Virus record (IMG/VR): IMGVR_UViG_3300034082_002556
Reading direction: 5' to 3' (one strand)
Origin: an uncultured virus (IMG/VR IMGVR_UViG_3300034082_002556)
Lineage: Duplodnaviria; Heunggongvirae; Uroviricota; Caudoviricetes
DNA length: 64,000 bases
Position numbers and translations under genes: made by a program
Notes under the pieces: model-generated
Databases searched by the model: none
What the model saw: only the letters and a program-made list of their open reading frames with translations
What the model was told of the DNA's origin: nothing
Shown: piece after piece, positions 1 to 64,000 of the stretch
How positions within the stretch are numbered: the first letter of the stretch is position 1
Layout of the letters: the number at the start of each line of letters is the position of its first letter

Positions 1-3000
1 CCACTGACGTTACCAGTTGCTGTGATTAGCCCGGCTGTGATTAAATTACCACCAGTAATGTTACCAGTGCCAGCTGTGACGTTACCAACAATTGACACTG
101 TTGTTGCCGCTAGTGTTATAGTGGTCACATTTGATACTGTGTTCATTTTTATACCACTAGTGGCGGCTGCCCAAGGTATAATTGAAAGTCCTACGTTACC
201 TATGCTAGTACCAGTAGCCAGCAATGCTATATCGCCAGTAGATTGTAAACTGTTATAAGAACCATTGGTAATGTTGGCCACAACTGCAAGGCCGTTTGTA
301 CCATTAACAATATTAACTGTTTTGCTGGATCCCTGTGGTGCTGTATCTGTCACAGATAAAAGTGTGGCAGCAGCCGCATTTCCCGAAATATTAAGATTAC
401 CACCGGTAATTGTGCCTGTGACACTTACTGTGGTTCCTGTGTGAGTTGTGGCATTGACATTGGCACCACCGAGTATGTTACCACCTGTGATGTTGCCAGT
501 TACCGAAACTGTGGTTCCTGTGTGAGTTGTGGCATTGACATTGGCACCACCTAAGATATTGCCACCTGTGATGTTGCCGGTTACACTTAAACTACCTAAA
601 GTACCCACCGAAGTAATATTTGTTTGTGCGGCAGTTTGTAGTGTACCGGTTATCAATGCTCCTGAGTTACCAATTGTGGCCGCTGAGATACTTGCACCAG
701 TAAAGGCAGCCCCTGCGTTACCAATTGTGGCTGCATTGACAGTTGTGCCAGTTAATGTACCACTTAGTGTCAGGCCAGTTAATGTACCAACTGACGTAAT
801 ATTAGGTTGTGCCGCAGTGGTCACAGTGGCTGCTGTGGTGGCTGCGCCAGTCAATGCACCTACAAATGTAGTTGATGTCACACTGGTCAATCCAGCAACT
901 GTCGTAACTGTGGATCCAAGTGTGAGTGCTGTACTACCCAATGTCACTGTGGCATTGGCCAAACGTGCTTGTGCCAATGTTCCAGTTGAAATGTTACTTG
1001 CATTCAGTGCTGTTAGTGCAGAGCCGTTTCCAGATACATTAGTAAAGTCACCGTTTGTACCACTTACTCGTGTTCCGCTTACGTTACCCGATGTTACGTT
1101 TCCGGTCACCGATAACGATCCCAATGTACCCACCGAAGTGATATTTGTCTGTGCCGCTGTGGTCAGTGTGCCTACGATACTAGTGCCTGATAAATTGCCA
1201 CTTGTGATGTTACCAGTTACAGCCAAACTACCCAATGTGCCCACTGATGTAATGTTGGTTTGTGCGGCTGTGGTCAACGTACCCACGATACTAGTGCCTG
1301 ATAAATTACCGCCACTGATGTTGCCGGTTGCTGATATGAGCCCTGTGGTAGAAAGGTTACCCGCGGCAGTATTGCCATAAAGAGTAATATTAGTTACAGC
1401 ACCAGAAGTAGCAGATCCAACAGTGACATCGGTGTTGGATCCCGATGCTCCCAGAGTACCAATGTTGATGGTCTTGACACTACCTGAAGCAGTAACACCG
1501 TTGCCAATAACAATACTTTGATTGGCTGTACTACGTCCAATGTTGATGGCACCAGTGGCACCTGTGCCGCCCAGCGTGTAGACTCCCGTGGTCTGAGCTG
1601 TCATCTGATTCAAAGTACCAGTGGTAATACCTGTGGCAAAGTTTATTGTACCAGAGGTAGTGCCTGTGATCAATGAAGTGGTGCCACTACTTGAAGTAGC
1701 GGCATGATTTGGAGAACTAATGGATGTAGCTGCGGTCACAGCGCCCACGAGTCTTGTGGATCCGCTAGCATTAAAGTTATTGTTGACCGAAAGATTATTG
1801 CCCACATTAAAATCTGTTTCAGTAGTCCACTGGGGACCGTAAAACTGCCCAGTTGGGGTGTCTGTGGCATACTGGAATACGCGATCGTTATCATAGTCTG
1901 ACACATAAGCCACACCTGCCGATTCATTCACATAGAGTCCACTAGCCCCACCAATAGCATATGGTCCGGATCCGTATATGGGCAATTGACTGTTGTAAGA
2001 CAGGGTGCTGACATTCCAGGGTGTAGACAGATCAAACTGCGTGATACGATTGTAAGTGGATCCCACAATCCACATCTTGGTGCCATCGCTGGAAAAGGCC
2101 AAACCTTCCGGCACGGTTTCATAAGCAGCCAGTGACGATGATACCTGAACAAAACTGGCTGTGCTTACATTCCATGCAGTGCCAAGATTGTATTCATTGA
2201 CATCATCACCAGTGGAGCCTGTTACAAACAGTTGGGTACCATCAGGGCGGAACCAAAAACCAGTGGGTGCAGATTCTTGACTACTTAGACTAAACTGAAT
2301 GCTGGCAAAACTAGCTGATCCTATGTCCCAAGCTGATGATAAGGTGTATTGATCTATGTCGTCGTTGGAACCATCCAACACATACATAACAGTGCCATCA
2401 CTCTTGAAATGCACATCATAGGGGCTTGTGCCTTGACTGGACACTACAAAAGCATTACTATACGTAGCTGTTGATACATCCCAGGCGGTACCTAGATCAT
2501 ACTGTAGGATATCATTGCCGGAGTTTCCCACCACATACATCCTGGTGCCATCGGGTTTAAAAAACACACCTCTTGGTTCTGAATCCTCTGAGGCAACGCT
2601 AAAGCTGGTCTCGTAGTACCAACCAGCTGTGGTAGCTACAGAACCAATGCTGGCATCAGCATTGCTGATTACTAAATTACTACTGGTTATGTTGCCTGTT
2701 ACACTAACTCTACCCGTGACGTCCAGGCCGCTGGTGCTAAATACTGCTATATTTGATGTACCACCCACACCAACAGTCACGTTGCCGCCAGAGCTTACTA
2801 CATTAACGTTGCTAGTGCCGTTGCTGATGGAATTTAAACTTACTCCAGTAACTCCAATGGTAACAGTTCTAGTTCCGTTATTTCCCACAATAGAAATGTT
2901 ATTACCAGCAGTCAGGGTAAGTGTATCGCCAACTGATGTGGCCAACACTGCTGTACCGTTTGCAAAGATATTGCTATAACCAAATGCAGCATTTTTTTCA

Positions 3001-3371
3001 AATACCAATGCCGTGGTTCCAATTACAATTGGATTATTTGTTATTAACTTCCATTGTGTGTCAGCGTTGACTGAGCCTTCAGTGACCATTACAATCATGC
3101 CAGCCTCAATCTCACCATTGGTATCAGCATCGCCAGTGCGTTGCCAGGTACCGTTGGATCCAGTTCCTAATGTGGTTACATAATATAAACCGTTTTGGCT
3201 TCCAGTACTCTGGCCTGCCACTAGAACACGATCGTTAAGAACCAGCGTTACCCCGTCGACACTGCTGGGAGCACCACCTGATAATGTCACATTTGATATC
3301 GTGATCACACGAACTGCTTGCTTGTAGTCAAGGTTCGAAATCTGTTGTGCTGCGATCCGTGTTAATGCCAT
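1..3371 (-). CDS. Long tail-fibre/adhesin-like virion protein (partial, runs off the window start); contains a beta-propeller segment at ~1880-2620 and GNITGGN/TAAQTNITSVG repeats
   Basis: Not in the ORF track because there is no stop in the window. ATG at 3371 gives MALTRIAAQQISNLDYKQAVRV..DGVTLVLNDRVLVAGQSTGSQNGLY. Repeated F(K/R)PDGT-MY..QY-L-TAWDVSTA blades. CTAAATA promoter-like box upstream. Confidence 0.8.
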   Translation of the reverse strand, partial: MALTRIAAQQISNLDYKQAVRVITISNVTLSGGAPSSVDGVTLVLNDRVLVAGQSTGSQNGLYYVTTLGTGSNGTWQRTGDADTNGEIEAGMIVMVTEGSVNADTQWKLITNNPIVIGTTALVFEKNAAFGYSNIFANGTAVLATSVGDTLTLTAGNNISIVGNNGTRTVTIGVTGVSLNSISNGTSNVNVVSSGGNVTVGVGGTSNIAVFSTSGLDVTGRVSVTGNITSSNLVISNADASIGSVATTAGWYYETSFSVASEDSEPRGVFFKPDGTRMYVVGNSGNDILQYDLGTAWDVSTATYSNAFVVSSQGTSPYDVHFKSDGTVMYVLDGSNDDIDQYTLSSAWDIGSASFASIQFSLSSQESAPTGFWFRPDGTQLFVTGSTGDDVNEYNLGTAWNVSTASFVQVSSSLAAYETVPEGLAFSSDGTKMWIVGSTYNRITQFDLSTPWNVSTLSYNSQLPIYGSGPYAIGGASGLYVNESAGVAYVSDYDNDRVFQYATDTPTGQFYGPQWTTETDFNVGNNLSVNNNFNASGSTRLVGAVTAATSISSPNHAATSSSGTTSLITGTTSGTINFATGITTGTLNQMTAQTTGVYTLGGTGATGAINIGRSTANQSIVIGNGVTASGSVKTINIGTLGASGSNTDVTVGSATSGAVTNITLYGNTAAGNLSTTGLISATGNISGGNLSGTSIVGTLTTAAQTNITSVGTLGSLAVTGNITSGNLSGTSIVGTLTTAAQTNITSVGTLGSLSVTGNVTSGNVSGTRVSGTNGDFTNVSGNGSALTALNASNISTGTLAQARLANATVTLGSTALTLGSTVTTVAGLTSVTSTTFVGALTGAATTAATVTTAAQPNITSVGTLTGLTLSGTLTGTTVNAATIGNAGAAFTGASISAATIGNSGALITGTLQTAAQTNITSVGTLGSLSVTGNITGGNILGGANVNATTHTGTTVSVTGNITGGNILGGANVNATTHTGTTVSVTGTITGGNLNISGNAAAATLLSVTDTAPQGSSKTVNIVNGTNGLAVVANITNGSYNSLQSTGDIALLATGTSIGNVGLSIIPWAAATSGIKMNTVSNVTTITLAATTVSIVGNVTAGTGNITGGNLITAGLITATGNVS
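427..551. repeat. 44-nt direct repeat (427-470, 508-551; 81-nt period) within the fibre gene
   Basis: actgtggttcctgtgtgagttgtggcattgacattggcaccacc occurs twice. Confidence 0.85.
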
Positions 3372-3400
3372 GTATTCACCATTCTAATGGAGTATTTAGT

Positions 3401-3434
3401 CAAAAAAATAGGATCATTTCAAATGATCCTATTC
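3401..3434 (-). terminator. Rho-independent terminator
   Basis: aataggatcattt-c-aaatgatcctatt inverted repeat with a minus-strand U tract, downstream of the 1147-aa fibre gene. Confidence 0.75.
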
Positions 3435-3455
3435 TTGAGCTAGTGATACAAATGC

Positions 3456-6400
3456 TTAGTTTCGACCAATCACAACTTCAATTGTGCCCTCAGCACCACT
3501 AAAGTTTTCCAGAGCTTTACCAATAATAGTACCTGCACGAGCTGCATTATCAGCTTGAGCTGCACCGTTACCAGCAGCCACCATCAAATCACCCTTGGCC
3601 ACAGTGCCAACTACTCGACACGGCACACGCCCTTGCAATGCTACCATTGCCACGTGTTCGCCAGTTAAGCCAGCATTCATAATGTAACTTGGGTTTGTAG
3701 ATACTACACCTGCCACGCGAGTTGAACCTGCTTCAGTAGACAGTGTAACTTCCTCTTCACCACCAAATGCCAGCACTGTTCCCGGTGCGTACTCTGCATC
3801 AGCAACATATTTCTCTGCCAAGTCAGCGTATTGTGCAGACGTTGCTTTGGCAAAAATTGTATTAAAGAACACACTGGAACTACCAATGTTACCTACGCCG
3901 TTAGCGTTAGAGTTAACAATGTTACCAACTGTGAGTGATCCAGTGCCTAGGGTTAAACCACCAGTTGAGAACACAGCCACGTTGCTGGTTCCACCGACGC
4001 CCACCGATACGTTTCCGCCACTACTTGTCACGCGAACATTACTTGTACCACTTTGGATACTGGTTGCATCAATACCTGTTAGTTGGCTACCGTTACCCAG
4101 AATAAAACTACCTGTGATGTTGCCAGTAGCACTCACAACACCAGTTACAAAAGCACCGGTTGTGCCAAACACTGCCACGTTTGAAGTTCCACCCACAGTG
4201 ATGTTGGCGTTGCCGCTAGGTGTTTGAATATCAATACTAGTTGTACCGTTTTGTACTCTATCACCCAAAATGTTACCACTCAATGTGGCATTGCCTGACA
4301 CGGACAAGTTACCTGTGATGTCAATACCTGTGCTGCTCACATTAAACACTGTGGCGCCTGCAACGTTGCCTCTGATGTTGCCACCGGATGCAATTACTGA
4401 TACAGCACTTGTGCCGTTTGCAATGGTTGTTGTGTCAACGCTGGTTGATGCAATTGTGGCTGGAGTTGTTCCATCTGGACCGTAGAACGCAATAGTGTTA
4501 CCACCTGCCACGTTCTTCATGACCACGTTGCCCATAACAATTGTGCTGCCAGATACAAACAAACTGTCCCAACGATTGGTGATGCTGCCTAGGCTGTACA
4601 CACCATTGCCAACTGGTACCAAGTTACCTGTCACATCAAACTGTATTGCAGTTGAGTTGCCATCAAATGATGCTCCAACTGGGCCTTGAATTGATGACAC
4701 ACTTGATGTGGTTGTCAATTGACGGAATTCAAGTTCTGCGCCCGGGAAAGGAGCTTCAGTAAATGTCAGTGTTGTTCCCGACACAGAGTATGCATTCACA
4801 GGACTTTGTGTAACACCGTTTATGGTGACCAGTGTGCCATTTGTTGTGCCAGTCTGTGGCAATGTAAATGCTACTGTTGTGCCATCACCAGTTGCTGCTG
4901 TGTTGACGATCACAGTAAATGCTGTTTGAGCAGCTTGCCATGCATTGGCTGTGTAGTATTCCAACGAATTACTTGTTGTGTTGAAACGTGTCATACCAGT
5001 CACGCCAGTTGCTGGACGCTGAGCTGTATTACCAACAGGTAACAAGATAGAATTGGTTGTGTTAAATGCTGCAATAGCATTCACTGTCTGTGCTGAACTG
5101 CCAAAACTAGTAGTACCGGTTCCAGCATCAATATAAAATACGTTGGCTAGTGTATCGCCATCAACTGCAAAGTCAACATCAGCATCAGCACTGTTCATGG
5201 TGATTCTACCAGCATTTGAGTTTACATTGCTGCCGCTGATTTCAATATTGCCAAATGTGCCTGACCCAGCTGTGGTTACGTTGCCGCCGGTGATGTTACC
5301 AGTTGCTGATGCCACACCAGTTACAAACACACCTGTTGTGGCAAACACCGCCACGTTTGAAGTGCCACCCACGCTGATGTTGGCATTGCCGTTGGCAACT
5401 CCAATATTGGCTTCAGTTGTGCCGTTAAAGATCTTGCTTGAAGTGTAACCTGTGGCAAACGCAATGTTTGCCAGCAAATAGTTGCCAATTAGGTTGCCAG
5501 TTGCACTAACAAGGCCGGTAGTGATTAAGTTGCCACCCGACACGTTGCCTGTTGCAGTGGAACTTTGCAGGAATGCATTACCAGCTTGGAAAGTTCCAAA
5601 CGAGTTGACAGTGATAACATCGTTAGCAATGGTAACATTGCCGGCTGCAAACATGTTGCCAGACGAGTTATCCCAACCCATGAACGCATTGCCAGGTGCA
5701 GTGGTGTAATATGTTAACAAGCTACCACGATCTTTGCCGTCGTTTATGGTTAATGGAGCACCGTTCGCTCCGCCGCCCATTTGAATAACAGGGTCAACCA
5801 CACGCAGGTCAGTAACGTTGATATATGTCAAGTTACCTTGCACTGCCAAGTTACCGGCAATGGTAGCATCACCGCTGGTGACCAGTGTACCTGTTGATGT
5901 TAAGCCAGTTGTTGTCAAGTTGCCAGCAGTTACGTTACCAGTTGCACTCAATGCTGTTGATACAGTTACAATACCAGTTCCGTTGGTGTCAAGATTTATA
6001 TTAGCATTTGTTGCTGTGGCCTGTATGTTTAAGTTTGCCAGGGCATCAATAATTGCCCCGGTAAGAAGAAGATTACCACCGCTGATGTTGCCAGCAGTGA
6101 CAATATTGCCACCATTAATGTTGCCAGTTGCTGTGACCAAACCGCCAGTTATTATGTTTCCGCCAGTGACGTTGCCACTTGCGCTTGACACGCCAGTAAC
6201 AAACACACCTGTTGTGGCAAACACTGCCACGTTTGAAGTTCCGCCAACTGAGATATTGGCATTGCCGTTAGCAACACCAATGTTGGCTTCAGTTGTGCCG
6301 TTGAAAATTTTGCTTGAAGTATAACCAGTTGCAAACGCAATGTTTGCCAGCAAGTAGTTGCCAATCAAGTTACCGGTTGCACTGACAAGGCCAGTTGTTA

Positions 6401-6899
6401 TTAGGTTACCGCCGGTGATGTTACCACTTGCGCTTGCTGTACCTGTGATATTGGCGCCAGTTGTGGTGGCTACTAGTACGTTTGTGCCATTGGGTGCCAG
6501 GTTAATGTTGCCACTTGAACCGGTAATGATACTCAATGCACCTGTATCAACAATGTTGCCTGTGATATTCAGGTTACCACCGTTTAGGTTGCCAGTTGCA
6601 CTGACCAAGCCAGCAGTGACAATATTGCCGCCGATCACGTTGCCGGTTGCTGTGACCAAACCGCCTGTGGTTATGTTACCACCAACAACGTTGCCAGTCG
6701 CATTGACAATACCACCTGTGTTGACGTTGCTGCCTAGAATGTTACCTATAACATGCAACGGGGCAGTGGGCGAGCTGTTTAAAATACCAACCCTGTTGTT
6801 GGTAATATCAAAAAATGCCAAGTTCCCCTGAATGGAGAGGTTGGCTCCACGTTGCAGATTATCTGCAAGTATATTACCTACAACTTTTGTGATTGCCAT
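3456..6899 (-). CDS. Tail fibre / long virion fibre with C-terminal peptidase G2-like intramolecular chaperone domain
   Basis: 1147 aa of GNITGGN repeats; C-terminal SAQYADLAEKY..PGTV..VVSTNP..GRVPCRV..KGD motif. Confidence 0.75.
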   Translation of the reverse strand: MAITKVVGNILADNLQRGANLSIQGNLAFFDITNNRVGILNSSPTAPLHVIGNILGSNVNTGGIVNATGNVVGGNITTGGLVTATGNVIGGNIVTAGLVSATGNLNGGNLNITGNIVDTGALSIITGSSGNINLAPNGTNVLVATTTGANITGTASASGNITGGNLITTGLVSATGNLIGNYLLANIAFATGYTSSKIFNGTTEANIGVANGNANISVGGTSNVAVFATTGVFVTGVSSASGNVTGGNIITGGLVTATGNINGGNIVTAGNISGGNLLLTGAIIDALANLNIQATATNANINLDTNGTGIVTVSTALSATGNVTAGNLTTTGLTSTGTLVTSGDATIAGNLAVQGNLTYINVTDLRVVDPVIQMGGGANGAPLTINDGKDRGSLLTYYTTAPGNAFMGWDNSSGNMFAAGNVTIANDVITVNSFGTFQAGNAFLQSSTATGNVSGGNLITTGLVSATGNLIGNYLLANIAFATGYTSSKIFNGTTEANIGVANGNANISVGGTSNVAVFATTGVFVTGVASATGNITGGNVTTAGSGTFGNIEISGSNVNSNAGRITMNSADADVDFAVDGDTLANVFYIDAGTGTTSFGSSAQTVNAIAAFNTTNSILLPVGNTAQRPATGVTGMTRFNTTSNSLEYYTANAWQAAQTAFTVIVNTAATGDGTTVAFTLPQTGTTNGTLVTINGVTQSPVNAYSVSGTTLTFTEAPFPGAELEFRQLTTTSSVSSIQGPVGASFDGNSTAIQFDVTGNLVPVGNGVYSLGSITNRWDSLFVSGSTIVMGNVVMKNVAGGNTIAFYGPDGTTPATIASTSVDTTTIANGTSAVSVIASGGNIRGNVAGATVFNVSSTGIDITGNLSVSGNATLSGNILGDRVQNGTTSIDIQTPSGNANITVGGTSNVAVFGTTGAFVTGVVSATGNITGSFILGNGSQLTGIDATSIQSGTSNVRVTSSGGNVSVGVGGTSNVAVFSTGGLTLGTGSLTVGNIVNSNANGVGNIGSSSVFFNTIFAKATSAQYADLAEKYVADAEYAPGTVLAFGGEEEVTLSTEAGSTRVAGVVSTNPSYIMNAGLTGEHVAMVALQGRVPCRVVGTVAKGDLMVAAGNGAAQADNAARAGTIIGKALENFSGAEGTIEVVIGRN
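5313..6413 (-). repeat. Internal duplication: 75 identical residues encoded at 6189-6413 and 5313-5537
   Basis: GGNLITTGLVSATGNLIG...FATTGVFVTGV occurs twice; the DNA copies differ only by synonymous substitutions. Confidence 0.9.
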
Positions 6900-6926
6900 A
6901 CTTGATCCCCAATATAATGTTATTGG

Positions 6927-6933
6927 TATTTAT
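6927..6933 (-). promoter_or_regulatory. T4-type late promoter (ATAAATA)
   Basis: Match to the T4 late consensus TATAAATA, upstream of the fibre gene. Confidence 0.6.
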
Positions 6934-6963
6934 GATCTGGGCCAGAATAACTAAACTGTGTGT

Positions 6964-7359
6964 TTAAGTTGCGCTATGAATAACATTGATGGGCATGCCG
7001 TCTGGTGGCGCACCTGAGAAAGTGATGTCAAATCCACCATTGACAGAATACACTGTGGGATCTTGATATATTGCCCCAATAAACACAATAATCTGTGCCG
7101 ACTGAGATTCGGCAATGCTCATGGTAAATGTGGTTGTGACTCCGTTGCCTGTGAATGAGTCAACTGTGTAAGCAATTGATCCAGCTTGAGATAGTGTCAC
7201 AAATTGAATTCCGTTAAAGAACTCCACAGATGCAATGTCAGTATTGTACCGAATAAGTCCAAAGCTGGGTGCCAGGGGTCTAGTGGCTGATCCGCCAGCA
7301 GGTAACACAACACCACTGCTGCCTGATTGTAACTGTCTGTTTTTAACGTAGTAGCCCAT
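6964..7359 (-). CDS. Small virion structural protein (fibre-associated)
   Basis: Shares LP-G---RP----G--RYNT and F-G(N/D)G-TT-FT modules with the adjacent 1147-aa fibre. Confidence 0.6.
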   Translation of the reverse strand: MGYYVKNRQLQSGSSGVVLPAGGSATRPLAPSFGLIRYNTDIASVEFFNGIQFVTLSQAGSIAYTVDSFTGNGVTTTFTMSIAESQSAQIIVFIGAIYQDPTVYSVNGGFDITFSGAPPDGMPINVIHSAT

Positions 7360-7673
7360 TAAATTGTAGTGTAACTTGTGACTGCACTCACTGCTGAGTT
7401 TCCACTGGCATTGATTTGCACCGTGTCGCCATTGGATAACAACAGTTTTTCACCGCCTGCATACAGTTGATATGTATCCAGCGTGGTGATTGGTATACTT
7501 GCCAGTACTTTGTTAATACTATTTGCAGTCCCACCGCTTGGCACCACATGGACATTGGCAGTTATATTGCCCACACTGTAATTACACAAACTTAAAAATG
7601 TAATAGCAGTATTACCCGAGCTGGTATAAACTGCTGTTGTGGTAGTTGATACATTTGCTGTTGTAATTGTCAT
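7359..7673 (-). CDS. Hypothetical virion protein
   Basis: 104-aa Thr/Ser-rich, beta-rich ORF, translationally coupled to the next gene. Confidence 0.55.
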   Translation of the reverse strand: MTITTANVSTTTTAVYTSSGNTAITFLSLCNYSVGNITANVHVVPSGGTANSINKVLASIPITTLDTYQLYAGGEKLLLSNGDTVQINASGNSAVSAVTSYTTI

Positions 7674-7682
7674 TCTGATTCC

Positions 7683-8333
7683 TTAAAATATTATAGCAAA
7701 CACAATTGCTTTGCTCTTGCTCACTAGTTCATCGTCAACTGAACTAGATACCACGTATAACCCAGTGCCGCCAGCACCAACTACTTTGTTGTACATCACT
7801 ACTGAATTGGCCACACTTGATGGGGTTGTTCCAATGTTACCCAACGCCACATGGCCCTGAATTGTTAATTTTCCTGTGACTTTGTCAAATGCCAAAGCAG
7901 AGTTGCCACCAAATGTGCCACTATCGTTGAACTGCACAAATGTATTACTACCACCGGGAGTAGTAGTGGCCCCAGTAGTAAGGTTGGCATAGGCTACAAT
8001 AGGGGCACCATTAGCATCCACACTTGGGCTCACTTGCCAGGCCAAGTTACCGTTATCAAACCGTATGCCAGCAAATGTATTTGATGATGTTTGAGTAACC
8101 AGGCCCTGTTGCTGGAATGTTGCATTGGCAATTATACCAGCATTGTTACCAGCCACTGTAATGAACGGATCATCAACTGTGAGGTCGTTTACATTGATGT
8201 ATGTAACGTTACCTGTCACCTCCAAGTTGCCAGTAACGGTCACTGTGTGGGTGATGATGTTTACATTGTCGCCGGCCGAGGGGTCAACACTGGCAATTGT
8301 GTAATCTCCATCAATTCTTTTGTAAGTAGCCAT
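7683..8333 (-). CDS. Virion structural / fibre-like protein
   Basis: GNLEVTGNVTYINVNDLTVDDPFI and GGSNTFVQFNDSG fibre-type motifs; ATAAATA at 8351-8357. Confidence 0.6.
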   Translation of the reverse strand: MATYKRIDGDYTIASVDPSAGDNVNIITHTVTVTGNLEVTGNVTYINVNDLTVDDPFITVAGNNAGIIANATFQQQGLVTQTSSNTFAGIRFDNGNLAWQVSPSVDANGAPIVAYANLTTGATTTPGGSNTFVQFNDSGTFGGNSALAFDKVTGKLTIQGHVALGNIGTTPSSVANSVVMYNKVVGAGGTGLYVVSSSVDDELVSKSKAIVFAIIF

Positions 8334-8918
8334 CTATAGATCCTTTTTATTATTTATTCGTTTGATAAAGGTATCAAGTGCTAGATGAGTGAGATTTTCA
8401 ATTTTTGATAGCTCAAGCACAGACGCCGTTGTGGGCCCTTGCACACGTATAAATTGCTGTCGAGGATGATCAGCAATAACTTTAGTTATCTGTTTTATCC
8501 AGTTGCCAGTGAATGTAGGGTGTGCCCCGTATTCCTTGTAGAACTCTGTACCTGCGTACATATTGTTAAATTTCCCCGATTCTGACGGACCCATATCAAA
8601 TCCCAGCAAGTAGATTCGCACATTACCATCCTGGGCTGCAATTGCTGCGGCAATTGGCCCTGAACTAAATCCAAAATACTCTTTGGGGACTTTTTGAGCG
8701 CCGGTGTCGGCTACAGGACGACGAGTGTAAAATCTGTTGGTTAAACTGTAACCTGATTTTTGAATGGCCTGCGCAATAGGGGTGTCTGTTGCTACCAGGG
8801 CCGTGACCGTGTGTGTCCGGTACAGTGCATTGCAGCCATAAACTGGACCAATTTTGAGTAACTCGTCAACTTCTATGGAATCTCTACTGACTCCGTTTCC
8901 CAACACAAATGCTGCCAT
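8334..8918 (-). CDS. Putative glycosyltransferase-like protein (Maf/DUF115, sialyltransferase-like fold)
   Basis: AFVLGNG-SR, VYGCNALYR, SSG--A and IYLLGFD motifs. Confidence 0.55.
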   Translation of the reverse strand: MAAFVLGNGVSRDSIEVDELLKIGPVYGCNALYRTHTVTALVATDTPIAQAIQKSGYSLTNRFYTRRPVADTGAQKVPKEYFGFSSGPIAAAIAAQDGNVRIYLLGFDMGPSESGKFNNMYAGTEFYKEYGAHPTFTGNWIKQITKVIADHPRQQFIRVQGPTTASVLELSKIENLTHLALDTFIKRINNKKDL

Positions 8919-8954
8919 AAAAAAATCCTCCCTATTATGTAGTAGGGAGGATTT
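8919..8954 (-). terminator. Terminator-like hairpin overlapping the RBS of the next gene
   Basis: aaatcctcccta / tagggaggattt inverted repeat with U tract immediately before the ATG at 8918. Confidence 0.7.
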
Positions 8955-8967
8955 GGATTGGAAAATA

Positions 8968-9654
8968 TTAAGATGTATACTGTAATATCTGACCCAGGCT
9001 CAATATATTTTGTTGAGTTGCTGAGTTGCCAATGTTTTGTGTGCCTGATTTTATTTCAGTACCTTCATCAGTAAAGAAGTTGATGGCATAACGAACTGGA
9101 GGAACGCTGTAGTCAAGTGCAAATTTATTGGTTAATTTGCTGATCCCAATTTCTGTACTGTCAGAGTTCACGTTCATTGTGATGTTCATTTCACCACTAG
9201 CTGGAGTTGTGTCGTTGACTAGAGCACAAGTTCCCACTAGGTAAACTGTTCCTGTTCCACTGCCGGCAGCCGTGCAAGTGAACGTGTCACCCACGCTGGC
9301 ATTGGATGCAGCACCGGAGGCTTGCCAATTGGTAGTACCAAGACTAACAATGTAATATGTGTTACCAACAACCATGGCTTCGTCGTTGATAGCATTGACT
9401 GCGGCCACTAGGTATTTGATAGTGCCCTTCTGGCGCAGAATAAAAGCATCACGAAATTCACTGTCACCGGCAATAAATGCCACACATTTGACTACTGGAT
9501 ATGCTGTTGATGCTACAGATTTGGCACCGCCAACAACGCCAGCAAACTGATCCGTGTTAAACGTTGCTGGAAATACTGGATTTGTAAGTTCAGACCACAT
9601 GTTAAAACCAATGTCAACAGTGGTTGATTTTTTTATTTTTAGAGGACGTCCCAT
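8968..9654 (-). CDS. Hypothetical virion protein (MGRPL N-terminus)
   Basis: 228-aa ORF with strong SD (AAGGAG) and late promoter at 9748-9754. Confidence 0.6.
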   Translation of the reverse strand: MGRPLKIKKSTTVDIGFNMWSELTNPVFPATFNTDQFAGVVGGAKSVASTAYPVVKCVAFIAGDSEFRDAFILRQKGTIKYLVAAVNAINDEAMVVGNTYYIVSLGTTNWQASGAASNASVGDTFTCTAAGSGTGTVYLVGTCALVNDTTPASGEMNITMNVNSDSTEIGISKLTNKFALDYSVPPVRYAINFFTDEGTEIKSGTQNIGNSATQQNILSLGQILQYTS

Positions 9655-9659
9655 TTTGT

Positions 9660-9754
9660 TTTCTCCTTAAAGAAGTCCGATGCGGGTTCTAGCCGCTACG
9701 CCGCTGGGTTTAATCATCAGCATAAAACACATTATTGTGTTGACAAGTATTTAT
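9660..9754 (-). promoter_or_regulatory. Late promoter (ATAAATA, 9748-9754) plus structured ~90-nt 5' leader
   Basis: Three short stem-loops lie between the promoter and the SD. Confidence 0.5.
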
Positions 9755-9800
9755 GAGCAAGATAATAAATGCCAGTGTAGTTACGAGTTTAAATATGCAC

Positions 9801-10949
9801 ATGAAACCAAATGAACTAATTGATCTAGGAAACCAACACCGTGAACAGCGTCTGCCCGAACAAGCATTGGCATGTTATGCACAGGCATTTGTTCAAGATA
9901 GAACAAATGCGGCAGCATTTAACAATTACGGAAATGTACTGAGAGAAGTAGGAGACCCAGCTGGAGCAATACCATTTTTAGAAAGAGCACTAACTCTTGA
10001 GCCTAGATACACAACAGCAAAGTTTAACATAGCTGTGTGCCAGTTGTTGCTAGGTGACTACAAGCATGGCTGGGCTTCATATGAGTCTCGGTGGGAATAC
10101 GAGCATTTGGCTGGAACGTTGCCTAAATTTGAGCAACCCAGATGGCAAGGAGAACCCCTTAAGGACAAAACTATTCTTGTGATAGGTGAGCAGGGGCATG
10201 GCGACACTGTTCAGTTTGTGAGATTTGTGCAACAATTAATTGATGCTGGTGCCAATGTTTTATTACAGGTAACAGCAGGACTAGTATCAGTTTTTCAGCC
10301 TGGTGGTGGAGTTGCCAAAGTTGGTACCTACACCGATGACCTAGGACCGTTTGATTACTGGACTCCAATCATGAGTATTCCCAGAATACTTGGTATCACA
10401 TTGGACAACTTGCCAAGACAACTCAGTTACATCAGCGCTGATTCTGCACTGGTTGCACAGTGGGCCAAACGTCTTGGATTTAAAAATAAAATGAGAGTTG
10501 GCTTTGGTTGGAGCGGTCGTCGTGATTCTTGGCTGAACGGCCACAAGGGTATGCCATTCAACAAAATGATTGATATCATCAAACGCAATCCCGACTATAA
10601 CTGGATAAATTTACAAGCTGATGCCACAGACGAAGAAAATCAGACTCTGACAGATTTAGGAGTAACTGTTTTTCCGGGCACTGTTAGTGGGTTTGCAGAT
10701 ACGGCTGCGCTCATGATGCATCTAGACATTGTGTTGTCAGTGGATACTGTAACAGCACACTTGGCAGGATCTCTTGGGCGGCCAACTTGGATAATGTTAA
10801 ATGATTATGCAGTTGATTGGCGCTGGTTACTGGGTCGCAACTCAACCCCTTGGTATCCATCAGCAGTGCTGTTTAGACAAGAAAAGATGGACGATTGGGA
10901 ATCAGTAATCCGCGATGTTACAAAACATCTGGGTTGGGCTAAAATTTAA
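9801..10949 (+). CDS. TPR-repeat protein fused to a GT-B (GT9-like) glycosyltransferase domain
   Basis: N-terminal TPRs (AAFNNYGNVLRE..A...LERAL); EQGHGDTVQFVRF, F-DTAALM--LD-V-SVDT--AHLAG-LG-PTW, WRW, PWYPS. Start moved from 9753 to 9801, just after TTAAATA. Confidence 0.8.
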   Translation: MKPNELIDLGNQHREQRLPEQALACYAQAFVQDRTNAAAFNNYGNVLREVGDPAGAIPFLERALTLEPRYTTAKFNIAVCQLLLGDYKHGWASYESRWEYEHLAGTLPKFEQPRWQGEPLKDKTILVIGEQGHGDTVQFVRFVQQLIDAGANVLLQVTAGLVSVFQPGGGVAKVGTYTDDLGPFDYWTPIMSIPRILGITLDNLPRQLSYISADSALVAQWAKRLGFKNKMRVGFGWSGRRDSWLNGHKGMPFNKMIDIIKRNPDYNWINLQADATDEENQTLTDLGVTVFPGTVSGFADTAALMMHLDIVLSVDTVTAHLAGSLGRPTWIMLNDYAVDWRWLLGRNSTPWYPSAVLFRQEKMDDWESVIRDVTKHLGWAKI

Positions 10950-10956
10950 TTTACAA

Positions 10957-11565
10957 CTAGATTTCCCAGCTTTTGCTGTAGGAATAGGCCCATACAGGTC
11001 TGCTTATTGTGTTGCTTTGAAATTCTTTGTTGCTGTTATCACTTGTGGCAGCTTCAGTTATCCTACAATAAAATTCGTGATTGGTAAAAGTATCCTGGGC
11101 ACCGCCTGTGACATTTGCACCTTGAATTGTATAAGTTGCTAGGTCAGTAAAAAATGTCAGTAGATTGGGATTCATGCTTCGATTGCCAAGATCAGTATTT
11201 GTGTAACCTTGATACGAAATGCCAAAACTGTTATAGCTGTTGGAATTTTGTTGTCTAACAACTTGCCACTGTCCTGTCACTTGAATACGACACTGACTTG
11301 CTGGATATGTGTTACCAGTAGCAGGATCATAATATTCAGTTAACTCATTTCCAATATTAGCAATTGTCCATCCACGAGCAGCCAAATTCAGCTCTCCACC
11401 ATTGACTGGTTTTGGCCTTGTGAGACTTAATCCAAACGTGGCCTGGTCATTGTAACCAGCTTGACTGAACCTCCACAATCCTTGATCATGAACAATTAAA
11501 CCAGTTGATGCTGTGAGTTCTGCTGTTCCGGAATTGCCGGGCGGTGTATAGAATGTATTGGACAT
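10957..11565 (-). CDS. Hypothetical protein (probably virion-associated)
   Basis: ORF; ATG at 11565 lies 5 nt after TTAAATA. Confidence 0.55.
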   Translation of the reverse strand: MSNTFYTPPGNSGTAELTASTGLIVHDQGLWRFSQAGYNDQATFGLSLTRPKPVNGGELNLAARGWTIANIGNELTEYYDPATGNTYPASQCRIQVTGQWQVVRQQNSNSYNSFGISYQGYTNTDLGNRSMNPNLLTFFTDLATYTIQGANVTGGAQDTFTNHEFYCRITEAATSDNSNKEFQSNTISRPVWAYSYSKSWEI

Positions 11566-11575
11566 GCGTGTATTT

Positions 11576-11610
11576 AACAAAAAACCCGGAGTGTTATCCC
11601 CGGGTTTGTT
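11576..11610 (-). terminator. Rho-independent terminator
   Basis: aaacccgg..ccgggttt stem with minus-strand U tract. Confidence 0.65.
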
Positions 11611-11774
11611 GCAGCTTCATCAAAGCCAAGTGCCTAGCTAACCATAATCTAAATTTTACATAGTCTGATAATTCTGTATCTTCATCAACTACTTTGCCAA
11701 ACTCTGCACTTCGTCGATTACGACCAAAAGTAACCTCATCATCAATGACAAGGCCACTGTCGTCTAAATCAAAT

Positions 11775-12038
11775 TTACTTTGCTGGAGTAGCGGCTGGCT
11801 TTGCGTCTGCTTTAGGTGCGTCTTTCTTAGCAGCGTCACTTTTTGCAGGCTCGCTTTTTGAAGGCTTTTTCTCGTCCTTTTTAGCGTCCACTTTGGCTGG
11901 AGCTGGGGCAGGAGTTGCTGGAACACTTGCTGTTGCAGCCGGTGTGGCTGGCTTGGTTTCTTCTTTCTTTGCGGCTGGGGCCTGTGCAAAAGCGGATACA
12001 GCAAACGCTGTGGCAATTAGAGTTGCGATTAATTTCAT
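11775..12038 (-). CDS. Small secreted Ala/Pro/Lys-rich protein with Sec signal peptide
   Basis: MKLIATLIATAFAVSAFA|QAPAAKKEE; AAAGGAA SD and a 5' hairpin upstream. Confidence 0.75.
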   Translation of the reverse strand: MKLIATLIATAFAVSAFAQAPAAKKEETKPATPAATASVPATPAPAPAKVDAKKDEKKPSKSEPAKSDAAKKDAPKADAKPAATPAK

Positions 12039-12135
12039 AACAAGTTTCCTTTAAAGTTAAACGCAGATTTCTACCTGCGTACATATATAACGCCTTGCTA
12101 TGTGTGTTAGTTGACACATTCTGAGTATATTGTGT

Positions 12136-12987
12136 TTATTTGTGTCGAACTTCTAGATACCAAAATTCTGGAAAGGCTTTTTCGTAAAAGGCATTGGTTA
12201 TCTGTAGATTGCTTTCTTCAATGAATCGGTCAAAACATATGGGCGCAGACCCCATGCGATCTTCTTGTAACAAGATAACACCATCGGGTGCTAGATTTTT
12301 CTTTATATTTCTAAAAAAGTTTTCGTGTATCTTCCATTCGTAGTCGACTCCCAATCGATTTGTGTTAGGGTCATCAAACTGTAAACTTGCATACCAAGGA
12401 GGGTCAGACACTATGAGATCATAAACTCCAGATAAGTTTGAAACATTATCATTGTGAAATATAGAAACTGCACCTGCAAATCTATCAGGCATGTGTTTAA
12501 TTGTTTTCTCTGCTGCCAACAAAGATGGTTTGTAAGTATCCATGAGTGTTAGATTGTTGCAGATGCCGTCGGCCAACAGTCTAAATCCAATAAAGGATGG
12601 ACCAGAACACCACTCTAGACAGTTTTCAAACACACGATTAGAATACAGATGTTTAATAATTTTAGGAAAGTTTTGACCAAATGTTGTGCCACCGCCGTCC
12701 ATGTACTCATCATAATATACATCAAAGTCATTGGCAACTGCTAATTGCAATTTGCATTCAGGAACATGTTCATCGGATTTGTTATCTTTGAGTACAATAT
12801 TTTCCAAGATTGGTGCAAGTCCACTAGCAGTTAGAGCCACATGCTGGGCACCATTGTGCACTTCTAGTATTTCTTTTTTGATGTGGTCTGGTAACTTATG
12901 AAATTCGTGTTCGGTGCTACAGTTGGGCCAACTTGGATCACGGATAGCATTGTAAAATTCATTCCATGCATGTATATAATGTTTCAT
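12136..12987 (-). CDS. SAM-dependent methyltransferase (small-MTase-like) with extra N-terminal domain
   Basis: LEWCSGPSFIG motif I and YDLIVSDPPW motif IV. Confidence 0.75.
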   Translation of the reverse strand: MKHYIHAWNEFYNAIRDPSWPNCSTEHEFHKLPDHIKKEILEVHNGAQHVALTASGLAPILENIVLKDNKSDEHVPECKLQLAVANDFDVYYDEYMDGGGTTFGQNFPKIIKHLYSNRVFENCLEWCSGPSFIGFRLLADGICNNLTLMDTYKPSLLAAEKTIKHMPDRFAGAVSIFHNDNVSNLSGVYDLIVSDPPWYASLQFDDPNTNRLGVDYEWKIHENFFRNIKKNLAPDGVILLQEDRMGSAPICFDRFIEESNLQITNAFYEKAFPEFWYLEVRHK

Positions 12988-13019
12988 GCAGTTATATAGT
13001 GTGCTAGTTATCAGTCAAC

Positions 13020-13045
13020 AAAAAAGCGCCTTTCGGCGCTTTTTT
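13020..13045. terminator. Bidirectional Rho-independent terminator after the major capsid gene
   Basis: aaaaaagcgcc-tttc-ggcgcttttt. Confidence 0.85.
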
Positions 13046-13064
13046 GATTGGGTGCAATCTCTGA

Positions 13065-14282
13065 TTAAGAGAAAGACAAGTTGGACACAGCAATCTCACC
13101 AACGTAGTCACCAGCATTACCGAAAGATGATGCAGTGTTAGTTAGTTCAATGTAACCATAACGTGTCATGAATGACACGACTGGTTCAAATGTGCTTGGA
13201 TCCAGAACAACACCAGAGCTCATTAGAGGAATGTATGGGCAATAGAATGCCGCTGCATCAGCCTCTGAAGAACCTTTGTAACCAACTAGCACAGGAGTGC
13301 TGTCAGATGCATAAGAGTCAACGAACACACGCATAGCGCCGTTCAATGTACCCACAAACTTTGTGTTTGTAGGAGCTTCGAATGTGCCTTCTGTAGTGCG
13401 AGCAAAAGCAGAAGTTGTAGCAGACTGTAGAACAGTCAAACTAGCTGGAGATACAACAGCCCAGTTACCAGCGCCACGACGTGTACGCTGAGCGATCAAG
13501 TTAGCAACACGGTTGATTAAAACAGCTAGAGCAGCGTGTTCGTCACCAACGAATGTAGCAGTACCAGATACAGTAGCTTGGTTGTATGTGAACTCAGTTT
13601 GAGCCAATGAGCGCAAGCTCAATAGGATCTCTTGGTCAATTTCAGCAGTAATTTCTTGTGCCAAAGCTGCCATGATTTCTGCTTCAACGTCAATACCGTG
13701 CATGGCTTGTGCGTCTTGAGCAGCTTCAAATGTCCAACGTGCTTGCAACTTGCGAGTCTTGGCTTCAACAGCTTGCTTCAAGATTTGAACGCTGATCTGA
13801 CGACCGCCGTTACCTTCAAGAGTAGCAGTTGATGCACCAGAGTAGCCTTGTGCGGCTGTCTGTGTAGTGGCAGCGTTATCAGCACCGCGAGCGCCTGCAG
13901 AGTATGCAACAGCGATCTTGAATGGTGACAATGCTTCTTCACCAGCTACAACAGAAGTACCTGCTGCGGTCTGGTCAGTCATTGTAGATGCATAACGCAC
14001 ACGTAGAGTGTGAATTTGACCCACAGGACCTGTCATGGGCTGAACACCAACGATTTCGTTAGCGATAACAGTTGGCATAACACGTCGAATAACTGGAAGA
14101 ATCACACGGTTTAGTGTAGCGATGTTACCAGAAACGGTTGAACCTGCGGAAGCGTTTTCCTTCAAGTACTTACGTGTATTCTCGAGAATCACGTTCATTG
14201 AGTTGCGACGGTTACCTTTAAGGCCTTCCAGGAGGGCTTCCTTGGTCTCGTCCCAACGGCTTTCTAATAGTTCTTGTGACAT
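13065..14282 (-). CDS. gp23: Major capsid protein (T4 gp23-like)
   Basis: RRVMPTVIANEIVGVQPMTGPVG, AKTRKLQARWTFEAAQD, AFYCPYIPL, FMTRYG. Confidence 0.95.
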   Translation of the reverse strand: MSQELLESRWDETKEALLEGLKGNRRNSMNVILENTRKYLKENASAGSTVSGNIATLNRVILPVIRRVMPTVIANEIVGVQPMTGPVGQIHTLRVRYASTMTDQTAAGTSVVAGEEALSPFKIAVAYSAGARGADNAATTQTAAQGYSGASTATLEGNGGRQISVQILKQAVEAKTRKLQARWTFEAAQDAQAMHGIDVEAEIMAALAQEITAEIDQEILLSLRSLAQTEFTYNQATVSGTATFVGDEHAALAVLINRVANLIAQRTRRGAGNWAVVSPASLTVLQSATTSAFARTTEGTFEAPTNTKFVGTLNGAMRVFVDSYASDSTPVLVGYKGSSEADAAAFYCPYIPLMSSGVVLDPSTFEPVVSFMTRYGYIELTNTASSFGNAGDYVGEIAVSNLSFS

Positions 14283-14303
14283 TTAAGTCTCCTTATATTA
14301 CTA

Positions 14304-15392
14304 TTACAAACCAGCCAAACGCTTGATGTCAATCACATTGCTGCGATCATCATTTTGCATTGTAGGCATGGTTTTATCACCAGTTACTTCTCGCACATTT
14401 TCGTTGATTGCTTTACGGGCTTTCGGTGAAGTATCTGCGAGTACTGCTGGTAGATATTTTTCATAAGCGCCTTTTAGACGAGCTGTCTGTACGCTTTCTA
14501 AGAGATTCTTCATAATATCTTGCTTCTCTTTGTTAAGAGGGGCAAGTAATTCTTCCATGACGTTTGCACGTTGATTGGATTCCTTAATTACGCGAATCTC
14601 CGACTCTTTAGATTCTACTAGAGTTTTGGCTCTATGTACAATCTGGGTGGCTTCACTTAGCTGCTTGTCTTTTTGCGACAATATAGTTTTTAGCTTACGC
14701 ACTTCGGCATTCTCATTGAGGTGAGTATGACTGAATTCAGCAGCGTATGCTTCAAAAATACGTCGACCAAAATTGTTCTCACGAGCAATTTTGATATCTT
14801 CATGCAGTTGATTAAGCTCTTGCTTGAGATGCAGGGCAACAGCCTTGCTCATCTTGCTAGCACTTTCTTTTACGAATCGTGCCTTGAGATTTTCAAGTTT
14901 GTTACGGGCTTCGCTTACCAAACGTACTTTAGTTTCCACTAAGTCACGCTTGTCTTGGGCGAATTCCGAAATCTCTTCTGCAAGTGCTCGTACCACAAAC
15001 TTCTCTAGCTTTTCCAAGCTTTCGTTGTGAGTTTTACGATCCTTGCGTAGTTCACCAATTTCCTCAGCTAACTTAGTAACCATGAAGTCGTTAAACTTTG
15101 TGGCTGATTCTTTCATTTTGCTTTGGAACTTGACGCGGTCTTCAGCCAATGACTGCTTTTCAGCTGCCACTGCTTGAATCTCCGCAGAGAGACTTTCTGT
15201 AACCATGCGATCTAGGGCTTCCACCATAACAGTTTTGTCATGCTCATAGCGTTGCGCAAACTCTTCGCGGAGTTCTGCGCGGACTTGTTCACGAGCTTCT
15301 ATTAGTTTTGATTCCCAAGCTTCATTGAGTTCTTGACTAACATCCTCGTTGATCAGGCCACTATCGAGCAATGGTTTGATTGCATCTAGCAT
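14304..15392 (-). CDS. gp22: Prohead scaffolding/core protein (gp22-like)
   Basis: Coiled-coil, Glu-rich; located between protease and capsid genes. Confidence 0.8.
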   Translation of the reverse strand: MLDAIKPLLDSGLINEDVSQELNEAWESKLIEAREQVRAELREEFAQRYEHDKTVMVEALDRMVTESLSAEIQAVAAEKQSLAEDRVKFQSKMKESATKFNDFMVTKLAEEIGELRKDRKTHNESLEKLEKFVVRALAEEISEFAQDKRDLVETKVRLVSEARNKLENLKARFVKESASKMSKAVALHLKQELNQLHEDIKIARENNFGRRIFEAYAAEFSHTHLNENAEVRKLKTILSQKDKQLSEATQIVHRAKTLVESKESEIRVIKESNQRANVMEELLAPLNKEKQDIMKNLLESVQTARLKGAYEKYLPAVLADTSPKARKAINENVREVTGDKTMPTMQNDDRSNVIDIKRLAGL

Positions 15393-15401
15393 CGATTTCT
15401 C

Positions 15402-16025
15402 CTAAATCTTGAGATCCTTGATGAGTCGAGAAATCTCGCCCTTCAAGTATCTCTGTACTTTGTTGTCTTTGCCAGCGTCTCGTGCTAGATCTAGCACTCG
15501 ATGTCCATGACGCATATTCATCAAGCCTTCATAGATGGCTTTAGGGTATGCATTTGGTGCACTGGGTTGGGCAACCACATCCACAGTGACAATTTCAAAG
15601 TCACTGACATGTCCGTTTGCCTCGTTAACGTTTCCGCTACCGCGACTTGAAACTCCTAACTTCACACCGGATTCCAGCATAGTTTTAACCAGCTGGCCCA
15701 TTGGGGTGGGAAGAATTTTTAATTTGCCGTATCCGTTAGGACCATCCATCCACATTTCTGTGATCATATGGCTCACGCGGTCTAGATTTACTTTTAGATC
15801 ATCTGGGTGATCAACTTCGCCCAGTACCGAATATCCACCTGAAATCTGTTCATTAAGTGTGCCAACTGCACGCTCAATTTCGTTGACTGGGTACACACGT
15901 TCGTTGGCGTTTTTAACTCCGCCTTGAATGCAGATACCTTTCATGTAGAGATCTTTGCCTTCAACGCCTTCCACAATCATGCGGGCGGCGTCAAAGGTTA
16001 GATTTTCTCGGAGGTAAAGAGCCAT
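15402..16025 (-). CDS. gp21: Prohead protease (gp21-like)
   Basis: KNANERVYP, LGEVDHP, LGVSSRGSG, DVVAQPSAPNA. Confidence 0.93.
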   Translation of the reverse strand: MALYLRENLTFDAARMIVEGVEGKDLYMKGICIQGGVKNANERVYPVNEIERAVGTLNEQISGGYSVLGEVDHPDDLKVNLDRVSHMITEMWMDGPNGYGKLKILPTPMGQLVKTMLESGVKLGVSSRGSGNVNEANGHVSDFEIVTVDVVAQPSAPNAYPKAIYEGLMNMRHGHRVLDLARDAGKDNKVQRYLKGEISRLIKDLKI

Positions 16026-16037
16026 TTACCCGTGTCC

Positions 16038-16820
16038 TTATTGAATAACAGATTTGTTATTCACACCAGCTGCTTGTCCCAAGCTAGGCTTGGTGGCTGG
16101 AGTTGGCTTTTGAGTGCTTTGAGCTGGAGTGTTACCAACTTTACCAATTGCATCTTTAGCAGTAGGAGCTGGTCGTCCTGTAGCTTCAGCGCCAGTTGTT
16201 GTTACTGGCTTAGCCATTGCACCACGTGCTCCGCTGTTGGAAGCTACTACGCTTTTATTGTTAGCACCGTGATCACCAGGTGTTGGCTTAGGCACAGCTT
16301 TTAGATCAACGTTTTCGTTAAACATGCCTTCTGTTTCAAACTCGTCGTCTTCAACTTCTTCGCCGTCCATTTCGTCAGCAAATTCGTCAGCAACTTCGTC
16401 GCCTGGTTCAGCGTCCATGGCCATGTCCATGTCTTGGCCATCTCCGTCACCCATTAGGGATTCAAATTCGGCCATTAGTTCATCTAGTTTGTCTTCAAGA
16501 TCAACCACACGGTCTTCTAATTCTTCTTCGCCACCAACATCGGCGTGATGATCTTCTTCATCGCCTTCGCCTTCCATGCTGATACCTTCTTCTTCGACTT
16601 CAACATCGTCAATTAGGTCACCTGCTTGGTCGCCGCCTAGGCCTTCTTCAATTTCTTCGTCAATTTCTTCGTCTTCTGCTGACTCGTCAAGTTCTTCATC
16701 GTTCATCATCTCTTCGTAGATGGTACGACTTTTTTCTACGACGATGTCATGGAAAAGTTCACGAGCTTTAGCAGTCTCGTCATTGATCACGTATTCGATC
16801 AGTTGTTCAAATTTGTTCAT
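16038..16820 (-). CDS. Acidic prohead core protein-like
   Basis: Very Asp/Glu-rich; GGAGG SD before the ATG at 16820; GTAAATA at 16853-16859; between portal and protease genes. Confidence 0.6.
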   Translation of the reverse strand: MNKFEQLIEYVINDETAKARELFHDIVVEKSRTIYEEMMNDEELDESAEDEEIDEEIEEGLGGDQAGDLIDDVEVEEEGISMEGEGDEEDHHADVGGEEELEDRVVDLEDKLDELMAEFESLMGDGDGQDMDMAMDAEPGDEVADEFADEMDGEEVEDDEFETEGMFNENVDLKAVPKPTPGDHGANNKSVVASNSGARGAMAKPVTTTGAEATGRPAPTAKDAIGKVGNTPAQSTQKPTPATKPSLGQAAGVNNKSVIQ

Positions 16821-16898
16821 TGTATTCCTCCAAAGGTAATGGCTCAGTAAGATATTTACTACCATTCTAGAAATATATATGGTTATCGGTGTTTTTTT

Positions 16899-16932
16899 CA
16901 TGAAAAATCAGTGTCGAGCACTGATTTTCATG
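16899..16932. terminator. Long inverted repeat / possible terminator
   Basis: catgaaaaatcagtg-tcgag-cactgattttcatg. Confidence 0.5.
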
Positions 16933-17151
16933 TTACGCTGTTGGTTCAGCTACTGGAGAGTACTGTTGCTTTACTTTTTTAACTCTCTCTTTGAATTCAT
17001 ATTTACGAACATCATTTAGTCTGCGCAATTTGTTAATTTGTCGTAAAGTTAGTTTTGTCTTGCGCAAATCACCAAGTCGTGGCTGACTGTTATCTTGTGC
17101 AACATCTTGATAAGCTTCAGGCGATCGTTGATAGAGTTCTAATAGTATCAT
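16933..17151 (-). CDS. Small basic hypothetical protein in the head module
   Basis: 72 aa; exact TATAAATA at 17158-17165. Confidence 0.65.
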   Translation of the reverse strand: MILLELYQRSPEAYQDVAQDNSQPRLGDLRKTKLTLRQINKLRRLNDVRKYEFKERVKKVKQQYSPVAEPTA

Positions 17152-17160
17152 ATATGATAT

Positions 17161-18942
17161 TTATACAGATGGTGCACTTCCGCCAGGTGCTGCACCAGCC
17201 GCTGGTTGTTGTCCAACACCAGCATCAGCCCCAGGTACTGCACCCTCTGGTCCAGCATCTAAATTGCCTAACTCTTCACCAGTTGCAAGATCTGACTCAA
17301 GATCTGCAGGAGTTACACCCACACTACGTAAATCTTGACCAGTTGGCGGAGGTGCTTCAGGATCAGATCTTTCTTCCTGCCAGAGTTCTTCGTTTTCACG
17401 GATCTCTTCTTCAGTCAATCCAAGATATCGTTTGAGCAAAAATCTTTTGCTCAAATAAGGGTATGCTTCAAGTTGGGTAAATGTGCCAACTCGATCTTTG
17501 TCTAATTCTGCTTCACGATAGCTGGCAAAGTTTTGCGGGGGATTGAAGCTGATTGCAAACAATCCAGAATCAATGTTAAATCCTCTCCAGCGCATGAACA
17601 TCTTGAATTCATCGTCTAGCTTTTGTATAATCAAACGCTGTAGGCGTTCACAATACTGATTGAAACGATATTCCTGTATCAGTGCTGTGCCCACACGACC
17701 ATCATTCATTGGTCGATCACTGTCGTCCGGGCCAGTAGGCAAGTAACTACTGGGCACACGCAATCCACGACACATTTTATTATTGAAATATTTTAAATCG
17801 TCAATTTCTCCCAGGTTTGACCCACCAGGTAGTGTGTCAACTGACGATCCGCGGCCATCAGCTGTTTGAGGGAAAAAGTAATCTTCGTTAATGCTCAATG
17901 GATTGTAACTGCTGTCCATGGTGTGAGCACCACCACCGTTGTGGCTGGGAATCCTGCGTTGATGTATTTCATTTTTCACTCGTTCAACAAAGGCCATGGC
18001 CATGTGGCTTGGCATGTTGCCCACGTCAATTTTAAATACTCTACGTTCTGGTGCTCGACTCACACGATAGATAAGCACAGCATCTTCTAGCAATTCTTTT
18101 TGCTTGAACACCCGATAAATTGTTTCCAGTACACTTTGTCCAAAAGGCCAATAAAAGTCCAGGCCTTCGCTCAAACTAAGGTGCACAATGTGTTTAGCAT
18201 CAAGTACTGCTTCGTTCATTGCTGCGGCAAATCGACTTTGTCCCGAGCCACCTGATCCGCCTGCGCCTGAATTTGGTGCAGTGTAGTTAAATGGCGCAAC
18301 ATATCCTGAGCTGGGCGGATTTGACTGGTAATCAGTTGTGGTTTTTGCTGCCATGGTCAAATTCTGAAAGTTAGGGTTTATATCCCTAATAACATATTGT
18401 TCAGGCTTTTTGCCTTCACTTTCATTGACAATAACTCGAGCAACCTTGGACATGTCAATCCAGTACAATTCAAATGTTTCTGGATCACGCACAAACACTT
18501 GATCACCGTATTTGAGTGTGTTGCGGAAAATTTTGAAGATACGTTGATCAAACTTGTTTAGTTTGGTCCACTGCTGTAACTGACGTTTGATAATTTTTAC
18601 TTCATTATCAGTTGGAGTTTCGTTGTATGTTACTTCAAACGGTACAACATCTCCTTCAAGAGTTTGTGTTGAAAACTCTGCTAGAATATCCAAGCATGCA
18701 TTGATTTCACTATCGCTATCCATGTTTTCGTATTGATTATAACGTTCAACACGATTTGGATGCCCCGAGTACACTTCAGGAAGCCTGCTTGCATAGTTTC
18801 GATATGCAACATCGGCGTGATTGCTTAGATCTGTTCTACCATTATTCCGACCATACCCTGGCAGACCATCTGCATCTCGGCCAGATAACGGACTCAATTG
18901 CCCGCCTACATTCGCAACTTTAAAATATTTTTTCCAAGACAT
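17161..18942 (-). CDS. gp20: Portal protein (T4 gp20-like)
   Basis: LLEDAVLIYRVSRAPERRVFKIDVGNMP, EDYFFP, TLPGG-NLGEIDD--YF, LRVPSSYL. Confidence 0.95.
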   Translation of the reverse strand: MSWKKYFKVANVGGQLSPLSGRDADGLPGYGRNNGRTDLSNHADVAYRNYASRLPEVYSGHPNRVERYNQYENMDSDSEINACLDILAEFSTQTLEGDVVPFEVTYNETPTDNEVKIIKRQLQQWTKLNKFDQRIFKIFRNTLKYGDQVFVRDPETFELYWIDMSKVARVIVNESEGKKPEQYVIRDINPNFQNLTMAAKTTTDYQSNPPSSGYVAPFNYTAPNSGAGGSGGSGQSRFAAAMNEAVLDAKHIVHLSLSEGLDFYWPFGQSVLETIYRVFKQKELLEDAVLIYRVSRAPERRVFKIDVGNMPSHMAMAFVERVKNEIHQRRIPSHNGGGAHTMDSSYNPLSINEDYFFPQTADGRGSSVDTLPGGSNLGEIDDLKYFNNKMCRGLRVPSSYLPTGPDDSDRPMNDGRVGTALIQEYRFNQYCERLQRLIIQKLDDEFKMFMRWRGFNIDSGLFAISFNPPQNFASYREAELDKDRVGTFTQLEAYPYLSKRFLLKRYLGLTEEEIRENEELWQEERSDPEAPPPTGQDLRSVGVTPADLESDLATGEELGNLDAGPEGAVPGADAGVGQQPAAGAAPGGSAPSV

Positions 18943-18950
18943 AGTGCTTC

Positions 18951-18958
18951 TATTTATA
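18951..18958 (-). promoter_or_regulatory. T4-type late promoter TATAAATA
   Basis: Exact consensus, 8 nt upstream of the portal ATG. Confidence 0.75.
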
Positions 18959-18959
18959 G

Positions 18960-21900
18960 TTAATTTTGTGCTACACGCAACATTTGCTGACTAATGGAAT
19001 TATTACTGCGTTGTTCTCTAACCATCTCTTGCATGGTTGAAATCAGTACACTTTGATCAATTGGTTGCGGTTGTGATATTTGTTGAAATGTTGATCTAAT
19101 TTCTTGAACCACTGCTGTGGTGAGACCTTTGATAATTTCAGCAAAGTTTGGATCCATTTGAGTTGGATTAGTCTTACCAGGCGCTGACATCATGGCATCA
19201 ATGCCTTTTAACATTGATGTATATTTGTTTGCTGGGCCTGCCAGTGATTCTGTGAGACTGCTAATTGCATCACTAAATTTTGGATCCAGTTGCATTGGAA
19301 TTTTTTTGCCATCTGGTAACGGAACCACAGCTTCTGTACCATGCAATGTTGCTGGATATCCACTTAGCGGTCCAGTTAGTATGCCACCCTTGGACGCTTG
19401 TAAAACTTTACCTTCTCTAAATCCCTCAACTTGATTAATTGTATTCAACAAAGTTGACTTTTGCCCAGCATCTAGCGTCCCTAGTATGGTAGTAGGAGGA
19501 ACGCCCAAAGCCTTAACTATTGAATTAATGTAGCCTGCTGTGTTATTTTCAGTAGGTGGTGCATATCGAGATATTGCATCAGCAATGCTGAGATTGACAT
19601 ATTTGCTTCTAGAACCAAACAGCAATTCTTCTTTGGCTTTGGATCCTTTTTCCAGTGTTGGAAACACAGCAAATCTTCCGTCGCTGCCAACGGCTCCCAT
19701 GCTCTGCGAAAATTGCCCAAATTCAATATTACCTGGGTTGTTGTTGCGCCAATTACGTGCGCCCTCACGACGTTGTTTATCGCCATCCACGGTACTAACT
19801 GTAGTATACCCCCTTCCAGCATCCACCACGCCTGCAGCTGGTTTTGCTGAAACTGGAGTTCCTGGTGCCGCTGTTGCCCCTGCCCTGCCACCTGTTGCTG
19901 GAGCTGTACCACCTGTTGCTGGAGCTGTACCACCTGTTGCTGGAGCTGTACCACCTGTTGCTGGCAGCCGGCCGGTATCTTTGAGAACCTGTGTATCTGA
20001 CGCAACTCGCTCTTCTTTGGCTGCGCCAGCTAGCCCTTTGATACGCTTGCCTATACCCTCAGCACCAACAAACCCAATTATGTCGCCTAGTGCGTCACCA
20101 AGATTCTCAATTGCTTGTGCAGTAGCAATACTGGCTTTCTCTGTGAGTTTGGCTTTTTCCCAGTTGGCTTTGTCTTGTTCTTCAACCATTGCTGCTCGAG
20201 ATGCTTGATCTGTTAGCAATTTTTCAGGGTTCAGTCCCAGAGTCGCTAGCGTAGCTGTTGTATCAGCCGCAGTTCTTGGTCTTTGAACTTCGTTTACTGG
20301 ATTAACCGGCTCCTCGGCTGTTATGCCTTTTAAATCCATGCCAGTTTCTCGGGCCACAACCTTGATAAACTCATTCAACGATGTGGTAAAACCCTGAACT
20401 GCTGTTGTTGCCGCCGGCATTGCATTAAAGCCAAAATTCTGAATCTGTCGACCCATTTGCTCCATGGCTTTTTGAGCATCAACTGTTTTGTTAGTCAACT
20501 CATCTTGACCAGCAACTTGTGCATCCTGTGCCTTTTGTGCTTTAATGGTGTTGCCTTCAATTGTGGCTCTGTTGAAATCGCTCAGTTCAGCGTACTTTAT
20601 AAAAGCGTCTGTTCCGTCGCCAGCTGCCTTGGCATAAGATTGCTGAATAGCTTCATTTTCGCGTGTGGCACGTTGCAATCTTACTAGTGCTTCACCTTGA
20701 TCAATTTCTCTACGTTTTAAAGCATCAACAATGTCAACAATTGCGCCGCCGGTGGCCTGGAATCCTTTGACTGCCGCACTACTATTAGTAAATCCAGTAG
20801 CAGTGTCTCGCACTGCGGCGCCTAGTTCTGGAGCTATCTTTGAAACCACTGTTTGGAAACCCAGCAACTCCTTAGCAGCCTGTTCGCCACCGCTGGCAAT
20901 CATTTCATCAATTGATGCACGGAAGCGACCTTCGCCTAGTGCGGCATCCTGCTGATCTTGAATGGCCTTGCGATTCATACCAGTCACTTTGGCCAGCAAA
21001 TCCAATTCCTTGGCATATTCAACTGTGCCTTGTTTTAGTTGCATTGCTGTTTTATTTTGACTTAGCCCCAGGCGTGTCTGTTGAGAAACAAACGCTCCAG
21101 CAGCCTCGCCCATCTGGTCAGCATTGTATCCCATTCTACGAAGAGCGTCACCAGCATCGCTGTCAACAATATCGCCAACAATCTTACTAAAATCTGCTGC
21201 CCCGTCGCCCACAGTGCCACGGAATCTAGCTAGAGTAGCTGAATTTTCTGTAATGGATTTTTTGAATCCATCTAGGCTCATGCCTGAATCCAAGAACTGT
21301 TGTTGAACTCCACTCATGCCACGTGCAGTGAGTGCCCCAGTCTGGCCTAGATCATTAAAAGTTTCTACAGTTTTTTGTAGCTGGGTTATTACAAACTTGC
21401 TGCCTTCAGCTACTATTTTAATAGCACCTGAAATAGCAGATCCAGCAAGCGGAATGGCTTCAGCCATTTTACCAAGAGAATTGCTTACTGAATCAATGAT
21501 TGGGTTTAGTGCAGTGAATTTGTTGTTGCCATCAGCCAGTTCCATCAAGAACTTGCCAGTGGCACTGGCAAATGCACCCAGTGTGTCCATTGCTCCTGAT
21601 ACTGCTGCGCCCAGTGTACGGAACGCAATATTAAGCGCAACACTTTCACCAGCCATGGCTTCAAGTTTCTTGTTGAACATACTACTAACTGTTAGCCCAC
21701 GGAACATTTCATCAACGTATTGCCCGGCTGCTGTTCGTTGTCTGTTTTGTGCTTCTATACTAGCCAGTGCAGATTGATTTTCTGCACGACGATTGACTTC
21801 CCTAGCTTTTTTGTCTTCAATAGCAAGTTCTGCTTGGCTCAGTGTTGCCCGACGAGCAACTTCTCGTTGTGCGGCTGCTGCTTCTTCAGCAGTTTTGGTT

Positions 21901-22169
21901 GCAGTTGCTTGGGCTTTTCGAAGAGCTTCCTGGGCATCGGTAGCTTTGTCAACTTCTTTAACAAACTCGCCCATGGCTCGATCTTGCTGTGCACGAGTGC
22001 GATTGTTGGTATCCATGGTAGCCGAGAGTCGTGCCAGTGCATTGACAATCTTGTCAGTGCCGCGCTCGCCAGATTTTGTGTCTTCTGTTCCGCGAGTTGC
22101 ACTCATAGAGTTGAGAACTGGCACCAATCGTCTCAGTTCTTCAATAAGGTCTAATAATTGTTGATCCAT
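18960..22169 (-). CDS. Tape measure protein with C-terminal lysozyme-like (RNNNPGNI) domain
   Basis: Long Ala-rich helical protein; RNWRNNNPGNI..FAVFPT..YAPPTENNT..VEG; LHGTEAVVPL. Start moved to 22169. Confidence 0.75.
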   Translation of the reverse strand: MDQQLLDLIEELRRLVPVLNSMSATRGTEDTKSGERGTDKIVNALARLSATMDTNNRTRAQQDRAMGEFVKEVDKATDAQEALRKAQATATKTAEEAAAAQREVARRATLSQAELAIEDKKAREVNRRAENQSALASIEAQNRQRTAAGQYVDEMFRGLTVSSMFNKKLEAMAGESVALNIAFRTLGAAVSGAMDTLGAFASATGKFLMELADGNNKFTALNPIIDSVSNSLGKMAEAIPLAGSAISGAIKIVAEGSKFVITQLQKTVETFNDLGQTGALTARGMSGVQQQFLDSGMSLDGFKKSITENSATLARFRGTVGDGAADFSKIVGDIVDSDAGDALRRMGYNADQMGEAAGAFVSQQTRLGLSQNKTAMQLKQGTVEYAKELDLLAKVTGMNRKAIQDQQDAALGEGRFRASIDEMIASGGEQAAKELLGFQTVVSKIAPELGAAVRDTATGFTNSSAAVKGFQATGGAIVDIVDALKRREIDQGEALVRLQRATRENEAIQQSYAKAAGDGTDAFIKYAELSDFNRATIEGNTIKAQKAQDAQVAGQDELTNKTVDAQKAMEQMGRQIQNFGFNAMPAATTAVQGFTTSLNEFIKVVARETGMDLKGITAEEPVNPVNEVQRPRTAADTTATLATLGLNPEKLLTDQASRAAMVEEQDKANWEKAKLTEKASIATAQAIENLGDALGDIIGFVGAEGIGKRIKGLAGAAKEERVASDTQVLKDTGRLPATGGTAPATGGTAPATGGTAPATGGRAGATAAPGTPVSAKPAAGVVDAGRGYTTVSTVDGDKQRREGARNWRNNNPGNIEFGQFSQSMGAVGSDGRFAVFPTLEKGSKAKEELLFGSRSKYVNLSIADAISRYAPPTENNTAGYINSIVKALGVPPTTILGTLDAGQKSTLLNTINQVEGFREGKVLQASKGGILTGPLSGYPATLHGTEAVVPLPDGKKIPMQLDPKFSDAISSLTESLAGPANKYTSMLKGIDAMMSAPGKTNPTQMDPNFAEIIKGLTTAVVQEIRSTFQQISQPQPIDQSVLISTMQEMVREQRSNNSISQQMLRVAQN
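19888..19964. repeat. 21-nt tandem repeat x3.7 encoding (PATGGTA)n linker
   Basis: ccacctgttgctggagctgta repeated perfectly. Confidence 0.95.
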
Positions 22170-22180
22170 GGATTTTAACC

Positions 22181-22207
22181 TATAAATAATTCTAACTGTA
22201 TATTTAC
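22181..22207. promoter_or_regulatory. Pair of face-to-face late promoters (TATAAATA on + at 22181-22188; GTAAATA on - at 22201-22207)
   Basis: Located between the divergent tape measure and gp26-like genes. Confidence 0.6.
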
Positions 22208-22221
22208 CGTTAAGGAAAATC

Positions 22222-23058
22222 ATGAACCCAAACCCACTAAGCCAATATTTTAGACAACCCGCAGTTTTCATCAAACTGCCCAGCCAAGGCAAGTACTATC
22301 CTGCTGGTGCCCTGGAAGCAACTGCAAATGGAGAATATCCTGTGTTGCCCATGACCACACTGGATGAAATCACTTACCGAACCCCTGATGCATTGTTCAA
22401 CGGTCAAGCTGTTATTTCGGTAATCCAAAGCTGTGTGCCCAACATTAAAAATGCTTGGCAAATGCCCGGCATGGACATTGACACTGTACTGGTGGCTATT
22501 CGAACAGCCACTTATGGGCATGTGTTAGACATTTCTAGTCAGTGCCCAAAATGCGGAGAAGAAGCAGATTACGGTGCTGATTTACGAATTGTGATGGACT
22601 CGATTCACGCACCTGACTACTCTAAACAATTGAATCTCGGAGATTTAGAGATTTATTTCAAGCCCATGTCCTACAAACAAATGAATGAAAACAGCATGAC
22701 GCAGTTTGAAGAACAAAAAACTCTGCAGATGCTACAGTCTGATGACAGCGATAGTGCAACCAAACTCAATCAACTTGGGGAAGTGTTGAAAAAAATCACA
22801 GCAGTCACAACTGCTGCTTTGGCTCAAAACATTGAACTGGTCAAAACGCCAAGTGCCCAGGTCAGCGACCTTGCACACATCACCGAGTGGTTGGGCAATT
22901 GCGACCGCACAATGTTTGCACGTATACGAGATCATATCATTGCACAAAAACAACAAGGTGAATTACAACCCTTGGATGTCAAGTGCAATAACTGTGCAAA
23001 CGAGTACAAACAATCGTTTACACTGGACATGACAAATTTTTTCGGAGCCGCCTCTTAA
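22222..23058 (+). CDS. gp26: Baseplate hub assembly protein / tail assembly chaperone (gp26-like)
   Basis: IKLPSQGKYY, PMT--DE, D-D--LVAIR-ATYG, two CxxC motifs, ends in NFF. Confidence 0.75.
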   Translation: MNPNPLSQYFRQPAVFIKLPSQGKYYPAGALEATANGEYPVLPMTTLDEITYRTPDALFNGQAVISVIQSCVPNIKNAWQMPGMDIDTVLVAIRTATYGHVLDISSQCPKCGEEADYGADLRIVMDSIHAPDYSKQLNLGDLEIYFKPMSYKQMNENSMTQFEEQKTLQMLQSDDSDSATKLNQLGEVLKKITAVTTAALAQNIELVKTPSAQVSDLAHITEWLGNCDRTMFARIRDHIIAQKQQGELQPLDVKCNNCANEYKQSFTLDMTNFFGAAS

Positions 23059-23096
23059 CTCAAACCACTGATCAAATTATCAAAACAATTGATCGT

Positions 23097-23273
23097 ATGG
23101 AGCGGGAAACAAAAGGTATAAAATCCGACGTGCTTAGAATGTGTTGGGGCATGAGGGGCGGCTTGACATACAACGAGGCAATGCATCTAGGATACACTGA
23201 AAGAGAATTGATTGGCTTATTGATCAAAGAAAATCTTGATACTACCAAGAAAACTGGATTAAACTACTTCTAA
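23097..23273 (+). CDS. Small gp51-like ORF (58 aa from ATG), probably expressed as a -1 frameshift extension of gp26
   Basis: MERETKGIKSDVLRMCWGMRGGLTYNEAMHLGYTERELIGLLIKENLDTTKKTGLNYF; the frame is open back through the slippery site at 23034-23043. Confidence 0.7.
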   Translation: MERETKGIKSDVLRMCWGMRGGLTYNEAMHLGYTERELIGLLIKENLDTTKKTGLNYF

Positions 23274-23274
23274 C

Positions 23275-23778
23275 ATGGATCATGTACAGGCAAAAATGGA
23301 TGTGATCAATTGGATCACTGGATTTGTTGAAAAGCCCAATCCATTACTCAACGGCTGGGCACCATGTCCGTATGCACGTCAGGCACGAGTGCAAAGTCGA
23401 ATTAACATCAGGATTGGCCAGACACCCAACCAGGACCTGGAAAATATCACCGCACACGACTTCAAGGATCTTGACGTTATTGCATTGATCTACGATCCTG
23501 CAGAGTGGCCGCTGTTGACTTTTAGATCTGCCTGGCAACACATGCAGAACCAAGTGTTAGAAGAACGTGGAATTTATGTGCTTGAAGATCACCCCGAAGA
23601 CCTTGAACAAGTGCTCGGAGTTGTCATGAACCAAGGCAGCTGGGCACTGCTGTTTGTTCAGTTGCGTTGCAAGCTTGAAGAAGCTGCCACACAACTTGCT
23701 GCCAAGGGCTACTACGATAATTGGCCTAGCCCGTATCTAGACTCATTGTTTCATGGCCGACACGATCCCAGATTATGA
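23275..23778 (+). CDS. Hypothetical protein, DUF1415-like
   Basis: W---FVE....PCPYA and DHP motifs recalled from DUF1415. Confidence 0.5.
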   Translation: MDHVQAKMDVINWITGFVEKPNPLLNGWAPCPYARQARVQSRINIRIGQTPNQDLENITAHDFKDLDVIALIYDPAEWPLLTFRSAWQHMQNQVLEERGIYVLEDHPEDLEQVLGVVMNQGSWALLFVQLRCKLEEAATQLAAKGYYDNWPSPYLDSLFHGRHDPRL

Positions 23779-24206
23779 CATACCAGTATGCTCGTATCAA
23801 TTTGGCCAACACTCAGTATCAACCCTGTTGCGACTGGTATTACATCACTCAGCCCGACATTGCTGAGCTGAACTCAATATATGCAACCTACTGTAGATAC
23901 AAAAGGTTCAGTAGTGTCATGCCAATATTTGACAGTCAGTATCTGGATGCTGACACCGACATAATTGGCTATCGTGATCAACAGCAATTAGTGGCGTTTT
24001 CCTTGATCAAACGCTACAACGATCATCACGCATTATGTGCACAATTTGCATGGACTTACAGCAAGCCCAGTCTAAGACTGGGCATCAGTAGTCTACAAAC
24101 TGAGTGTGCAATTTATCGCGAGCGTGGGTTTCAGTACTTGTACTTGGACCAAGCTCATTTGTACAAACAAAGCATTGAAGGCTTTGAACTTTTAGGACCT
24201 ATATAA
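23775..24206 (+). CDS. Aminoacyl-tRNA--protein transferase C-terminal (ATE_C/Bpt-like, GNAT fold) protein
   Basis: GYR---LVAFS..FAW-Y--P-LRLG--SL--E----RERGFQYLYL----YK matches the ATE_C pattern. Confidence 0.6.
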   Translation: MTYQYARINLANTQYQPCCDWYYITQPDIAELNSIYATYCRYKRFSSVMPIFDSQYLDADTDIIGYRDQQQLVAFSLIKRYNDHHALCAQFAWTYSKPSLRLGISSLQTECAIYRERGFQYLYLDQAHLYKQSIEGFELLGPI

Positions 24207-24207
24207 C

Positions 24208-24546
24208 ATGGCAGACATTTACACAATTTGGGCAGACAAAGAAGGCGACATATCAGACTTGGACTGGGTCAATGGTATGAAGAGCTTTTTTGACCACTTG
24301 AAATCTGAAGACAAGATGATGGACTATCGCATCACCAGATGCAAGATGGGATTTCGTAGCATTGCCAGCATGCCCGAATGGATGATACTCATGGAGTTTC
24401 GTGACATGGCACAGATGGACGAGGCATTCCGACGTGTTGCTCCGTTGTCGGGTGAGCTTGAAGCCAAACACAAGAGTTTTAATCAATTTGTTTCGGGGAC
24501 GATACAACACGCATTGTTCCGTGATTGGCCAGATACGTTTGTATGA
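24208..24546 (+). CDS. Hypothetical protein, DUF6614-like alpha/beta barrel
   Basis: HLK..I-R-K-GF..EF-DMAQMD-AF pattern. Confidence 0.5.
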   Translation: MADIYTIWADKEGDISDLDWVNGMKSFFDHLKSEDKMMDYRITRCKMGFRSIASMPEWMILMEFRDMAQMDEAFRRVAPLSGELEAKHKSFNQFVSGTIQHALFRDWPDTFV

Positions 24547-24917
24547 TGGTATTGGCTCCTATCAGCGTGGGCGAGTTAGTTGATAAAATCACAATACTAG
24601 AAATCAAACTAGCCCATGCAAGAACACTAGACCAAACGGATAACATTCGTAAAGAACTGGTGTTGCTCGTGGAAATACTTGAGTCACATGATCTAGCTCA
24701 AGTCGTAGAAACACTTAGACAACAGCTTGCAAAAGTGAATCAGGAGTTGTGGGATATCGAAGATCACAAACGCAGTCATGAAAAACACAAACTATTCGAT
24801 GATGCGTTTATTGCTCTAGCTAGAAATGTGTACATCAAGAACGATCAACGTGCTGTTATCAAAAGACAGATCAATACATTATGTCACAGTGACATAGTGG
24901 AAGAAAAATTATATTAG
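24543..24917 (+). CDS. DUF6165-like protein
   Basis: APISVGELVDKITILEIK..LWDIED..F--LAR-VY--ND-RA--KR-IN..EEK-Y. Confidence 0.7.
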   Translation: MMVLAPISVGELVDKITILEIKLAHARTLDQTDNIRKELVLLVEILESHDLAQVVETLRQQLAKVNQELWDIEDHKRSHEKHKLFDDAFIALARNVYIKNDQRAVIKRQINTLCHSDIVEEKLY

Positions 24918-24925
24918 TTATTAAG

Positions 24926-25001
24926 AGAACTGCTACGCAGTTCTTTGTTCTTCGCTTACGCTCGAACAATGTTTTGATTTGTTTTATTGAGCGTAAGCGA
25001 A
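24926..25001. other. Cluster of hairpins and inverted repeats (terminator- or origin-like)
   Basis: agaactgc-tac-gcagttct (24926-24944); 13-bp perfect inverted repeat ttcgcttacgctc (24951-24963) / gagcgtaagcgaa (24989-25001). Confidence 0.6.
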
Positions 25002-25350
25002 ACAGTTATCATCTAGATTCTTTGGTCATAGTTGCCCGTTAACCGGGCAAGGTATGATTCGTCGTCATCATCTGAGTTCGTATCAGTCATCTAGTATCAG
25101 GAGATTTACAGTACATTGGCATTATCGTACTGTATCGGAGGCGGTTATGCTGTACCCCCTACCCCAGCCTTGTCTCACAACGGAGTGCAGTTGATCCCAT
25201 ACTAGCGAAATCACTTGCATAGCGGTTGTATCTGTTTCACAGAGCCGCAATCTTTTAGGCCTAAGTTAGCTTGTTCTTTGACGCCCAAGATCTGATGGCA
25301 CAGCACAACCTGTACAACCTCAATGGGGCCAGTCCACGACTGGCACAGTG
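25002..25350 (-). ncRNA. Candidate large structured non-coding RNA, family not recognised
   Basis: No ORF of 60 aa or more; multiple stems, a 14-bp long-range helix and a 7-bp pseudoknot; mismatches resolve as G-U pairs only on the minus strand. Confidence 0.65.
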
Positions 25351-25411
25351 TCTAATTTGTTGCTTTAAAATTTGTTTGGTAAGAGTGGATCAACACACTT
25401 GCCAAGATGCC

Positions 25412-26128
25412 TTATTTTAATTTGATAGTTTCTAACACAGGACGAATTGTTGCATGTTGCAAGCTAATCCAGTATTCTACAAAATCAAATCGTATTAATT
25501 TGTGTTTGAGGTCTAAATGCTTGATAATGTTGCCGTACACTATTTCAAATTTTTCTAAATTAATCAAGTTGCCAAATGATACTTCTAGTAGTCTGTTGTC
25601 TACGAACTGTGATTCGTTGCTAACAAACTGTGCAGTATCATCATACACAAAATCAGAATACTGATTGTTGTTTTTGTATGTTGCTAGCCACTGAGTCGCC
25701 TGTTTCTCTAATAAGTTGCCTGGGGTAATTCTTATTATTTTTGCATTGGGGAAAAACAATAATATTTTAGAAATTTCATCATTGCGGCAATAGTGATTAG
25801 AGAATATCACCTGATCCATCAAACTGTAATTTAAATTTTTTCTTCCAATTTCTGTATTGATGTCGTGTATTAGTTGTTGATTGAGTTCAAGTTGTTGAGT
25901 TTGTTTGTATTTTATATTTGTAAGTTTTGAGTCAGTTGGTCTGAATATAACCTGCCCATGTTCGCTGATTCCAAAATAGTAACATCCTGTTTGACCATAA
26001 TGAAAATTTACAATCGCTGCCAGCAAATCGCCAGCAGCTCCTGGGGGGTAGACTATCCATACACATGGATCGTCTTTTGAAAAATCAACACCGTCTATGA
26101 AATGTTCAAATTTACTATCGTACTTCAT
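25412..26128 (-). CDS. Hypothetical protein (weak sulfotransferase-like/P-loop N-terminal motif)
   Basis: IVYPPGAAGDLL motif; visibly more AT-rich than its neighbours. Confidence 0.5.
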   Translation of the reverse strand: MKYDSKFEHFIDGVDFSKDDPCVWIVYPPGAAGDLLAAIVNFHYGQTGCYYFGISEHGQVIFRPTDSKLTNIKYKQTQQLELNQQLIHDINTEIGRKNLNYSLMDQVIFSNHYCRNDEISKILLFFPNAKIIRITPGNLLEKQATQWLATYKNNNQYSDFVYDDTAQFVSNESQFVDNRLLEVSFGNLINLEKFEIVYGNIIKHLDLKHKLIRFDFVEYWISLQHATIRPVLETIKLK

Positions 26129-26563
26129 TTACAGTTGCATTTTGTTTATAATATGTGATCCATGTACTCTAACTTGTATATGACCATTGTAATAATCTCG
26201 TGATTCTAATACTTTTCTTGAAAACTGCTCTCTTGCCTCAATGTAACTACATTCTGATTTGGAGTTGCAATAAAAAAGTATTTCTCTGGTGAAGTTTTCG
26301 GTGCCTAGTTTTTCGATGTCTGAAGTCAATTCTGGGCTTGACCCATAGTACTCTCTCCAGTCTGAGTCGACTTTTGATCGTATCTTTTTCTTCTTCTTTG
26401 TGCCGTTTTTGAGTTTGACTGTTTTTTGAGTTGTCTTACTAAATTTTGCTAATTTTTTGCCTATGTACTTGCGTCCAGAAAGATTATTTGTGATCAAATA
26501 AACAAATCCTACACAATCTTCTGGTAAAGTCTCGATCGGAGTATTTTGATATAACCAGGTCAT
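26129..26563 (-). CDS. Stand-alone GIY-YIG family endonuclease
   Basis: GFVYLITN--SGRKYIGKK, W--YYGSS, F-REIL, E--Q, YYN. Confidence 0.85.
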   Translation of the reverse strand: MTWLYQNTPIETLPEDCVGFVYLITNNLSGRKYIGKKLAKFSKTTQKTVKLKNGTKKKKKIRSKVDSDWREYYGSSPELTSDIEKLGTENFTREILFYCNSKSECSYIEAREQFSRKVLESRDYYNGHIQVRVHGSHIINKMQL

Positions 26564-26620
26564 TTGTGTATACAGTTTGTTTTTGCATTGTAGTTATGCC
26601 TATCTAGTGATGTTTTAAAA

Positions 26621-28390
26621 TTATATAGAATTCGTGTCTATGTCGTTACTGTAGCTGGTAAATCCGTTTTCCTTGATAACCCGTAGTGTGTTTTCTACTC
26701 GGCTTGCCAGTTCGTCCTTGTGAGAAACCAGCCAGATTGATTTGTTTCGTTCGCGAGCCATTTGTTTCAACACACCCAGTGCAGATTCAACCCCAACTGT
26801 GTCCATGCCTGAATCAATCATCTCATCAACAAATAATACATTGATGGGTTGATACAAACTCTCCCACACATCTCGAAATGCCCAGGAGATGCCTAGGATC
26901 AGTCGATTGCGCTCGCCGCGAGATAGATTATCAAAATCTAATTCTCGGCCTAGTTCAGTAATTTCCACAGTCAGGTCATTCTGAAATACCACCTGGTGTG
27001 GCAATCCAATGCGATCCAGATAGTGTGTGAGTCTGCTGTTGAGGTAACTTAAATTCTGGTCAATGATCTTTTTGCGAACAAAACTATCCTTGCTGGTTAG
27101 CAGTTTGAGCAAGAAGTCTTGATGTTCTTGCAGTCGAGTTAGAGCATTGAGTGTATCATAAGTGATAACCTGCAATGCTTGTCCTTGCATTTCTTCTATT
27201 TGTTCTTTGTATGTGTCAACATCAGATTGTCTGCTGGATAGATCTTTGCGCAGTGTTTCTAGGCTGTTGCGATGATTCAATGCGTCTTCTAAGGTGTCGT
27301 AGAACACAACAGGGGCTGTACCAATAGGTCCTAGCTCTTTTAATTTGTCTTCATGCTCCAGTCTTTGAGACTGATTGGCCAATAACTGTAGTGCATGTTC
27401 TTGCAGTGTTTTCTGGCGTTGTTCCTTGACTGTGTCAAGACTGTTGTCGTGTATTTCAGTACCGCATGCAAAGCATTTGTGATTTGAAATCTCAACCAAG
27501 TCTTGACGGATCTGATTGACTTGTTTTTCAATTTTAGAGTTATCGGCATCGATGGATCTAATCCACTTGGTAGCATCATCAATGGATTTTTTCTTTGCAT
27601 GAAAAATCTCCAAATCACGATGAGCTTGTACTTCTGCATCAATATCGATGTGTTCTAGATCAGCAATGGCCTGCGCCAGCTTGGCAACATCGTCGTCACG
27701 TTTGGTAATCCACATTCGTTGTCGTTTACGCAAACTTTCAATTTGTTCTTCAATTCGTTTGTTGGCTTCCGACACTGCACGTATACGAAACTCTTCTTGA
27801 GTGATTGCTTCCTTGGTGGATCGGTTGAGTTCGCGAATCTTATCTGCACGTTCACTCAACAGGGTAATACCCAGCAGTTGCTCAATGATCACACGCTGAT
27901 CATTGGCTTTCAAACTCAAGAAAGGTTCGGTGTACGTGTTGAGTGCAACAATATGTCTGAACATGTCCAACGGCATGCCAAGTATGCGTTCAATGTCTGA
28001 TTGTGTTTCTCGACTGTCGCCTTGTGCTTCATCAACAGCAACTTGTTCTTCACTGTCAACATAAAATTTAAGAACATTGGGTTTGCGGCCACGCTCAATA
28101 CGATAGTCACGCCCATTGATTGCAAAGTCTAAACTCACAAACATGTTCTTACCATTAGTTCTATTGATAAGATTGTCTTTGCGAATATTTGTCAAGGCCT
28201 GACCATACAATGCATAGCTCACAGCATTGAGAATGGCTGTTTTACCAACACCGTTGCGGGCGCCATCACCTCCGAGGTCAAGATTTTCTCCCAGGACCAG
28301 CGTCAAGTCGCGACGATCAAAATCAACTGCTTGTGTGTTGTTTCCGATGCTGAGAAAGTTACGGGCTGTAATAGTTTTAATTCGAATCAT
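26621..28390 (-). CDS. gp46: Recombination endonuclease ATPase subunit (gp46/SbcC/Rad50-like)
   Basis: RNFLSIGN, NGVGKT Walker A, CxxC hook, LSRGE signature, FVDE, VSH. Confidence 0.93.
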   Translation of the reverse strand: MIRIKTITARNFLSIGNNTQAVDFDRRDLTLVLGENLDLGGDGARNGVGKTAILNAVSYALYGQALTNIRKDNLINRTNGKNMFVSLDFAINGRDYRIERGRKPNVLKFYVDSEEQVAVDEAQGDSRETQSDIERILGMPLDMFRHIVALNTYTEPFLSLKANDQRVIIEQLLGITLLSERADKIRELNRSTKEAITQEEFRIRAVSEANKRIEEQIESLRKRQRMWITKRDDDVAKLAQAIADLEHIDIDAEVQAHRDLEIFHAKKKSIDDATKWIRSIDADNSKIEKQVNQIRQDLVEISNHKCFACGTEIHDNSLDTVKEQRQKTLQEHALQLLANQSQRLEHEDKLKELGPIGTAPVVFYDTLEDALNHRNSLETLRKDLSSRQSDVDTYKEQIEEMQGQALQVITYDTLNALTRLQEHQDFLLKLLTSKDSFVRKKIIDQNLSYLNSRLTHYLDRIGLPHQVVFQNDLTVEITELGRELDFDNLSRGERNRLILGISWAFRDVWESLYQPINVLFVDEMIDSGMDTVGVESALGVLKQMARERNKSIWLVSHKDELASRVENTLRVIKENGFTSYSNDIDTNSI

Positions 28391-28953
28391 GCGTTCTTTT
28401 GTAATGTGGTCCTGATGGTATCAAGTTCATTATTGATTAACGATTTTAACATATCGCGGTTGTGGTTCACGACCGGTTGTATCTCCAATCGCATATTTTC
28501 TAATGCAGTCAGGCTAAGTTCCGAAAGGCGTTGCAATTCTTGAGCAACATGTTGTATTCGTTGTGCCACCCAAGGCAAGTCATCGTATCCTTCGTTCCAC
28601 CAGTGGCTGAATGTCTTGAACCCTAGATCTTGCATTTTCTTCAAAGTGTGCCTGGGACCAATCATCATAAAAGGCACAGCAGACACCAGTGCTTTCCAGG
28701 TTTTTTCCGTGATGCGAACATATGGATAATCACCCACTGTCTCAGTAATAACATACACTAGGGAATGTTGAAAACATGCTGGAGTAAACAACGAGTCTCT
28801 AGTGAAATCTTCAATACCTGGGTGTTGGTACTCAGCGTTGACAAACTTGTCAAGATGTTTGTTGTATACTCGCCATTGTTCTTGATCAAAGTTTTGCAAG
28901 TCATCGTTGATGCGGGTGAACGGGGAAGTGATTCTTAGTGGTCCGTGATTCAT
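28387..28953 (-). CDS. Glycosyltransferase-like C-terminal domain protein
   Basis: VITET....ITEKTWK.....PF...G....L..LGFKTF..W-E-YD (GT10-like motif). Confidence 0.55.
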   Translation of the reverse strand: MNHGPLRITSPFTRINDDLQNFDQEQWRVYNKHLDKFVNAEYQHPGIEDFTRDSLFTPACFQHSLVYVITETVGDYPYVRITEKTWKALVSAVPFMMIGPRHTLKKMQDLGFKTFSHWWNEGYDDLPWVAQRIQHVAQELQRLSELSLTALENMRLEIQPVVNHNRDMLKSLINNELDTIRTTLQKNA

Positions 28954-29618
28954 GGCTTCATGGCCGCCTTGTCAAGATAATGATTAAATGTCACAAAGTA
29001 TGACAGCATGCCGTGGTTCAACAATCCTAATTCAGCAAGCCAACATAACAATAGAAGTCGGTGCGATCTCTTTTGGCCATTGAAACATGTGTACAAGTGT
29101 GATATAGGCAACAGTGGATGCTTGACAGCATGGGTAGTATCCAACTTCTCCAGTTGAGGAAAGTCGTACCAGTAATGAGTGCGTATTACCACAGGTGGTT
29201 CTGAATTACACAGTGTTCTAGCAGCCAACTTAACTTCTTCTTCGAGTCCGTATAGATTGGTGAGAATGAGTATTTTCTCACATGGTAACCCAAAGTCAGA
29301 TACCAATCTAAAAAAATTGTACAGAGTATTGCCCATGCTGTTGATTGATGGGTAATAGTCAGTGTCGTGATGTATTATTAGTAGTCGTTGATTGTGACCA
29401 AACGTTGTATTGCGAAATTGCCAAAGTTGATCAGCTAGTTGATCCATCTGATGATCGTAATCAACTAAATTGAATGTGGCCACGATCTCGTGGTGTTCTT
29501 CAATTACATCCATCACCTCTTGTTTGAGTCTAGTAGAATAAAACGTATCAAAGCTGGATATTTGTATACGTTGTAATTCTTCAAGTTCTTCAGGAGTTAA
29601 ATCTTTTCTCACAGACAT
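28950..29618 (-). CDS. Hypothetical protein (possible N-terminal half of a glycosyltransferase-like protein)
   Basis: YTCFNG--R-HR--L---L---GLL--G--SY near the C-terminus. Confidence 0.5.
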   Translation of the reverse strand: MSVRKDLTPEELEELQRIQISSFDTFYSTRLKQEVMDVIEEHHEIVATFNLVDYDHQMDQLADQLWQFRNTTFGHNQRLLIIHHDTDYYPSINSMGNTLYNFFRLVSDFGLPCEKILILTNLYGLEEEVKLAARTLCNSEPPVVIRTHYWYDFPQLEKLDTTHAVKHPLLPISHLYTCFNGQKRSHRLLLLCWLAELGLLNHGMLSYFVTFNHYLDKAAMKP

Positions 29619-30625
29619 TGATAAACCTGTAGCAATAGCTTTGGGTCATAAAAATCTGATTCAATCTTGGTAATTTGATCAATCACAATTTGATCAACTG
29701 ACTCAAATTTAACCTGCCCGGGACTCAGGTCTTCTTCAACTCCGGCTCGTTTGTTAGCAATCAATGCCATTTCACGCAAATTGTATTTTTGCACAAACGT
29801 GTCTTTGATATAATTGGCTTCCTCGTAAGAAATTTCAATGTCTAACTGAACTCGCACATGCATTCGTGGTGCCAAAATTGTATCAGCATTGTCAATTACA
29901 TTTGACAAATTGTACGATCTGTAAGTGGGTTGATTGTCCCAGACAAAGTACTCTGGCTCTTGGCCCCATTCAAGAATCATCATACCACGTGCGTCATCTC
30001 CTGCATCAGAAAAGTTGTGCGGGAACGCATTTCCAATGTAGCTAACATTTCGTTTGTGTTGTCGTAGATGAAAATGCCCAGAAAAAACAGAATCAAATCC
30101 ACCAAAGCTATCAACTCTAAGTTCGCCGTGATCTGGCATCTCTACCATGGCATTCATCTTGAAGCTTGGCAGTTCAAAATGCCCAAACATGTACTTGCCT
30201 TTTAGCTTGGCAATTTTTTTGTGATCATCGCCAATCAACCAAGGAGCAATCACTACATCACCTTGATTGAACCAGTCATTGCAGATCACAATGTTTGGTA
30301 AATGCTTGGCCCACTCGGCCCCGTGAATATCTCGTTTGTCACGATAGTACAGGTCGTGATTCCCGGGAATAAAGTAAAATTTTTCAAATGCAGCCGACAA
30401 CTTTTCAAGTGCTCTAACACTGAATTGCAGTGTTTGCAAATTGATTGACGCTCGGTGGTTGTGCCAGTCACCTAGAAACATTCCAGTCTCGCATCCCTCG
30501 GCTTGAGCCTTGCTGATAAACCAGTCTACAAACTGGTCACAGTCCTGATTGTGCACAAGACTATTGGACTTTAGACCCCAGTGGATGTCGGTGAATACTG
30601 CTGTTTTTTTAAATAGATTTGCCAT
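29609..30625 (-). CDS. gp47: Recombination endonuclease nuclease subunit (gp47/SbcD/Mre11-like)
   Basis: TDIHWG, LGDWH, GNHD, GHFE, SGHFH metallophosphoesterase motifs. Confidence 0.93.
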   Translation of the reverse strand: MANLFKKTAVFTDIHWGLKSNSLVHNQDCDQFVDWFISKAQAEGCETGMFLGDWHNHRASINLQTLQFSVRALEKLSAAFEKFYFIPGNHDLYYRDKRDIHGAEWAKHLPNIVICNDWFNQGDVVIAPWLIGDDHKKIAKLKGKYMFGHFELPSFKMNAMVEMPDHGELRVDSFGGFDSVFSGHFHLRQHKRNVSYIGNAFPHNFSDAGDDARGMMILEWGQEPEYFVWDNQPTYRSYNLSNVIDNADTILAPRMHVRVQLDIEISYEEANYIKDTFVQKYNLREMALIANKRAGVEEDLSPGQVKFESVDQIVIDQITKIESDFYDPKLLLQVYQCL

Positions 30626-30631
30626 TCTGTT

Positions 30632-30660
30632 ATTATACATTATTCAATGTTGATACTCAA
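30632..30660 (-). promoter_or_regulatory. Sigma70-like promoter TTGAGT-17-TATAAT, likely giving a leaderless gp47 mRNA
   Basis: -10 box ends 6 nt before the ATG at 30625. Confidence 0.55.
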
Positions 30661-30729
30661 GTCAATTGGCAAGATACCTCAGATGAGGTAAATGCAAACT
30701 GCGGTCAACTGACTATCCAGTTGGTAACA

Positions 30730-31611
30730 TTATTCAGGATTGATAGTTACTTCGCCAGGCGCACTTGCTGGCGATTTGGAAAATTGTCTTGACCATGATG
30801 GGCTCAATCCGTTCATTTCCAAGATATCGTCACGGATGTTTTGCATTTTTTTCTCGATGTTTAGGACACGAGTGAAACTATTAGTGATAGCGGCAGTATA
30901 ATACGCAAAAGGGTTCTGCGATTTTGACTCATCAAACTGGAGTCCGATTTGACTGAGTTGTAGCAAGGCTTGTCCTCGCATTTCTTCGTTGTAGGTGTAT
31001 CCACGCCAATTACTCCTTGTAGCATATCTTTCGCACAGCTTCATAAACATTGTGGCTAGTTTACGAGTCATGTTACCGTGATCTCTGCTGTAGCTGCCAG
31101 TGGTTAAGTCTCCGATCCAGTGGCTTTTGCCCACAATGTATGGAATCTTGTGATCTGTGATTCGATAGTGAAAAAACGGGGGGAAGTTGACTCTAACATG
31201 CACTGGATCAAGTACTGGCTCGTCAACAAGATCATCTAACGGATCTTCAGAGGGCAGTTCTTCAAACCCCAGGATGTCTTCAATTTTTTTCTTTTTGATT
31301 TTTGATTTAGGAACTTTTTTAGCTGCCATGGGAATATGCTCCCAGGTCATGATGCGGAACACCAAATCTGTGTTATTCAGTTTCTTTTCGTTTACTGCAA
31401 CGCCTGTTTCTTTTGTGAGTCGAGCCGCACGATTTCTGCGAGCTTCTGCAACAGTCTTTTGATTGATTTTGCTAACAGACGATAAAATAATATCATACTG
31501 ATGATCAGTAACTGGATCTAGATAGCTACAGTAGGTATTTTTGCTTGCGTGTATTTCTTTTAACAAATCTCGATTGTTGAGATAGTTAACTCTTGGTGGA
31601 GTGGTTGACAA
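30730..31611 (-). CDS. gp55: Late-transcription sigma factor (gp55-like)
   Basis: NYLNN--LL, NWRGYTY-EEM---A, FD--KS-NPFAY-T----NSF-R----EKK; TTG start after AGGAG. Confidence 0.88.
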   Translation of the reverse strand: MSTTPPRVNYLNNRDLLKEIHASKNTYCSYLDPVTDHQYDIILSSVSKINQKTVAEARRNRAARLTKETGVAVNEKKLNNTDLVFRIMTWEHIPMAAKKVPKSKIKKKKIEDILGFEELPSEDPLDDLVDEPVLDPVHVRVNFPPFFHYRITDHKIPYIVGKSHWIGDLTTGSYSRDHGNMTRKLATMFMKLCERYATRSNWRGYTYNEEMRGQALLQLSQIGLQFDESKSQNPFAYYTAAITNSFTRVLNIEKKMQNIRDDILEMNGLSPSWSRQFSKSPASAPGEVTINPE

Positions 31612-31630
31612 AGTGGATCTCCTATTCTTG

Positions 31631-31663
31631 TATTTATTATAGCACATTTTGTGTAGATGTCAA
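31631..31663 (-). promoter_or_regulatory. Consensus sigma70 promoter TTGACA-16-TATAAT overlapping a late ATAAATA box
   Basis: Plus strand reads tgtcaa at 31658-31663, attata at 31636-31641 and tatttat at 31631-31637. Confidence 0.75.
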
Positions 31664-31722
31664 CCTTTTTATAAACTACGCGGTTTAAAACGTAGGTAAA
31701 TATCGTATTAGGACAATATACC

Positions 31723-32991
31723 ATGGCAATACCAGACCCAGTAGGAACAGACGATCCAGAAGTTGCTGCCGAACTAGCGGCAGCAGAGAGATTGGCCGCC
31801 GAGATAGCAGGCCCGCGCAGTACCGACGAAGATGTTAGTAACACAGCTGGTTATCCCGAAAGCGTTTTTGATCCAACTTTTGGCGGCCTCTTGCTGTCTC
31901 CAGAAGAAGTCGATGCTGAACTAGAAAGAGCCGCAGCCGAAGGTATTGAAAACTCCTTGCCCGAACCGCCTGATGATGAAACCAGCTACTATCCACGTGG
32001 CGCCAATGGCACAGCCTTTGATGATGATGGAAATCTAAACCCAGGGTTTAGAATCAACCCTGAAACTGGCGAAGCATATTTCGCTGGTGACGGATTTATT
32101 GATCCCGAAACACTAGCCAGCGCCGAGGCCAGTCGTGGAGCGGCATTGACTCAAGCAGCCACCATACGAGCACGCAGCCAAGCCGCAATCGAATCTCAGC
32201 GCAAGCAAGCCAACAACGGTGACTGGCGTGTTAAATTGAGATTGGCCGGAGCATCAAATTATCTGTACAATGATCCAGAGATCACTCAAGATGGCATTTT
32301 GTATCCACTCCAAGTCACAGATGGTGTTATATTTCCTTATACTCCTACCATTCAGACCACATACGGAGCAAACTACAGCAGTTATGATCTAACACACTCT
32401 AACTATCGAGGCCACTTTTATCAAAACAGCTATGTTGACGATATCTCAATCTCGGCAATGTTCACAGCACAAGACACTAGTGAGGCAAACTATTTGCTGG
32501 CAGTGATTCACTTTTTCAAGAGTGTTACAAAAATGTTTTACGGACAGGATGCTCAGCGAGGACTACCGCCACCGCTTGTGTTCCTGCAAGGCCTTGGTGA
32601 ATACCAGTTTAATTTGCACCCATGCGTGGTAAAAGCCTTTAACTACAACTTGCCAGCAGATGTTGATTATATTCGTGCACGAAGTGTAAATCTTGATGGC
32701 ACTAGTTTGCTTCAGCGCAGAGATCGACAAAGTTTACCGACTACGGGCGCAGGATCAGCTCTGGCATCGTTGATTAGATTGGCCAATGCTGGACTTAACG
32801 GATTGAAGCCAGGTGCTCTAAACTCACCTCCCGCACCAACTACGTTGGGAACAAACGCCCCAACCTATGTTCCTACAAAAATGGACATAACACTAACTCT
32901 AATGCCAATACAGACTCGACAACAAGTTAGTCAACAGTTTAGTCTTAAAAACTTTGCCAATGGCAACTTGCTCAAGGGAGGATTCTGGTAA
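31723..32991 (+). CDS. Baseplate/tail-tube initiator-like protein (gp48/gp54-type)
   Basis: GVIFPYTP-I, FTAQ---EA-Y-LA--HF, G-PPP-V-L-G-G, PCVV--F---LP--VDY; first gene of the baseplate module. Confidence 0.6.
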   Translation: MAIPDPVGTDDPEVAAELAAAERLAAEIAGPRSTDEDVSNTAGYPESVFDPTFGGLLLSPEEVDAELERAAAEGIENSLPEPPDDETSYYPRGANGTAFDDDGNLNPGFRINPETGEAYFAGDGFIDPETLASAEASRGAALTQAATIRARSQAAIESQRKQANNGDWRVKLRLAGASNYLYNDPEITQDGILYPLQVTDGVIFPYTPTIQTTYGANYSSYDLTHSNYRGHFYQNSYVDDISISAMFTAQDTSEANYLLAVIHFFKSVTKMFYGQDAQRGLPPPLVFLQGLGEYQFNLHPCVVKAFNYNLPADVDYIRARSVNLDGTSLLQRRDRQSLPTTGAGSALASLIRLANAGLNGLKPGALNSPPAPTTLGTNAPTYVPTKMDITLTLMPIQTRQQVSQQFSLKNFANGNLLKGGFW

Positions 32992-33290
32992 TGGCCAATT
33001 ATACTGCAACTAGCCCATATTTTTTAACACCGTACACTCAGTTTTATTTGGACAGCATGGTCAATCGATCTTTCCCCAGAGAAAGTGATGACGTGTTTTT
33101 CAAACTCAATCAGACATATCAGTACCGGCCTGATTTGCTGGCATTTGACTTGTATGCTGACGCTGGCTTGTGGTGGGTTTTTTATCAGCGAAACCCAAAT
33201 ACATTAACTGCACCACCTTGGGATTTTGAAGCTGGCAAAACAATCTACCTGCCTAAGATTACCACGCTACGTTCAACTTTGGGATTTTAA
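32991..33290 (+). CDS. gp53: Baseplate wedge protein (gp53/LysM-like)
   Basis: YRPDLLAFDLY----LWWVF--RN....G--IYLP. Confidence 0.7.
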   Translation: MANYTATSPYFLTPYTQFYLDSMVNRSFPRESDDVFFKLNQTYQYRPDLLAFDLYADAGLWWVFYQRNPNTLTAPPWDFEAGKTIYLPKITTLRSTLGF

Positions 33291-33293
33291 ACA

Positions 33294-36293
33294 ATGGCTG
33301 CTTTACCTAGTAATGTCACAGCACAAGCTGAACGTGCGTTAAGTCTGGCCCGCAAATTTGCAGTTTTTGGAGAACCCGGCTATGCACAAACTATAGCAGC
33401 CTTGGAAGCGGCAAGATCGGCAGTGGAAGCGGCGTCTAGTATAAGCCCATCATCGGCACAGTATTGGATAACACAATTAACCAATGTCATAGCCGAAACC
33501 AACGCTGCCGAGCTTCAGTCTGGCTCACGTGGTGGTGAAATTACCAGTGCAGGTCAAACGGTAATTGCTGCTCAGGCAGCAAGAGACAACGGAGCTTCCG
33601 CACAAGATCCTCCAGTGCCGGTGGTAACAGGCGGCGCAAACTCAGACGATGCAGCACCATCCAACTCTGCAAACTTCAGTAATGCTGACAGATTTGTACC
33701 TGACTCAGACATTGGTACCGATGGCCGAATCAGAACCACAACTGAAACACAGGCCACACCCCCGGGCACCAATTCATCAACATCGTTAACCTCAATTGGT
33801 GGTGCCAATCCTTCTGACGAAGAAAATGTAACCGACCTTGGCGAAATTGTGATTACAGCCGCACGAGAACCCGGTGCAGGCGCCGCAAGTGATGATGGCA
33901 CAACCGCTGGCATAATTGCGGCAGGTGCAACGGACCAGTCACAGCTTCAAGTGTCGGGCAGTAATGCAATAACAACTTTGGTTAATAAAACTGCTAGACC
34001 TATTGTGCCTCGTCCCAACGTGCTAGATAGATACAGCAGTTACACTTATTCAATCAGCATATACTTGATGAGTCCAGACGACTACTCTAGATTGTTGACC
34101 ACAAAAAAACGATTCATTCCGGGATACCAACTGTTAATGCAAAGTGGCGGCGCTCCAGGCAATGTAACACAAACTTCAGTTGACACAACCATTAATGGAT
34201 TAACATTTGATTCTGGAAATACCAGCAAAGGACGCAATCAATTTTTTCCACTAGATTACTATCTAGATGATGTTGAAGTCAAAAGTGTAATTCACGGGAA
34301 AGGCACAAATGCCGCACACAATGTAGTTGAACTTAAATTTAAAATCACAGAACCAAACGGAATCACATTGCTGGACAATTTGTACAAGGCTGTGCAAAAC
34401 TACGTTACCGTAGGCGGCGGCGCATCTAAAGCAACTGCGGCTGCAAACTATGCCGCCCAGAACTATCTAATGGTGATTCGCTATTACGGATATGATGAAA
34501 ATGGCAATATAGCCAAACCACTTAGCTCAACTGGTAATAGATCAGACACAAATGCAATTTTGGAAAAATTTATTCCGTTTCAGTTCTCGGGCATAAAATT
34601 TAGAATATCTAATAGACTTACTGAATACTCATGTGAAGCTGTGTGTCCGCAAAATGCAATTGCAACTAGTCAAGGACGAGGTGTCATTCCTTTCAACATT
34701 GAACTCACTGCAACAACATTACAAAATTTGTTTTCAGGCAACGAAACATGGACCGCAACTAAAAATAGACAACAGACTGATCGAACACAACAAAGTCCAG
34801 TCACTGCGCCATCTAATGCAGCCGCGGCCCCAGATGTGAGTTTGGCCACTGGACTGGCACAGGCCTTGAACAAGTACCAGGCAGAGCTGGTCAAGCAAGG
34901 AACATACGAAGTTGCTGATGTGTATAAAATTATTATCAGTCATCCCGAGTTGGCAAATGCCAGCATAGTTCCGCCAACCATTACAGATTTAAAAACCAAG
35001 CCCATGACACAGGCTACTACAGCAGCTCAAGCAATTGATACCAATGCTCAAACAGTCAATACTCGAGCCAAAACAGTCAGCGCAACAGCTGGTATGAGTT
35101 TGACTCAGTTTATTGATCTAGCAGTGCGTAGCAGTGACTATGTTTACAAACAACAGAATAAAATTATTGATCAAAACGGCAAAGAAATACCTCAAGGTGC
35201 AGGCGCAAAGGCATTTGCCTGGTATCGAATTGGCACACAGGCTAAACCATTAAAACAAGACAACAAACGAAACGACACTGCATATGAGATAACTTATGAA
35301 ATTGCTCCTTATGGCATCAATGACATCAAGAGTGATTATTTTCCCAAGGGTGTGTTCCGTGGTGCTCAAAAAAGATATGCCTATTGGTTCACAGGAGAGA
35401 ATACATCTGTATTGAATTTTGAGCAAGATTTTAATTACCTGTATTACATCACCATCAACAGTCGCACAAGAGCCACCGTCAGCAGTCGAGGCACAGCGGA
35501 CTATCGAGAAATTGAAAAGAGACTGTTTTCGCCCAACAGCCCACAGACAAACCAAGGCCTTGAGGGTGATGCAAACGAACCAGGCGCAAACGCCGCTGAT
35601 TATTTGTACAGCCCGGGAGATCAAAGTCGTGTAAAGTTAACCATTCTTGGGGATCCTGCTTGGATTGAGCAAGGAGAAGTATGGTCAGGGGTGCGTAGCA
35701 CCGGGAACTCTAGTAACGAATCAACTGATGTATACTTTGATGCGTTCCTGTCAGATGATACCATTAATTTTGATTCACGTGAAGCTTTATTTGAAGTATC
35801 GTTTAACAAGCCGGCTGATTATAATTTATCAACAGGAGTTATTGATCTTAAGGGCACCGGCGGAGCAGCCACACAAACATACATCTACAAAGCTGTTACT
35901 GTGGTCAGTAACTTCAGGAAAGGAAGTTTTACACAGGATCTTGAAGGAGTAATGTTGGTGTTCCCAGATTCAGTAACAACAACTAAAAAACTTGTTGAAC
36001 AAAACGGGGCAACAAATCAAGGTGCATCCTCTACGGACTCTAGAAATCAACCCGATGAGTCTGCAGCCGAGACAGCTAGACTTGCTCGCCTAGCTGGCGC
36101 CGCTGGATCATTAACGCCTAGTCCTGAAGTGGTATATACTGATCCAATGGGCAGTGACGATGGATCAGCAATAATGAATGCCGTGGAAGAAAGACAACGA
36201 TTGTCACCCCCACCAACTCCAGTTGGCGCAACACTACCCACTGATGTTGGCGTATACACTGATGCATCAGATGGAATTGTAAGAGACGAATAA
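33294..36293 (+). CDS. Baseplate hub protein (gp27-like) with low-complexity termini
   Basis: Located before gp5; F-ITEP-G, LTILGDP, Y----V-S-F--G-FTQ-L. Confidence 0.55.
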   Translation: MAALPSNVTAQAERALSLARKFAVFGEPGYAQTIAALEAARSAVEAASSISPSSAQYWITQLTNVIAETNAAELQSGSRGGEITSAGQTVIAAQAARDNGASAQDPPVPVVTGGANSDDAAPSNSANFSNADRFVPDSDIGTDGRIRTTTETQATPPGTNSSTSLTSIGGANPSDEENVTDLGEIVITAAREPGAGAASDDGTTAGIIAAGATDQSQLQVSGSNAITTLVNKTARPIVPRPNVLDRYSSYTYSISIYLMSPDDYSRLLTTKKRFIPGYQLLMQSGGAPGNVTQTSVDTTINGLTFDSGNTSKGRNQFFPLDYYLDDVEVKSVIHGKGTNAAHNVVELKFKITEPNGITLLDNLYKAVQNYVTVGGGASKATAAANYAAQNYLMVIRYYGYDENGNIAKPLSSTGNRSDTNAILEKFIPFQFSGIKFRISNRLTEYSCEAVCPQNAIATSQGRGVIPFNIELTATTLQNLFSGNETWTATKNRQQTDRTQQSPVTAPSNAAAAPDVSLATGLAQALNKYQAELVKQGTYEVADVYKIIISHPELANASIVPPTITDLKTKPMTQATTAAQAIDTNAQTVNTRAKTVSATAGMSLTQFIDLAVRSSDYVYKQQNKIIDQNGKEIPQGAGAKAFAWYRIGTQAKPLKQDNKRNDTAYEITYEIAPYGINDIKSDYFPKGVFRGAQKRYAYWFTGENTSVLNFEQDFNYLYYITINSRTRATVSSRGTADYREIEKRLFSPNSPQTNQGLEGDANEPGANAADYLYSPGDQSRVKLTILGDPAWIEQGEVWSGVRSTGNSSNESTDVYFDAFLSDDTINFDSREALFEVSFNKPADYNLSTGVIDLKGTGGAATQTYIYKAVTVVSNFRKGSFTQDLEGVMLVFPDSVTTTKKLVEQNGATNQGASSTDSRNQPDESAAETARLARLAGAAGSLTPSPEVVYTDPMGSDDGSAIMNAVEERQRLSPPPTPVGATLPTDVGVYTDASDGIVRDE

Positions 36294-36308
36294 TAGGAAA
36301 CCCGCAGA

Positions 36309-39053
36309 ATGTCAAGTAATATACAACGAAGTCGAGGCCGAGGTGCAGCTTATAAATTTGATCGCGGTGGTATGCCAACGGAGATGGGTCCTTTTATTGG
36401 CGAAGTCAAAAACAACGTTGATCCGGCCAAGGGTGGTCGATTGCAGGTATACATTAAACAATTTGCTGGTAATAACCCTGACGATAAATCGCTGTGGCGC
36501 ACAGTGTCGTATATTCCTCCGTTTTACGGAGTTACCCCAGGTAACAATTCATCTACCACAGTTGGCCCAGGCAACTACAAGGGCAATCAACAAAGTTATG
36601 GCATGTGGTTTACCCCGCCTGACATTGGGGTTAATGTTATTTGCTTCTTTGTAGCTGGCGATCCAAACCAGGGATATTATCTAGGATGTGTGCCAGATGA
36701 TGGTGCAAACCACATGATACCAGCTATTGGTGCCAGCAAAAAGTACGTGTTGCAAAATGCAGAACAAAAAAAATTAGCAAGCGGCGCCAATGCAACTCAA
36801 TTACCAGTTGTTGAGGCAAACTTTTATAGCAAAGATGTAGATGCTGACCCAAGATTTTTCTTGCAACCCAAACCGGTGCACAGTTATGTGTTTGCTATTC
36901 TGGCCAACCAGGGACTGTTGGGGGACAACATTCGTGGGCCAATTACAAGCAACAGTCAAAGAGAAAGTCCTAGTTCAGTATTTGGCATCAGCACACCCGG
37001 CCGGGCCATTTATCAAGGCGGCCTAACCGAAGCAACAATCAAACAAAAGCTAGATGCTGGCCAAATTAAAAAAACTGATATTCAAATTGAGGGGCGGCGC
37101 GGCGGGCACAGCATTGTACTAGATGACGGTGACCTTAAAGGTGTTGATAATCTGGTTCGCATACGAACCAGTAAAGGACATCAAATAACCATGAGCGATG
37201 ATGGTGATTGTTTGTACATCATTCATGCCAACGGCCAAAGCTGGATTGAGATGGGTTCCGAGGGAACCATTGATATGTATGCATCAAATTCAGTCAACGT
37301 CAGAACTGAAGGCGTTCTCAACTTACACGCAGACAAAGACGTCAACATCAATGCCAATGGCAAATTAAACCTGCGCGGGAAAACAGTATCAATAGAGAGT
37401 AAAGGTGCAATGTCTTTAAACAGCAGTAAAACATTGACCATGGTTGGCAAGATGTCAGTTGGTATATCAAGCACCGGAAGTGTTGCTGTAAAAAGCACGA
37501 TTGGAAGTTGGGCATCAACCGGATTTTTAAACCTCAAAGGTGCTGTGGTAAACATCAATGGGCCTGTGCCTGGTACCCCGGTACTGGACCCAACACCAAT
37601 ACAACTTTACAAACTAGACGATACAGCGTTTTCTGCAGCCAAGGGTTGGACAGTAAAACCTGGAGAGCTTGAGAGTATTGTAAATCGTGCCCCCACACAT
37701 GAACCATACCCGTATCACAACCTTGGGGTGCCAATCACAGTGGATTACAGCGACACAGGTGCTGGCTCCAGCGATAATGTTGAGGCAGCACCGCAAACAG
37801 AAGAAGTTAACTCTGCATTGGAAACCACTGTTGACTTGCCAGTAGTTGATGCAATTGACAATCAAACTTTGTTGTCGACTACCCCGGCAACAGACGCCAT
37901 TGGAAACTTGTCCACCAATGAAGTGACTAGTCTAATGGCACAAGCAAAAACTGCTGTGGGGCAAGCCGCAGATGCTGTGAGCATTGACAAAGGAATTGGC
38001 GAATTTGGATTCAAGCCAGAACAGTTGGAATCAGCTGGATTACTCAAACCTGGTACAGTAACACAGTTAAAATCTATAACATCTGGTATACCAAGCGCAG
38101 CCGACATTGCTCAAGCAGCCAAAATTAATCTTACTCCTGAGCAAGTGGCAGTCGGAAACAAAGTCTTAAAAACTTTGGCATCACCAACTGTGTGGACTGG
38201 GCAAAATGGTGTTACTAATCTAACAGGGCTGTTGAAAAATAATAACTTGCAATCTGATGTGCAACAAGGATTAATGTCTACTGCATTAACTGGACTGAAA
38301 GCCACAGGGCTAGTGTCTGGATCAGAAACAGCACAAAAACTGGGATCGCTTGTGCAGTCTGCTACCAAGTTTGGGGTTGGCGGAACAACACAATGGGTCA
38401 ACGGAGTTGCAAATAATAAACTAGTACAGGATGTTTCAAGCACAATCAAGAGTGCACAGTACGCAGTGAACTTTGTTAGTTCTCAGGCAACTAATGCTAC
38501 CAAGTTGTTGGGTACTCTGGGAACATCAACTGGCGCATCTGGTGCATTGTCAGTAGTATCAAGTGCAACAGGGCAAGCTAATCAGGTGTTATCAAGTGTA
38601 ACAGGTGAAGTAAATCAGGTGTTATCAAGTGTAAGCAACCAAGCAAATCAAGTAATTGGACAAGTCACTGGGCAACTGTCGGGCGCAGTAACTGAGGTGA
38701 CTAGCCAGGTTACAGCAGCCCTAGGCGATATTGTTGGACCGTTACGAGGACTTGGCGGACTTGGAGACCAATTTAGCAGTTTAAGCGGTTTGTCGGGAAT
38801 AACTGGACTACTAGGTGGTAGCGGACTTGGCGGGTTATTATCAGGCGGGCTTGGAAATGTCTTGGGTAGTCTAGGACTAAGCAGTCTAGGTAATCTTGGT
38901 GGCCTTGGCGCAATTGGCGGGCTGTTTGGCGGCGGTGGCGGTGCAGTTCCGGCTAGATACGCAGCTAACACAGTGAATAGAAAAGCTGTTGACAATGCAA
39001 TCAATGCAGCTCTTGGAGATTCAAAGATCCCTCCAATAACGTACTCCACATAA
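36309..39053 (+). CDS. gp5: Baseplate central spike (gp5/VgrG-like) with lysozyme-like segment and Gly-rich C-terminal extension
   Basis: G-VKNN-DP---GRLQV, PPDIG--V---F--GD---GY OB-fold; RIRT-KGHQI-M-D beta-helix repeats; PTHEPY. Confidence 0.75.
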   Translation: MSSNIQRSRGRGAAYKFDRGGMPTEMGPFIGEVKNNVDPAKGGRLQVYIKQFAGNNPDDKSLWRTVSYIPPFYGVTPGNNSSTTVGPGNYKGNQQSYGMWFTPPDIGVNVICFFVAGDPNQGYYLGCVPDDGANHMIPAIGASKKYVLQNAEQKKLASGANATQLPVVEANFYSKDVDADPRFFLQPKPVHSYVFAILANQGLLGDNIRGPITSNSQRESPSSVFGISTPGRAIYQGGLTEATIKQKLDAGQIKKTDIQIEGRRGGHSIVLDDGDLKGVDNLVRIRTSKGHQITMSDDGDCLYIIHANGQSWIEMGSEGTIDMYASNSVNVRTEGVLNLHADKDVNINANGKLNLRGKTVSIESKGAMSLNSSKTLTMVGKMSVGISSTGSVAVKSTIGSWASTGFLNLKGAVVNINGPVPGTPVLDPTPIQLYKLDDTAFSAAKGWTVKPGELESIVNRAPTHEPYPYHNLGVPITVDYSDTGAGSSDNVEAAPQTEEVNSALETTVDLPVVDAIDNQTLLSTTPATDAIGNLSTNEVTSLMAQAKTAVGQAADAVSIDKGIGEFGFKPEQLESAGLLKPGTVTQLKSITSGIPSAADIAQAAKINLTPEQVAVGNKVLKTLASPTVWTGQNGVTNLTGLLKNNNLQSDVQQGLMSTALTGLKATGLVSGSETAQKLGSLVQSATKFGVGGTTQWVNGVANNKLVQDVSSTIKSAQYAVNFVSSQATNATKLLGTLGTSTGASGALSVVSSATGQANQVLSSVTGEVNQVLSSVSNQANQVIGQVTGQLSGAVTEVTSQVTAALGDIVGPLRGLGGLGDQFSSLSGLSGITGLLGGSGLGGLLSGGLGNVLGSLGLSSLGNLGGLGAIGGLFGGGGGAVPARYAANTVNRKAVDNAINAALGDSKIPPITYST

Positions 39054-39059
39054 TACACA

Positions 39060-39066
39060 ATAAATA
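39060..39066 (+). promoter_or_regulatory. Late promoter ATAAATA (others at 39468-39474, 57143-57149, 57905-57911, 57930-57936)
   Basis: T4 late consensus just upstream of structural genes. Confidence 0.6.
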
Positions 39067-39070
39067 CACT

Positions 39071-39445
39071 ATGCCTACATTTATTGGTTTTAACACTATC
39101 AATCAAAACAAAAAGTTCACACTGACTGATGCCCAATTGGTCAAACGTGATCTTTCCAACGCACTAAACATTCAGCCAGGCGACCTAGTGGGAAAGCCCG
39201 AGTATGGAACAAATATCTGGAGTTATGTATTTGAAAGTCAGATACCAGAAACTTCAGCCAGGATACTAGCTGAACTACAACGAGTAGCCGGCGGCGATCC
39301 ACGAATTTTTATTTCAGATGCACAAGTATACCCGCAAGACAATGGTGTGCTGATCGAACTACAAGTGATGATAGTTCCAAGCAGTACTTCAGAACGGTTG
39401 TCGTTATTTTTTGATCAAACATCTCGACGTGCAAGCTTTATCTAA
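39071..39445 (+). CDS. gp25: Baseplate wedge subunit gp25-like
   Basis: LTD--LVK-DL-N-L----G-----PEYGT-IW---FE, DPRI. Confidence 0.85.
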   Translation: MPTFIGFNTINQNKKFTLTDAQLVKRDLSNALNIQPGDLVGKPEYGTNIWSYVFESQIPETSARILAELQRVAGGDPRIFISDAQVYPQDNGVLIELQVMIVPSSTSERLSLFFDQTSRRASFI

Positions 39446-39492
39446 AAGTACATAGTTTATTTGGGCCATAAATACTCAAACAACGAGATACT

Positions 39493-42400
39493 ATGGCCAA
39501 GACAACACGACAAACCGCAATATTTGGTGTAGAAGACTGGAAGAGACTCTATCAAACTTATAGAGAAGCCGACTTCCAATCCTACGATTTTGAGACATTA
39601 CGCAAGAGCTTTGTTGACTACCTGCGTCTTTACTACCCTGAAACATTTAACGACTACATTGAGTCAAGCGAGTTTATTGCATTGCTTGATGTCATGGCGT
39701 TTATGGGACAGGCACTGGCATTCCGCAATGATCTCAATACCCGTGAAAACTTCCTAGACACCGCTGAACGAAGAGATTCAGTTGTGCGCCTGGCCAATTT
39801 GGTCAGTTACACACCCAAGCGTAACACCTCGTCTCAGGGATATCTAAAGGTATTTTCAGTTAGCACAACTGAAAGTGTGGTTGATTACAATGGCATTAAC
39901 TTGGCCAATGTAACTATTGACTGGAATGATCCAACCAACCCCAACTGGCTAGAACAATTTACAACTATTGTTAACTCGTCGCTGCTCGCAAGCCAAAAAT
40001 TTGGTCGCCCGGGCAATAAACAAACAATCCTTGGCGTTGGCACCGATGAATATACTGTTAATTTAGTTCCGGGCTATCTACCAGTGGTTCCGTACACCGC
40101 AGTAGTGGATGGTGTCAACATGCCGTTTGAGGTTACCAGTGCAACCAGCATTGGTAAAGCTTATGTCTATGAGCCACCACCACAACCAAATGGTGCATTT
40201 AACATATTGTATCGAAATGATGGCCTGGGTTTTGGCAGTAACAACACTGGATTCTTTTTCTTGTTCAAACAAGGAGTGTTGCAGAATCAAGATTTTAACT
40301 TAGCTGAAGCAATTCCCAATCGAACAGTTGCTATCAATATTGAAGGTTGTAACGAACAAGATCATTGGTTATACAAACTAGATGATGTGGGTAGTGTTGC
40401 CTCTGAATGGACATTTGTTAACAATATTTTTGCTGGAGCAGTTGAGCAGTTGGCTCCTGACCAGCGAACATTGTATTCTATTACCAGCAGAGTCAACGAT
40501 CAAATTACGCTGACATTTGGTGACGGCGTATTCTCCAGCATCCCAGTGGGAACTTTTAGAACTTATGTTCGTGCAAGTAATGGACTTGAATACATTATCA
40601 ATCCAGAAGAAATGCAGAACATAGTTGTGCCCATTAGCTATATTAGCCGTCAAGGACGATTGGAAACAATTACATTCACATGTGGTATAACCACACCGGT
40701 GACAAATGCCCAAGCTAGAGAATCTCTAGCAGAGATCAAACAACGTGCCCCTGCACGTTACTACACACAGAACCGCATGGTCAACGGCGAAGATTATAAC
40801 AACTTCCCGTTCACTGAATTTAACTCAATCATCAAGAGCAAATCTGTTGTACGTAGCAGCATTGGCTCTTCAAGATATATTGATCTCACTGATGTCACTG
40901 GCAAATATTCTAGTACCAATATCTTTGCCAGCGATGGTGTAATTTATCGCGAAAATGTTTTGCCTAGTTTTGAGTTTAGTTGGTTCAATCGTAATGACAT
41001 TGTTGATGTATTGAGTAGATCAGTTTACCCAGTTGTGGCAGGCCGTAGCTTGTTGCAATTTTATTATGAAAATTTTCCTCGTCCGCCACTGACTGTAATC
41101 GGCGCAGGATGGAATCAATCCACAAGCCTAGTTAATGAAACCAGCGGCTATTTTTACTATGGTCCGCAGAAAACACCGTTACCACTTGGTCAGTACACAA
41201 ACAACAATGCCAAATACATAACAGTTGGCAGCTTGGTACAATTTAGAGCTCCAACGGGTCAATTTTTTGATGCCAACAATCGGTTGCAAACTGGCACACC
41301 CACTCGCGCTGACGAGAAATTAACAATCTGGGCATCAGTTACTTCAGTAGTGGTTGATGGCACTGCGCAAGGCCTGGGCAATTTGCCCAACGGTGTGGGT
41401 CCAGTAACTCTTAACAATTTTGTACCAACTGGCGCACTTGCGCAGGTTGTAATTCCAAGATTTATCAATCAACTGCCGTTGACCTTGCAACAAAGCATGA
41501 TTCAACAAATTGAACTATTCCGTAATTTCGGCATTGGATTTGATAACCTAAACGGCACTTGGTATCTAATTAGTAGTACCAATTTAGCATCCACATCGCC
41601 ATTTAGTTTGAGTTACGCACAAAACACCCAAGGGTTAAATCTTGATGCAAGTTGGCTGATTCAGTTTACCACAAATGGCCAAGGCTATGTGGTCACCTCT
41701 CGTGGTCTAGACTATAAATTTGCCAGCGTGTTGCAAACTCGATTTTACTATGATGGCAACGGCCTAGTGTATGACAGCACAACTGGTTCAGTGATCAATG
41801 ACTATATCAAGGTGTTGAAAATAAATTCCAAGCCTGACACAAACGAGCCTTTGCCATCTGATATTGTCATGGACATCATTGGGCAACCCATTCAAAGCGA
41901 TGGATATGTTAACGATTACGAAGTTGACATCAGTTATGTGGACAGCGATGGCGATGGTATAGCAGATGATCCTGACTTCTTTGATACCATAGTTGAACCA
42001 TCAGTTGATCCATCAACTAAACTGGTATTTTTCCGTCAGACAGTAGATTTTGATGATCTTGAAAGATACTTGCCAGTAGAACCAGGAGTGGTGATCAGCA
42101 GGTACGCTACTCTCGATGATGTTGAATTGGTCAAGAGCGAGTATGTAAATGGACAAGTATTTTACACCACATCCACAGACAAGTTTTATCAACTTGAAGT
42201 TTTGTTTGTGAATGGAATACAACAACGAACACTAGTTGAGTTGAGTTCTTACATAGCTCGGGTAGGACGCGGTGCTCTGTCGTTCCAATATCGTCACAAC
42301 AGTGCACTAACAAACATAATTGATCCAGGCACCACCAACATTATTGATATGTACTTGGTGACTCAAAGCTACTACACAGCGTATCAAAATTACATTACTG

Positions 42401-42993
42401 ACACCACTGGCACAGTGCCACAACCAGCACCACCAGATATAGCACAGCTAACTACAGCATATTCAACTCTTGATGACTACAAAATGATTTCAGACAACAT
42501 TGTTTTTAATTCAGTAACGTTTAAACCATTGTTTGGAGCCAAAGCACCCTTGCAACTACAGGGCATTATCAAAGTGGTCAAGGCTTTGAACACAGTTGCA
42601 AGTGACAGCGAAATCAAGAGTCAAGTTGTTGCCAAGATTAATGAATATTTTACTATTGACAAATGGGATTTTGGTGATAGTTTTTATTTCTCAGAATTGG
42701 CTGCTTATCTGCACAGACAACTAGGATCCATAATCAGTTCAGTTGTGTTGGTGCCACTCAACCCTCTAAAAAGTTTTGGTGACTTGTATGAAATACGATC
42801 AGCACCAAATGAAATTTTTGTAAGCGCGGCAACTGTCAGCGACATCGAGGTAATTTCGGCACTAACACAAAGCAATATCCGAAGTCAAACTTCGGTATCA
42901 GGATTATATCCAGTAACCTCAATTGGTGCGCCTGGCATCACGATTGGACAAACTGGAACAACACCACTCACTAATGGTGGGAGTAACTACTAA
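39493..42993 (+). CDS. gp6: Baseplate wedge subunit gp6-like
   Basis: DFETLR, ENFLDTAERRDSV-RLA--VSY-PKR, FGDG, ES---IK-RAP--Y-TQNRMVNGEDY. Confidence 0.85.
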   Translation: MAKTTRQTAIFGVEDWKRLYQTYREADFQSYDFETLRKSFVDYLRLYYPETFNDYIESSEFIALLDVMAFMGQALAFRNDLNTRENFLDTAERRDSVVRLANLVSYTPKRNTSSQGYLKVFSVSTTESVVDYNGINLANVTIDWNDPTNPNWLEQFTTIVNSSLLASQKFGRPGNKQTILGVGTDEYTVNLVPGYLPVVPYTAVVDGVNMPFEVTSATSIGKAYVYEPPPQPNGAFNILYRNDGLGFGSNNTGFFFLFKQGVLQNQDFNLAEAIPNRTVAINIEGCNEQDHWLYKLDDVGSVASEWTFVNNIFAGAVEQLAPDQRTLYSITSRVNDQITLTFGDGVFSSIPVGTFRTYVRASNGLEYIINPEEMQNIVVPISYISRQGRLETITFTCGITTPVTNAQARESLAEIKQRAPARYYTQNRMVNGEDYNNFPFTEFNSIIKSKSVVRSSIGSSRYIDLTDVTGKYSSTNIFASDGVIYRENVLPSFEFSWFNRNDIVDVLSRSVYPVVAGRSLLQFYYENFPRPPLTVIGAGWNQSTSLVNETSGYFYYGPQKTPLPLGQYTNNNAKYITVGSLVQFRAPTGQFFDANNRLQTGTPTRADEKLTIWASVTSVVVDGTAQGLGNLPNGVGPVTLNNFVPTGALAQVVIPRFINQLPLTLQQSMIQQIELFRNFGIGFDNLNGTWYLISSTNLASTSPFSLSYAQNTQGLNLDASWLIQFTTNGQGYVVTSRGLDYKFASVLQTRFYYDGNGLVYDSTTGSVINDYIKVLKINSKPDTNEPLPSDIVMDIIGQPIQSDGYVNDYEVDISYVDSDGDGIADDPDFFDTIVEPSVDPSTKLVFFRQTVDFDDLERYLPVEPGVVISRYATLDDVELVKSEYVNGQVFYTTSTDKFYQLEVLFVNGIQQRTLVELSSYIARVGRGALSFQYRHNSALTNIIDPGTTNIIDMYLVTQSYYTAYQNYITDTTGTVPQPAPPDIAQLTTAYSTLDDYKMISDNIVFNSVTFKPLFGAKAPLQLQGIIKVVKALNTVASDSEIKSQVVAKINEYFTIDKWDFGDSFYFSELAAYLHRQLGSIISSVVLVPLNPLKSFGDLYEIRSAPNEIFVSAATVSDIEVISALTQSNIRSQTSVSGLYPVTSIGAPGITIGQTGTTPLTNGGSNY

Positions 42994-45900
42994 TGGCATT
43001 ACACAGAACCGTTGATCTTTTACCAGAGATTTTTCGTACAGGTACGAACCGCAAGTTTTTGGCAGCAACCCTAGACCAATTAACCCAGGAACCCAATGTT
43101 AATCGTACTCAAGGATACGTGGGGCGTCGAGTTGGTCCAGGCGTAAATCCTGCTGACAAATATTTGACAGAACCAACTGCAACTCGTACAGACTATCAGC
43201 TTGAGCCCGGTGTGGTATTGTTGGACCCCAACACATCACGTGCTCGTGATGTAATGACATATCCGGGCATAATTGATGCATTGAATTTGCAAAAAGGCGA
43301 TGTCTCACGTCAAGATCGGTTGTTTGAAAGCGAATACTATTCGTGGGATCCATTCTGCGACCTTGATAAATTCAATAACTACAGCCAATATTATTGGTTG
43401 CCAACAGGACCGTCATCAGTTGATGTTGGATCCAGTGATGTGTTGTTGACTGATGATTTTGCAGTTACTCGAACAGACACAGCATATCAATTCTTTGGAG
43501 TCCTAGGTAACAATCCAGTCATCACACTAGCACGTGGTGGATCATATACATTTGATGTCAATCAACTTGGTTACAATTTTTGGATTCAAGCCGCGCCTGG
43601 TATTAATGGTCGATTACCGCAAACACCAAATATCAGCAGCAGAGATGTATACGGTGTAACCAACAACGGCGACGATGTTGGTACTATCACCTTTGATGTT
43701 CCGTTAAAAAATGCTCAAGATTTTTATTATGCTCTAAACACACGGGCACCAGTTGACCTAGTTGCGCCAGAATTAAAATTCAATCAACTCAACAATATAT
43801 ACGTGTCGGCATTCCTAGCAGCCAATCCCACTGGGGTTGATGGTATCACTGAGTTAGATGGTCGAACAATAATTTTTACAAATCAGATTTCTGACCCAGC
43901 TGCTGGTGGCTGGCAAATTAACACACAGTTTGATCCAATAAACACTGGAGACACAGGTGCACTTGGTACATATGATTCAATTTTGTTTGACCAAACCACT
44001 GACATAACACTACAAAGTCAGCGTTACAGCATTTGGCAAATCAACTATGTCTACGATAACGACGGTCAGCCATTTATGCAACTTAGTAGCATTGCTGAAG
44101 TTCCAGCACTGACTAAATTTCGCATTGATTACGGAACACAATACAGCAGTACAGTTTGGTACAAAGCCGACACTGGCTACTTTGAACAACAACCTTTGTT
44201 GACGGCCATACAAGATACATTGTACTATCAAGATAGTGTAAACCCAGAAATTTTTGGTCAGATTAGACTAATTGATGCAGATGCGTCGGCGCCAATTGAC
44301 ATCAACGAAATTATTGGAGCCAAAAACTATACCAGCCCAAATGGTGTAGTGTTTACCAATGGATTAAAAGTACAATTTCGCGGAGTCACGAGTCCTGCTG
44401 GATATGAAAATCTAGAATACTATGTTGAAGGAGTGGGCACAGGCCCTGGATCAATTGCCAAAGTTGGATTTGTTGACGGGCAAGCATATTTTGGTCCTTG
44501 GCACGTGTACAATGGCCAAAAGATTACTGGCCTGGCCTCGTCAACTGATTTTCAACAATACATTTATGATTCAGTTGATGAAAGCATTGCTAATCTTGGA
44601 GCAGGGGCACCAGAAGGTGCACCGTTACCAACTGCTTCAGTTGCAGGTGCGGCATTAGGCAACGGAATACGGCTTGTGCCAGTGTCCGACATGATCACGC
44701 CTGAAACATACACAACAAGTGAACTTGTTCCATATTCAAGCATTCCGTATGATACCGGCGGATACGATGCAAATTTAAATTCACCGTTGGTACCAGACTA
44801 CCTGGTACAGAACCGCTCTAGTCAAAGTAGAAACGCTTGGAGCCGTTGCAACCGTTGGTTCCACATTGATGTTATCAACTACAGTGCTGAACGAAACAAT
44901 CAACCTTCAGTGGTCAATAATGACCAACGTGCAAAACGACCAATCATTGAATTCCGGGCAAATCTTGACCTTTGGAACACTGGCACACAGGCCAAAGAGC
45001 CAGTTAATATCATTGACTTTCAAACCACCGACGCACTTGGCAATGTCAACGGACAGACTGGATATGGGGTAGATGGCTACAACTTTTTGAATGGTACTCG
45101 TGTAATTTTTGCAGCCGACATTGATCCGGCAGTGCGAAACAAAATTTACACAGTTAGATTTATTGACCCAACCAATTCTGGAACACTGATTATTGATCTA
45201 GTGCCGGCTGCTGATGGCAATCCGCTATATGATCAGACCGTGGTGAGTTTAAACGGTCTAAATCAACAAGGCAAAAGCTTTTGGTTTAATGGTGTAACAT
45301 GGCAGTTGGCACAGCAAAAAACCAAAGTAAATCAAGCGCCGCTATTTGATGTTTATGACATCAATGGATTTAGTTTTGGTGATCGTGCAGTATATCCTAG
45401 CACTACCTTTACTGGTAGTCGATTGTTTGGTTACACTGATGGCGGCCAGTCAGTTACCGACGTTGTGCTGGGCTTCCCGCTAAAGTTTTTGAACATCAAC
45501 AACGTTGGCGATATACTATTTTCTAATTATCTTTACACCGACACATTTATCTACGTGCGTGACAAAACCAGCACAACCCAGGCTATCAGCACAGGATTTG
45601 TGCGTCAGTACATTGATCGCACATCATTCTCTAGTCAACTGGGCTGGCAACCAGCGGCAGCTAAAAATCGTAGCCGCCAGGTGTTCAGATTTACCTATGA
45701 CGCAACTCCGCTGATATTAGACGTTCCGGTTGACACTAGTTCAGTCTACCCACCAGTGCAAGTGTTTGCCGATGGAGTATTTGTTGATACTACCAAGTAC
45801 TCAACTACAGTAAGCGACACGTCGACTACTATAACATTCAATGTTACGATTCCGGTAAACACCATAATTGAACTGCAAGTTATCAGCAACTATGCTAGCA

Positions 45901-48900
45901 AGATTGGATTCTATCAAGTACCATTGAATTTAGAAAACAATGCTCCAAACGGAAACAGCCCACAGTTCACACTTGGCACAATTCGCACACACTACGATAG
46001 TATTGGACAAAATTTACGTGGTCTAGTGGGGGTAATTAACGGTGCTAACAATTCTCGCGATCTCGGCGACATTATTCCTTACGGCACAAACATTGTGCAA
46101 CATTCATCACCGCTGGTATTACCCGGTGTGTATCTGCGCGACCCGCAATATGAATTGTTTAATTCGCTGACCTTTAGCAATCAGGAGTACAGCAAGTACA
46201 AAGCTCGATTGACCGATCTTGCGGGCCAAGGCGACTTTATTAATTCAACACCAACCCAAGTACTAGACAGTGTGCTGTCAGAAATGACTCTTGGCAAGAC
46301 TGAGATGTTTCCGTTTTACTGGAGTGACATGATTCCAGGTGGCGAAACATACACAGAAATCAACTATACCTACTCGCAAGTCAGCACAGATGTATTTGGT
46401 ATTAATAAAGTTTATGATTTTACCCAGTCCAATTTCCAGAGCGTATTGGTTTATTTAAATGGTACAATTCTAACTCGTGGGTATGATTACACTGTTTCTA
46501 CCAACAGCGCAACAATCACAATCTCTGCACCGCTGGCCATTGGTGATTTAATTACAATTCGAGAATACGATACTACGTATGGTAGTTTTATCCCCAACAC
46601 GCCCACAAAGATGGGCTTGTACCCAGCGTACCGTCCAGAAATTTATCTAGACGAAACATACGTTGAGCCGACGTTGGTGATTCGTGGACACGATGGGTCA
46701 ATTACCATAGCGTTTGGTGACTACCGCGACAATGTGTTGCTGGAATTTGAGACTCGTATTTTCAACAACCTTAAAATTGTTACACCGGTGCCATTAGACG
46801 CAGATGATGTAATCCCTGGGCAGTTCCGCACAACCGACTATTCATTAACTGAAATTAATTCAATCTTGTTGCCAGATTTTCTATCATGGGTTGGCTGGAA
46901 CAAGTTGGATTATACTTCACAAAACTATCTACCAAACAATCCATTCACCTACAACTATAGTCAGAGTGGTAACCGTCTCACCGCGCAACCTTTGTTGGGT
47001 GCATGGCGTGGTATCTATGAATATTTCTATGATACTATCACACCCAACACTACTCCGTGGGAAATGTTAGGTTTTAGTCAAGAACCGTATTGGTGGGAGG
47101 ATGCATATGGTCCTGCACCATACACATCAGGAAACTTGGTGTTGTGGCGCGACCTAGAACGTGGGTACATTGCAGATCCGTTGTCTCCAAGGATTGATCC
47201 GCGATACGCTCGTCCAGGCTTAACAACTGTTATCCCAGCAGGTACCGAAGGTGCACTGTTGGATCCGTTGCAGTCTACAGTTGGAAACTATGATGCAACC
47301 AGTTTCCGTCGTAGTTGGACATTTGGTGATGATGGTCCTGTAGAAAACGCCTGGAGAACCAGTTCAGCTTGGCCGTTTGCAGTCATGCGCTTGTTGGCAT
47401 TAACAAAACCAGCTGAATTTTTTAGCCTGTTTGCTGATCGTGATCGTTATGTGTACAACACTGGCATTGAACAGTATCTATGGGATAACCGTTACAGACT
47501 TGAAGCCAGTAACCTGACACCGTTATACGGCAATGGGGTTAGCAAAGCCAGCTACAACAACTGGATTATTGATTATAATCAACAGCGAGGCGTTGATAGT
47601 TCGTCGCTGTTATCTAGAACGTTGGCCAATGTTGATGTAAGACTTTGCTGGCGCACAGCAGCATTTACTGATAAGAATTATTTAAAAATTTACTCTGAAC
47701 GGTCAACTCCAACTGGTACAAACAACAGCTTGTTGCTGCCAGACGAAAGTTATCAGGTTTTGTTGTATCAAAATCAACCTTTTGAACAAGTGACCTATAG
47801 TGGAGTAATTGTTCAACGCACCGACACTGGGTGGGCAGTTTTTGGTTACAACAGTGTTGCTAGCTATTTTGAAATTGCAGTATCCAAGCCAACAGGACAG
47901 TTTGTTGTGGTATCAGCTGGCGGCTCGCAGGAGCGTGTGTCAATCGAGTACTCAAATACAGTCGCACAGATTCCTTATGGATTTGTATTCACCAGTCAGG
48001 CAGCAGTGTGTGATTTCTTGTACAGCTATGGCAAGTTGTTGGCTGACCGCGGCATGACTTTTGAAGGAATTGAAAACGGTTATATCATGAACTGGCCGCA
48101 AATGGCACAGGAATTTTTGTATTGGAGCAACCAAGGATGGACTTCAGGTAGTATTATCAACTTGAACCCGGCTGCAACAAGTATTTCAGTTCTACGACCT
48201 GGGGCAGTGGTTGAAAGCATACAGCCACCAAGACTTGATAGCATTGTGCTAAATCAAAATCGCACTGCAATATCTCCAAGCGAGTTGGTAATTGATCGAT
48301 TTGAAAACACATTTAAAATCTCAACAACAACATCAAGTTTTATTAACTTTTTGAATCTGAGATTTACAGCATACGAACACATGGTGGTGTTGGACAATCG
48401 AAGTATTTTTGCTGATCTAATCTACGATCCTGTGACAGGTGCCCGCCAAAGCCGCGTGCTGGTTTCGGGATGGCTAACAGGAGATTGGAACGGAACAGTT
48501 AATGCTCCTGGTTTTGTTCTCAATCAAGACAACATTCAAGAATGGCAACCAAATAGCAAGTACACCAAGGGCGACATTGTGTTGTTCAAGGATCAGTACT
48601 GGAGTGCAAGCACCATCATCAGGCCCAGCGCAGAATTTGATTTCAGCCTGTGGATCAAGAGCGACTACGGACAAATACAAAAAGGATTGTTGCCTAACTC
48701 TGCCAACGCCAGCGATCAACTGGCACGATCTTACAGCGTATATGATGCCAACCTTGAAACAGAAGTTGACATTTTCAGCTATGGGCTAATTGGATTCCGT
48801 CCTCGACAGTACATGCAGTCATTAAATCTTGACGATGTTAGTCAGGTCAATCTGTATCAACAGTTTCTTGGTACAAAAGGAACAGTTCGTGCAACCAACT

Positions 48901-51900
48901 TGTTCAGTCTAGCTAATCTTGGAAAAGAAATCGCTGAGTACAGCATATATGAATACTGGGCCATGTTGCGTAGCACGTATGGAGCAAATGCCAACAGAAG
49001 TTTTGTTGAATTTCTACTGAACGAAGCCAAGTTAACAAGTGATCCATCGTTGATTCAACTGGTTGAACCTCAGCAAACATCACAAGCCGACCAAACAGTG
49101 CTGTTAAAAGACATTTGGAAAAGCAGTTACAAGATAACATCAACTAATATCTTGCCCACAACAAACACCACAGTGACAGACGTTGGCCTGCCCACTGCTG
49201 GATACGTTAGTCTTGACGACGTTGACATAACAACATTTGACCTAATTGATTTAACCTCGATAATTGAACAATACTATTCAATTGGAGTTGGCACTACAAT
49301 CTGGACAGCACGAGTCAACACATATGACTGGGGAGTGTACCGAGTGGTACAAGTTCCAGGACAGATTCTACGAATTGAAGACAACCTAGACAATGCGTCT
49401 CAAGTTACATTTGGCGCAGCTCACGGATTGTCAGTGGACGATGTTCTTGTTATCAAGAATTTTTCCAGCTCAGTTAATGGAGTATATCGAGTACTAGCAG
49501 TTACAGGAATCTATACTGTTATAATTGATTACGTGTTTAGTACATTTGATAGATTCCAAATTGGTAACGGCCTAGGGCTTACTTTGGAAACCAACAGAGT
49601 TGCACAGCCATCGGATATACCTCAATTATCATATGCAGATCAACTGTTACCCGGAGTTAAAGTTTGGGTAGATAACAACGGCAATGGCAATTGGACAGTT
49701 TTGGAAAAAACTGAACCGTTTACAGTTGACCCTACATTAACAGCAACCACTCCAGTGGCCTATAGTCAATTTGGAGCAAGTGTTGCCCAAGGACTTGAAA
49801 ACCTAAGCGCACTGATTGGAGCACCGGGATACAATCCTACCGACCAAGCAACTGCACCAGGTGCGGTCTACACGTTTGTTCGTACAGACCAAGATCGATA
49901 TGAACAAAACAACATTTTGTTGCTAAAAGCAACAGATGCAACTGGATACGGCAACGAGATTGATGTTGGCGCTCAAAGTTGGGCAGTAGCAGGCGCCAGC
50001 ACCAGCAACACTAATCGAGGATATGTTACTACAATCTTTGTGGAACCTGGTAGCAATGTATTTGAACAGCGACAGCTATTGGTTGCTCCCGACGGCGATG
50101 AAGCGGTGCAGGGATTATTTGGTTCTTCTGTAACCATGAGCCAAGATGAACGCTGGATGTACATCGGCGCTCCAGATGACAATGCAGTTTATGCATTTAC
50201 TCGTGTTGATGTGCAATCTCAGTCAGTGACTTATATTGGTGATGGAATTACCACATCGTTCAACTGGAGCGACAGCCTAGTTATTGACTCAAACTATCCT
50301 GATCAATTGGCTGTGGTGTTAAACAATGTATTGTTGACTAACTCCACCGACTACACTGTTACTGCATCCACGGTAGAGCTTAACTCTACTCCTACAGTGG
50401 GGCAAAGAATTGTAATAACTCGCAGACAGTTAACACAACTTGATCAACAAACATATACCGGTGTAGCTCCGTCAAGTACCAGCGGTGCTGGACTTGGCGC
50501 AGAGTTCACAGTTAACCGCGTGCGTGGCGTGTACACTGTTACCTTGGAATCACCAGGTCAAGGTTACGCTGTTAACGACACCATTACAATTAATGCATCG
50601 GTTGTTGGCGGCGGAACAAGCCCGGCTAACAATATAACAATCACCGTGGATGCAGTTACTAATGTGTTGTCTGGTGAGATTAGTGAAATTTCCTACACCG
50701 GCAGTGGCGTGTCAAATACCAGTGTGTTTGCGCTCAACCAAACTCTGGCCACAGCAACCTCGCTTCATTCCTTTACTGTGCGAGTGGGCGATATGTTGTA
50801 TCGTCCAAATATTGATTACACGTTTGACCCAGTCACTACTCAATTGACATTCGTTACTATTCCAGTACCTGGCGCAACAATCTTAGTTGACAGTAGTTCA
50901 CATTTTGATTTTGTTGAAAAACTCACAGTACCGGGTATTGATGCTGACGCTCAATTTGGTAAATCGGTTAGTGCAACCACTACTGGTTCGCAAGTCATGA
51001 TTGGTAGTCCAGATTCAGATGCAAATGAAGAAGGACTGGTTTATGTATTTGATCGTAGTTTAGAAAAGTTTACAGTCACAGATGCAACTCAGACTGAGTA
51101 TACTACTCTAAACAGCATGTTGACTCCAGGATTTGTTGCTGTGTCTGTCAACGGTGTTTATTTGTTGCAGACTGGATTAAACATTGGTGGAACATACAGT
51201 GTGGACACTGGCACCAAAACTGTTACAATTACTTCTCCTCTAGCAGTTGGAGATATTATACAAATTGAAACCAATCAATTTAGTCTGTTGCAAACCATAC
51301 AGTCAAATAACCCAGTGGCTGCGGCAAGATTTGGCCTAAAAGTTGATCAGTGTGTGAATGATTGCAGTCTGTATATTTCGTCACCATATGATTCAGCTAT
51401 TCTTTCACAAGCCGGCAAAGTTGAAGTGTATCGAAATCAAGCTCGTCTCTACGGAACAATAAGCACCACTGTTGCAAACCCAGTTTTGACAGAGGATGAC
51501 TACATTCGAATTGATGATTATTTTGTCAAATGCACCGGTACTACTATTGCTGACTTGATACTTGATATCAATACTGCTGGTATACCCAATGTAATTGCAA
51601 TGCCCACTGAGGATCTAGTGTTGCAAGGCGACGGTACAACCCGCGTGTTTGATATTGGTACCACCTATACAGATGCTTCTAGTTACACCACAGTGGTATA
51701 CATTGAGGATGTGTTGCAGACATATGGCAGTGATTACACCTACGATAATACTGTTCAACAGATTACATTCACAATTCCGCCATACAATACTGCAGACATC
51801 ACTGTGGTTTCTGGACGCATGATGCTGAATGTTAAAAATATTCAATCAACTCAGCGATTTAACAGAATGTCAGTTTTGCCAGGGTCGGGCACACTGTTTA

Positions 51901-54900
51901 ATGATCTAGGATTAACTGTTTATTCTTGGGCTCAGGAGATTGTTAGCCCAGTACCGCAAACTCAAGCAAACTTTGGCCTGGGTCTATTCATCAGCGACGA
52001 CACCCAAACTTTGATAGTGGGTGCTCCAAATGGTAACATGATTGCCCCAACAACATTTGATGCTGGCAATACATATTTTGACTCGTACAGCACACCTTTT
52101 GCTGATCCAGTTCAGCAGAGTGGAGCCGTGTATGAATATGATTTGCTAACCGCAGTTGACGAATCGATAACTAACCCGGCAAAATTTGTATTTGGCCAGC
52201 AGTTTGTAAATAGCAGTTTGCAACCATTAGATAACTTTGGTGCTGCAATCGATTACACTACTGGTGTTATGTTGATCGGTGCCCCTGGATCAGATCTTGG
52301 AGACAGTAGCCTGTCAAACTTTGGCCAGGTATTACAATATCACAATCCAAATTTATTGCCAGCTTGGATACCTGTTAGAGTGCAACAGCCGGTGGTTGAT
52401 GTTAACTTACTCAATACCATATTCATGTATGATCGTGTGAGCAGCTCGCCACAGGAGTATTTTGACTTTTTTGACCCATTACAAGGCCGATTGTTGGGCG
52501 TGGTGCGTCAGAACATAGATTTTATTGGTGCAGTGGACCCGGCAACATACAACACGGGCAGTGTGAATAATTTTGGCCAACAATGGGGGCAATCTCGTGT
52601 TGGACAGGTCTGGTGGAATACATCAAATGTGAGATTTATTGATCCACACCAAAATGATATTGTGTATGCGAGCCGACGCTGGGGACAAATATTCCCTGGT
52701 AGCAAAGTTGAAATGTATCAGTGGATAGTAAGTCCATTGCCCCCAGCAGAGTACGTTGGACCAGGCACCCCGTACAGTATCACCAGCTATGATGTGACCA
52801 CATCAGTTAATCTTCAAGGATTTATTGAAACACAATATTACTTCTGGGTCACTGGTATTGCAGAAACAGCAACAGTTGCTGGTAAAACACTGAGTATTAA
52901 TACATTAACCAACTACATTGAAAATCCGCGCAGTAGTGGTATTAGTTATCTTGCTCCAATAGATGCCAGCACAGTGGCCATTTACAATGGTTTACAGTAT
53001 ATCTCTGCACAGGACACTGTGCTGTATATAGAGTATGATCAACAAGCAACAGATGCAGCAGTGCACGTTGAGTATCAGCTGATTGCACAAGACCGTCCAG
53101 ATGCGTTCCTGGATGCATCCTTGTATCGAAAATTCCTTGACAGCATGACCGGATCTGACTCAGCTGGTAATGCTGTGCCTGACCCGTTGCTGAGTCCTAG
53201 CGAGCAATACGGTATTGAATATCGCCCACGTCAGAGCATGTTTGTTAATCGATTCCTTGCACTGAAAAACTATATTCAGCAAACCAACGCAGTGCTGGCC
53301 CTGTATCCAATAACCGAGATTCGATCATTTAATTTACTAAACAGTGCAGAGCCTGAACCAGCTGCAACTACCGGAGCTTGGGACAAGAGAGTGTCCAATA
53401 TTGAAGAATTAGGATACCAAGACCTGCTTGAAGTTCCAATTGGCTATCGATATCTTGTGGTTAGTGATAGTACCAATAGTGGTTTCTGGACAATCTATCA
53501 AGTGGTTGCTGGAATTTTACCAGGCGAGCGTAATCTAAGTTTAGCACGAGTGCAAAACTATGATACCAAAATATACTGGTCTCGTATTGATTGGTTTAAG
53601 GCCAATTACAATCCATTGACACGCATTTTACTAGAAGTGCCCAATGTTTCTTCACTAGACACGATCACAGTACCGACTGGCAGTGCAGTCAAGGTAACTG
53701 CTAATGCTCAAAACTTGTGGGAAATTTATGTCTATACCGGCACCAGCTGGGAACGTGTGGCACTACAACGCGGCACTATTGAGATATCTCCTGCATTGTG
53801 GGATTATAACCTGGGACGATTTGGATTTGATAGCGAAGTATTTGACGCACAGTACTATGACGAAGCCCCGATTACCGAAACTCGAAAGATTCTTGAAGCA
53901 ATCAATCAGGAGTTGTTTATTGGAGAATTATTAATTGAACGTAATCGGTTGTTAATGCTGATGTTTAATTACATCCTCAGTGAACAACAAGCACCAAATT
54001 GGCTAACCAAGACCAGCTTGATTGATGTTGATCATACCATTCGAAATCTTGTGCCATACCAAGTGTACCGCCAAGACAATCAAAACTTTGTATTGGACTA
54101 CATTAACGAAGTCAAGCCATACCATGTTCAAATAAGAGAATTTAATTTGAAGTACCAAGGATTTGACCAATATCTTGGTAGCGTGACTGATTTTGATTTA
54201 CCAGCATACTGGGATGCCGCCGAGCAACTGTTTGTTAGTCCGGTACTAGACAATACTGGCAACTTGAGTACAACCAGCAGCCGCCCAAGCACTGATCCTG
54301 TGTGGACTACATTCCCCTGGAATCAATGGTATCAGAACTATCTATTGAGTATTGAAAATGTTGGGATAGTGTCTGGCGGCACTGGATATATTACTCAACC
54401 CACAGTGACTGTTACTGGTGATTGTATTACACCTGCCACAATGACTGCACAAATCAACAGCGCAGGCCAAGTGGTGGCAATTAATGTTGTATCTGCAGGC
54501 GAGGGATATTCCACCACTGCAATAATTACCATAACAGGTGGCGGTGGTTCAGGTGCAAGTGCAGTGGCTTACATGGGCAACTCTCGTGTGCGTAGTTTAA
54601 CAACAACCATGCGATATGATCGTTATCAGTATACTCCAACTGTGGTTCCGTGGCAATCTGGGGTGATATACACAGAGGGTACCATGGTACGTTATGCAGA
54701 TCGAGTATGGTCAGCAAACGCACAAGTACAGACAACAACATTTGACCCAACAGATTGGACAGTGGTGCCCGCTGGTGATCTAACTGGTGTTGATCGCACC
54801 ATGGGATATTATGCACCCACTCCTGATCAGCCTGGCCTAGATCTAGCATTATTGATCAGTGGCATTGATTACCCAGGTGTGCAAGTAATGGGTCCAGGGT

Positions 54901-57137
54901 TTGACCAAAATACTGGATTTGATGTTGGAAACTTTGACATCAACCCGTTTGACAATATCTCGTATGATGCTGAGGGTATCCCAACTTACGATCCAGCTAT
55001 TTTAGATGCAGCGTACAGCAGTTCGTTCTTGGATCCGTACCTCGGAACACTCCCTACGGACATCAATGTTGACGGTGGTGCATTTGTTGACACATACGAG
55101 AGTCATGCTCCAGAAGAGTTGGTGCCAGGTATCACATATGATACACTTGACATGCGTGTGTATACCACACCGGGGGCTGACTGGATAGGTGATGGACACG
55201 GCTGGCCAGAAAAAGATCGTAACTATATTTTTGATGGCAGCAGTTTGAGTTTTGTTGGATTGTTAAACAATGCAATTGCACTAAATGTATACAATCTAAC
55301 CACTGGGGTTGATCTAGCACTTGGCACTGATTACACAGTTAATTGGGTAAATTCTACAGTTACAATTATCAGTGCAAATGCCAGCCTTGGTGATGTGCTC
55401 ACTATTGCGGCGTATTCCCTGGGCGGCGGTAATCAGTTGTTTACACAAACATACTTGGGATCCGATATTGGGTCTACAGTGGTAATCCCAATGACCTATA
55501 GTTTGATTGATAGTTTAGTGGTGTTTGTGAATGGTGTTCAAGTATCTAACTTTACATCAAGTGCAGACTCCACCGTAAACACATTGATTACATTTAGCAG
55601 TGCATTTACTTCAACAGACAGTGTGACAATAACAGCTCTTGGTGCTGAGGTTGGCGGTACATGGAGCTTGCCAGTGACTCAGTACATCTACAGCACTGGT
55701 GCGCTGACTTACACACTGACCAACAGCATGATGGGAACCAACCCAGTTAATGTGGTAGTAAACAAAAATGGCACAAGAGCTCGTCCTGCAGAAGGGATAG
55801 ACTATGTTGGAGATGGAGTCACTGTTTATTATGATCTACCAACTACGGGTGGGTATAGCTTGAATCTTGTGGCTGACAACGATGTTGCAGTGTATGTCAA
55901 CAACGTTGCACAAGTACTGGGAGTTGACTTTACAGTTGATCCAGCTGACGATAGCACACAACGAGCAATTGAATTTGCTACACCGCCAGCCAACTTATCA
56001 AATATATTGATATCTGTTAGAACCAAAGCACAGTATTGGGTAGTGGGCAATCAGATCACATTCCAACCAAGTCAGGGTTTGATTCCTGTAGTAGGAGATG
56101 TTATTTCGGTTACTTCATGGAACGACACTACCCAACAACAATTGCTAACACAAGTATTTGTGGGCCCGAATGAATCAGGGCTAGTGATAACTGAAGGATA
56201 CAGCGATACCCTGTACGACACTGGCAATACCACCGGCGAGCCAGGCTCGTATGACTATCAAAGTGGTACATTGATTCAGAACAATCAATTTGACACTGGA
56301 CGTCTAATACTCAAACCTGAACGTTTGATTGTTACTCTTGATGGACGATACTTGTCTTCGGGACGTGACTTTGTGGTTGATGGGTCGTTGGTTATTTTGA
56401 ATAATCCAGTAATTGGCGCATCTCAAGTGGTGGTAATTACAAGCATGACAAATCAAGTGGTACCAGAAGCCATGGCATTCCGCATATTCCAAGACATGCG
56501 AGGACTACAGCGCACCTATCGAATCACACCTGCCACGACAACCCAAGTTGCAGTGGCTTTGAGTGCAAGTGATGACATAATTTATGTCAGTGATGTGACA
56601 GCCTTGCCTGAACCAAATCTGCCCCTGGGTATTTTTGGGTATATCACAATTGATGGCGAACGCATTACCTATCGCAACCGCGATACTGCAAACAACACAG
56701 TTAGTGGTCTGCGCCGTGGTACTGCCGGAACCGCAGCCGCACCACATGCAGTTGGAGCCGCAGTATATGACATTGGTAGTGGTAATTTACTAATATCTGA
56801 ATACCAAAACTATATAGTTAATGAAAACTTCCTAGGCGATGGAACAACCACAGTGTTTGAAACTGAATCAATATCGGTATCTGGATTGGATTCTACTGAA
56901 ATCCTAGAAGCAGTTGAAGTACGAATTGGTGGCACACTACAGTCCTCGGGATACAGCATTATCAATTCTAACCCAGTTACTGTGGAATTTGATCAAGCAC
57001 CTGAATCTGGATATCAAGTGTCTATCAGTTTACTACGTGGGAAAAGCTGGTATCAATTGGGAGCAGGCACAGCTAGCGATGGTGTTCCATTACAAGATAC
57101 CGATACCTATGCCGCAAGGTTTTTGCGCGGAGAATAA
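42993..57137 (+). CDS. Giant (4714 aa) baseplate wedge / adhesin-like virion protein
   Basis: Follows gp6; LLPEIFRT start and VKPYH wedge-type motif; FG-GAP-like repeats, GDG-T--F modules, two W---Y--G--V-Y----W modules. Confidence 0.7.
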   Translation: MALHRTVDLLPEIFRTGTNRKFLAATLDQLTQEPNVNRTQGYVGRRVGPGVNPADKYLTEPTATRTDYQLEPGVVLLDPNTSRARDVMTYPGIIDALNLQKGDVSRQDRLFESEYYSWDPFCDLDKFNNYSQYYWLPTGPSSVDVGSSDVLLTDDFAVTRTDTAYQFFGVLGNNPVITLARGGSYTFDVNQLGYNFWIQAAPGINGRLPQTPNISSRDVYGVTNNGDDVGTITFDVPLKNAQDFYYALNTRAPVDLVAPELKFNQLNNIYVSAFLAANPTGVDGITELDGRTIIFTNQISDPAAGGWQINTQFDPINTGDTGALGTYDSILFDQTTDITLQSQRYSIWQINYVYDNDGQPFMQLSSIAEVPALTKFRIDYGTQYSSTVWYKADTGYFEQQPLLTAIQDTLYYQDSVNPEIFGQIRLIDADASAPIDINEIIGAKNYTSPNGVVFTNGLKVQFRGVTSPAGYENLEYYVEGVGTGPGSIAKVGFVDGQAYFGPWHVYNGQKITGLASSTDFQQYIYDSVDESIANLGAGAPEGAPLPTASVAGAALGNGIRLVPVSDMITPETYTTSELVPYSSIPYDTGGYDANLNSPLVPDYLVQNRSSQSRNAWSRCNRWFHIDVINYSAERNNQPSVVNNDQRAKRPIIEFRANLDLWNTGTQAKEPVNIIDFQTTDALGNVNGQTGYGVDGYNFLNGTRVIFAADIDPAVRNKIYTVRFIDPTNSGTLIIDLVPAADGNPLYDQTVVSLNGLNQQGKSFWFNGVTWQLAQQKTKVNQAPLFDVYDINGFSFGDRAVYPSTTFTGSRLFGYTDGGQSVTDVVLGFPLKFLNINNVGDILFSNYLYTDTFIYVRDKTSTTQAISTGFVRQYIDRTSFSSQLGWQPAAAKNRSRQVFRFTYDATPLILDVPVDTSSVYPPVQVFADGVFVDTTKYSTTVSDTSTTITFNVTIPVNTIIELQVISNYASKIGFYQVPLNLENNAPNGNSPQFTLGTIRTHYDSIGQNLRGLVGVINGANNSRDLGDIIPYGTNIVQHSSPLVLPGVYLRDPQYELFNSLTFSNQEYSKYKARLTDLAGQGDFINSTPTQVLDSVLSEMTLGKTEMFPFYWSDMIPGGETYTEINYTYSQVSTDVFGINKVYDFTQSNFQSVLVYLNGTILTRGYDYTVSTNSATITISAPLAIGDLITIREYDTTYGSFIPNTPTKMGLYPAYRPEIYLDETYVEPTLVIRGHDGSITIAFGDYRDNVLLEFETRIFNNLKIVTPVPLDADDVIPGQFRTTDYSLTEINSILLPDFLSWVGWNKLDYTSQNYLPNNPFTYNYSQSGNRLTAQPLLGAWRGIYEYFYDTITPNTTPWEMLGFSQEPYWWEDAYGPAPYTSGNLVLWRDLERGYIADPLSPRIDPRYARPGLTTVIPAGTEGALLDPLQSTVGNYDATSFRRSWTFGDDGPVENAWRTSSAWPFAVMRLLALTKPAEFFSLFADRDRYVYNTGIEQYLWDNRYRLEASNLTPLYGNGVSKASYNNWIIDYNQQRGVDSSSLLSRTLANVDVRLCWRTAAFTDKNYLKIYSERSTPTGTNNSLLLPDESYQVLLYQNQPFEQVTYSGVIVQRTDTGWAVFGYNSVASYFEIAVSKPTGQFVVVSAGGSQERVSIEYSNTVAQIPYGFVFTSQAAVCDFLYSYGKLLADRGMTFEGIENGYIMNWPQMAQEFLYWSNQGWTSGSIINLNPAATSISVLRPGAVVESIQPPRLDSIVLNQNRTAISPSELVIDRFENTFKISTTTSSFINFLNLRFTAYEHMVVLDNRSIFADLIYDPVTGARQSRVLVSGWLTGDWNGTVNAPGFVLNQDNIQEWQPNSKYTKGDIVLFKDQYWSASTIIRPSAEFDFSLWIKSDYGQIQKGLLPNSANASDQLARSYSVYDANLETEVDIFSYGLIGFRPRQYMQSLNLDDVSQVNLYQQFLGTKGTVRATNLFSLANLGKEIAEYSIYEYWAMLRSTYGANANRSFVEFLLNEAKLTSDPSLIQLVEPQQTSQADQTVLLKDIWKSSYKITSTNILPTTNTTVTDVGLPTAGYVSLDDVDITTFDLIDLTSIIEQYYSIGVGTTIWTARVNTYDWGVYRVVQVPGQILRIEDNLDNASQVTFGAAHGLSVDDVLVIKNFSSSVNGVYRVLAVTGIYTVIIDYVFSTFDRFQIGNGLGLTLETNRVAQPSDIPQLSYADQLLPGVKVWVDNNGNGNWTVLEKTEPFTVDPTLTATTPVAYSQFGASVAQGLENLSALIGAPGYNPTDQATAPGAVYTFVRTDQDRYEQNNILLLKATDATGYGNEIDVGAQSWAVAGASTSNTNRGYVTTIFVEPGSNVFEQRQLLVAPDGDEAVQGLFGSSVTMSQDERWMYIGAPDDNAVYAFTRVDVQSQSVTYIGDGITTSFNWSDSLVIDSNYPDQLAVVLNNVLLTNSTDYTVTASTVELNSTPTVGQRIVITRRQLTQLDQQTYTGVAPSSTSGAGLGAEFTVNRVRGVYTVTLESPGQGYAVNDTITINASVVGGGTSPANNITITVDAVTNVLSGEISEISYTGSGVSNTSVFALNQTLATATSLHSFTVRVGDMLYRPNIDYTFDPVTTQLTFVTIPVPGATILVDSSSHFDFVEKLTVPGIDADAQFGKSVSATTTGSQVMIGSPDSDANEEGLVYVFDRSLEKFTVTDATQTEYTTLNSMLTPGFVAVSVNGVYLLQTGLNIGGTYSVDTGTKTVTITSPLAVGDIIQIETNQFSLLQTIQSNNPVAAARFGLKVDQCVNDCSLYISSPYDSAILSQAGKVEVYRNQARLYGTISTTVANPVLTEDDYIRIDDYFVKCTGTTIADLILDINTAGIPNVIAMPTEDLVLQGDGTTRVFDIGTTYTDASSYTTVVYIEDVLQTYGSDYTYDNTVQQITFTIPPYNTADITVVSGRMMLNVKNIQSTQRFNRMSVLPGSGTLFNDLGLTVYSWAQEIVSPVPQTQANFGLGLFISDDTQTLIVGAPNGNMIAPTTFDAGNTYFDSYSTPFADPVQQSGAVYEYDLLTAVDESITNPAKFVFGQQFVNSSLQPLDNFGAAIDYTTGVMLIGAPGSDLGDSSLSNFGQVLQYHNPNLLPAWIPVRVQQPVVDVNLLNTIFMYDRVSSSPQEYFDFFDPLQGRLLGVVRQNIDFIGAVDPATYNTGSVNNFGQQWGQSRVGQVWWNTSNVRFIDPHQNDIVYASRRWGQIFPGSKVEMYQWIVSPLPPAEYVGPGTPYSITSYDVTTSVNLQGFIETQYYFWVTGIAETATVAGKTLSINTLTNYIENPRSSGISYLAPIDASTVAIYNGLQYISAQDTVLYIEYDQQATDAAVHVEYQLIAQDRPDAFLDASLYRKFLDSMTGSDSAGNAVPDPLLSPSEQYGIEYRPRQSMFVNRFLALKNYIQQTNAVLALYPITEIRSFNLLNSAEPEPAATTGAWDKRVSNIEELGYQDLLEVPIGYRYLVVSDSTNSGFWTIYQVVAGILPGERNLSLARVQNYDTKIYWSRIDWFKANYNPLTRILLEVPNVSSLDTITVPTGSAVKVTANAQNLWEIYVYTGTSWERVALQRGTIEISPALWDYNLGRFGFDSEVFDAQYYDEAPITETRKILEAINQELFIGELLIERNRLLMLMFNYILSEQQAPNWLTKTSLIDVDHTIRNLVPYQVYRQDNQNFVLDYINEVKPYHVQIREFNLKYQGFDQYLGSVTDFDLPAYWDAAEQLFVSPVLDNTGNLSTTSSRPSTDPVWTTFPWNQWYQNYLLSIENVGIVSGGTGYITQPTVTVTGDCITPATMTAQINSAGQVVAINVVSAGEGYSTTAIITITGGGGSGASAVAYMGNSRVRSLTTTMRYDRYQYTPTVVPWQSGVIYTEGTMVRYADRVWSANAQVQTTTFDPTDWTVVPAGDLTGVDRTMGYYAPTPDQPGLDLALLISGIDYPGVQVMGPGFDQNTGFDVGNFDINPFDNISYDAEGIPTYDPAILDAAYSSSFLDPYLGTLPTDINVDGGAFVDTYESHAPEELVPGITYDTLDMRVYTTPGADWIGDGHGWPEKDRNYIFDGSSLSFVGLLNNAIALNVYNLTTGVDLALGTDYTVNWVNSTVTIISANASLGDVLTIAAYSLGGGNQLFTQTYLGSDIGSTVVIPMTYSLIDSLVVFVNGVQVSNFTSSADSTVNTLITFSSAFTSTDSVTITALGAEVGGTWSLPVTQYIYSTGALTYTLTNSMMGTNPVNVVVNKNGTRARPAEGIDYVGDGVTVYYDLPTTGGYSLNLVADNDVAVYVNNVAQVLGVDFTVDPADDSTQRAIEFATPPANLSNILISVRTKAQYWVVGNQITFQPSQGLIPVVGDVISVTSWNDTTQQQLLTQVFVGPNESGLVITEGYSDTLYDTGNTTGEPGSYDYQSGTLIQNNQFDTGRLILKPERLIVTLDGRYLSSGRDFVVDGSLVILNNPVIGASQVVVITSMTNQVVPEAMAFRIFQDMRGLQRTYRITPATTTQVAVALSASDDIIYVSDVTALPEPNLPLGIFGYITIDGERITYRNRDTANNTVSGLRRGTAGTAAAPHAVGAAVYDIGSGNLLISEYQNYIVNENFLGDGTTTVFETESISVSGLDSTEILEAVEVRIGGTLQSSGYSIINSNPVTVEFDQAPESGYQVSISLLRGKSWYQLGAGTASDGVPLQDTDTYAARFLRGE

Positions 57138-57153
57138 AGGACATAAATAAAAC

Positions 57154-57306
57154 ATGATGCCCCAAGACAACAATATTAATAATGCCCCAAACACACCCGA
57201 GCGTAAACCAGCTCGGCCCGACGACCAAGGCAACATACAGCTTGCAGCCTACGTTCGTGTGTTTGATCCAAACACACAAGAAGTACTAGTGGAGGCTCGG
57301 TCATGA
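57154..57306 (+). CDS. 50-aa protein paralogous to the N-terminus of the next gene
   Basis: MMPQDNN..GNIQLAAYVRVFDPNTQEVLVEARS versus VQGFLKIYDPNNGETFVDKK; ATAAATA upstream; ATGA overlap with the next gene. Confidence 0.65.
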   Translation: MMPQDNNINNAPNTPERKPARPDDQGNIQLAAYVRVFDPNTQEVLVEARS

Positions 57307-57908
57307 TGCCACTAATTCCAGTCGCAGTGCAGGGATTCTTAAAGATCTACGACCCCAACAACGGGGAAACATTCGTTGACAAGAAAAATGCAATTCATTA
57401 TGAAAATATGAGTATTGCATTGGCCCAGAGCATTGCCAATAAAGACCTTGGCTATATCTATGCCATGGCATTTGGCAACGGTGGCAGTAGCGTGGATCCA
57501 ACAGGGGTCATTACATATCTGCCCCCTAACGTAACTGGTCAAAACGCCGACTTGTACAACCAAACTTTTATCAAGGTAGTTGATGACAATTCTGCTGCCA
57601 ATACAGACCCAACCCGCAACAAGCTCACAGTGTTGCACACTTCTGGGCAAGTGTACACTGACGTTTTGGTCACTTGTTTGCTAGATTACGGTGAACCAGC
57701 TGGGCAACAAGCATTTGACAACAGCACAAACTTCAATGGTGAATACGTGTTTGATGAGCTGGGATTAAAAGCCTGGGAAGGTTCTTCAAGCAATCTTATG
57801 CTTTTGACTCACGTGATATTTCATCCTGTGCAAAAAAGCTTAAATAGGCAAATACAAATAGATTATACTGTGCGCATTCAGACGTTAACTAACTTGAGTG
57901 CAGCATAA
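57303..57908 (+). CDS. Virion structural protein (baseplate-associated)
   Basis: NAIHYEN, FGNGG, LDYGEP, FDELGL, THVIFHPVQKSLNR. Confidence 0.65.
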   Translation: MMPLIPVAVQGFLKIYDPNNGETFVDKKNAIHYENMSIALAQSIANKDLGYIYAMAFGNGGSSVDPTGVITYLPPNVTGQNADLYNQTFIKVVDDNSAANTDPTRNKLTVLHTSGQVYTDVLVTCLLDYGEPAGQQAFDNSTNFNGEYVFDELGLKAWEGSSSNLMLLTHVIFHPVQKSLNRQIQIDYTVRIQTLTNLSAA

Positions 57909-57959
57909 ATATGAATATAGAATTCGCCCATAAATACTGAAATGACGGAGTAACGATAA

Positions 57960-59354
57960 ATGGCATATACAATCAATTTAACTGACGGCAGCATTTTTGC
58001 TACCATTGCAGATGGTACAATTAACACCGCTAGTAGCATGATCTTAGTGGGTAAAAACTATGCCGGCTACGGCGAGTTTTTAGACGAAAACTTCATGCAC
58101 TTGCTAGAGTGTGGTGCTAATACCACTGCACCTAGCGCACCGCTTACAGGACAACTGTGGTGGGACAAAACCAATAACGTCATGAAAGTGTACAACGGTA
58201 CAACTTTCAAAGTTATTTCAGCATCAACTGCATCATCTACTGCGCCCGTCAGCAATGTGGCTGGAGATCTTTGGTTTGACACTGTCAATCAACAGTTGAA
58301 AGTTTACAATGGTGCTGCTTTTATTCTGGTTGGTCCAGCATCAACTTCCGGACAAGGAACATCGGGCGCAATTGTTACCACACTAACAGATAACCTCAGC
58401 GTAAATCACGTAGTTATTCAACTGTACGTTCAAGACACACTGGTTGGGTTGATATCAAAGGATGCTACGTTTACTCCAGTACCAAGCATTACTGGTTTTG
58501 CAACAATCAGTCCTGGTATCCAGCTCAGCACAACAGTATCAAACGCACTGTTCCGTGGAACAGCTACTGATGCACAAAGTCTTGGCGGATTCACAAGTTC
58601 AGAATTTATACGCAACAATACCAACGGCACCACATCGGGCACACTAGGCGTCCTGAATGATTCAGGACTGACAGTTGGTGTTGACCAAGACGCAAAAATT
58701 TCTGTCAACACCGGCACATCAGAAGTTACATTACAGAATCAAACACAAGATGCCAACTTATCTGTCAAGGTAAATGACGGCGGTGTTACTACCACAGTTA
58801 TGTTGGTTAATGGAGCAACATCGGTTGTGTCATTCCCAACTACTCTGTCACTTAATTCGGCAGCTGGAGCAACTGCTCTTATAAATGCAGCCGGTAACGG
58901 TGTGGGCAATATTGGCAGTTCCAGCAGTTACTTCAACACGGTTTTTGCCCAGGCCACTTCAGCACAATACGCTGACGTGGCTGAACGTTTTGCAGCCGAT
59001 GCGTACCTAGAGCCAGGCACTGTGGTCGAACTTGGCGGCACAAATGAAATTACAATGAGCATTTCTGATCTTAGCGAAGAAGTGTTTGGCGTTGTGAGTA
59101 CGAATGCAGCGTATCTAATGAATTCTGGTGCCGGCAACGACCAAACACACCCACCAATTGCTATGACTGGACGTGTGCCAGTCAAGGTCAACGGAGTGGT
59201 GCGCAAAGGTGATCGCCTTGTGTCAGCAGGTGCTGGAACAGCCCGAGCTGCACTACCTGGCGAAGCAACGGCATTCAACGTGATTGGCCGTGCATTAGAA
59301 GCCAAAACAACTACTGGACTTGGCCTGGTCGAATCCATAGTAACAATCAAATAA
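57960..59354 (+). CDS. Short tail fibre / baseplate fibre with peptidase G2-like C-terminal domain
   Basis: GKNYAGYGE--ENF--LLE, P--GQLWWD; C-terminal AQYADVAE..GRVPVKV..KGD. Confidence 0.7.
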   Translation: MAYTINLTDGSIFATIADGTINTASSMILVGKNYAGYGEFLDENFMHLLECGANTTAPSAPLTGQLWWDKTNNVMKVYNGTTFKVISASTASSTAPVSNVAGDLWFDTVNQQLKVYNGAAFILVGPASTSGQGTSGAIVTTLTDNLSVNHVVIQLYVQDTLVGLISKDATFTPVPSITGFATISPGIQLSTTVSNALFRGTATDAQSLGGFTSSEFIRNNTNGTTSGTLGVLNDSGLTVGVDQDAKISVNTGTSEVTLQNQTQDANLSVKVNDGGVTTTVMLVNGATSVVSFPTTLSLNSAAGATALINAAGNGVGNIGSSSSYFNTVFAQATSAQYADVAERFAADAYLEPGTVVELGGTNEITMSISDLSEEVFGVVSTNAAYLMNSGAGNDQTHPPIAMTGRVPVKVNGVVRKGDRLVSAGAGTARAALPGEATAFNVIGRALEAKTTTGLGLVESIVTIK

Positions 59355-59364
59355 GGTAAAACAA

Positions 59365-60357
59365 ATGACATATTCATCAGGCGGATTAATCCAAGCAACA
59401 GATTACAACGGATTTGCTAGTACCACATCTGGTGCCAACGTCAACAACGTGTGGAGCACCGGATCAGGCGATAGTGGATGGGGACAAACTGCACTCTCAA
59501 CTGTGACCGGCGGATCAACCGTTGTAACAGCTACACAGTGGGCAGGCCTAGTCAACAACATAGCTAGTATGGGCGCACAAACTGGCACAACCATAACATC
59601 AAGATCCGCACCCACAACAGGTCAGACCATTAGTATTTTGGCAGCAATCAACACAGACTTGACCAACATCACACCCAATCGTGGCAACGCTGCCGCCAGC
59701 GGCACAACCAGTTCAACATGGACCGGTAGTAGCGCCAAAACAACGGGCACTGGTTCAGGTGCCAGCGCCTGGACTATCACGTTCACGCACACAGTTACTT
59801 TCCCCAGTGCTGATCAAGCAAGATACTTCTGGAATGCAGGTGGACTTGTACGCTTGGACATGAGCAAAACATCAACCGGCACAGACGCTGACCCAGACTG
59901 GAACACTCTTATTGGTACAGTTGGTACCTTGTACATGAGTGGTCGTGTAAACAGTGCGGCGCAGACCATTGCTGGCCAAAGCTACACAGGCTTTACTCGA
60001 ATTGGTGGATCAGGCACACCTAGTCCAAACTTGACCACAACTGGCTGGTACACACTAACAGCCGGTGCCGCTGCCACAACAATGTTCCAGTTGACCTCAA
60101 CAGTTTCCCCTTATACTTCTGACTTTGTTAGAGTCACTGCCGCAAAAAATGCTGGATCAACTACGCTTACATTTGTTACCACTTGGTCAGATTCAGGATC
60201 AGGTCAAACATCTAACATCAGTGGTGGAACAGACACTGCCAGCCCATTCTCTTCGTTTGGTACAGCACCGGCTGTGGTATGTCGTTTTGTTCCACCAGCA
60301 ACCACAAACTTGACCAACAGCTGGGGAACTCCTACTATTGCAGCCAGTGTAAGTTAA
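59365..60357 (+). CDS. Thr/Ser/Gly-rich virion structural protein
   Basis: TVTF-SADQARYF-NAGG motif; last gene of the structural operon. Confidence 0.6.
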   Translation: MTYSSGGLIQATDYNGFASTTSGANVNNVWSTGSGDSGWGQTALSTVTGGSTVVTATQWAGLVNNIASMGAQTGTTITSRSAPTTGQTISILAAINTDLTNITPNRGNAAASGTTSSTWTGSSAKTTGTGSGASAWTITFTHTVTFPSADQARYFWNAGGLVRLDMSKTSTGTDADPDWNTLIGTVGTLYMSGRVNSAAQTIAGQSYTGFTRIGGSGTPSPNLTTTGWYTLTAGAAATTMFQLTSTVSPYTSDFVRVTAAKNAGSTTLTFVTTWSDSGSGQTSNISGGTDTASPFSSFGTAPAVVCRFVPPATTNLTNSWGTPTIAASVS

Positions 60358-60372
60358 TTGATGCAATTGTCC

Positions 60373-60394
60373 AAAAGGGCCGCAAGGCCCTTTT
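60373..60394. terminator. Rho-independent terminator
   Basis: aaaagggcc-gcaa-ggccctttt. Confidence 0.9.
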
Positions 60395-60425
60395 ATTTTG
60401 TCAAAAAATCCTGTATAATTACTAG

Positions 60426-60731
60426 ATGAATACTGCGCAACTTATTGAACACGGCCGTGCAAGATTTGAACACACAGCGGCCAAGCAACTGCTAAAAGAA
60501 AAATACCTAGCTAGGATGTTGTTTGCCTATCGCGGAGGCATGTGGCGAGCTGGTCCCGAGCTACAAACCACACTGTTAACCTGCCCAGATGCAACCGCAG
60601 TGATTCTGGACCTGTACGAAAACCCTGTTCAAGTTGATACCAAAGAGCTGTACGCACAAAGCCAACAACGCTGGCAAGAGCAAATGAATGCTTGGCTAAT
60701 AGAGCACGAAGAGAACAACAAAAAACGATGA
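60426..60731 (+). CDS. Hypothetical protein
   Basis: 101 aa; TATAAT at 60414-60419, 6 nt upstream of the ATG. Confidence 0.65.
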   Translation: MNTAQLIEHGRARFEHTAAKQLLKEKYLARMLFAYRGGMWRAGPELQTTLLTCPDATAVILDLYENPVQVDTKELYAQSQQRWQEQMNAWLIEHEENNKKR

Positions 60732-61540
60732 CTACTGGTGCCCTGGTATTTGCATTTAACAACGAACAAATAGACTATGTGTCCATGGCACGTTGGACAG
60801 CCAACAACATCCGTAGACATCTAAACATACCAGTTTGTTTGATCACCGACACACAACAGCAGGATCTGTCAGGCTTTGACAAAGCCATCTGTGTTGGACC
60901 TGCTAACCTTGGCATAGCAAACAAACGATATTTTAGTGATTACAACACCACAGTAACCTGGCACAACACCAATCGCATGGATGCTTATGCATTAAGTCCA
61001 TGGGATCAGACCCTGGTACTGGATGCAGACTATGTCGTTGCAAGTAATCAACTTGGCACAATTTTACAAAGCCCCGATAACTTTCTTGCACATCGCTGGG
61101 CCAGTGACGTAACTGGGTTGACTGATTTTACTGGGCTTAATTATTTTGGTAACTATCGCATGCCCATGTGGTGGGCTACTGTAATGATGTTTAGGCGTAG
61201 CGACACAGCCAAAATGATATTTGATGCTATGAGCATGGTTCGAAATAATTGGATGCATTATAGAAATCTCTATGCAAACAATTCCGGCACATACCGCAAT
61301 GACCATGCCTTGAGCATTGCGCTAAACACAGTTAACGGGCACATGCAGCCACAGTGCAGTATACCCTGGAACCTAGCAAGTTTGTTACCTGAGCACAAAC
61401 TAACACAGCTGGGACAGGATCATTACAGAGTTGATTTTGTCACCGGCGACAATAAAACTCGTTGGATCAATTTGCAACAACAAGATTTCCATGCCATGGG
61501 TAAATTACAACTAGGGGAAATAATTGCCAATACTTGCTGA
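60728..61540 (+). CDS. GT-A fold glycosyltransferase-like protein
   Basis: SPWDQTLVLDADY (DxD motif), WATVMMF, RND-A-SIA. Confidence 0.65.
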   Translation: MTTGALVFAFNNEQIDYVSMARWTANNIRRHLNIPVCLITDTQQQDLSGFDKAICVGPANLGIANKRYFSDYNTTVTWHNTNRMDAYALSPWDQTLVLDADYVVASNQLGTILQSPDNFLAHRWASDVTGLTDFTGLNYFGNYRMPMWWATVMMFRRSDTAKMIFDAMSMVRNNWMHYRNLYANNSGTYRNDHALSIALNTVNGHMQPQCSIPWNLASLLPEHKLTQLGQDHYRVDFVTGDNKTRWINLQQQDFHAMGKLQLGEIIANTC

Positions 61541-62312
61541 GCGTGGGTACTTGATCCCAGCTATCAATTCTGACACTGTTAGCTACACTGATTGCGCAGA
61601 AAAATTGGCAATCAGTATTCGACAATGGCATCCAGATGCAAACATAGCAATCATGACCAACGACCGTTGTGACTGGAGTTTGTTCACACATGTTGTTGAA
61701 TTACCAACTAGCAACATTCACGGGTATGCCAACGATTGGCAATGTTTTTCAGCCAGCCCGTATCGCCAAACAATCAAACTTGAAGCTGACATGTTGTGCA
61801 CAAGTCCCGTGGATCATTGGTGGCAGTTGTTTGAGCATAGAGATGTTGTGATAAGTCAAGGGTGTAGGACATTTTACAATGAGCCTGCAACCAGTAGATT
61901 TTACAGAAAATTGTTTGACACCAACAATCTGCCAGATGTGTACAATGCAATAACATACTGGCGATTGAGTAAAACTGCCCGTGAGTTTTTTGATGTGGTT
62001 CGCAACATATTTGAAAATTGGCCACAGTGGCGAATGTTGCTTAAATTTCCCGATGACCATGCAACAACTGATGTGGTTTATGCCATGGCGGCAGTGATTG
62101 TGGGAGTGGAAAATGTCACATTACCAGCAGAACTAGGTCCAAGTATTGTGCACATGAAAAGACACATCCAGCCAATACACAGCAATAACTGGACACAGGA
62201 ACTGGTATGGGAACACACTAATCCTGGACTACGCATCAATTCAGTAGCTCAGACTGGTATGTTTCATTATCACGTCAAGGATTGGTTAGAACATGACTCA
62301 AGCAACAACTGA
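61524..62312 (+). CDS. GT-A fold glycosyltransferase-like protein (paralog of the preceding gene)
   Basis: SPYRQTIKLEADM, TDV-YA-A, VHMK, HYH-K. Confidence 0.65.
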   Translation: MPILAERGYLIPAINSDTVSYTDCAEKLAISIRQWHPDANIAIMTNDRCDWSLFTHVVELPTSNIHGYANDWQCFSASPYRQTIKLEADMLCTSPVDHWWQLFEHRDVVISQGCRTFYNEPATSRFYRKLFDTNNLPDVYNAITYWRLSKTAREFFDVVRNIFENWPQWRMLLKFPDDHATTDVVYAMAAVIVGVENVTLPAELGPSIVHMKRHIQPIHSNNWTQELVWEHTNPGLRINSVAQTGMFHYHVKDWLEHDSSNN

Positions 62313-62643
62313 TAACTTCTGGGCTGCACTAACTGCCTGGAATCCACCTGCACCTGCACCTGTATTCTATCGGTTATATTACAATGACCAAGGACGGCCG
62401 TTATTCTACACCATGGAAGACTTGCCCGGTAACTACATAGAAGTTGATCTAGAAACCTATTTAATCAGCCCCACAAACGCACGAGTGGTCGACGGCCACC
62501 TAGTGCTAATTGAGACTCGACAATTTAATAAATTACGTCCTGGACAGGATGGCACATGTTGTGACCCAACCAATGTGGCCATTGTGGTAGAGCCTAGCGA
62601 ACCACACATCAAATGGAGTTTGAATAACCATGCACAAGATTGA
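62293..62643 (+). CDS. Hypothetical protein
   Basis: 116-aa ORF overlapping both neighbours. Confidence 0.6.
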   Translation: MTQATTDNFWAALTAWNPPAPAPVFYRLYYNDQGRPLFYTMEDLPGNYIEVDLETYLISPTNARVVDGHLVLIETRQFNKLRPGQDGTCCDPTNVAIVVEPSEPHIKWSLNNHAQD

Positions 62644-63556
62644 TATTGCAGATCTAGACTGCATATATTTAAGTTACGACGAACCACAAAAAGAAGAGTT
62701 CTGGGTCAAAATCAAAAACATGATTCCCTGGGCCAAACGTGTGGATGGAGTCCAAGGTAGTGATGCGGCACACAAGGCCGCTGCCGCTGCCAGTGATACT
62801 GAACGTTTTGTTTTGATTGATGGTGATAATTTACCTGATGAAAAATTCTTTAACCTGACTATAGAATACCAAGACACCGACTGGGAAAATGCAGTGTATC
62901 GCTGGCGTGCTCGTAACCACATCAATGGGCTCATGTATGGCAACGGTGGTATCAGTAGCTGGACACGTAAGTTTGTCAATGACATGAAAACACACGAAGC
63001 AACAGATGGGCGTACCGAAACTCAAGTGGAGTTCTGTTTTGATCCCTTGTACTGGAGCATGTACGATTGTTATTCAACCACATACCCCAACGGCTCGCCC
63101 AAGCACGCCTGGCGTGCCGGCTTTAGGGAAGGGGTCAAGATGTGCCTGGACCGTGGCCGACGTCCCACAGTAGTTGAATTCCGTGACCGTGTGCATCAAC
63201 GCAACCTTGATCATCTTACCATATGGCAAAACGTTGGGTTGGATGTTGACCAGGGTGCGTGGGCCATTGCTGGTGCTAGAATGGGCACATACATGACCAT
63301 GCTAACTGACTGGGACTATAGAGATGTGCAGAGCTTTGATGCATTGGACCAGCTTTGGAAATCTATCCAGGGAGTGGATTCGGCTGAATTGATTGTGAGA
63401 TATCAAGAGCAGTTGCACACTCAGTTGGACCTGCCAATGAATACTTTGCTACACAAAGAAAGTGAATTCTTTAAACATCACTATCGTAGCAACTGGCACA
63501 ACCGTGGTGTAATGACACGAGAGATAGATGTTATCAGACAACAAGAAGGTTGGTAA
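62630..63556 (+). CDS. Glycosyltransferase-like protein (GT-A, DGD motif)
   Basis: SYDEP, RV-GV-GSD-AHKA, FVLIDGDN, NGL-YGNGG, AWRAGFREGVK. Confidence 0.65.
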   Translation: MHKIDIADLDCIYLSYDEPQKEEFWVKIKNMIPWAKRVDGVQGSDAAHKAAAAASDTERFVLIDGDNLPDEKFFNLTIEYQDTDWENAVYRWRARNHINGLMYGNGGISSWTRKFVNDMKTHEATDGRTETQVEFCFDPLYWSMYDCYSTTYPNGSPKHAWRAGFREGVKMCLDRGRRPTVVEFRDRVHQRNLDHLTIWQNVGLDVDQGAWAIAGARMGTYMTMLTDWDYRDVQSFDALDQLWKSIQGVDSAELIVRYQEQLHTQLDLPMNTLLHKESEFFKHHYRSNWHNRGVMTREIDVIRQQEGW

Positions 63557-63559
63557 CAC

Positions 63560-64000
63560 ATGAGTTGGCGGATCCAGCAGTTGCAAGGACTTGGCTGCAA
63601 CATCTTGCAAGACAAATATCTTGTTGATTTTGTAAAACAACACAGCATTACTAGCCTGGAACTGCACGGCGACAATGATGTTGAGTACTTTCAGTCTCAG
63701 TTGCCAGATTGCAAAATTGGAACAGTGCACAACACTGGATTGCTGGCAGTGTTTGTGAATCAACTTGATAACAAACTAGAAGAGGTATTGCTGGCAATTG
63801 ATAAAAAAATACAAGCTGCCAACCCAGACTGGGTTTACATAGCAATTAACAAATACTTAATAACCACTGACCAACACTGGCATAATCTCACGGACAATTA
63901 TGACCAGGACCTGATTGACATAGTTAGTTTGTCTCTACTGCCGTTGAATTTTGTAAAAATCAAACAGTCTTACATTGAACACGATGATGGCACACATTTT
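63560..64000 (+). CDS. Hypothetical protein (partial, runs off the window end)
   Basis: ATG at 63560 gives MSWRIQQLQGLG...; frame is open to the window end. Confidence 0.6.
   Translation, partial: MSWRIQQLQGLGCNILQDKYLVDFVKQHSITSLELHGDNDVEYFQSQLPDCKIGTVHNTGLLAVFVNQLDNKLEEVLLAIDKKIQAANPDWVYIAINKYLITTDQHWHNLTDNYDQDLIDIVSLSLLPLNFVKIKQSYIEHDDGTHF

What the first reader, a model, noticed from the sequence alone, without database searches (positions are those of the whole stretch)
25002..25350. Unannotated large, ornate non-coding RNA candidate on the minus strand
Seen: the only ~490-nt ORF-free gap in a densely coding genome, and it is packed with pairings. Minus-strand stems: GCCAGUC/GACUGGC (25328-25344); a 14-bp long-range helix GGUUGUGCUGUGCC (25310-25297) with GGUACAGCAUAACC (25156-25143), whose two non-Watson-Crick pairs are G-U on the minus strand but would be A-C on the plus strand; GAUCU-UGGGC/GCCUA-AGAUU; UCUG-UGAAA-CAGA; UGCA..UGAUUUC/GGGAUCA..UGCA, whose loop CUAGUAU (25205-25199) is complementary to AUACUAG (25097-25091), forming a pseudoknot; UACAGUAC/GUACUGUA; UCAUA-UUGCCCG/CGGGCAA-UAUGA; and a second possible pseudoknot GGUUGUA (25319-25313)/UACAACC (25230-25224). 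I do not recognise tmRNA, RNase P, tRNA or group I/II intron signatures. Inference: a phage-encoded large structured RNA (ribozyme, RNP scaffold or replication primer RNA), comparable in kind to the phage-associated GOLLD/ROOL RNAs but not identified as either.
Basis: partly seen in the sequence, partly recalled or inferred. Interest (0 to 1): 0.88.

Follow-up and report, generated by a model that had tools for sequence, protein, structure and literature searches.

The report
New large structured phage RNA family
The gap holds a real, previously uncatalogued ~430-base folded RNA carried by many uncultured lake phages, and it keeps two seven-letter words identical to each other even as their spelling keeps changing, which points to an unknown partner that reads both.

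Summary
The 494-nt ORF-free gap (24918-25411) is real and encodes, on the minus strand, a member of a conserved ~430-nt structured RNA family. A 19-nt degenerate motif retrieved 120 IMG/VR loci, nearly all homologous by nhmmer, plus 40 of 120 metagenome loci; 0 of 120 prokaryote-genome loci. No match in Rfam 15 or in 50,697 deposited phage genomes. A consensus structure of 81 pairs is 90% paired in 28 sequences, 50 pairs with compensatory changes (0/500 shuffles reach it). G-U outnumbers A-C 227:54, so the minus strand is the RNA strand. Four do not, including the 14-bp long-range helix and pseudoknot 2.

Unexpected: two heptamers ~59 nt apart (25067-25073, 25008-25014) are identical in 107 of 109 sequences across 14 spellings, changing at least 45 times on the tree. 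The tetramers before them stay fixed and different. No complement exists within the RNA or nearby. I infer, without testing, a stand-alone phage RNA that presents two identical address heptamers to a trans partner. Expression could not be tested.

The parts
24926..25352 (-). Whole RNA as delimited by conserved, covarying structure (about 430 nt); transcript ends not observed
   Evidence: nhmmer family hit 25442-24914; outermost supported helices P0 and the 3' hairpin
25280..25352 (-). 5' junction. P0 is 25352-25350 with 25282-25280. P1 hairpin is 25344-25338 with 25334-25328. P3 is 25327-25324 with 25287-25284. P2 local hairpin is GUACAG 25315-25310 with CUGUGC 25303-25298
   Evidence: P0: middle pair AU 24, GC 4. 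P1: 6 of 7 pairs compensatory. P3: CG 25, UA 3. P2: 4 of 4 pairs compensatory in the family register. The window's own P2 register was read from the sequence
25222..25248 (-). P5 helix GCGG/CCGC (25248-25245 with 25225-25222), enclosing the conserved CUCUGUGAAACAGAUACAAC
   Evidence: 99.1% paired, 3 of 4 pairs compensatory
25185..25220 (-). P6 long hairpin; its loop 25205-25199 is the 5' strand of the pseudoknot
   Evidence: 13 pairs, 99.5% paired, 9 compensatory, many G-U
25091..25097 (-). 3' strand of the pseudoknot (AUACUAG), pairing with the P6 loop
   Evidence: Per-sequence complementarity test and more than 20 covarying word pairs, in both clades
25137..25181 (-). Core around the near-invariant block GGUACNGNNNAACCGCCUC. 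P7 is GUUGUG 25181-25176 with CAUAAC 25149-25144. S2 is GGGGG 25159-25155 with CCUCC 25141-25137. The two are interleaved, so they form either a pseudoknot or alternative states
   Evidence: P7 100% paired, 2 of 6 compensatory; S2 100% paired, 1 of 5 compensatory. P7 variants GAU/GUC, GUG/CAU, GCG/CGC, GUG/CAC
25107..25134 (-). P8 hairpin, 8 bp in the window and shorter in relatives
25067..25090 (-). Module 1: AUGACUG, a variable stretch, ACUC (25077-25074), then heptamer K1 (25073-25067, AGAUGAU)
25032..25050 (-). P10 hairpin UUGCCCG/CGGGCAA between the two modules
   Evidence: 89% paired in the family register; 25049/25034 and 25048/25035 covary in the 97-sequence alignment
25008..25030 (-). 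Module 2: UAUGACC, a variable stretch, AUCU (25018-25015), then heptamer K2 (25014-25008, AGAUGAU)
   Evidence: K1 equals K2 in 107 of 109 sequences; flanks differ
24945..24969 (-). 3' hairpin with a G-A internal loop: stem, GA, GC, GNRA loop, GC, GAA, stem. In the window and some relatives it can extend to a longer hairpin with 25001-24988
   Evidence: Strong covariation; the long form appears in the MFE fold
24926..24944 (-). Terminal hairpin with conserved loop CGUAG
   Evidence: 92.4% paired, 6 of 8 compensatory; also present where the next gene is co-oriented (L181)
25412..26128 (-). 238-aa ORF with no family match, inserted between the nuclease gene and the RNA; not a regular neighbour of the family
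26129..26563 (-). 144-aa GIY-YIG (SegE-type domain only) protein, the commonest upstream neighbour of the RNA
   Evidence: Pfam PF19835, E 2.9e-34; neighbour u1 or u2 in 37 of 72 loci

Best explanation
The locus encodes a stand-alone, phage-borne, ~430-nt structured non-coding RNA of a family not yet catalogued.

Shown:
- It is conserved in uncultured lake (and a few marine) phage contigs.
- It folds into a multi-helix 5' domain that differs between clades.
- It has a conserved core: a long hairpin whose loop pairs with a downstream strand (pseudoknot), two interleaved helices around an almost invariant 19-nt block, two repeated modules (AUGAC, variable stretch, AYYY, heptamer) flanking a hairpin, and two 3' hairpins.
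- The minus strand is the RNA strand.
- The two heptamers are held identical while their sequence changes repeatedly.

Inferred mechanism: the folded body is a scaffold that presents the two identical heptamers as address sequences to a partner acting in trans. The most likely partner is a nucleic acid carrying the complementary 7-mer, either two sites on one molecule or two molecules. Its sequence would differ between phage or host lineages and would drag both heptamers along. The RNA would then act as a bivalent binder (sponge, clamp or guide-like adaptor) during infection.

The existence of the RNA family I hold at about 0.95. The confidence below is for the trans-partner mechanism.
For: Family:
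- 40 of 120 metagenome loci are members.

Structure:
- 81 pairs, 90.0% of cells paired, 50 pairs compensatory.
- Covariation score 0.349 against a shuffle mean of 0.136 (0 of 500 shuffles reach it) and at most 0.084 for slid partners.
- Pseudoknot supported sequence by sequence.

Strand: G-U 227 against A-C 54.

Independence from neighbours:
- The usual context is gp47, gp46, a small nuclease, then the RNA, facing the baseplate-hub module.
- Members also sit beside unrelated genes (L144, L155, L181).
- One member is inverted relative to its neighbours (L142).
- In L181 the RNA follows a terminator-like hairpin.

Heptamers:
- Identical in 89 of 91 viral sequences.
- Identical in 28 of 29 well-aligned hold-out metagenome sequences, read from HMM columns without assuming identity.
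- Identical in 107 of 109 sequences overall, against a shuffle mean of 15.7 and maximum of 30.
- 14 spellings in that set, plus AUAGCAG, ACGAAAU and ACAGAAU elsewhere.
- At least 45 (K1) and 46 (K2) state changes on a tree built without those columns.
- Sharp borders: the preceding tetramers are ACUC (106 of 109) and AUCU (103 of 109), identical in 0 of 109 at offsets -3 to -1; position +8 is identical in 23 of 109. This argues against duplication or gene conversion and for selection on exactly 7 nt.
- The variable positions are mostly A/G. A cis or trans U would tolerate both, so strict identity implies a reader that distinguishes A from G (inference).
- No reverse complement inside the RNA.
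- No Watson-Crick partner column in either clade; the best mutual-information partner of each K1 position is the same position of K2.
Against: - No partner has been found. The complement of the heptamer is not at any syntenic place within 6 kb either side in 62 loci. In the 64-kb window it occurs 6 and 8 times per strand outside the locus, against about 4 expected, which is not informative.
- Predicted accessibility of the heptamers is only slightly above the RNA average (unpaired probability 0.47 and 0.50 against 0.41).
- In the window clade a 4-nt AUCU (25105-25102) could pair in cis with the first four bases of either heptamer.
- Expression, transcript ends and any binding are untested.
- Parsimony counts of changes are inflated if phages recombine.
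- The structure was derived partly from the same alignment on which it was scored.
Confidence: 0.35

Rival explanations
1. RNP scaffold: the two heptamers are twin binding sites for a dimeric (or tandem) RNA-binding protein of the phage or host, and the RNA sequesters or assembles that protein, as CsrB/RsmZ-type sponges do.
For: - There are two copies of one short motif 51-63 nt apart.
- Positions 2-4 and 6 (G, A, U, A) are nearly fixed in the main clades, as expected for base-specific protein contacts.
- About half of the spellings contain GGAUG, which from memory resembles the CsrA consensus (recalled, not tested).
Against: - A protein gives no reason for the variable positions 1, 5 and 7 to stay identical between the two sites through dozens of changes.
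- About half of the members have AGA rather than GGA.
- Distant members have unrelated heptamers (AUAGCAG, ACGAAAU).
- No conserved protein neighbour exists across all contexts.
Confidence: 0.2
2. Processing sites: the same endonuclease or ribozyme activity cuts within both heptamers and releases the ~55-nt hairpin unit between them, as a small RNA, a circular RNA after ligation, or a type III antitoxin-like unit. Identical junction words would let the ends be rejoined.
For: - Identical words flank a conserved hairpin unit of 51-63 nt.
- Repeated module architecture (AUGAC ... AYYY-K).
- From memory, twin identical loops mark the splice sites of HAC1/XBP1, and repeat boundaries mark the ToxI units cut by ToxN (recalled).
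Against: - A nuclease would conserve its site rather than let it change 45 times.
- There is no tandem array, and no toxin or ligase gene is consistently nearby.
- No self-cleaving ribozyme family matched in Rfam.
- No RNA reads were available to look for ends or junctions.
Confidence: 0.13
3. Self-assembling ornate RNA, like ROOL and GOLLD: the function lies in a homo-oligomeric particle, and the heptamers are symmetric contact points.
For: - Size, ornate multi-domain fold and phage carriage match.
- ROOL and GOLLD form RNA-only cages (abstract of bioRxiv 10.1101/2024.12.08.627333, seen only in the search listing).
Against: - The heptamers are not self-complementary, and no complement exists in the RNA.
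- Identity between two different sites of one chain is not required by homo-oligomer symmetry (inference).
- No tRNA genes are nearby: 0 in 64 kb.
Confidence: 0.1
4. Template with jump sites: a polymerase copies the segment between the heptamers, and identical end words let the nascent strand re-anneal for repeated copying, as in rolling-circle reverse transcription of the DRT2 non-coding RNA (recalled).
For: It is the one known logic that demands identity of two short words irrespective of their sequence, with sharp borders.
Against: - No reverse transcriptase or other candidate polymerase among the 30 commonest neighbour clusters or in the atypical contexts.
- The unit contains stop codons in the common spellings (read from the sequence).
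Confidence: 0.05
5. Not a functional RNA of its own: a structured 3' UTR or bidirectional terminator region, or a DNA-level element (protein-binding direct repeats, origin) between convergent operons.
For: - It lies between convergent genes in most loci.
- Both strands fold better than shuffles.
- In one relative (L046/L098) the terminal hairpin carries a C-A mismatch that would be a G-U pair on the plus strand.
Against: - About 430 nt with 50 compensatory pairs and a covarying pseudoknot is far beyond a terminator.
- The G-U excess fixes one strand.
- The element keeps its full architecture in unrelated contexts and orientations.
- No consensus terminator or sigma-70 promoter was found.
Confidence: 0.05

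Closest known systems
GOLLD and ROOL RNAs (large ornate RNAs of phages and prophages)
   Same: Several hundred nucleotides, many helices and pseudoknots, carried by phages, found mainly in environmental sequence, function unknown.
   Different: No Rfam match at any threshold tried. No adjacent tRNA genes. Different conserved blocks. Oligomerisation untested. GOLLD and ROOL are not known to me to carry identity-covarying words (recalled).
CsrB/RsmZ-type protein-sponge RNAs
   Same: Repeated copies of one short motif offered by a structured RNA; some spellings contain GGAUG.
   Different: Only two copies. The motif spelling drifts, and in about half of the members lacks GGA. There is a large conserved body around the sites.
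ToxI and other type III antitoxin RNAs; CRISPR-like repeat units
   Same: Direct repeats in an RNA bounding a hairpin-containing unit of a few tens of nucleotides; known in phages as mimics (recalled).
   Different: Identity is limited to 7 nt with different fixed flanks. There is no tandem array and no toxin or Cas gene nearby.
DRT2 defence non-coding RNA (rolling-circle reverse-transcription template)
   Same: Two identical short words at the ends of a template segment, which is a selection for identity rather than complementarity (recalled).
   Different: No reverse transcriptase within 6 kb either side in 72 loci; carried by a phage rather than a host.
freshwater-2 RNA (RF02980), present in the same window
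   Same: Structured RNA motif of lake metagenomes and phages with unknown function.
   Different: 84-nt cis-regulatory-type motif in a 5' UTR at 9652-9742; no sequence or structural relation seen.
PA5oct ncRNA001-004 (RNA-seq-defined non-coding RNAs of the nearest cultured relative)
   Same: Long non-coding transcripts (236-619 nt) of a related jumbo phage, unknown function (PMC7318152, passages read).
   Different: Other genome positions; three of the four were fetched and show no nhmmer or motif similarity. The syntenic gp46-to-hub region of PA5oct and Atu_ph07 gives no hit.

Membership tests
Any Rfam 15 family (including GOLLD, ROOL, OLE, raiA, HEARO, group I/II introns, RNase P, tmRNA, 6S, self-cleaving ribozymes) | Covariance-model match at or near the family's gathering score | tested here: not met
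   At gathering score the whole window gives only freshwater-2 at 9652-9742. A permissive scan of 24800-25550 gives three chance-level hits at E 3.5-5.7, far below gathering score.
tRNA / tmRNA | ARAGORN detection | tested here: not met
   0 genes in 64 kb.
GOLLD/ROOL-like ornate phage RNAs (as a kind) | Large size, conserved multi-helix fold with covariation, phage carriage | tested here: met
   About 430 nt; 15 helices, 50 of 81 pairs compensatory; viral contigs.
GOLLD/ROOL-like ornate phage RNAs (as a kind) | Homo-oligomeric RNA-only assembly | not testable with these tools
   Needs native gels or cryo-EM.
GOLLD/ROOL-like ornate phage RNAs (as a kind) | Frequent adjacency to tRNA genes (recalled) | tested here: not met
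   No tRNA in the window; neighbours are gp46, a nuclease and baseplate genes.
Type III toxin-antitoxin antitoxin RNA | Tandem array of full-length direct repeats next to an endoribonuclease toxin gene | tested here: not met
   Only 7-nt identity with differing flanks; no such toxin among the neighbours.
Reverse-transcriptase-associated template RNA (retron, DRT2) | Adjacent reverse transcriptase gene | tested here: not met
   No RT domain in the 30 largest neighbour clusters or in 29 ORFs of atypical loci.
Intrinsic terminator / 3' UTR element | GC-rich hairpin followed by a U tract; no further conserved structure | tested here: not met
   0 terminator-like sites; conserved structure spans about 430 nt.

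The most novel reading that the evidence does not exclude
The RNA is the specificity component of a new kind of phage system. Two copies of a freely evolving 7-nt address, displayed on a conserved ribonucleic scaffold, base-pair with a matching pair of sites on a phage or host nucleic acid. That would be a bivalent, reprogrammable RNA guide or clamp working without any recognisable Cas, Argonaute, IscB, IS110 or reverse-transcriptase partner. It might recruit the small GIY-YIG or PD-(D/E)XK nuclease that usually sits next to it.
Probability: 0.12. Interest if true: 0.95.

Novelty: new variant of a known kind. Interest (0 to 1): 0.82.

Why it matters
Large, intricately folded RNAs of unknown function are rare, and each new class has eventually revealed new biochemistry. 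This one has three things going for it:
- It is abundant in lake phage sequence: more than 100 distinct viral sequences and 40 metagenome loci from capped scans.
- It already has enough diversity for a well-supported structure.
- It carries a signal I have not seen described: two heptamers that covary by identity with razor-sharp borders.

That signal turns a vague question about what the RNA does into a concrete one, namely what reads the same seven bases twice. Compensatory mutagenesis and partner capture could answer it.

Tried and rejected
- Known families: Rfam at gathering score and at E<=10 and ARAGORN gave nothing.
- Deposited phage genomes: blastn with the window RNA, a 12-kb flank, and two other family members found no match.
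- Own assembly: not held. The nearest record G001 (a 21%-complete fragment) gave no match.
- Cultured relatives found through gp46 (PA5oct 48.6%, Phosso 46.3%, Atu_ph07 43.6%): no family hit in the syntenic gp46-to-hub regions, nor in three of the four published PA5oct ncRNAs. ncRNA003 was not fetched.
- Prokaryote genomes: 0 of 120 pattern hits are family members.
- RNA-seq: no RNA holder listed among 24 runs, all lake-water DNA.
- Cis partner for the heptamers: exact 7- and 6-mer reverse complements in the RNA, mutual information against all columns in both clades, occurrences within 6 kb either side and in the 64-kb window. None was found.
- Pairing between the variable stretches before the two heptamers: inspected by eye and inconsistent.
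- Ideas rejected on the sequence patterns:
  - Box C/D or K-turn reading of GAUGA.
  - Anticodon-loop complementarity (position 2 is G, where a pyrimidine would be needed to pair with purine 37).
  - Translational bypass (stops in all frames upstream).
  - Small ORFs starting in the heptamer (AUG is lost in the AUA spellings).
- Accessibility by partition function was uninformative.
- freshwater-2 RNA as partner: it contains a sense-like GAUGAU, not the complement.
- mafft-qinsi was unavailable.
- No covariance model was built and R-scape was not available, so covariation rests on MAFFT alignments, RNAalifold and pair counts.
- Literature: three full-text searches found no description of this family. 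Only listings were seen, plus passages of PMC7318152.
- Earlier notes of this scan: nothing.
Full report
**What is at the locus**

The window belongs to an uncultured lake phage with a T4-type core. The genes upstream on the minus strand are:
- a gp55-like late sigma factor (30730-31647);
- gp47/SbcD (29609-30640);
- gp46/SbcC (26621-28390);
- a 144-aa protein consisting only of a SegE-type GIY-YIG domain (26129-26563);
- a 238-aa ORF without any family match (25412-26128).

Converging from the other side are DUF6165, DUF6614, two unknown proteins and a baseplate hub protein. By gp46, the nearest cultured relatives are jumbo phages: Pseudomonas PA5oct (48.6% identity), Sinorhizobium Phosso (46.3%) and Agrobacterium Atu_ph07 (43.6%). 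Between the convergent gene ends lies a 494-nt stretch with no ORF, the largest such gap in the window. Both strands fold better than shuffled sequence (z -4.5 and -4.0), so energy alone says little.

**It is a conserved family**

- Exact search with a 28-nt piece found only two near-identical contigs.
- Relatives of the neighbouring DUF6165 protein led to loci with about 70% identical intergenic sequence.
- From their alignment I took the most conserved block, GGTACNGNNNAACCGCCTC, and scanned IMG/VR. Together with the earlier loci, 122 gave nhmmer hits to a three-sequence profile, most with E below 1e-20, and 110 sequences were unique.
- The same pattern in the metagenome collection gave 120 loci, of which 40 are family members.
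- In one genome per prokaryote species it gave 120 chance matches and no member (capped scan).
- Rfam 15 has nothing here, either at gathering score over the window or at E<=10 over the locus.
- ARAGORN finds nothing.
- blastn of three family members against 50,697 deposited phage genomes finds nothing.
- Three full-text literature searches gave no description.

**Structure**

The 5' third differs between two main clades: a "W" clade that includes the window, and an "L" clade. The rest aligns across the family. On 28 W-clade sequences I derived helices by block-wise RNAalifold and scored them with the pair-counting tool on an independent MAFFT alignment (A4):
- 81 pairs in 15 helices;
- 90.0% of 2219 cells form standard pairs;
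- 50 pairs show changes on both sides;
- covariation score 0.349, against 0.136 for shuffles (0 of 500 as high) and at most 0.084 when partners are slid by 1-3 columns.

One caveat applies: the structure was derived from closely related data, which favours it over the slid controls.

The elements, 5' to 3' on the minus strand, are:
- a closing helix P0;
- hairpin P1;
- helix P3 enclosing hairpin P2;
- helix P5;
- a long hairpin P6;
- helix P7 (GUUGNN/NNCAAC), interleaved with helix S2 (GGGGG/CCUCC) around the near-invariant block;
- hairpin P8;
- module 1;
- hairpin P10;
- module 2;
- a hairpin with a G-A internal loop and GNRA tetraloop;
- a terminal hairpin with loop CGUAG.

The P6 loop pairs with the strand just upstream of module 1. 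In 79 unique sequences the longest Watson-Crick match between the two regions is at least 7 bp in 48. The same holds for only 96 of 774 cross-pairings. The matching words differ widely, for example CUAGUAU/AUACUAG, AUCUAU/AUAGAU, AUUUAUUAU/AUAAUAAAU, UUAGCGU/ACGCUAA and CUGAUAU/AUAUCAG, and this is seen in both clades.

P7 and S2 cannot both be nested. They form either a pseudoknot or alternative states, and I could not decide which.

**Strand**

In the supported pairs there are 227 G-U cells against 54 A-C cells. 90.0% of cells are standard pairs on the minus strand, against 82.2% if the other strand is read.

Scored on the same alignment, five hold:
- P1;
- P6 (in a slightly different register);
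- pseudoknot 1;
- P8;
- the inner part of P10.

Four do not:
- The striking 14-bp long-range helix is paired in only 45% of cells. In the window its 5' strand instead forms the local hairpin GUACAG/CUGUGC, the counterpart of covarying hairpins in relatives (CGAG/CUCG, CGG/CCG, UGG/CCA, AUG/CAU). Its 3' strand is the conserved block used by P7 and S2.
- Pseudoknot 2 shows no compensatory change.
- UCUG/CAGA shows no compensatory change.
- GAUCU-UGGGC/GCCUA-AGAUU is often pairable but has no compensatory change, and it competes with P0 and P3, which do.

**Context**

In 72 loci with 6 kb of flank on each side, the usual order is:
- gp47, then gp46;
- variable inserts (radical SAM proteins, a deaminase and others);
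- a small nuclease;
- the RNA;
- facing the other way, DUF6614 and the hub.

The gene just upstream is the 142-aa GIY-YIG protein in most loci (cluster of 38). In others it is a 171-aa PD-(D/E)XK protein (cluster of 8, Pfam PDDEXK_15), a non-homologous replacement at the same place. No reverse transcriptase was seen.

The RNA is not tied to this neighbourhood:
- L144, L155 and L181 carry it beside unrelated genes (DNA polymerase III fragment and exoribonuclease; tail fibre; ClpP and GP88).
- In L142 it is inverted relative to gp46 and the nuclease.
- In L181 it follows a terminator-like hairpin and keeps the whole architecture, including both 3' hairpins, although the next gene is co-oriented.

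So it behaves as a gene of its own rather than as a 3' UTR or a terminator for the convergent operon.

In the window, the 238-aa ORF has been inserted between the nuclease gene and the RNA. A remnant of the nuclease gene's 3' end is still recognisable just before the RNA.

**The unexpected feature**

Two modules of the form AUGAC, 6-8 variable nt, A-Y-Y-Y, heptamer flank hairpin P10. Unbiased mutual information over 97 sequences put three position pairs exactly 59 nt apart among the top ten. These pairs covary by identity, not complementarity:
- AA 49, GG 43, AG 2;
- GG 60, AA 32, GA 2;
- UU 65, AA 21, GG 4.

The heptamers (window: AGAUGAU at 25073-25067 and 25014-25008) are identical in 89 of 91 viral sequences.

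As a hold-out test I used the metagenome hits that do not duplicate viral sequences, and read the heptamers from HMM match columns. 28 of 29 well-aligned sequences are identical, and one differs at one base. New spellings appear, including AGAUCAA, GCAUAAU, GAAUAAU and UGGUAAU.

Over 109 cores:
- 107 are identical, against a mean of 15.7 and a maximum of 30 after shuffling.
- On a FastTree built without those columns, the heptamer changes state at least 45 (K1) and 46 (K2) times. By position that is 27 changes at position 1, 14 at position 5, 17 at position 7 and none at position 6 (always A). Recombination would inflate these counts.

More distant members have AUAGCAG (L181), ACGAAAU and ACAGAAU, again in both copies. 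L142 differs at two of seven positions but continues with an identical hexamer.

The borders are sharp:
- The tetramers before the heptamers are ACUC (106 of 109) and AUCU (103 of 109).
- These are never identical at offsets -3 to -1.
- The base after the heptamer is identical in only 23 of 109.

That pattern is hard to obtain from duplication or gene conversion. It indicates selection on exactly seven bases.

**What reads the heptamers?**

- There is no reverse complement in the RNA.
- There is no Watson-Crick-type partner column in either clade; the best partner of each K1 position is the same K2 position.
- There is no syntenic complement within 6 kb either side.
- Nothing informative turns up in the 64-kb window.

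The common variation is A/G at positions 1 and 5, which a U opposite would tolerate in either form. Strict identity therefore implies a reader that distinguishes A from G. A nucleic acid whose own sequence varies does this naturally. A protein gives no reason for the variable positions to match.

I therefore favour, at about 0.35, a trans-acting nucleic-acid partner bound at two sites (or two partner molecules), with the conserved fold as scaffold. The rivals are:
- a dimeric protein site (0.2);
- twin processing sites releasing the P10 unit (0.13);
- a ROOL/GOLLD-like self-assembling particle (0.1);
- a template with jump sites (0.05);
- a non-functional or DNA-level element (0.05).

None of these was tested directly. 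No RNA-seq run holds the locus, so even transcription is inferred from covariation and strand bias.

**Comparison and novelty**

In kind, this is closest to the large ornate phage RNAs GOLLD and ROOL, but it fails their membership test (no model match) and lacks their tRNA neighbourhood. It is not related to the four RNA-seq-defined ncRNAs of PA5oct, as far as the three that I fetched show. It is a new family within the known kind "large structured phage RNA of unknown function". Its identity-covarying heptamer pair is a feature for which I know no precedent (a statement from memory plus the three searches named above).

**Verdict**

The interpretation as a novel large phage ncRNA is supported. 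Interest is high.

Noticed in passing
window 9652-9742 (-): A freshwater-2 RNA (RF02980, 65.3 bits against a gathering score of 49.9) sits in the 5' UTR of the 228-aa gene 8968-9654. It contains a GAUGAU word in the sense orientation, not the complement of the heptamers.
   Followed up: partly
window 25356-25411 and 26129-26170 (-): The 238-aa ORF (25412-26128) looks like an insertion. The nuclease gene now ends ...AUAAACAAAAUGCAACUGUAA. A remnant resembling the ancestral end (AAACAAAUUUUAAAGCAAC; compare relatives' AUAAACAAAAUUUAAGGCAAC) persists just upstream of the RNA. The same 238-aa protein occurs at another position in locus L146.
   Followed up: partly
loci L133-L212: The small gene next to the RNA is either a GIY-YIG-only protein (~142 aa, 38 loci) or a PD-(D/E)XK protein (~171 aa, PDDEXK_15, 8 loci). 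This is a non-homologous nuclease swap at one genomic position.
   Followed up: partly
loci such as L149, L151, L143, L207: One to three radical SAM genes (337-523 aa), and in some loci a dCMP/cytidine deaminase or a short-chain dehydrogenase, are inserted between gp46 and the nuclease gene in relatives. They are absent from the window.
   Followed up: no
window 42993-57137 (+): A single 4714-aa ORF. Together with the PA5oct/Atu_ph07-like gp46, it suggests a jumbo phage.
   Followed up: no
L142 4233-4480 (+): A family member inverted relative to gp46 and the GIY-YIG gene. Its two heptamers differ at positions 1 and 7 (AGCGAAU and UGCGAAG), but both are followed by the same AUAUCC.
   Followed up: partly
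L181 5860-6290 (-): A complete family member in a non-T4-like context (ClpP-like protease upstream, GP88-family gene downstream on the same strand). It is preceded by a terminator-like hairpin, and both heptamers read AUAGCAG.
   Followed up: partly
window 24945-24969 (-) and all relatives: The penultimate hairpin has a fixed inner motif (stem, GA, GC, GNRA, GC, GAA, stem) with a freely covarying outer stem. It superficially recalls hammerhead stem II with its tandem G-A pairs, but it lacks the CUGAUGA strand.
   Followed up: no
window 25137-25163 (-): The invariant block reads GUAGGGGGUAC...CCGCCUCC, that is, a Shine-Dalgarno-like run paired with an anti-Shine-Dalgarno-like CCUCC. There is a loose resemblance (from memory) to the 3' end of 16S rRNA, but no Rfam SSU hit.
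   Followed up: no
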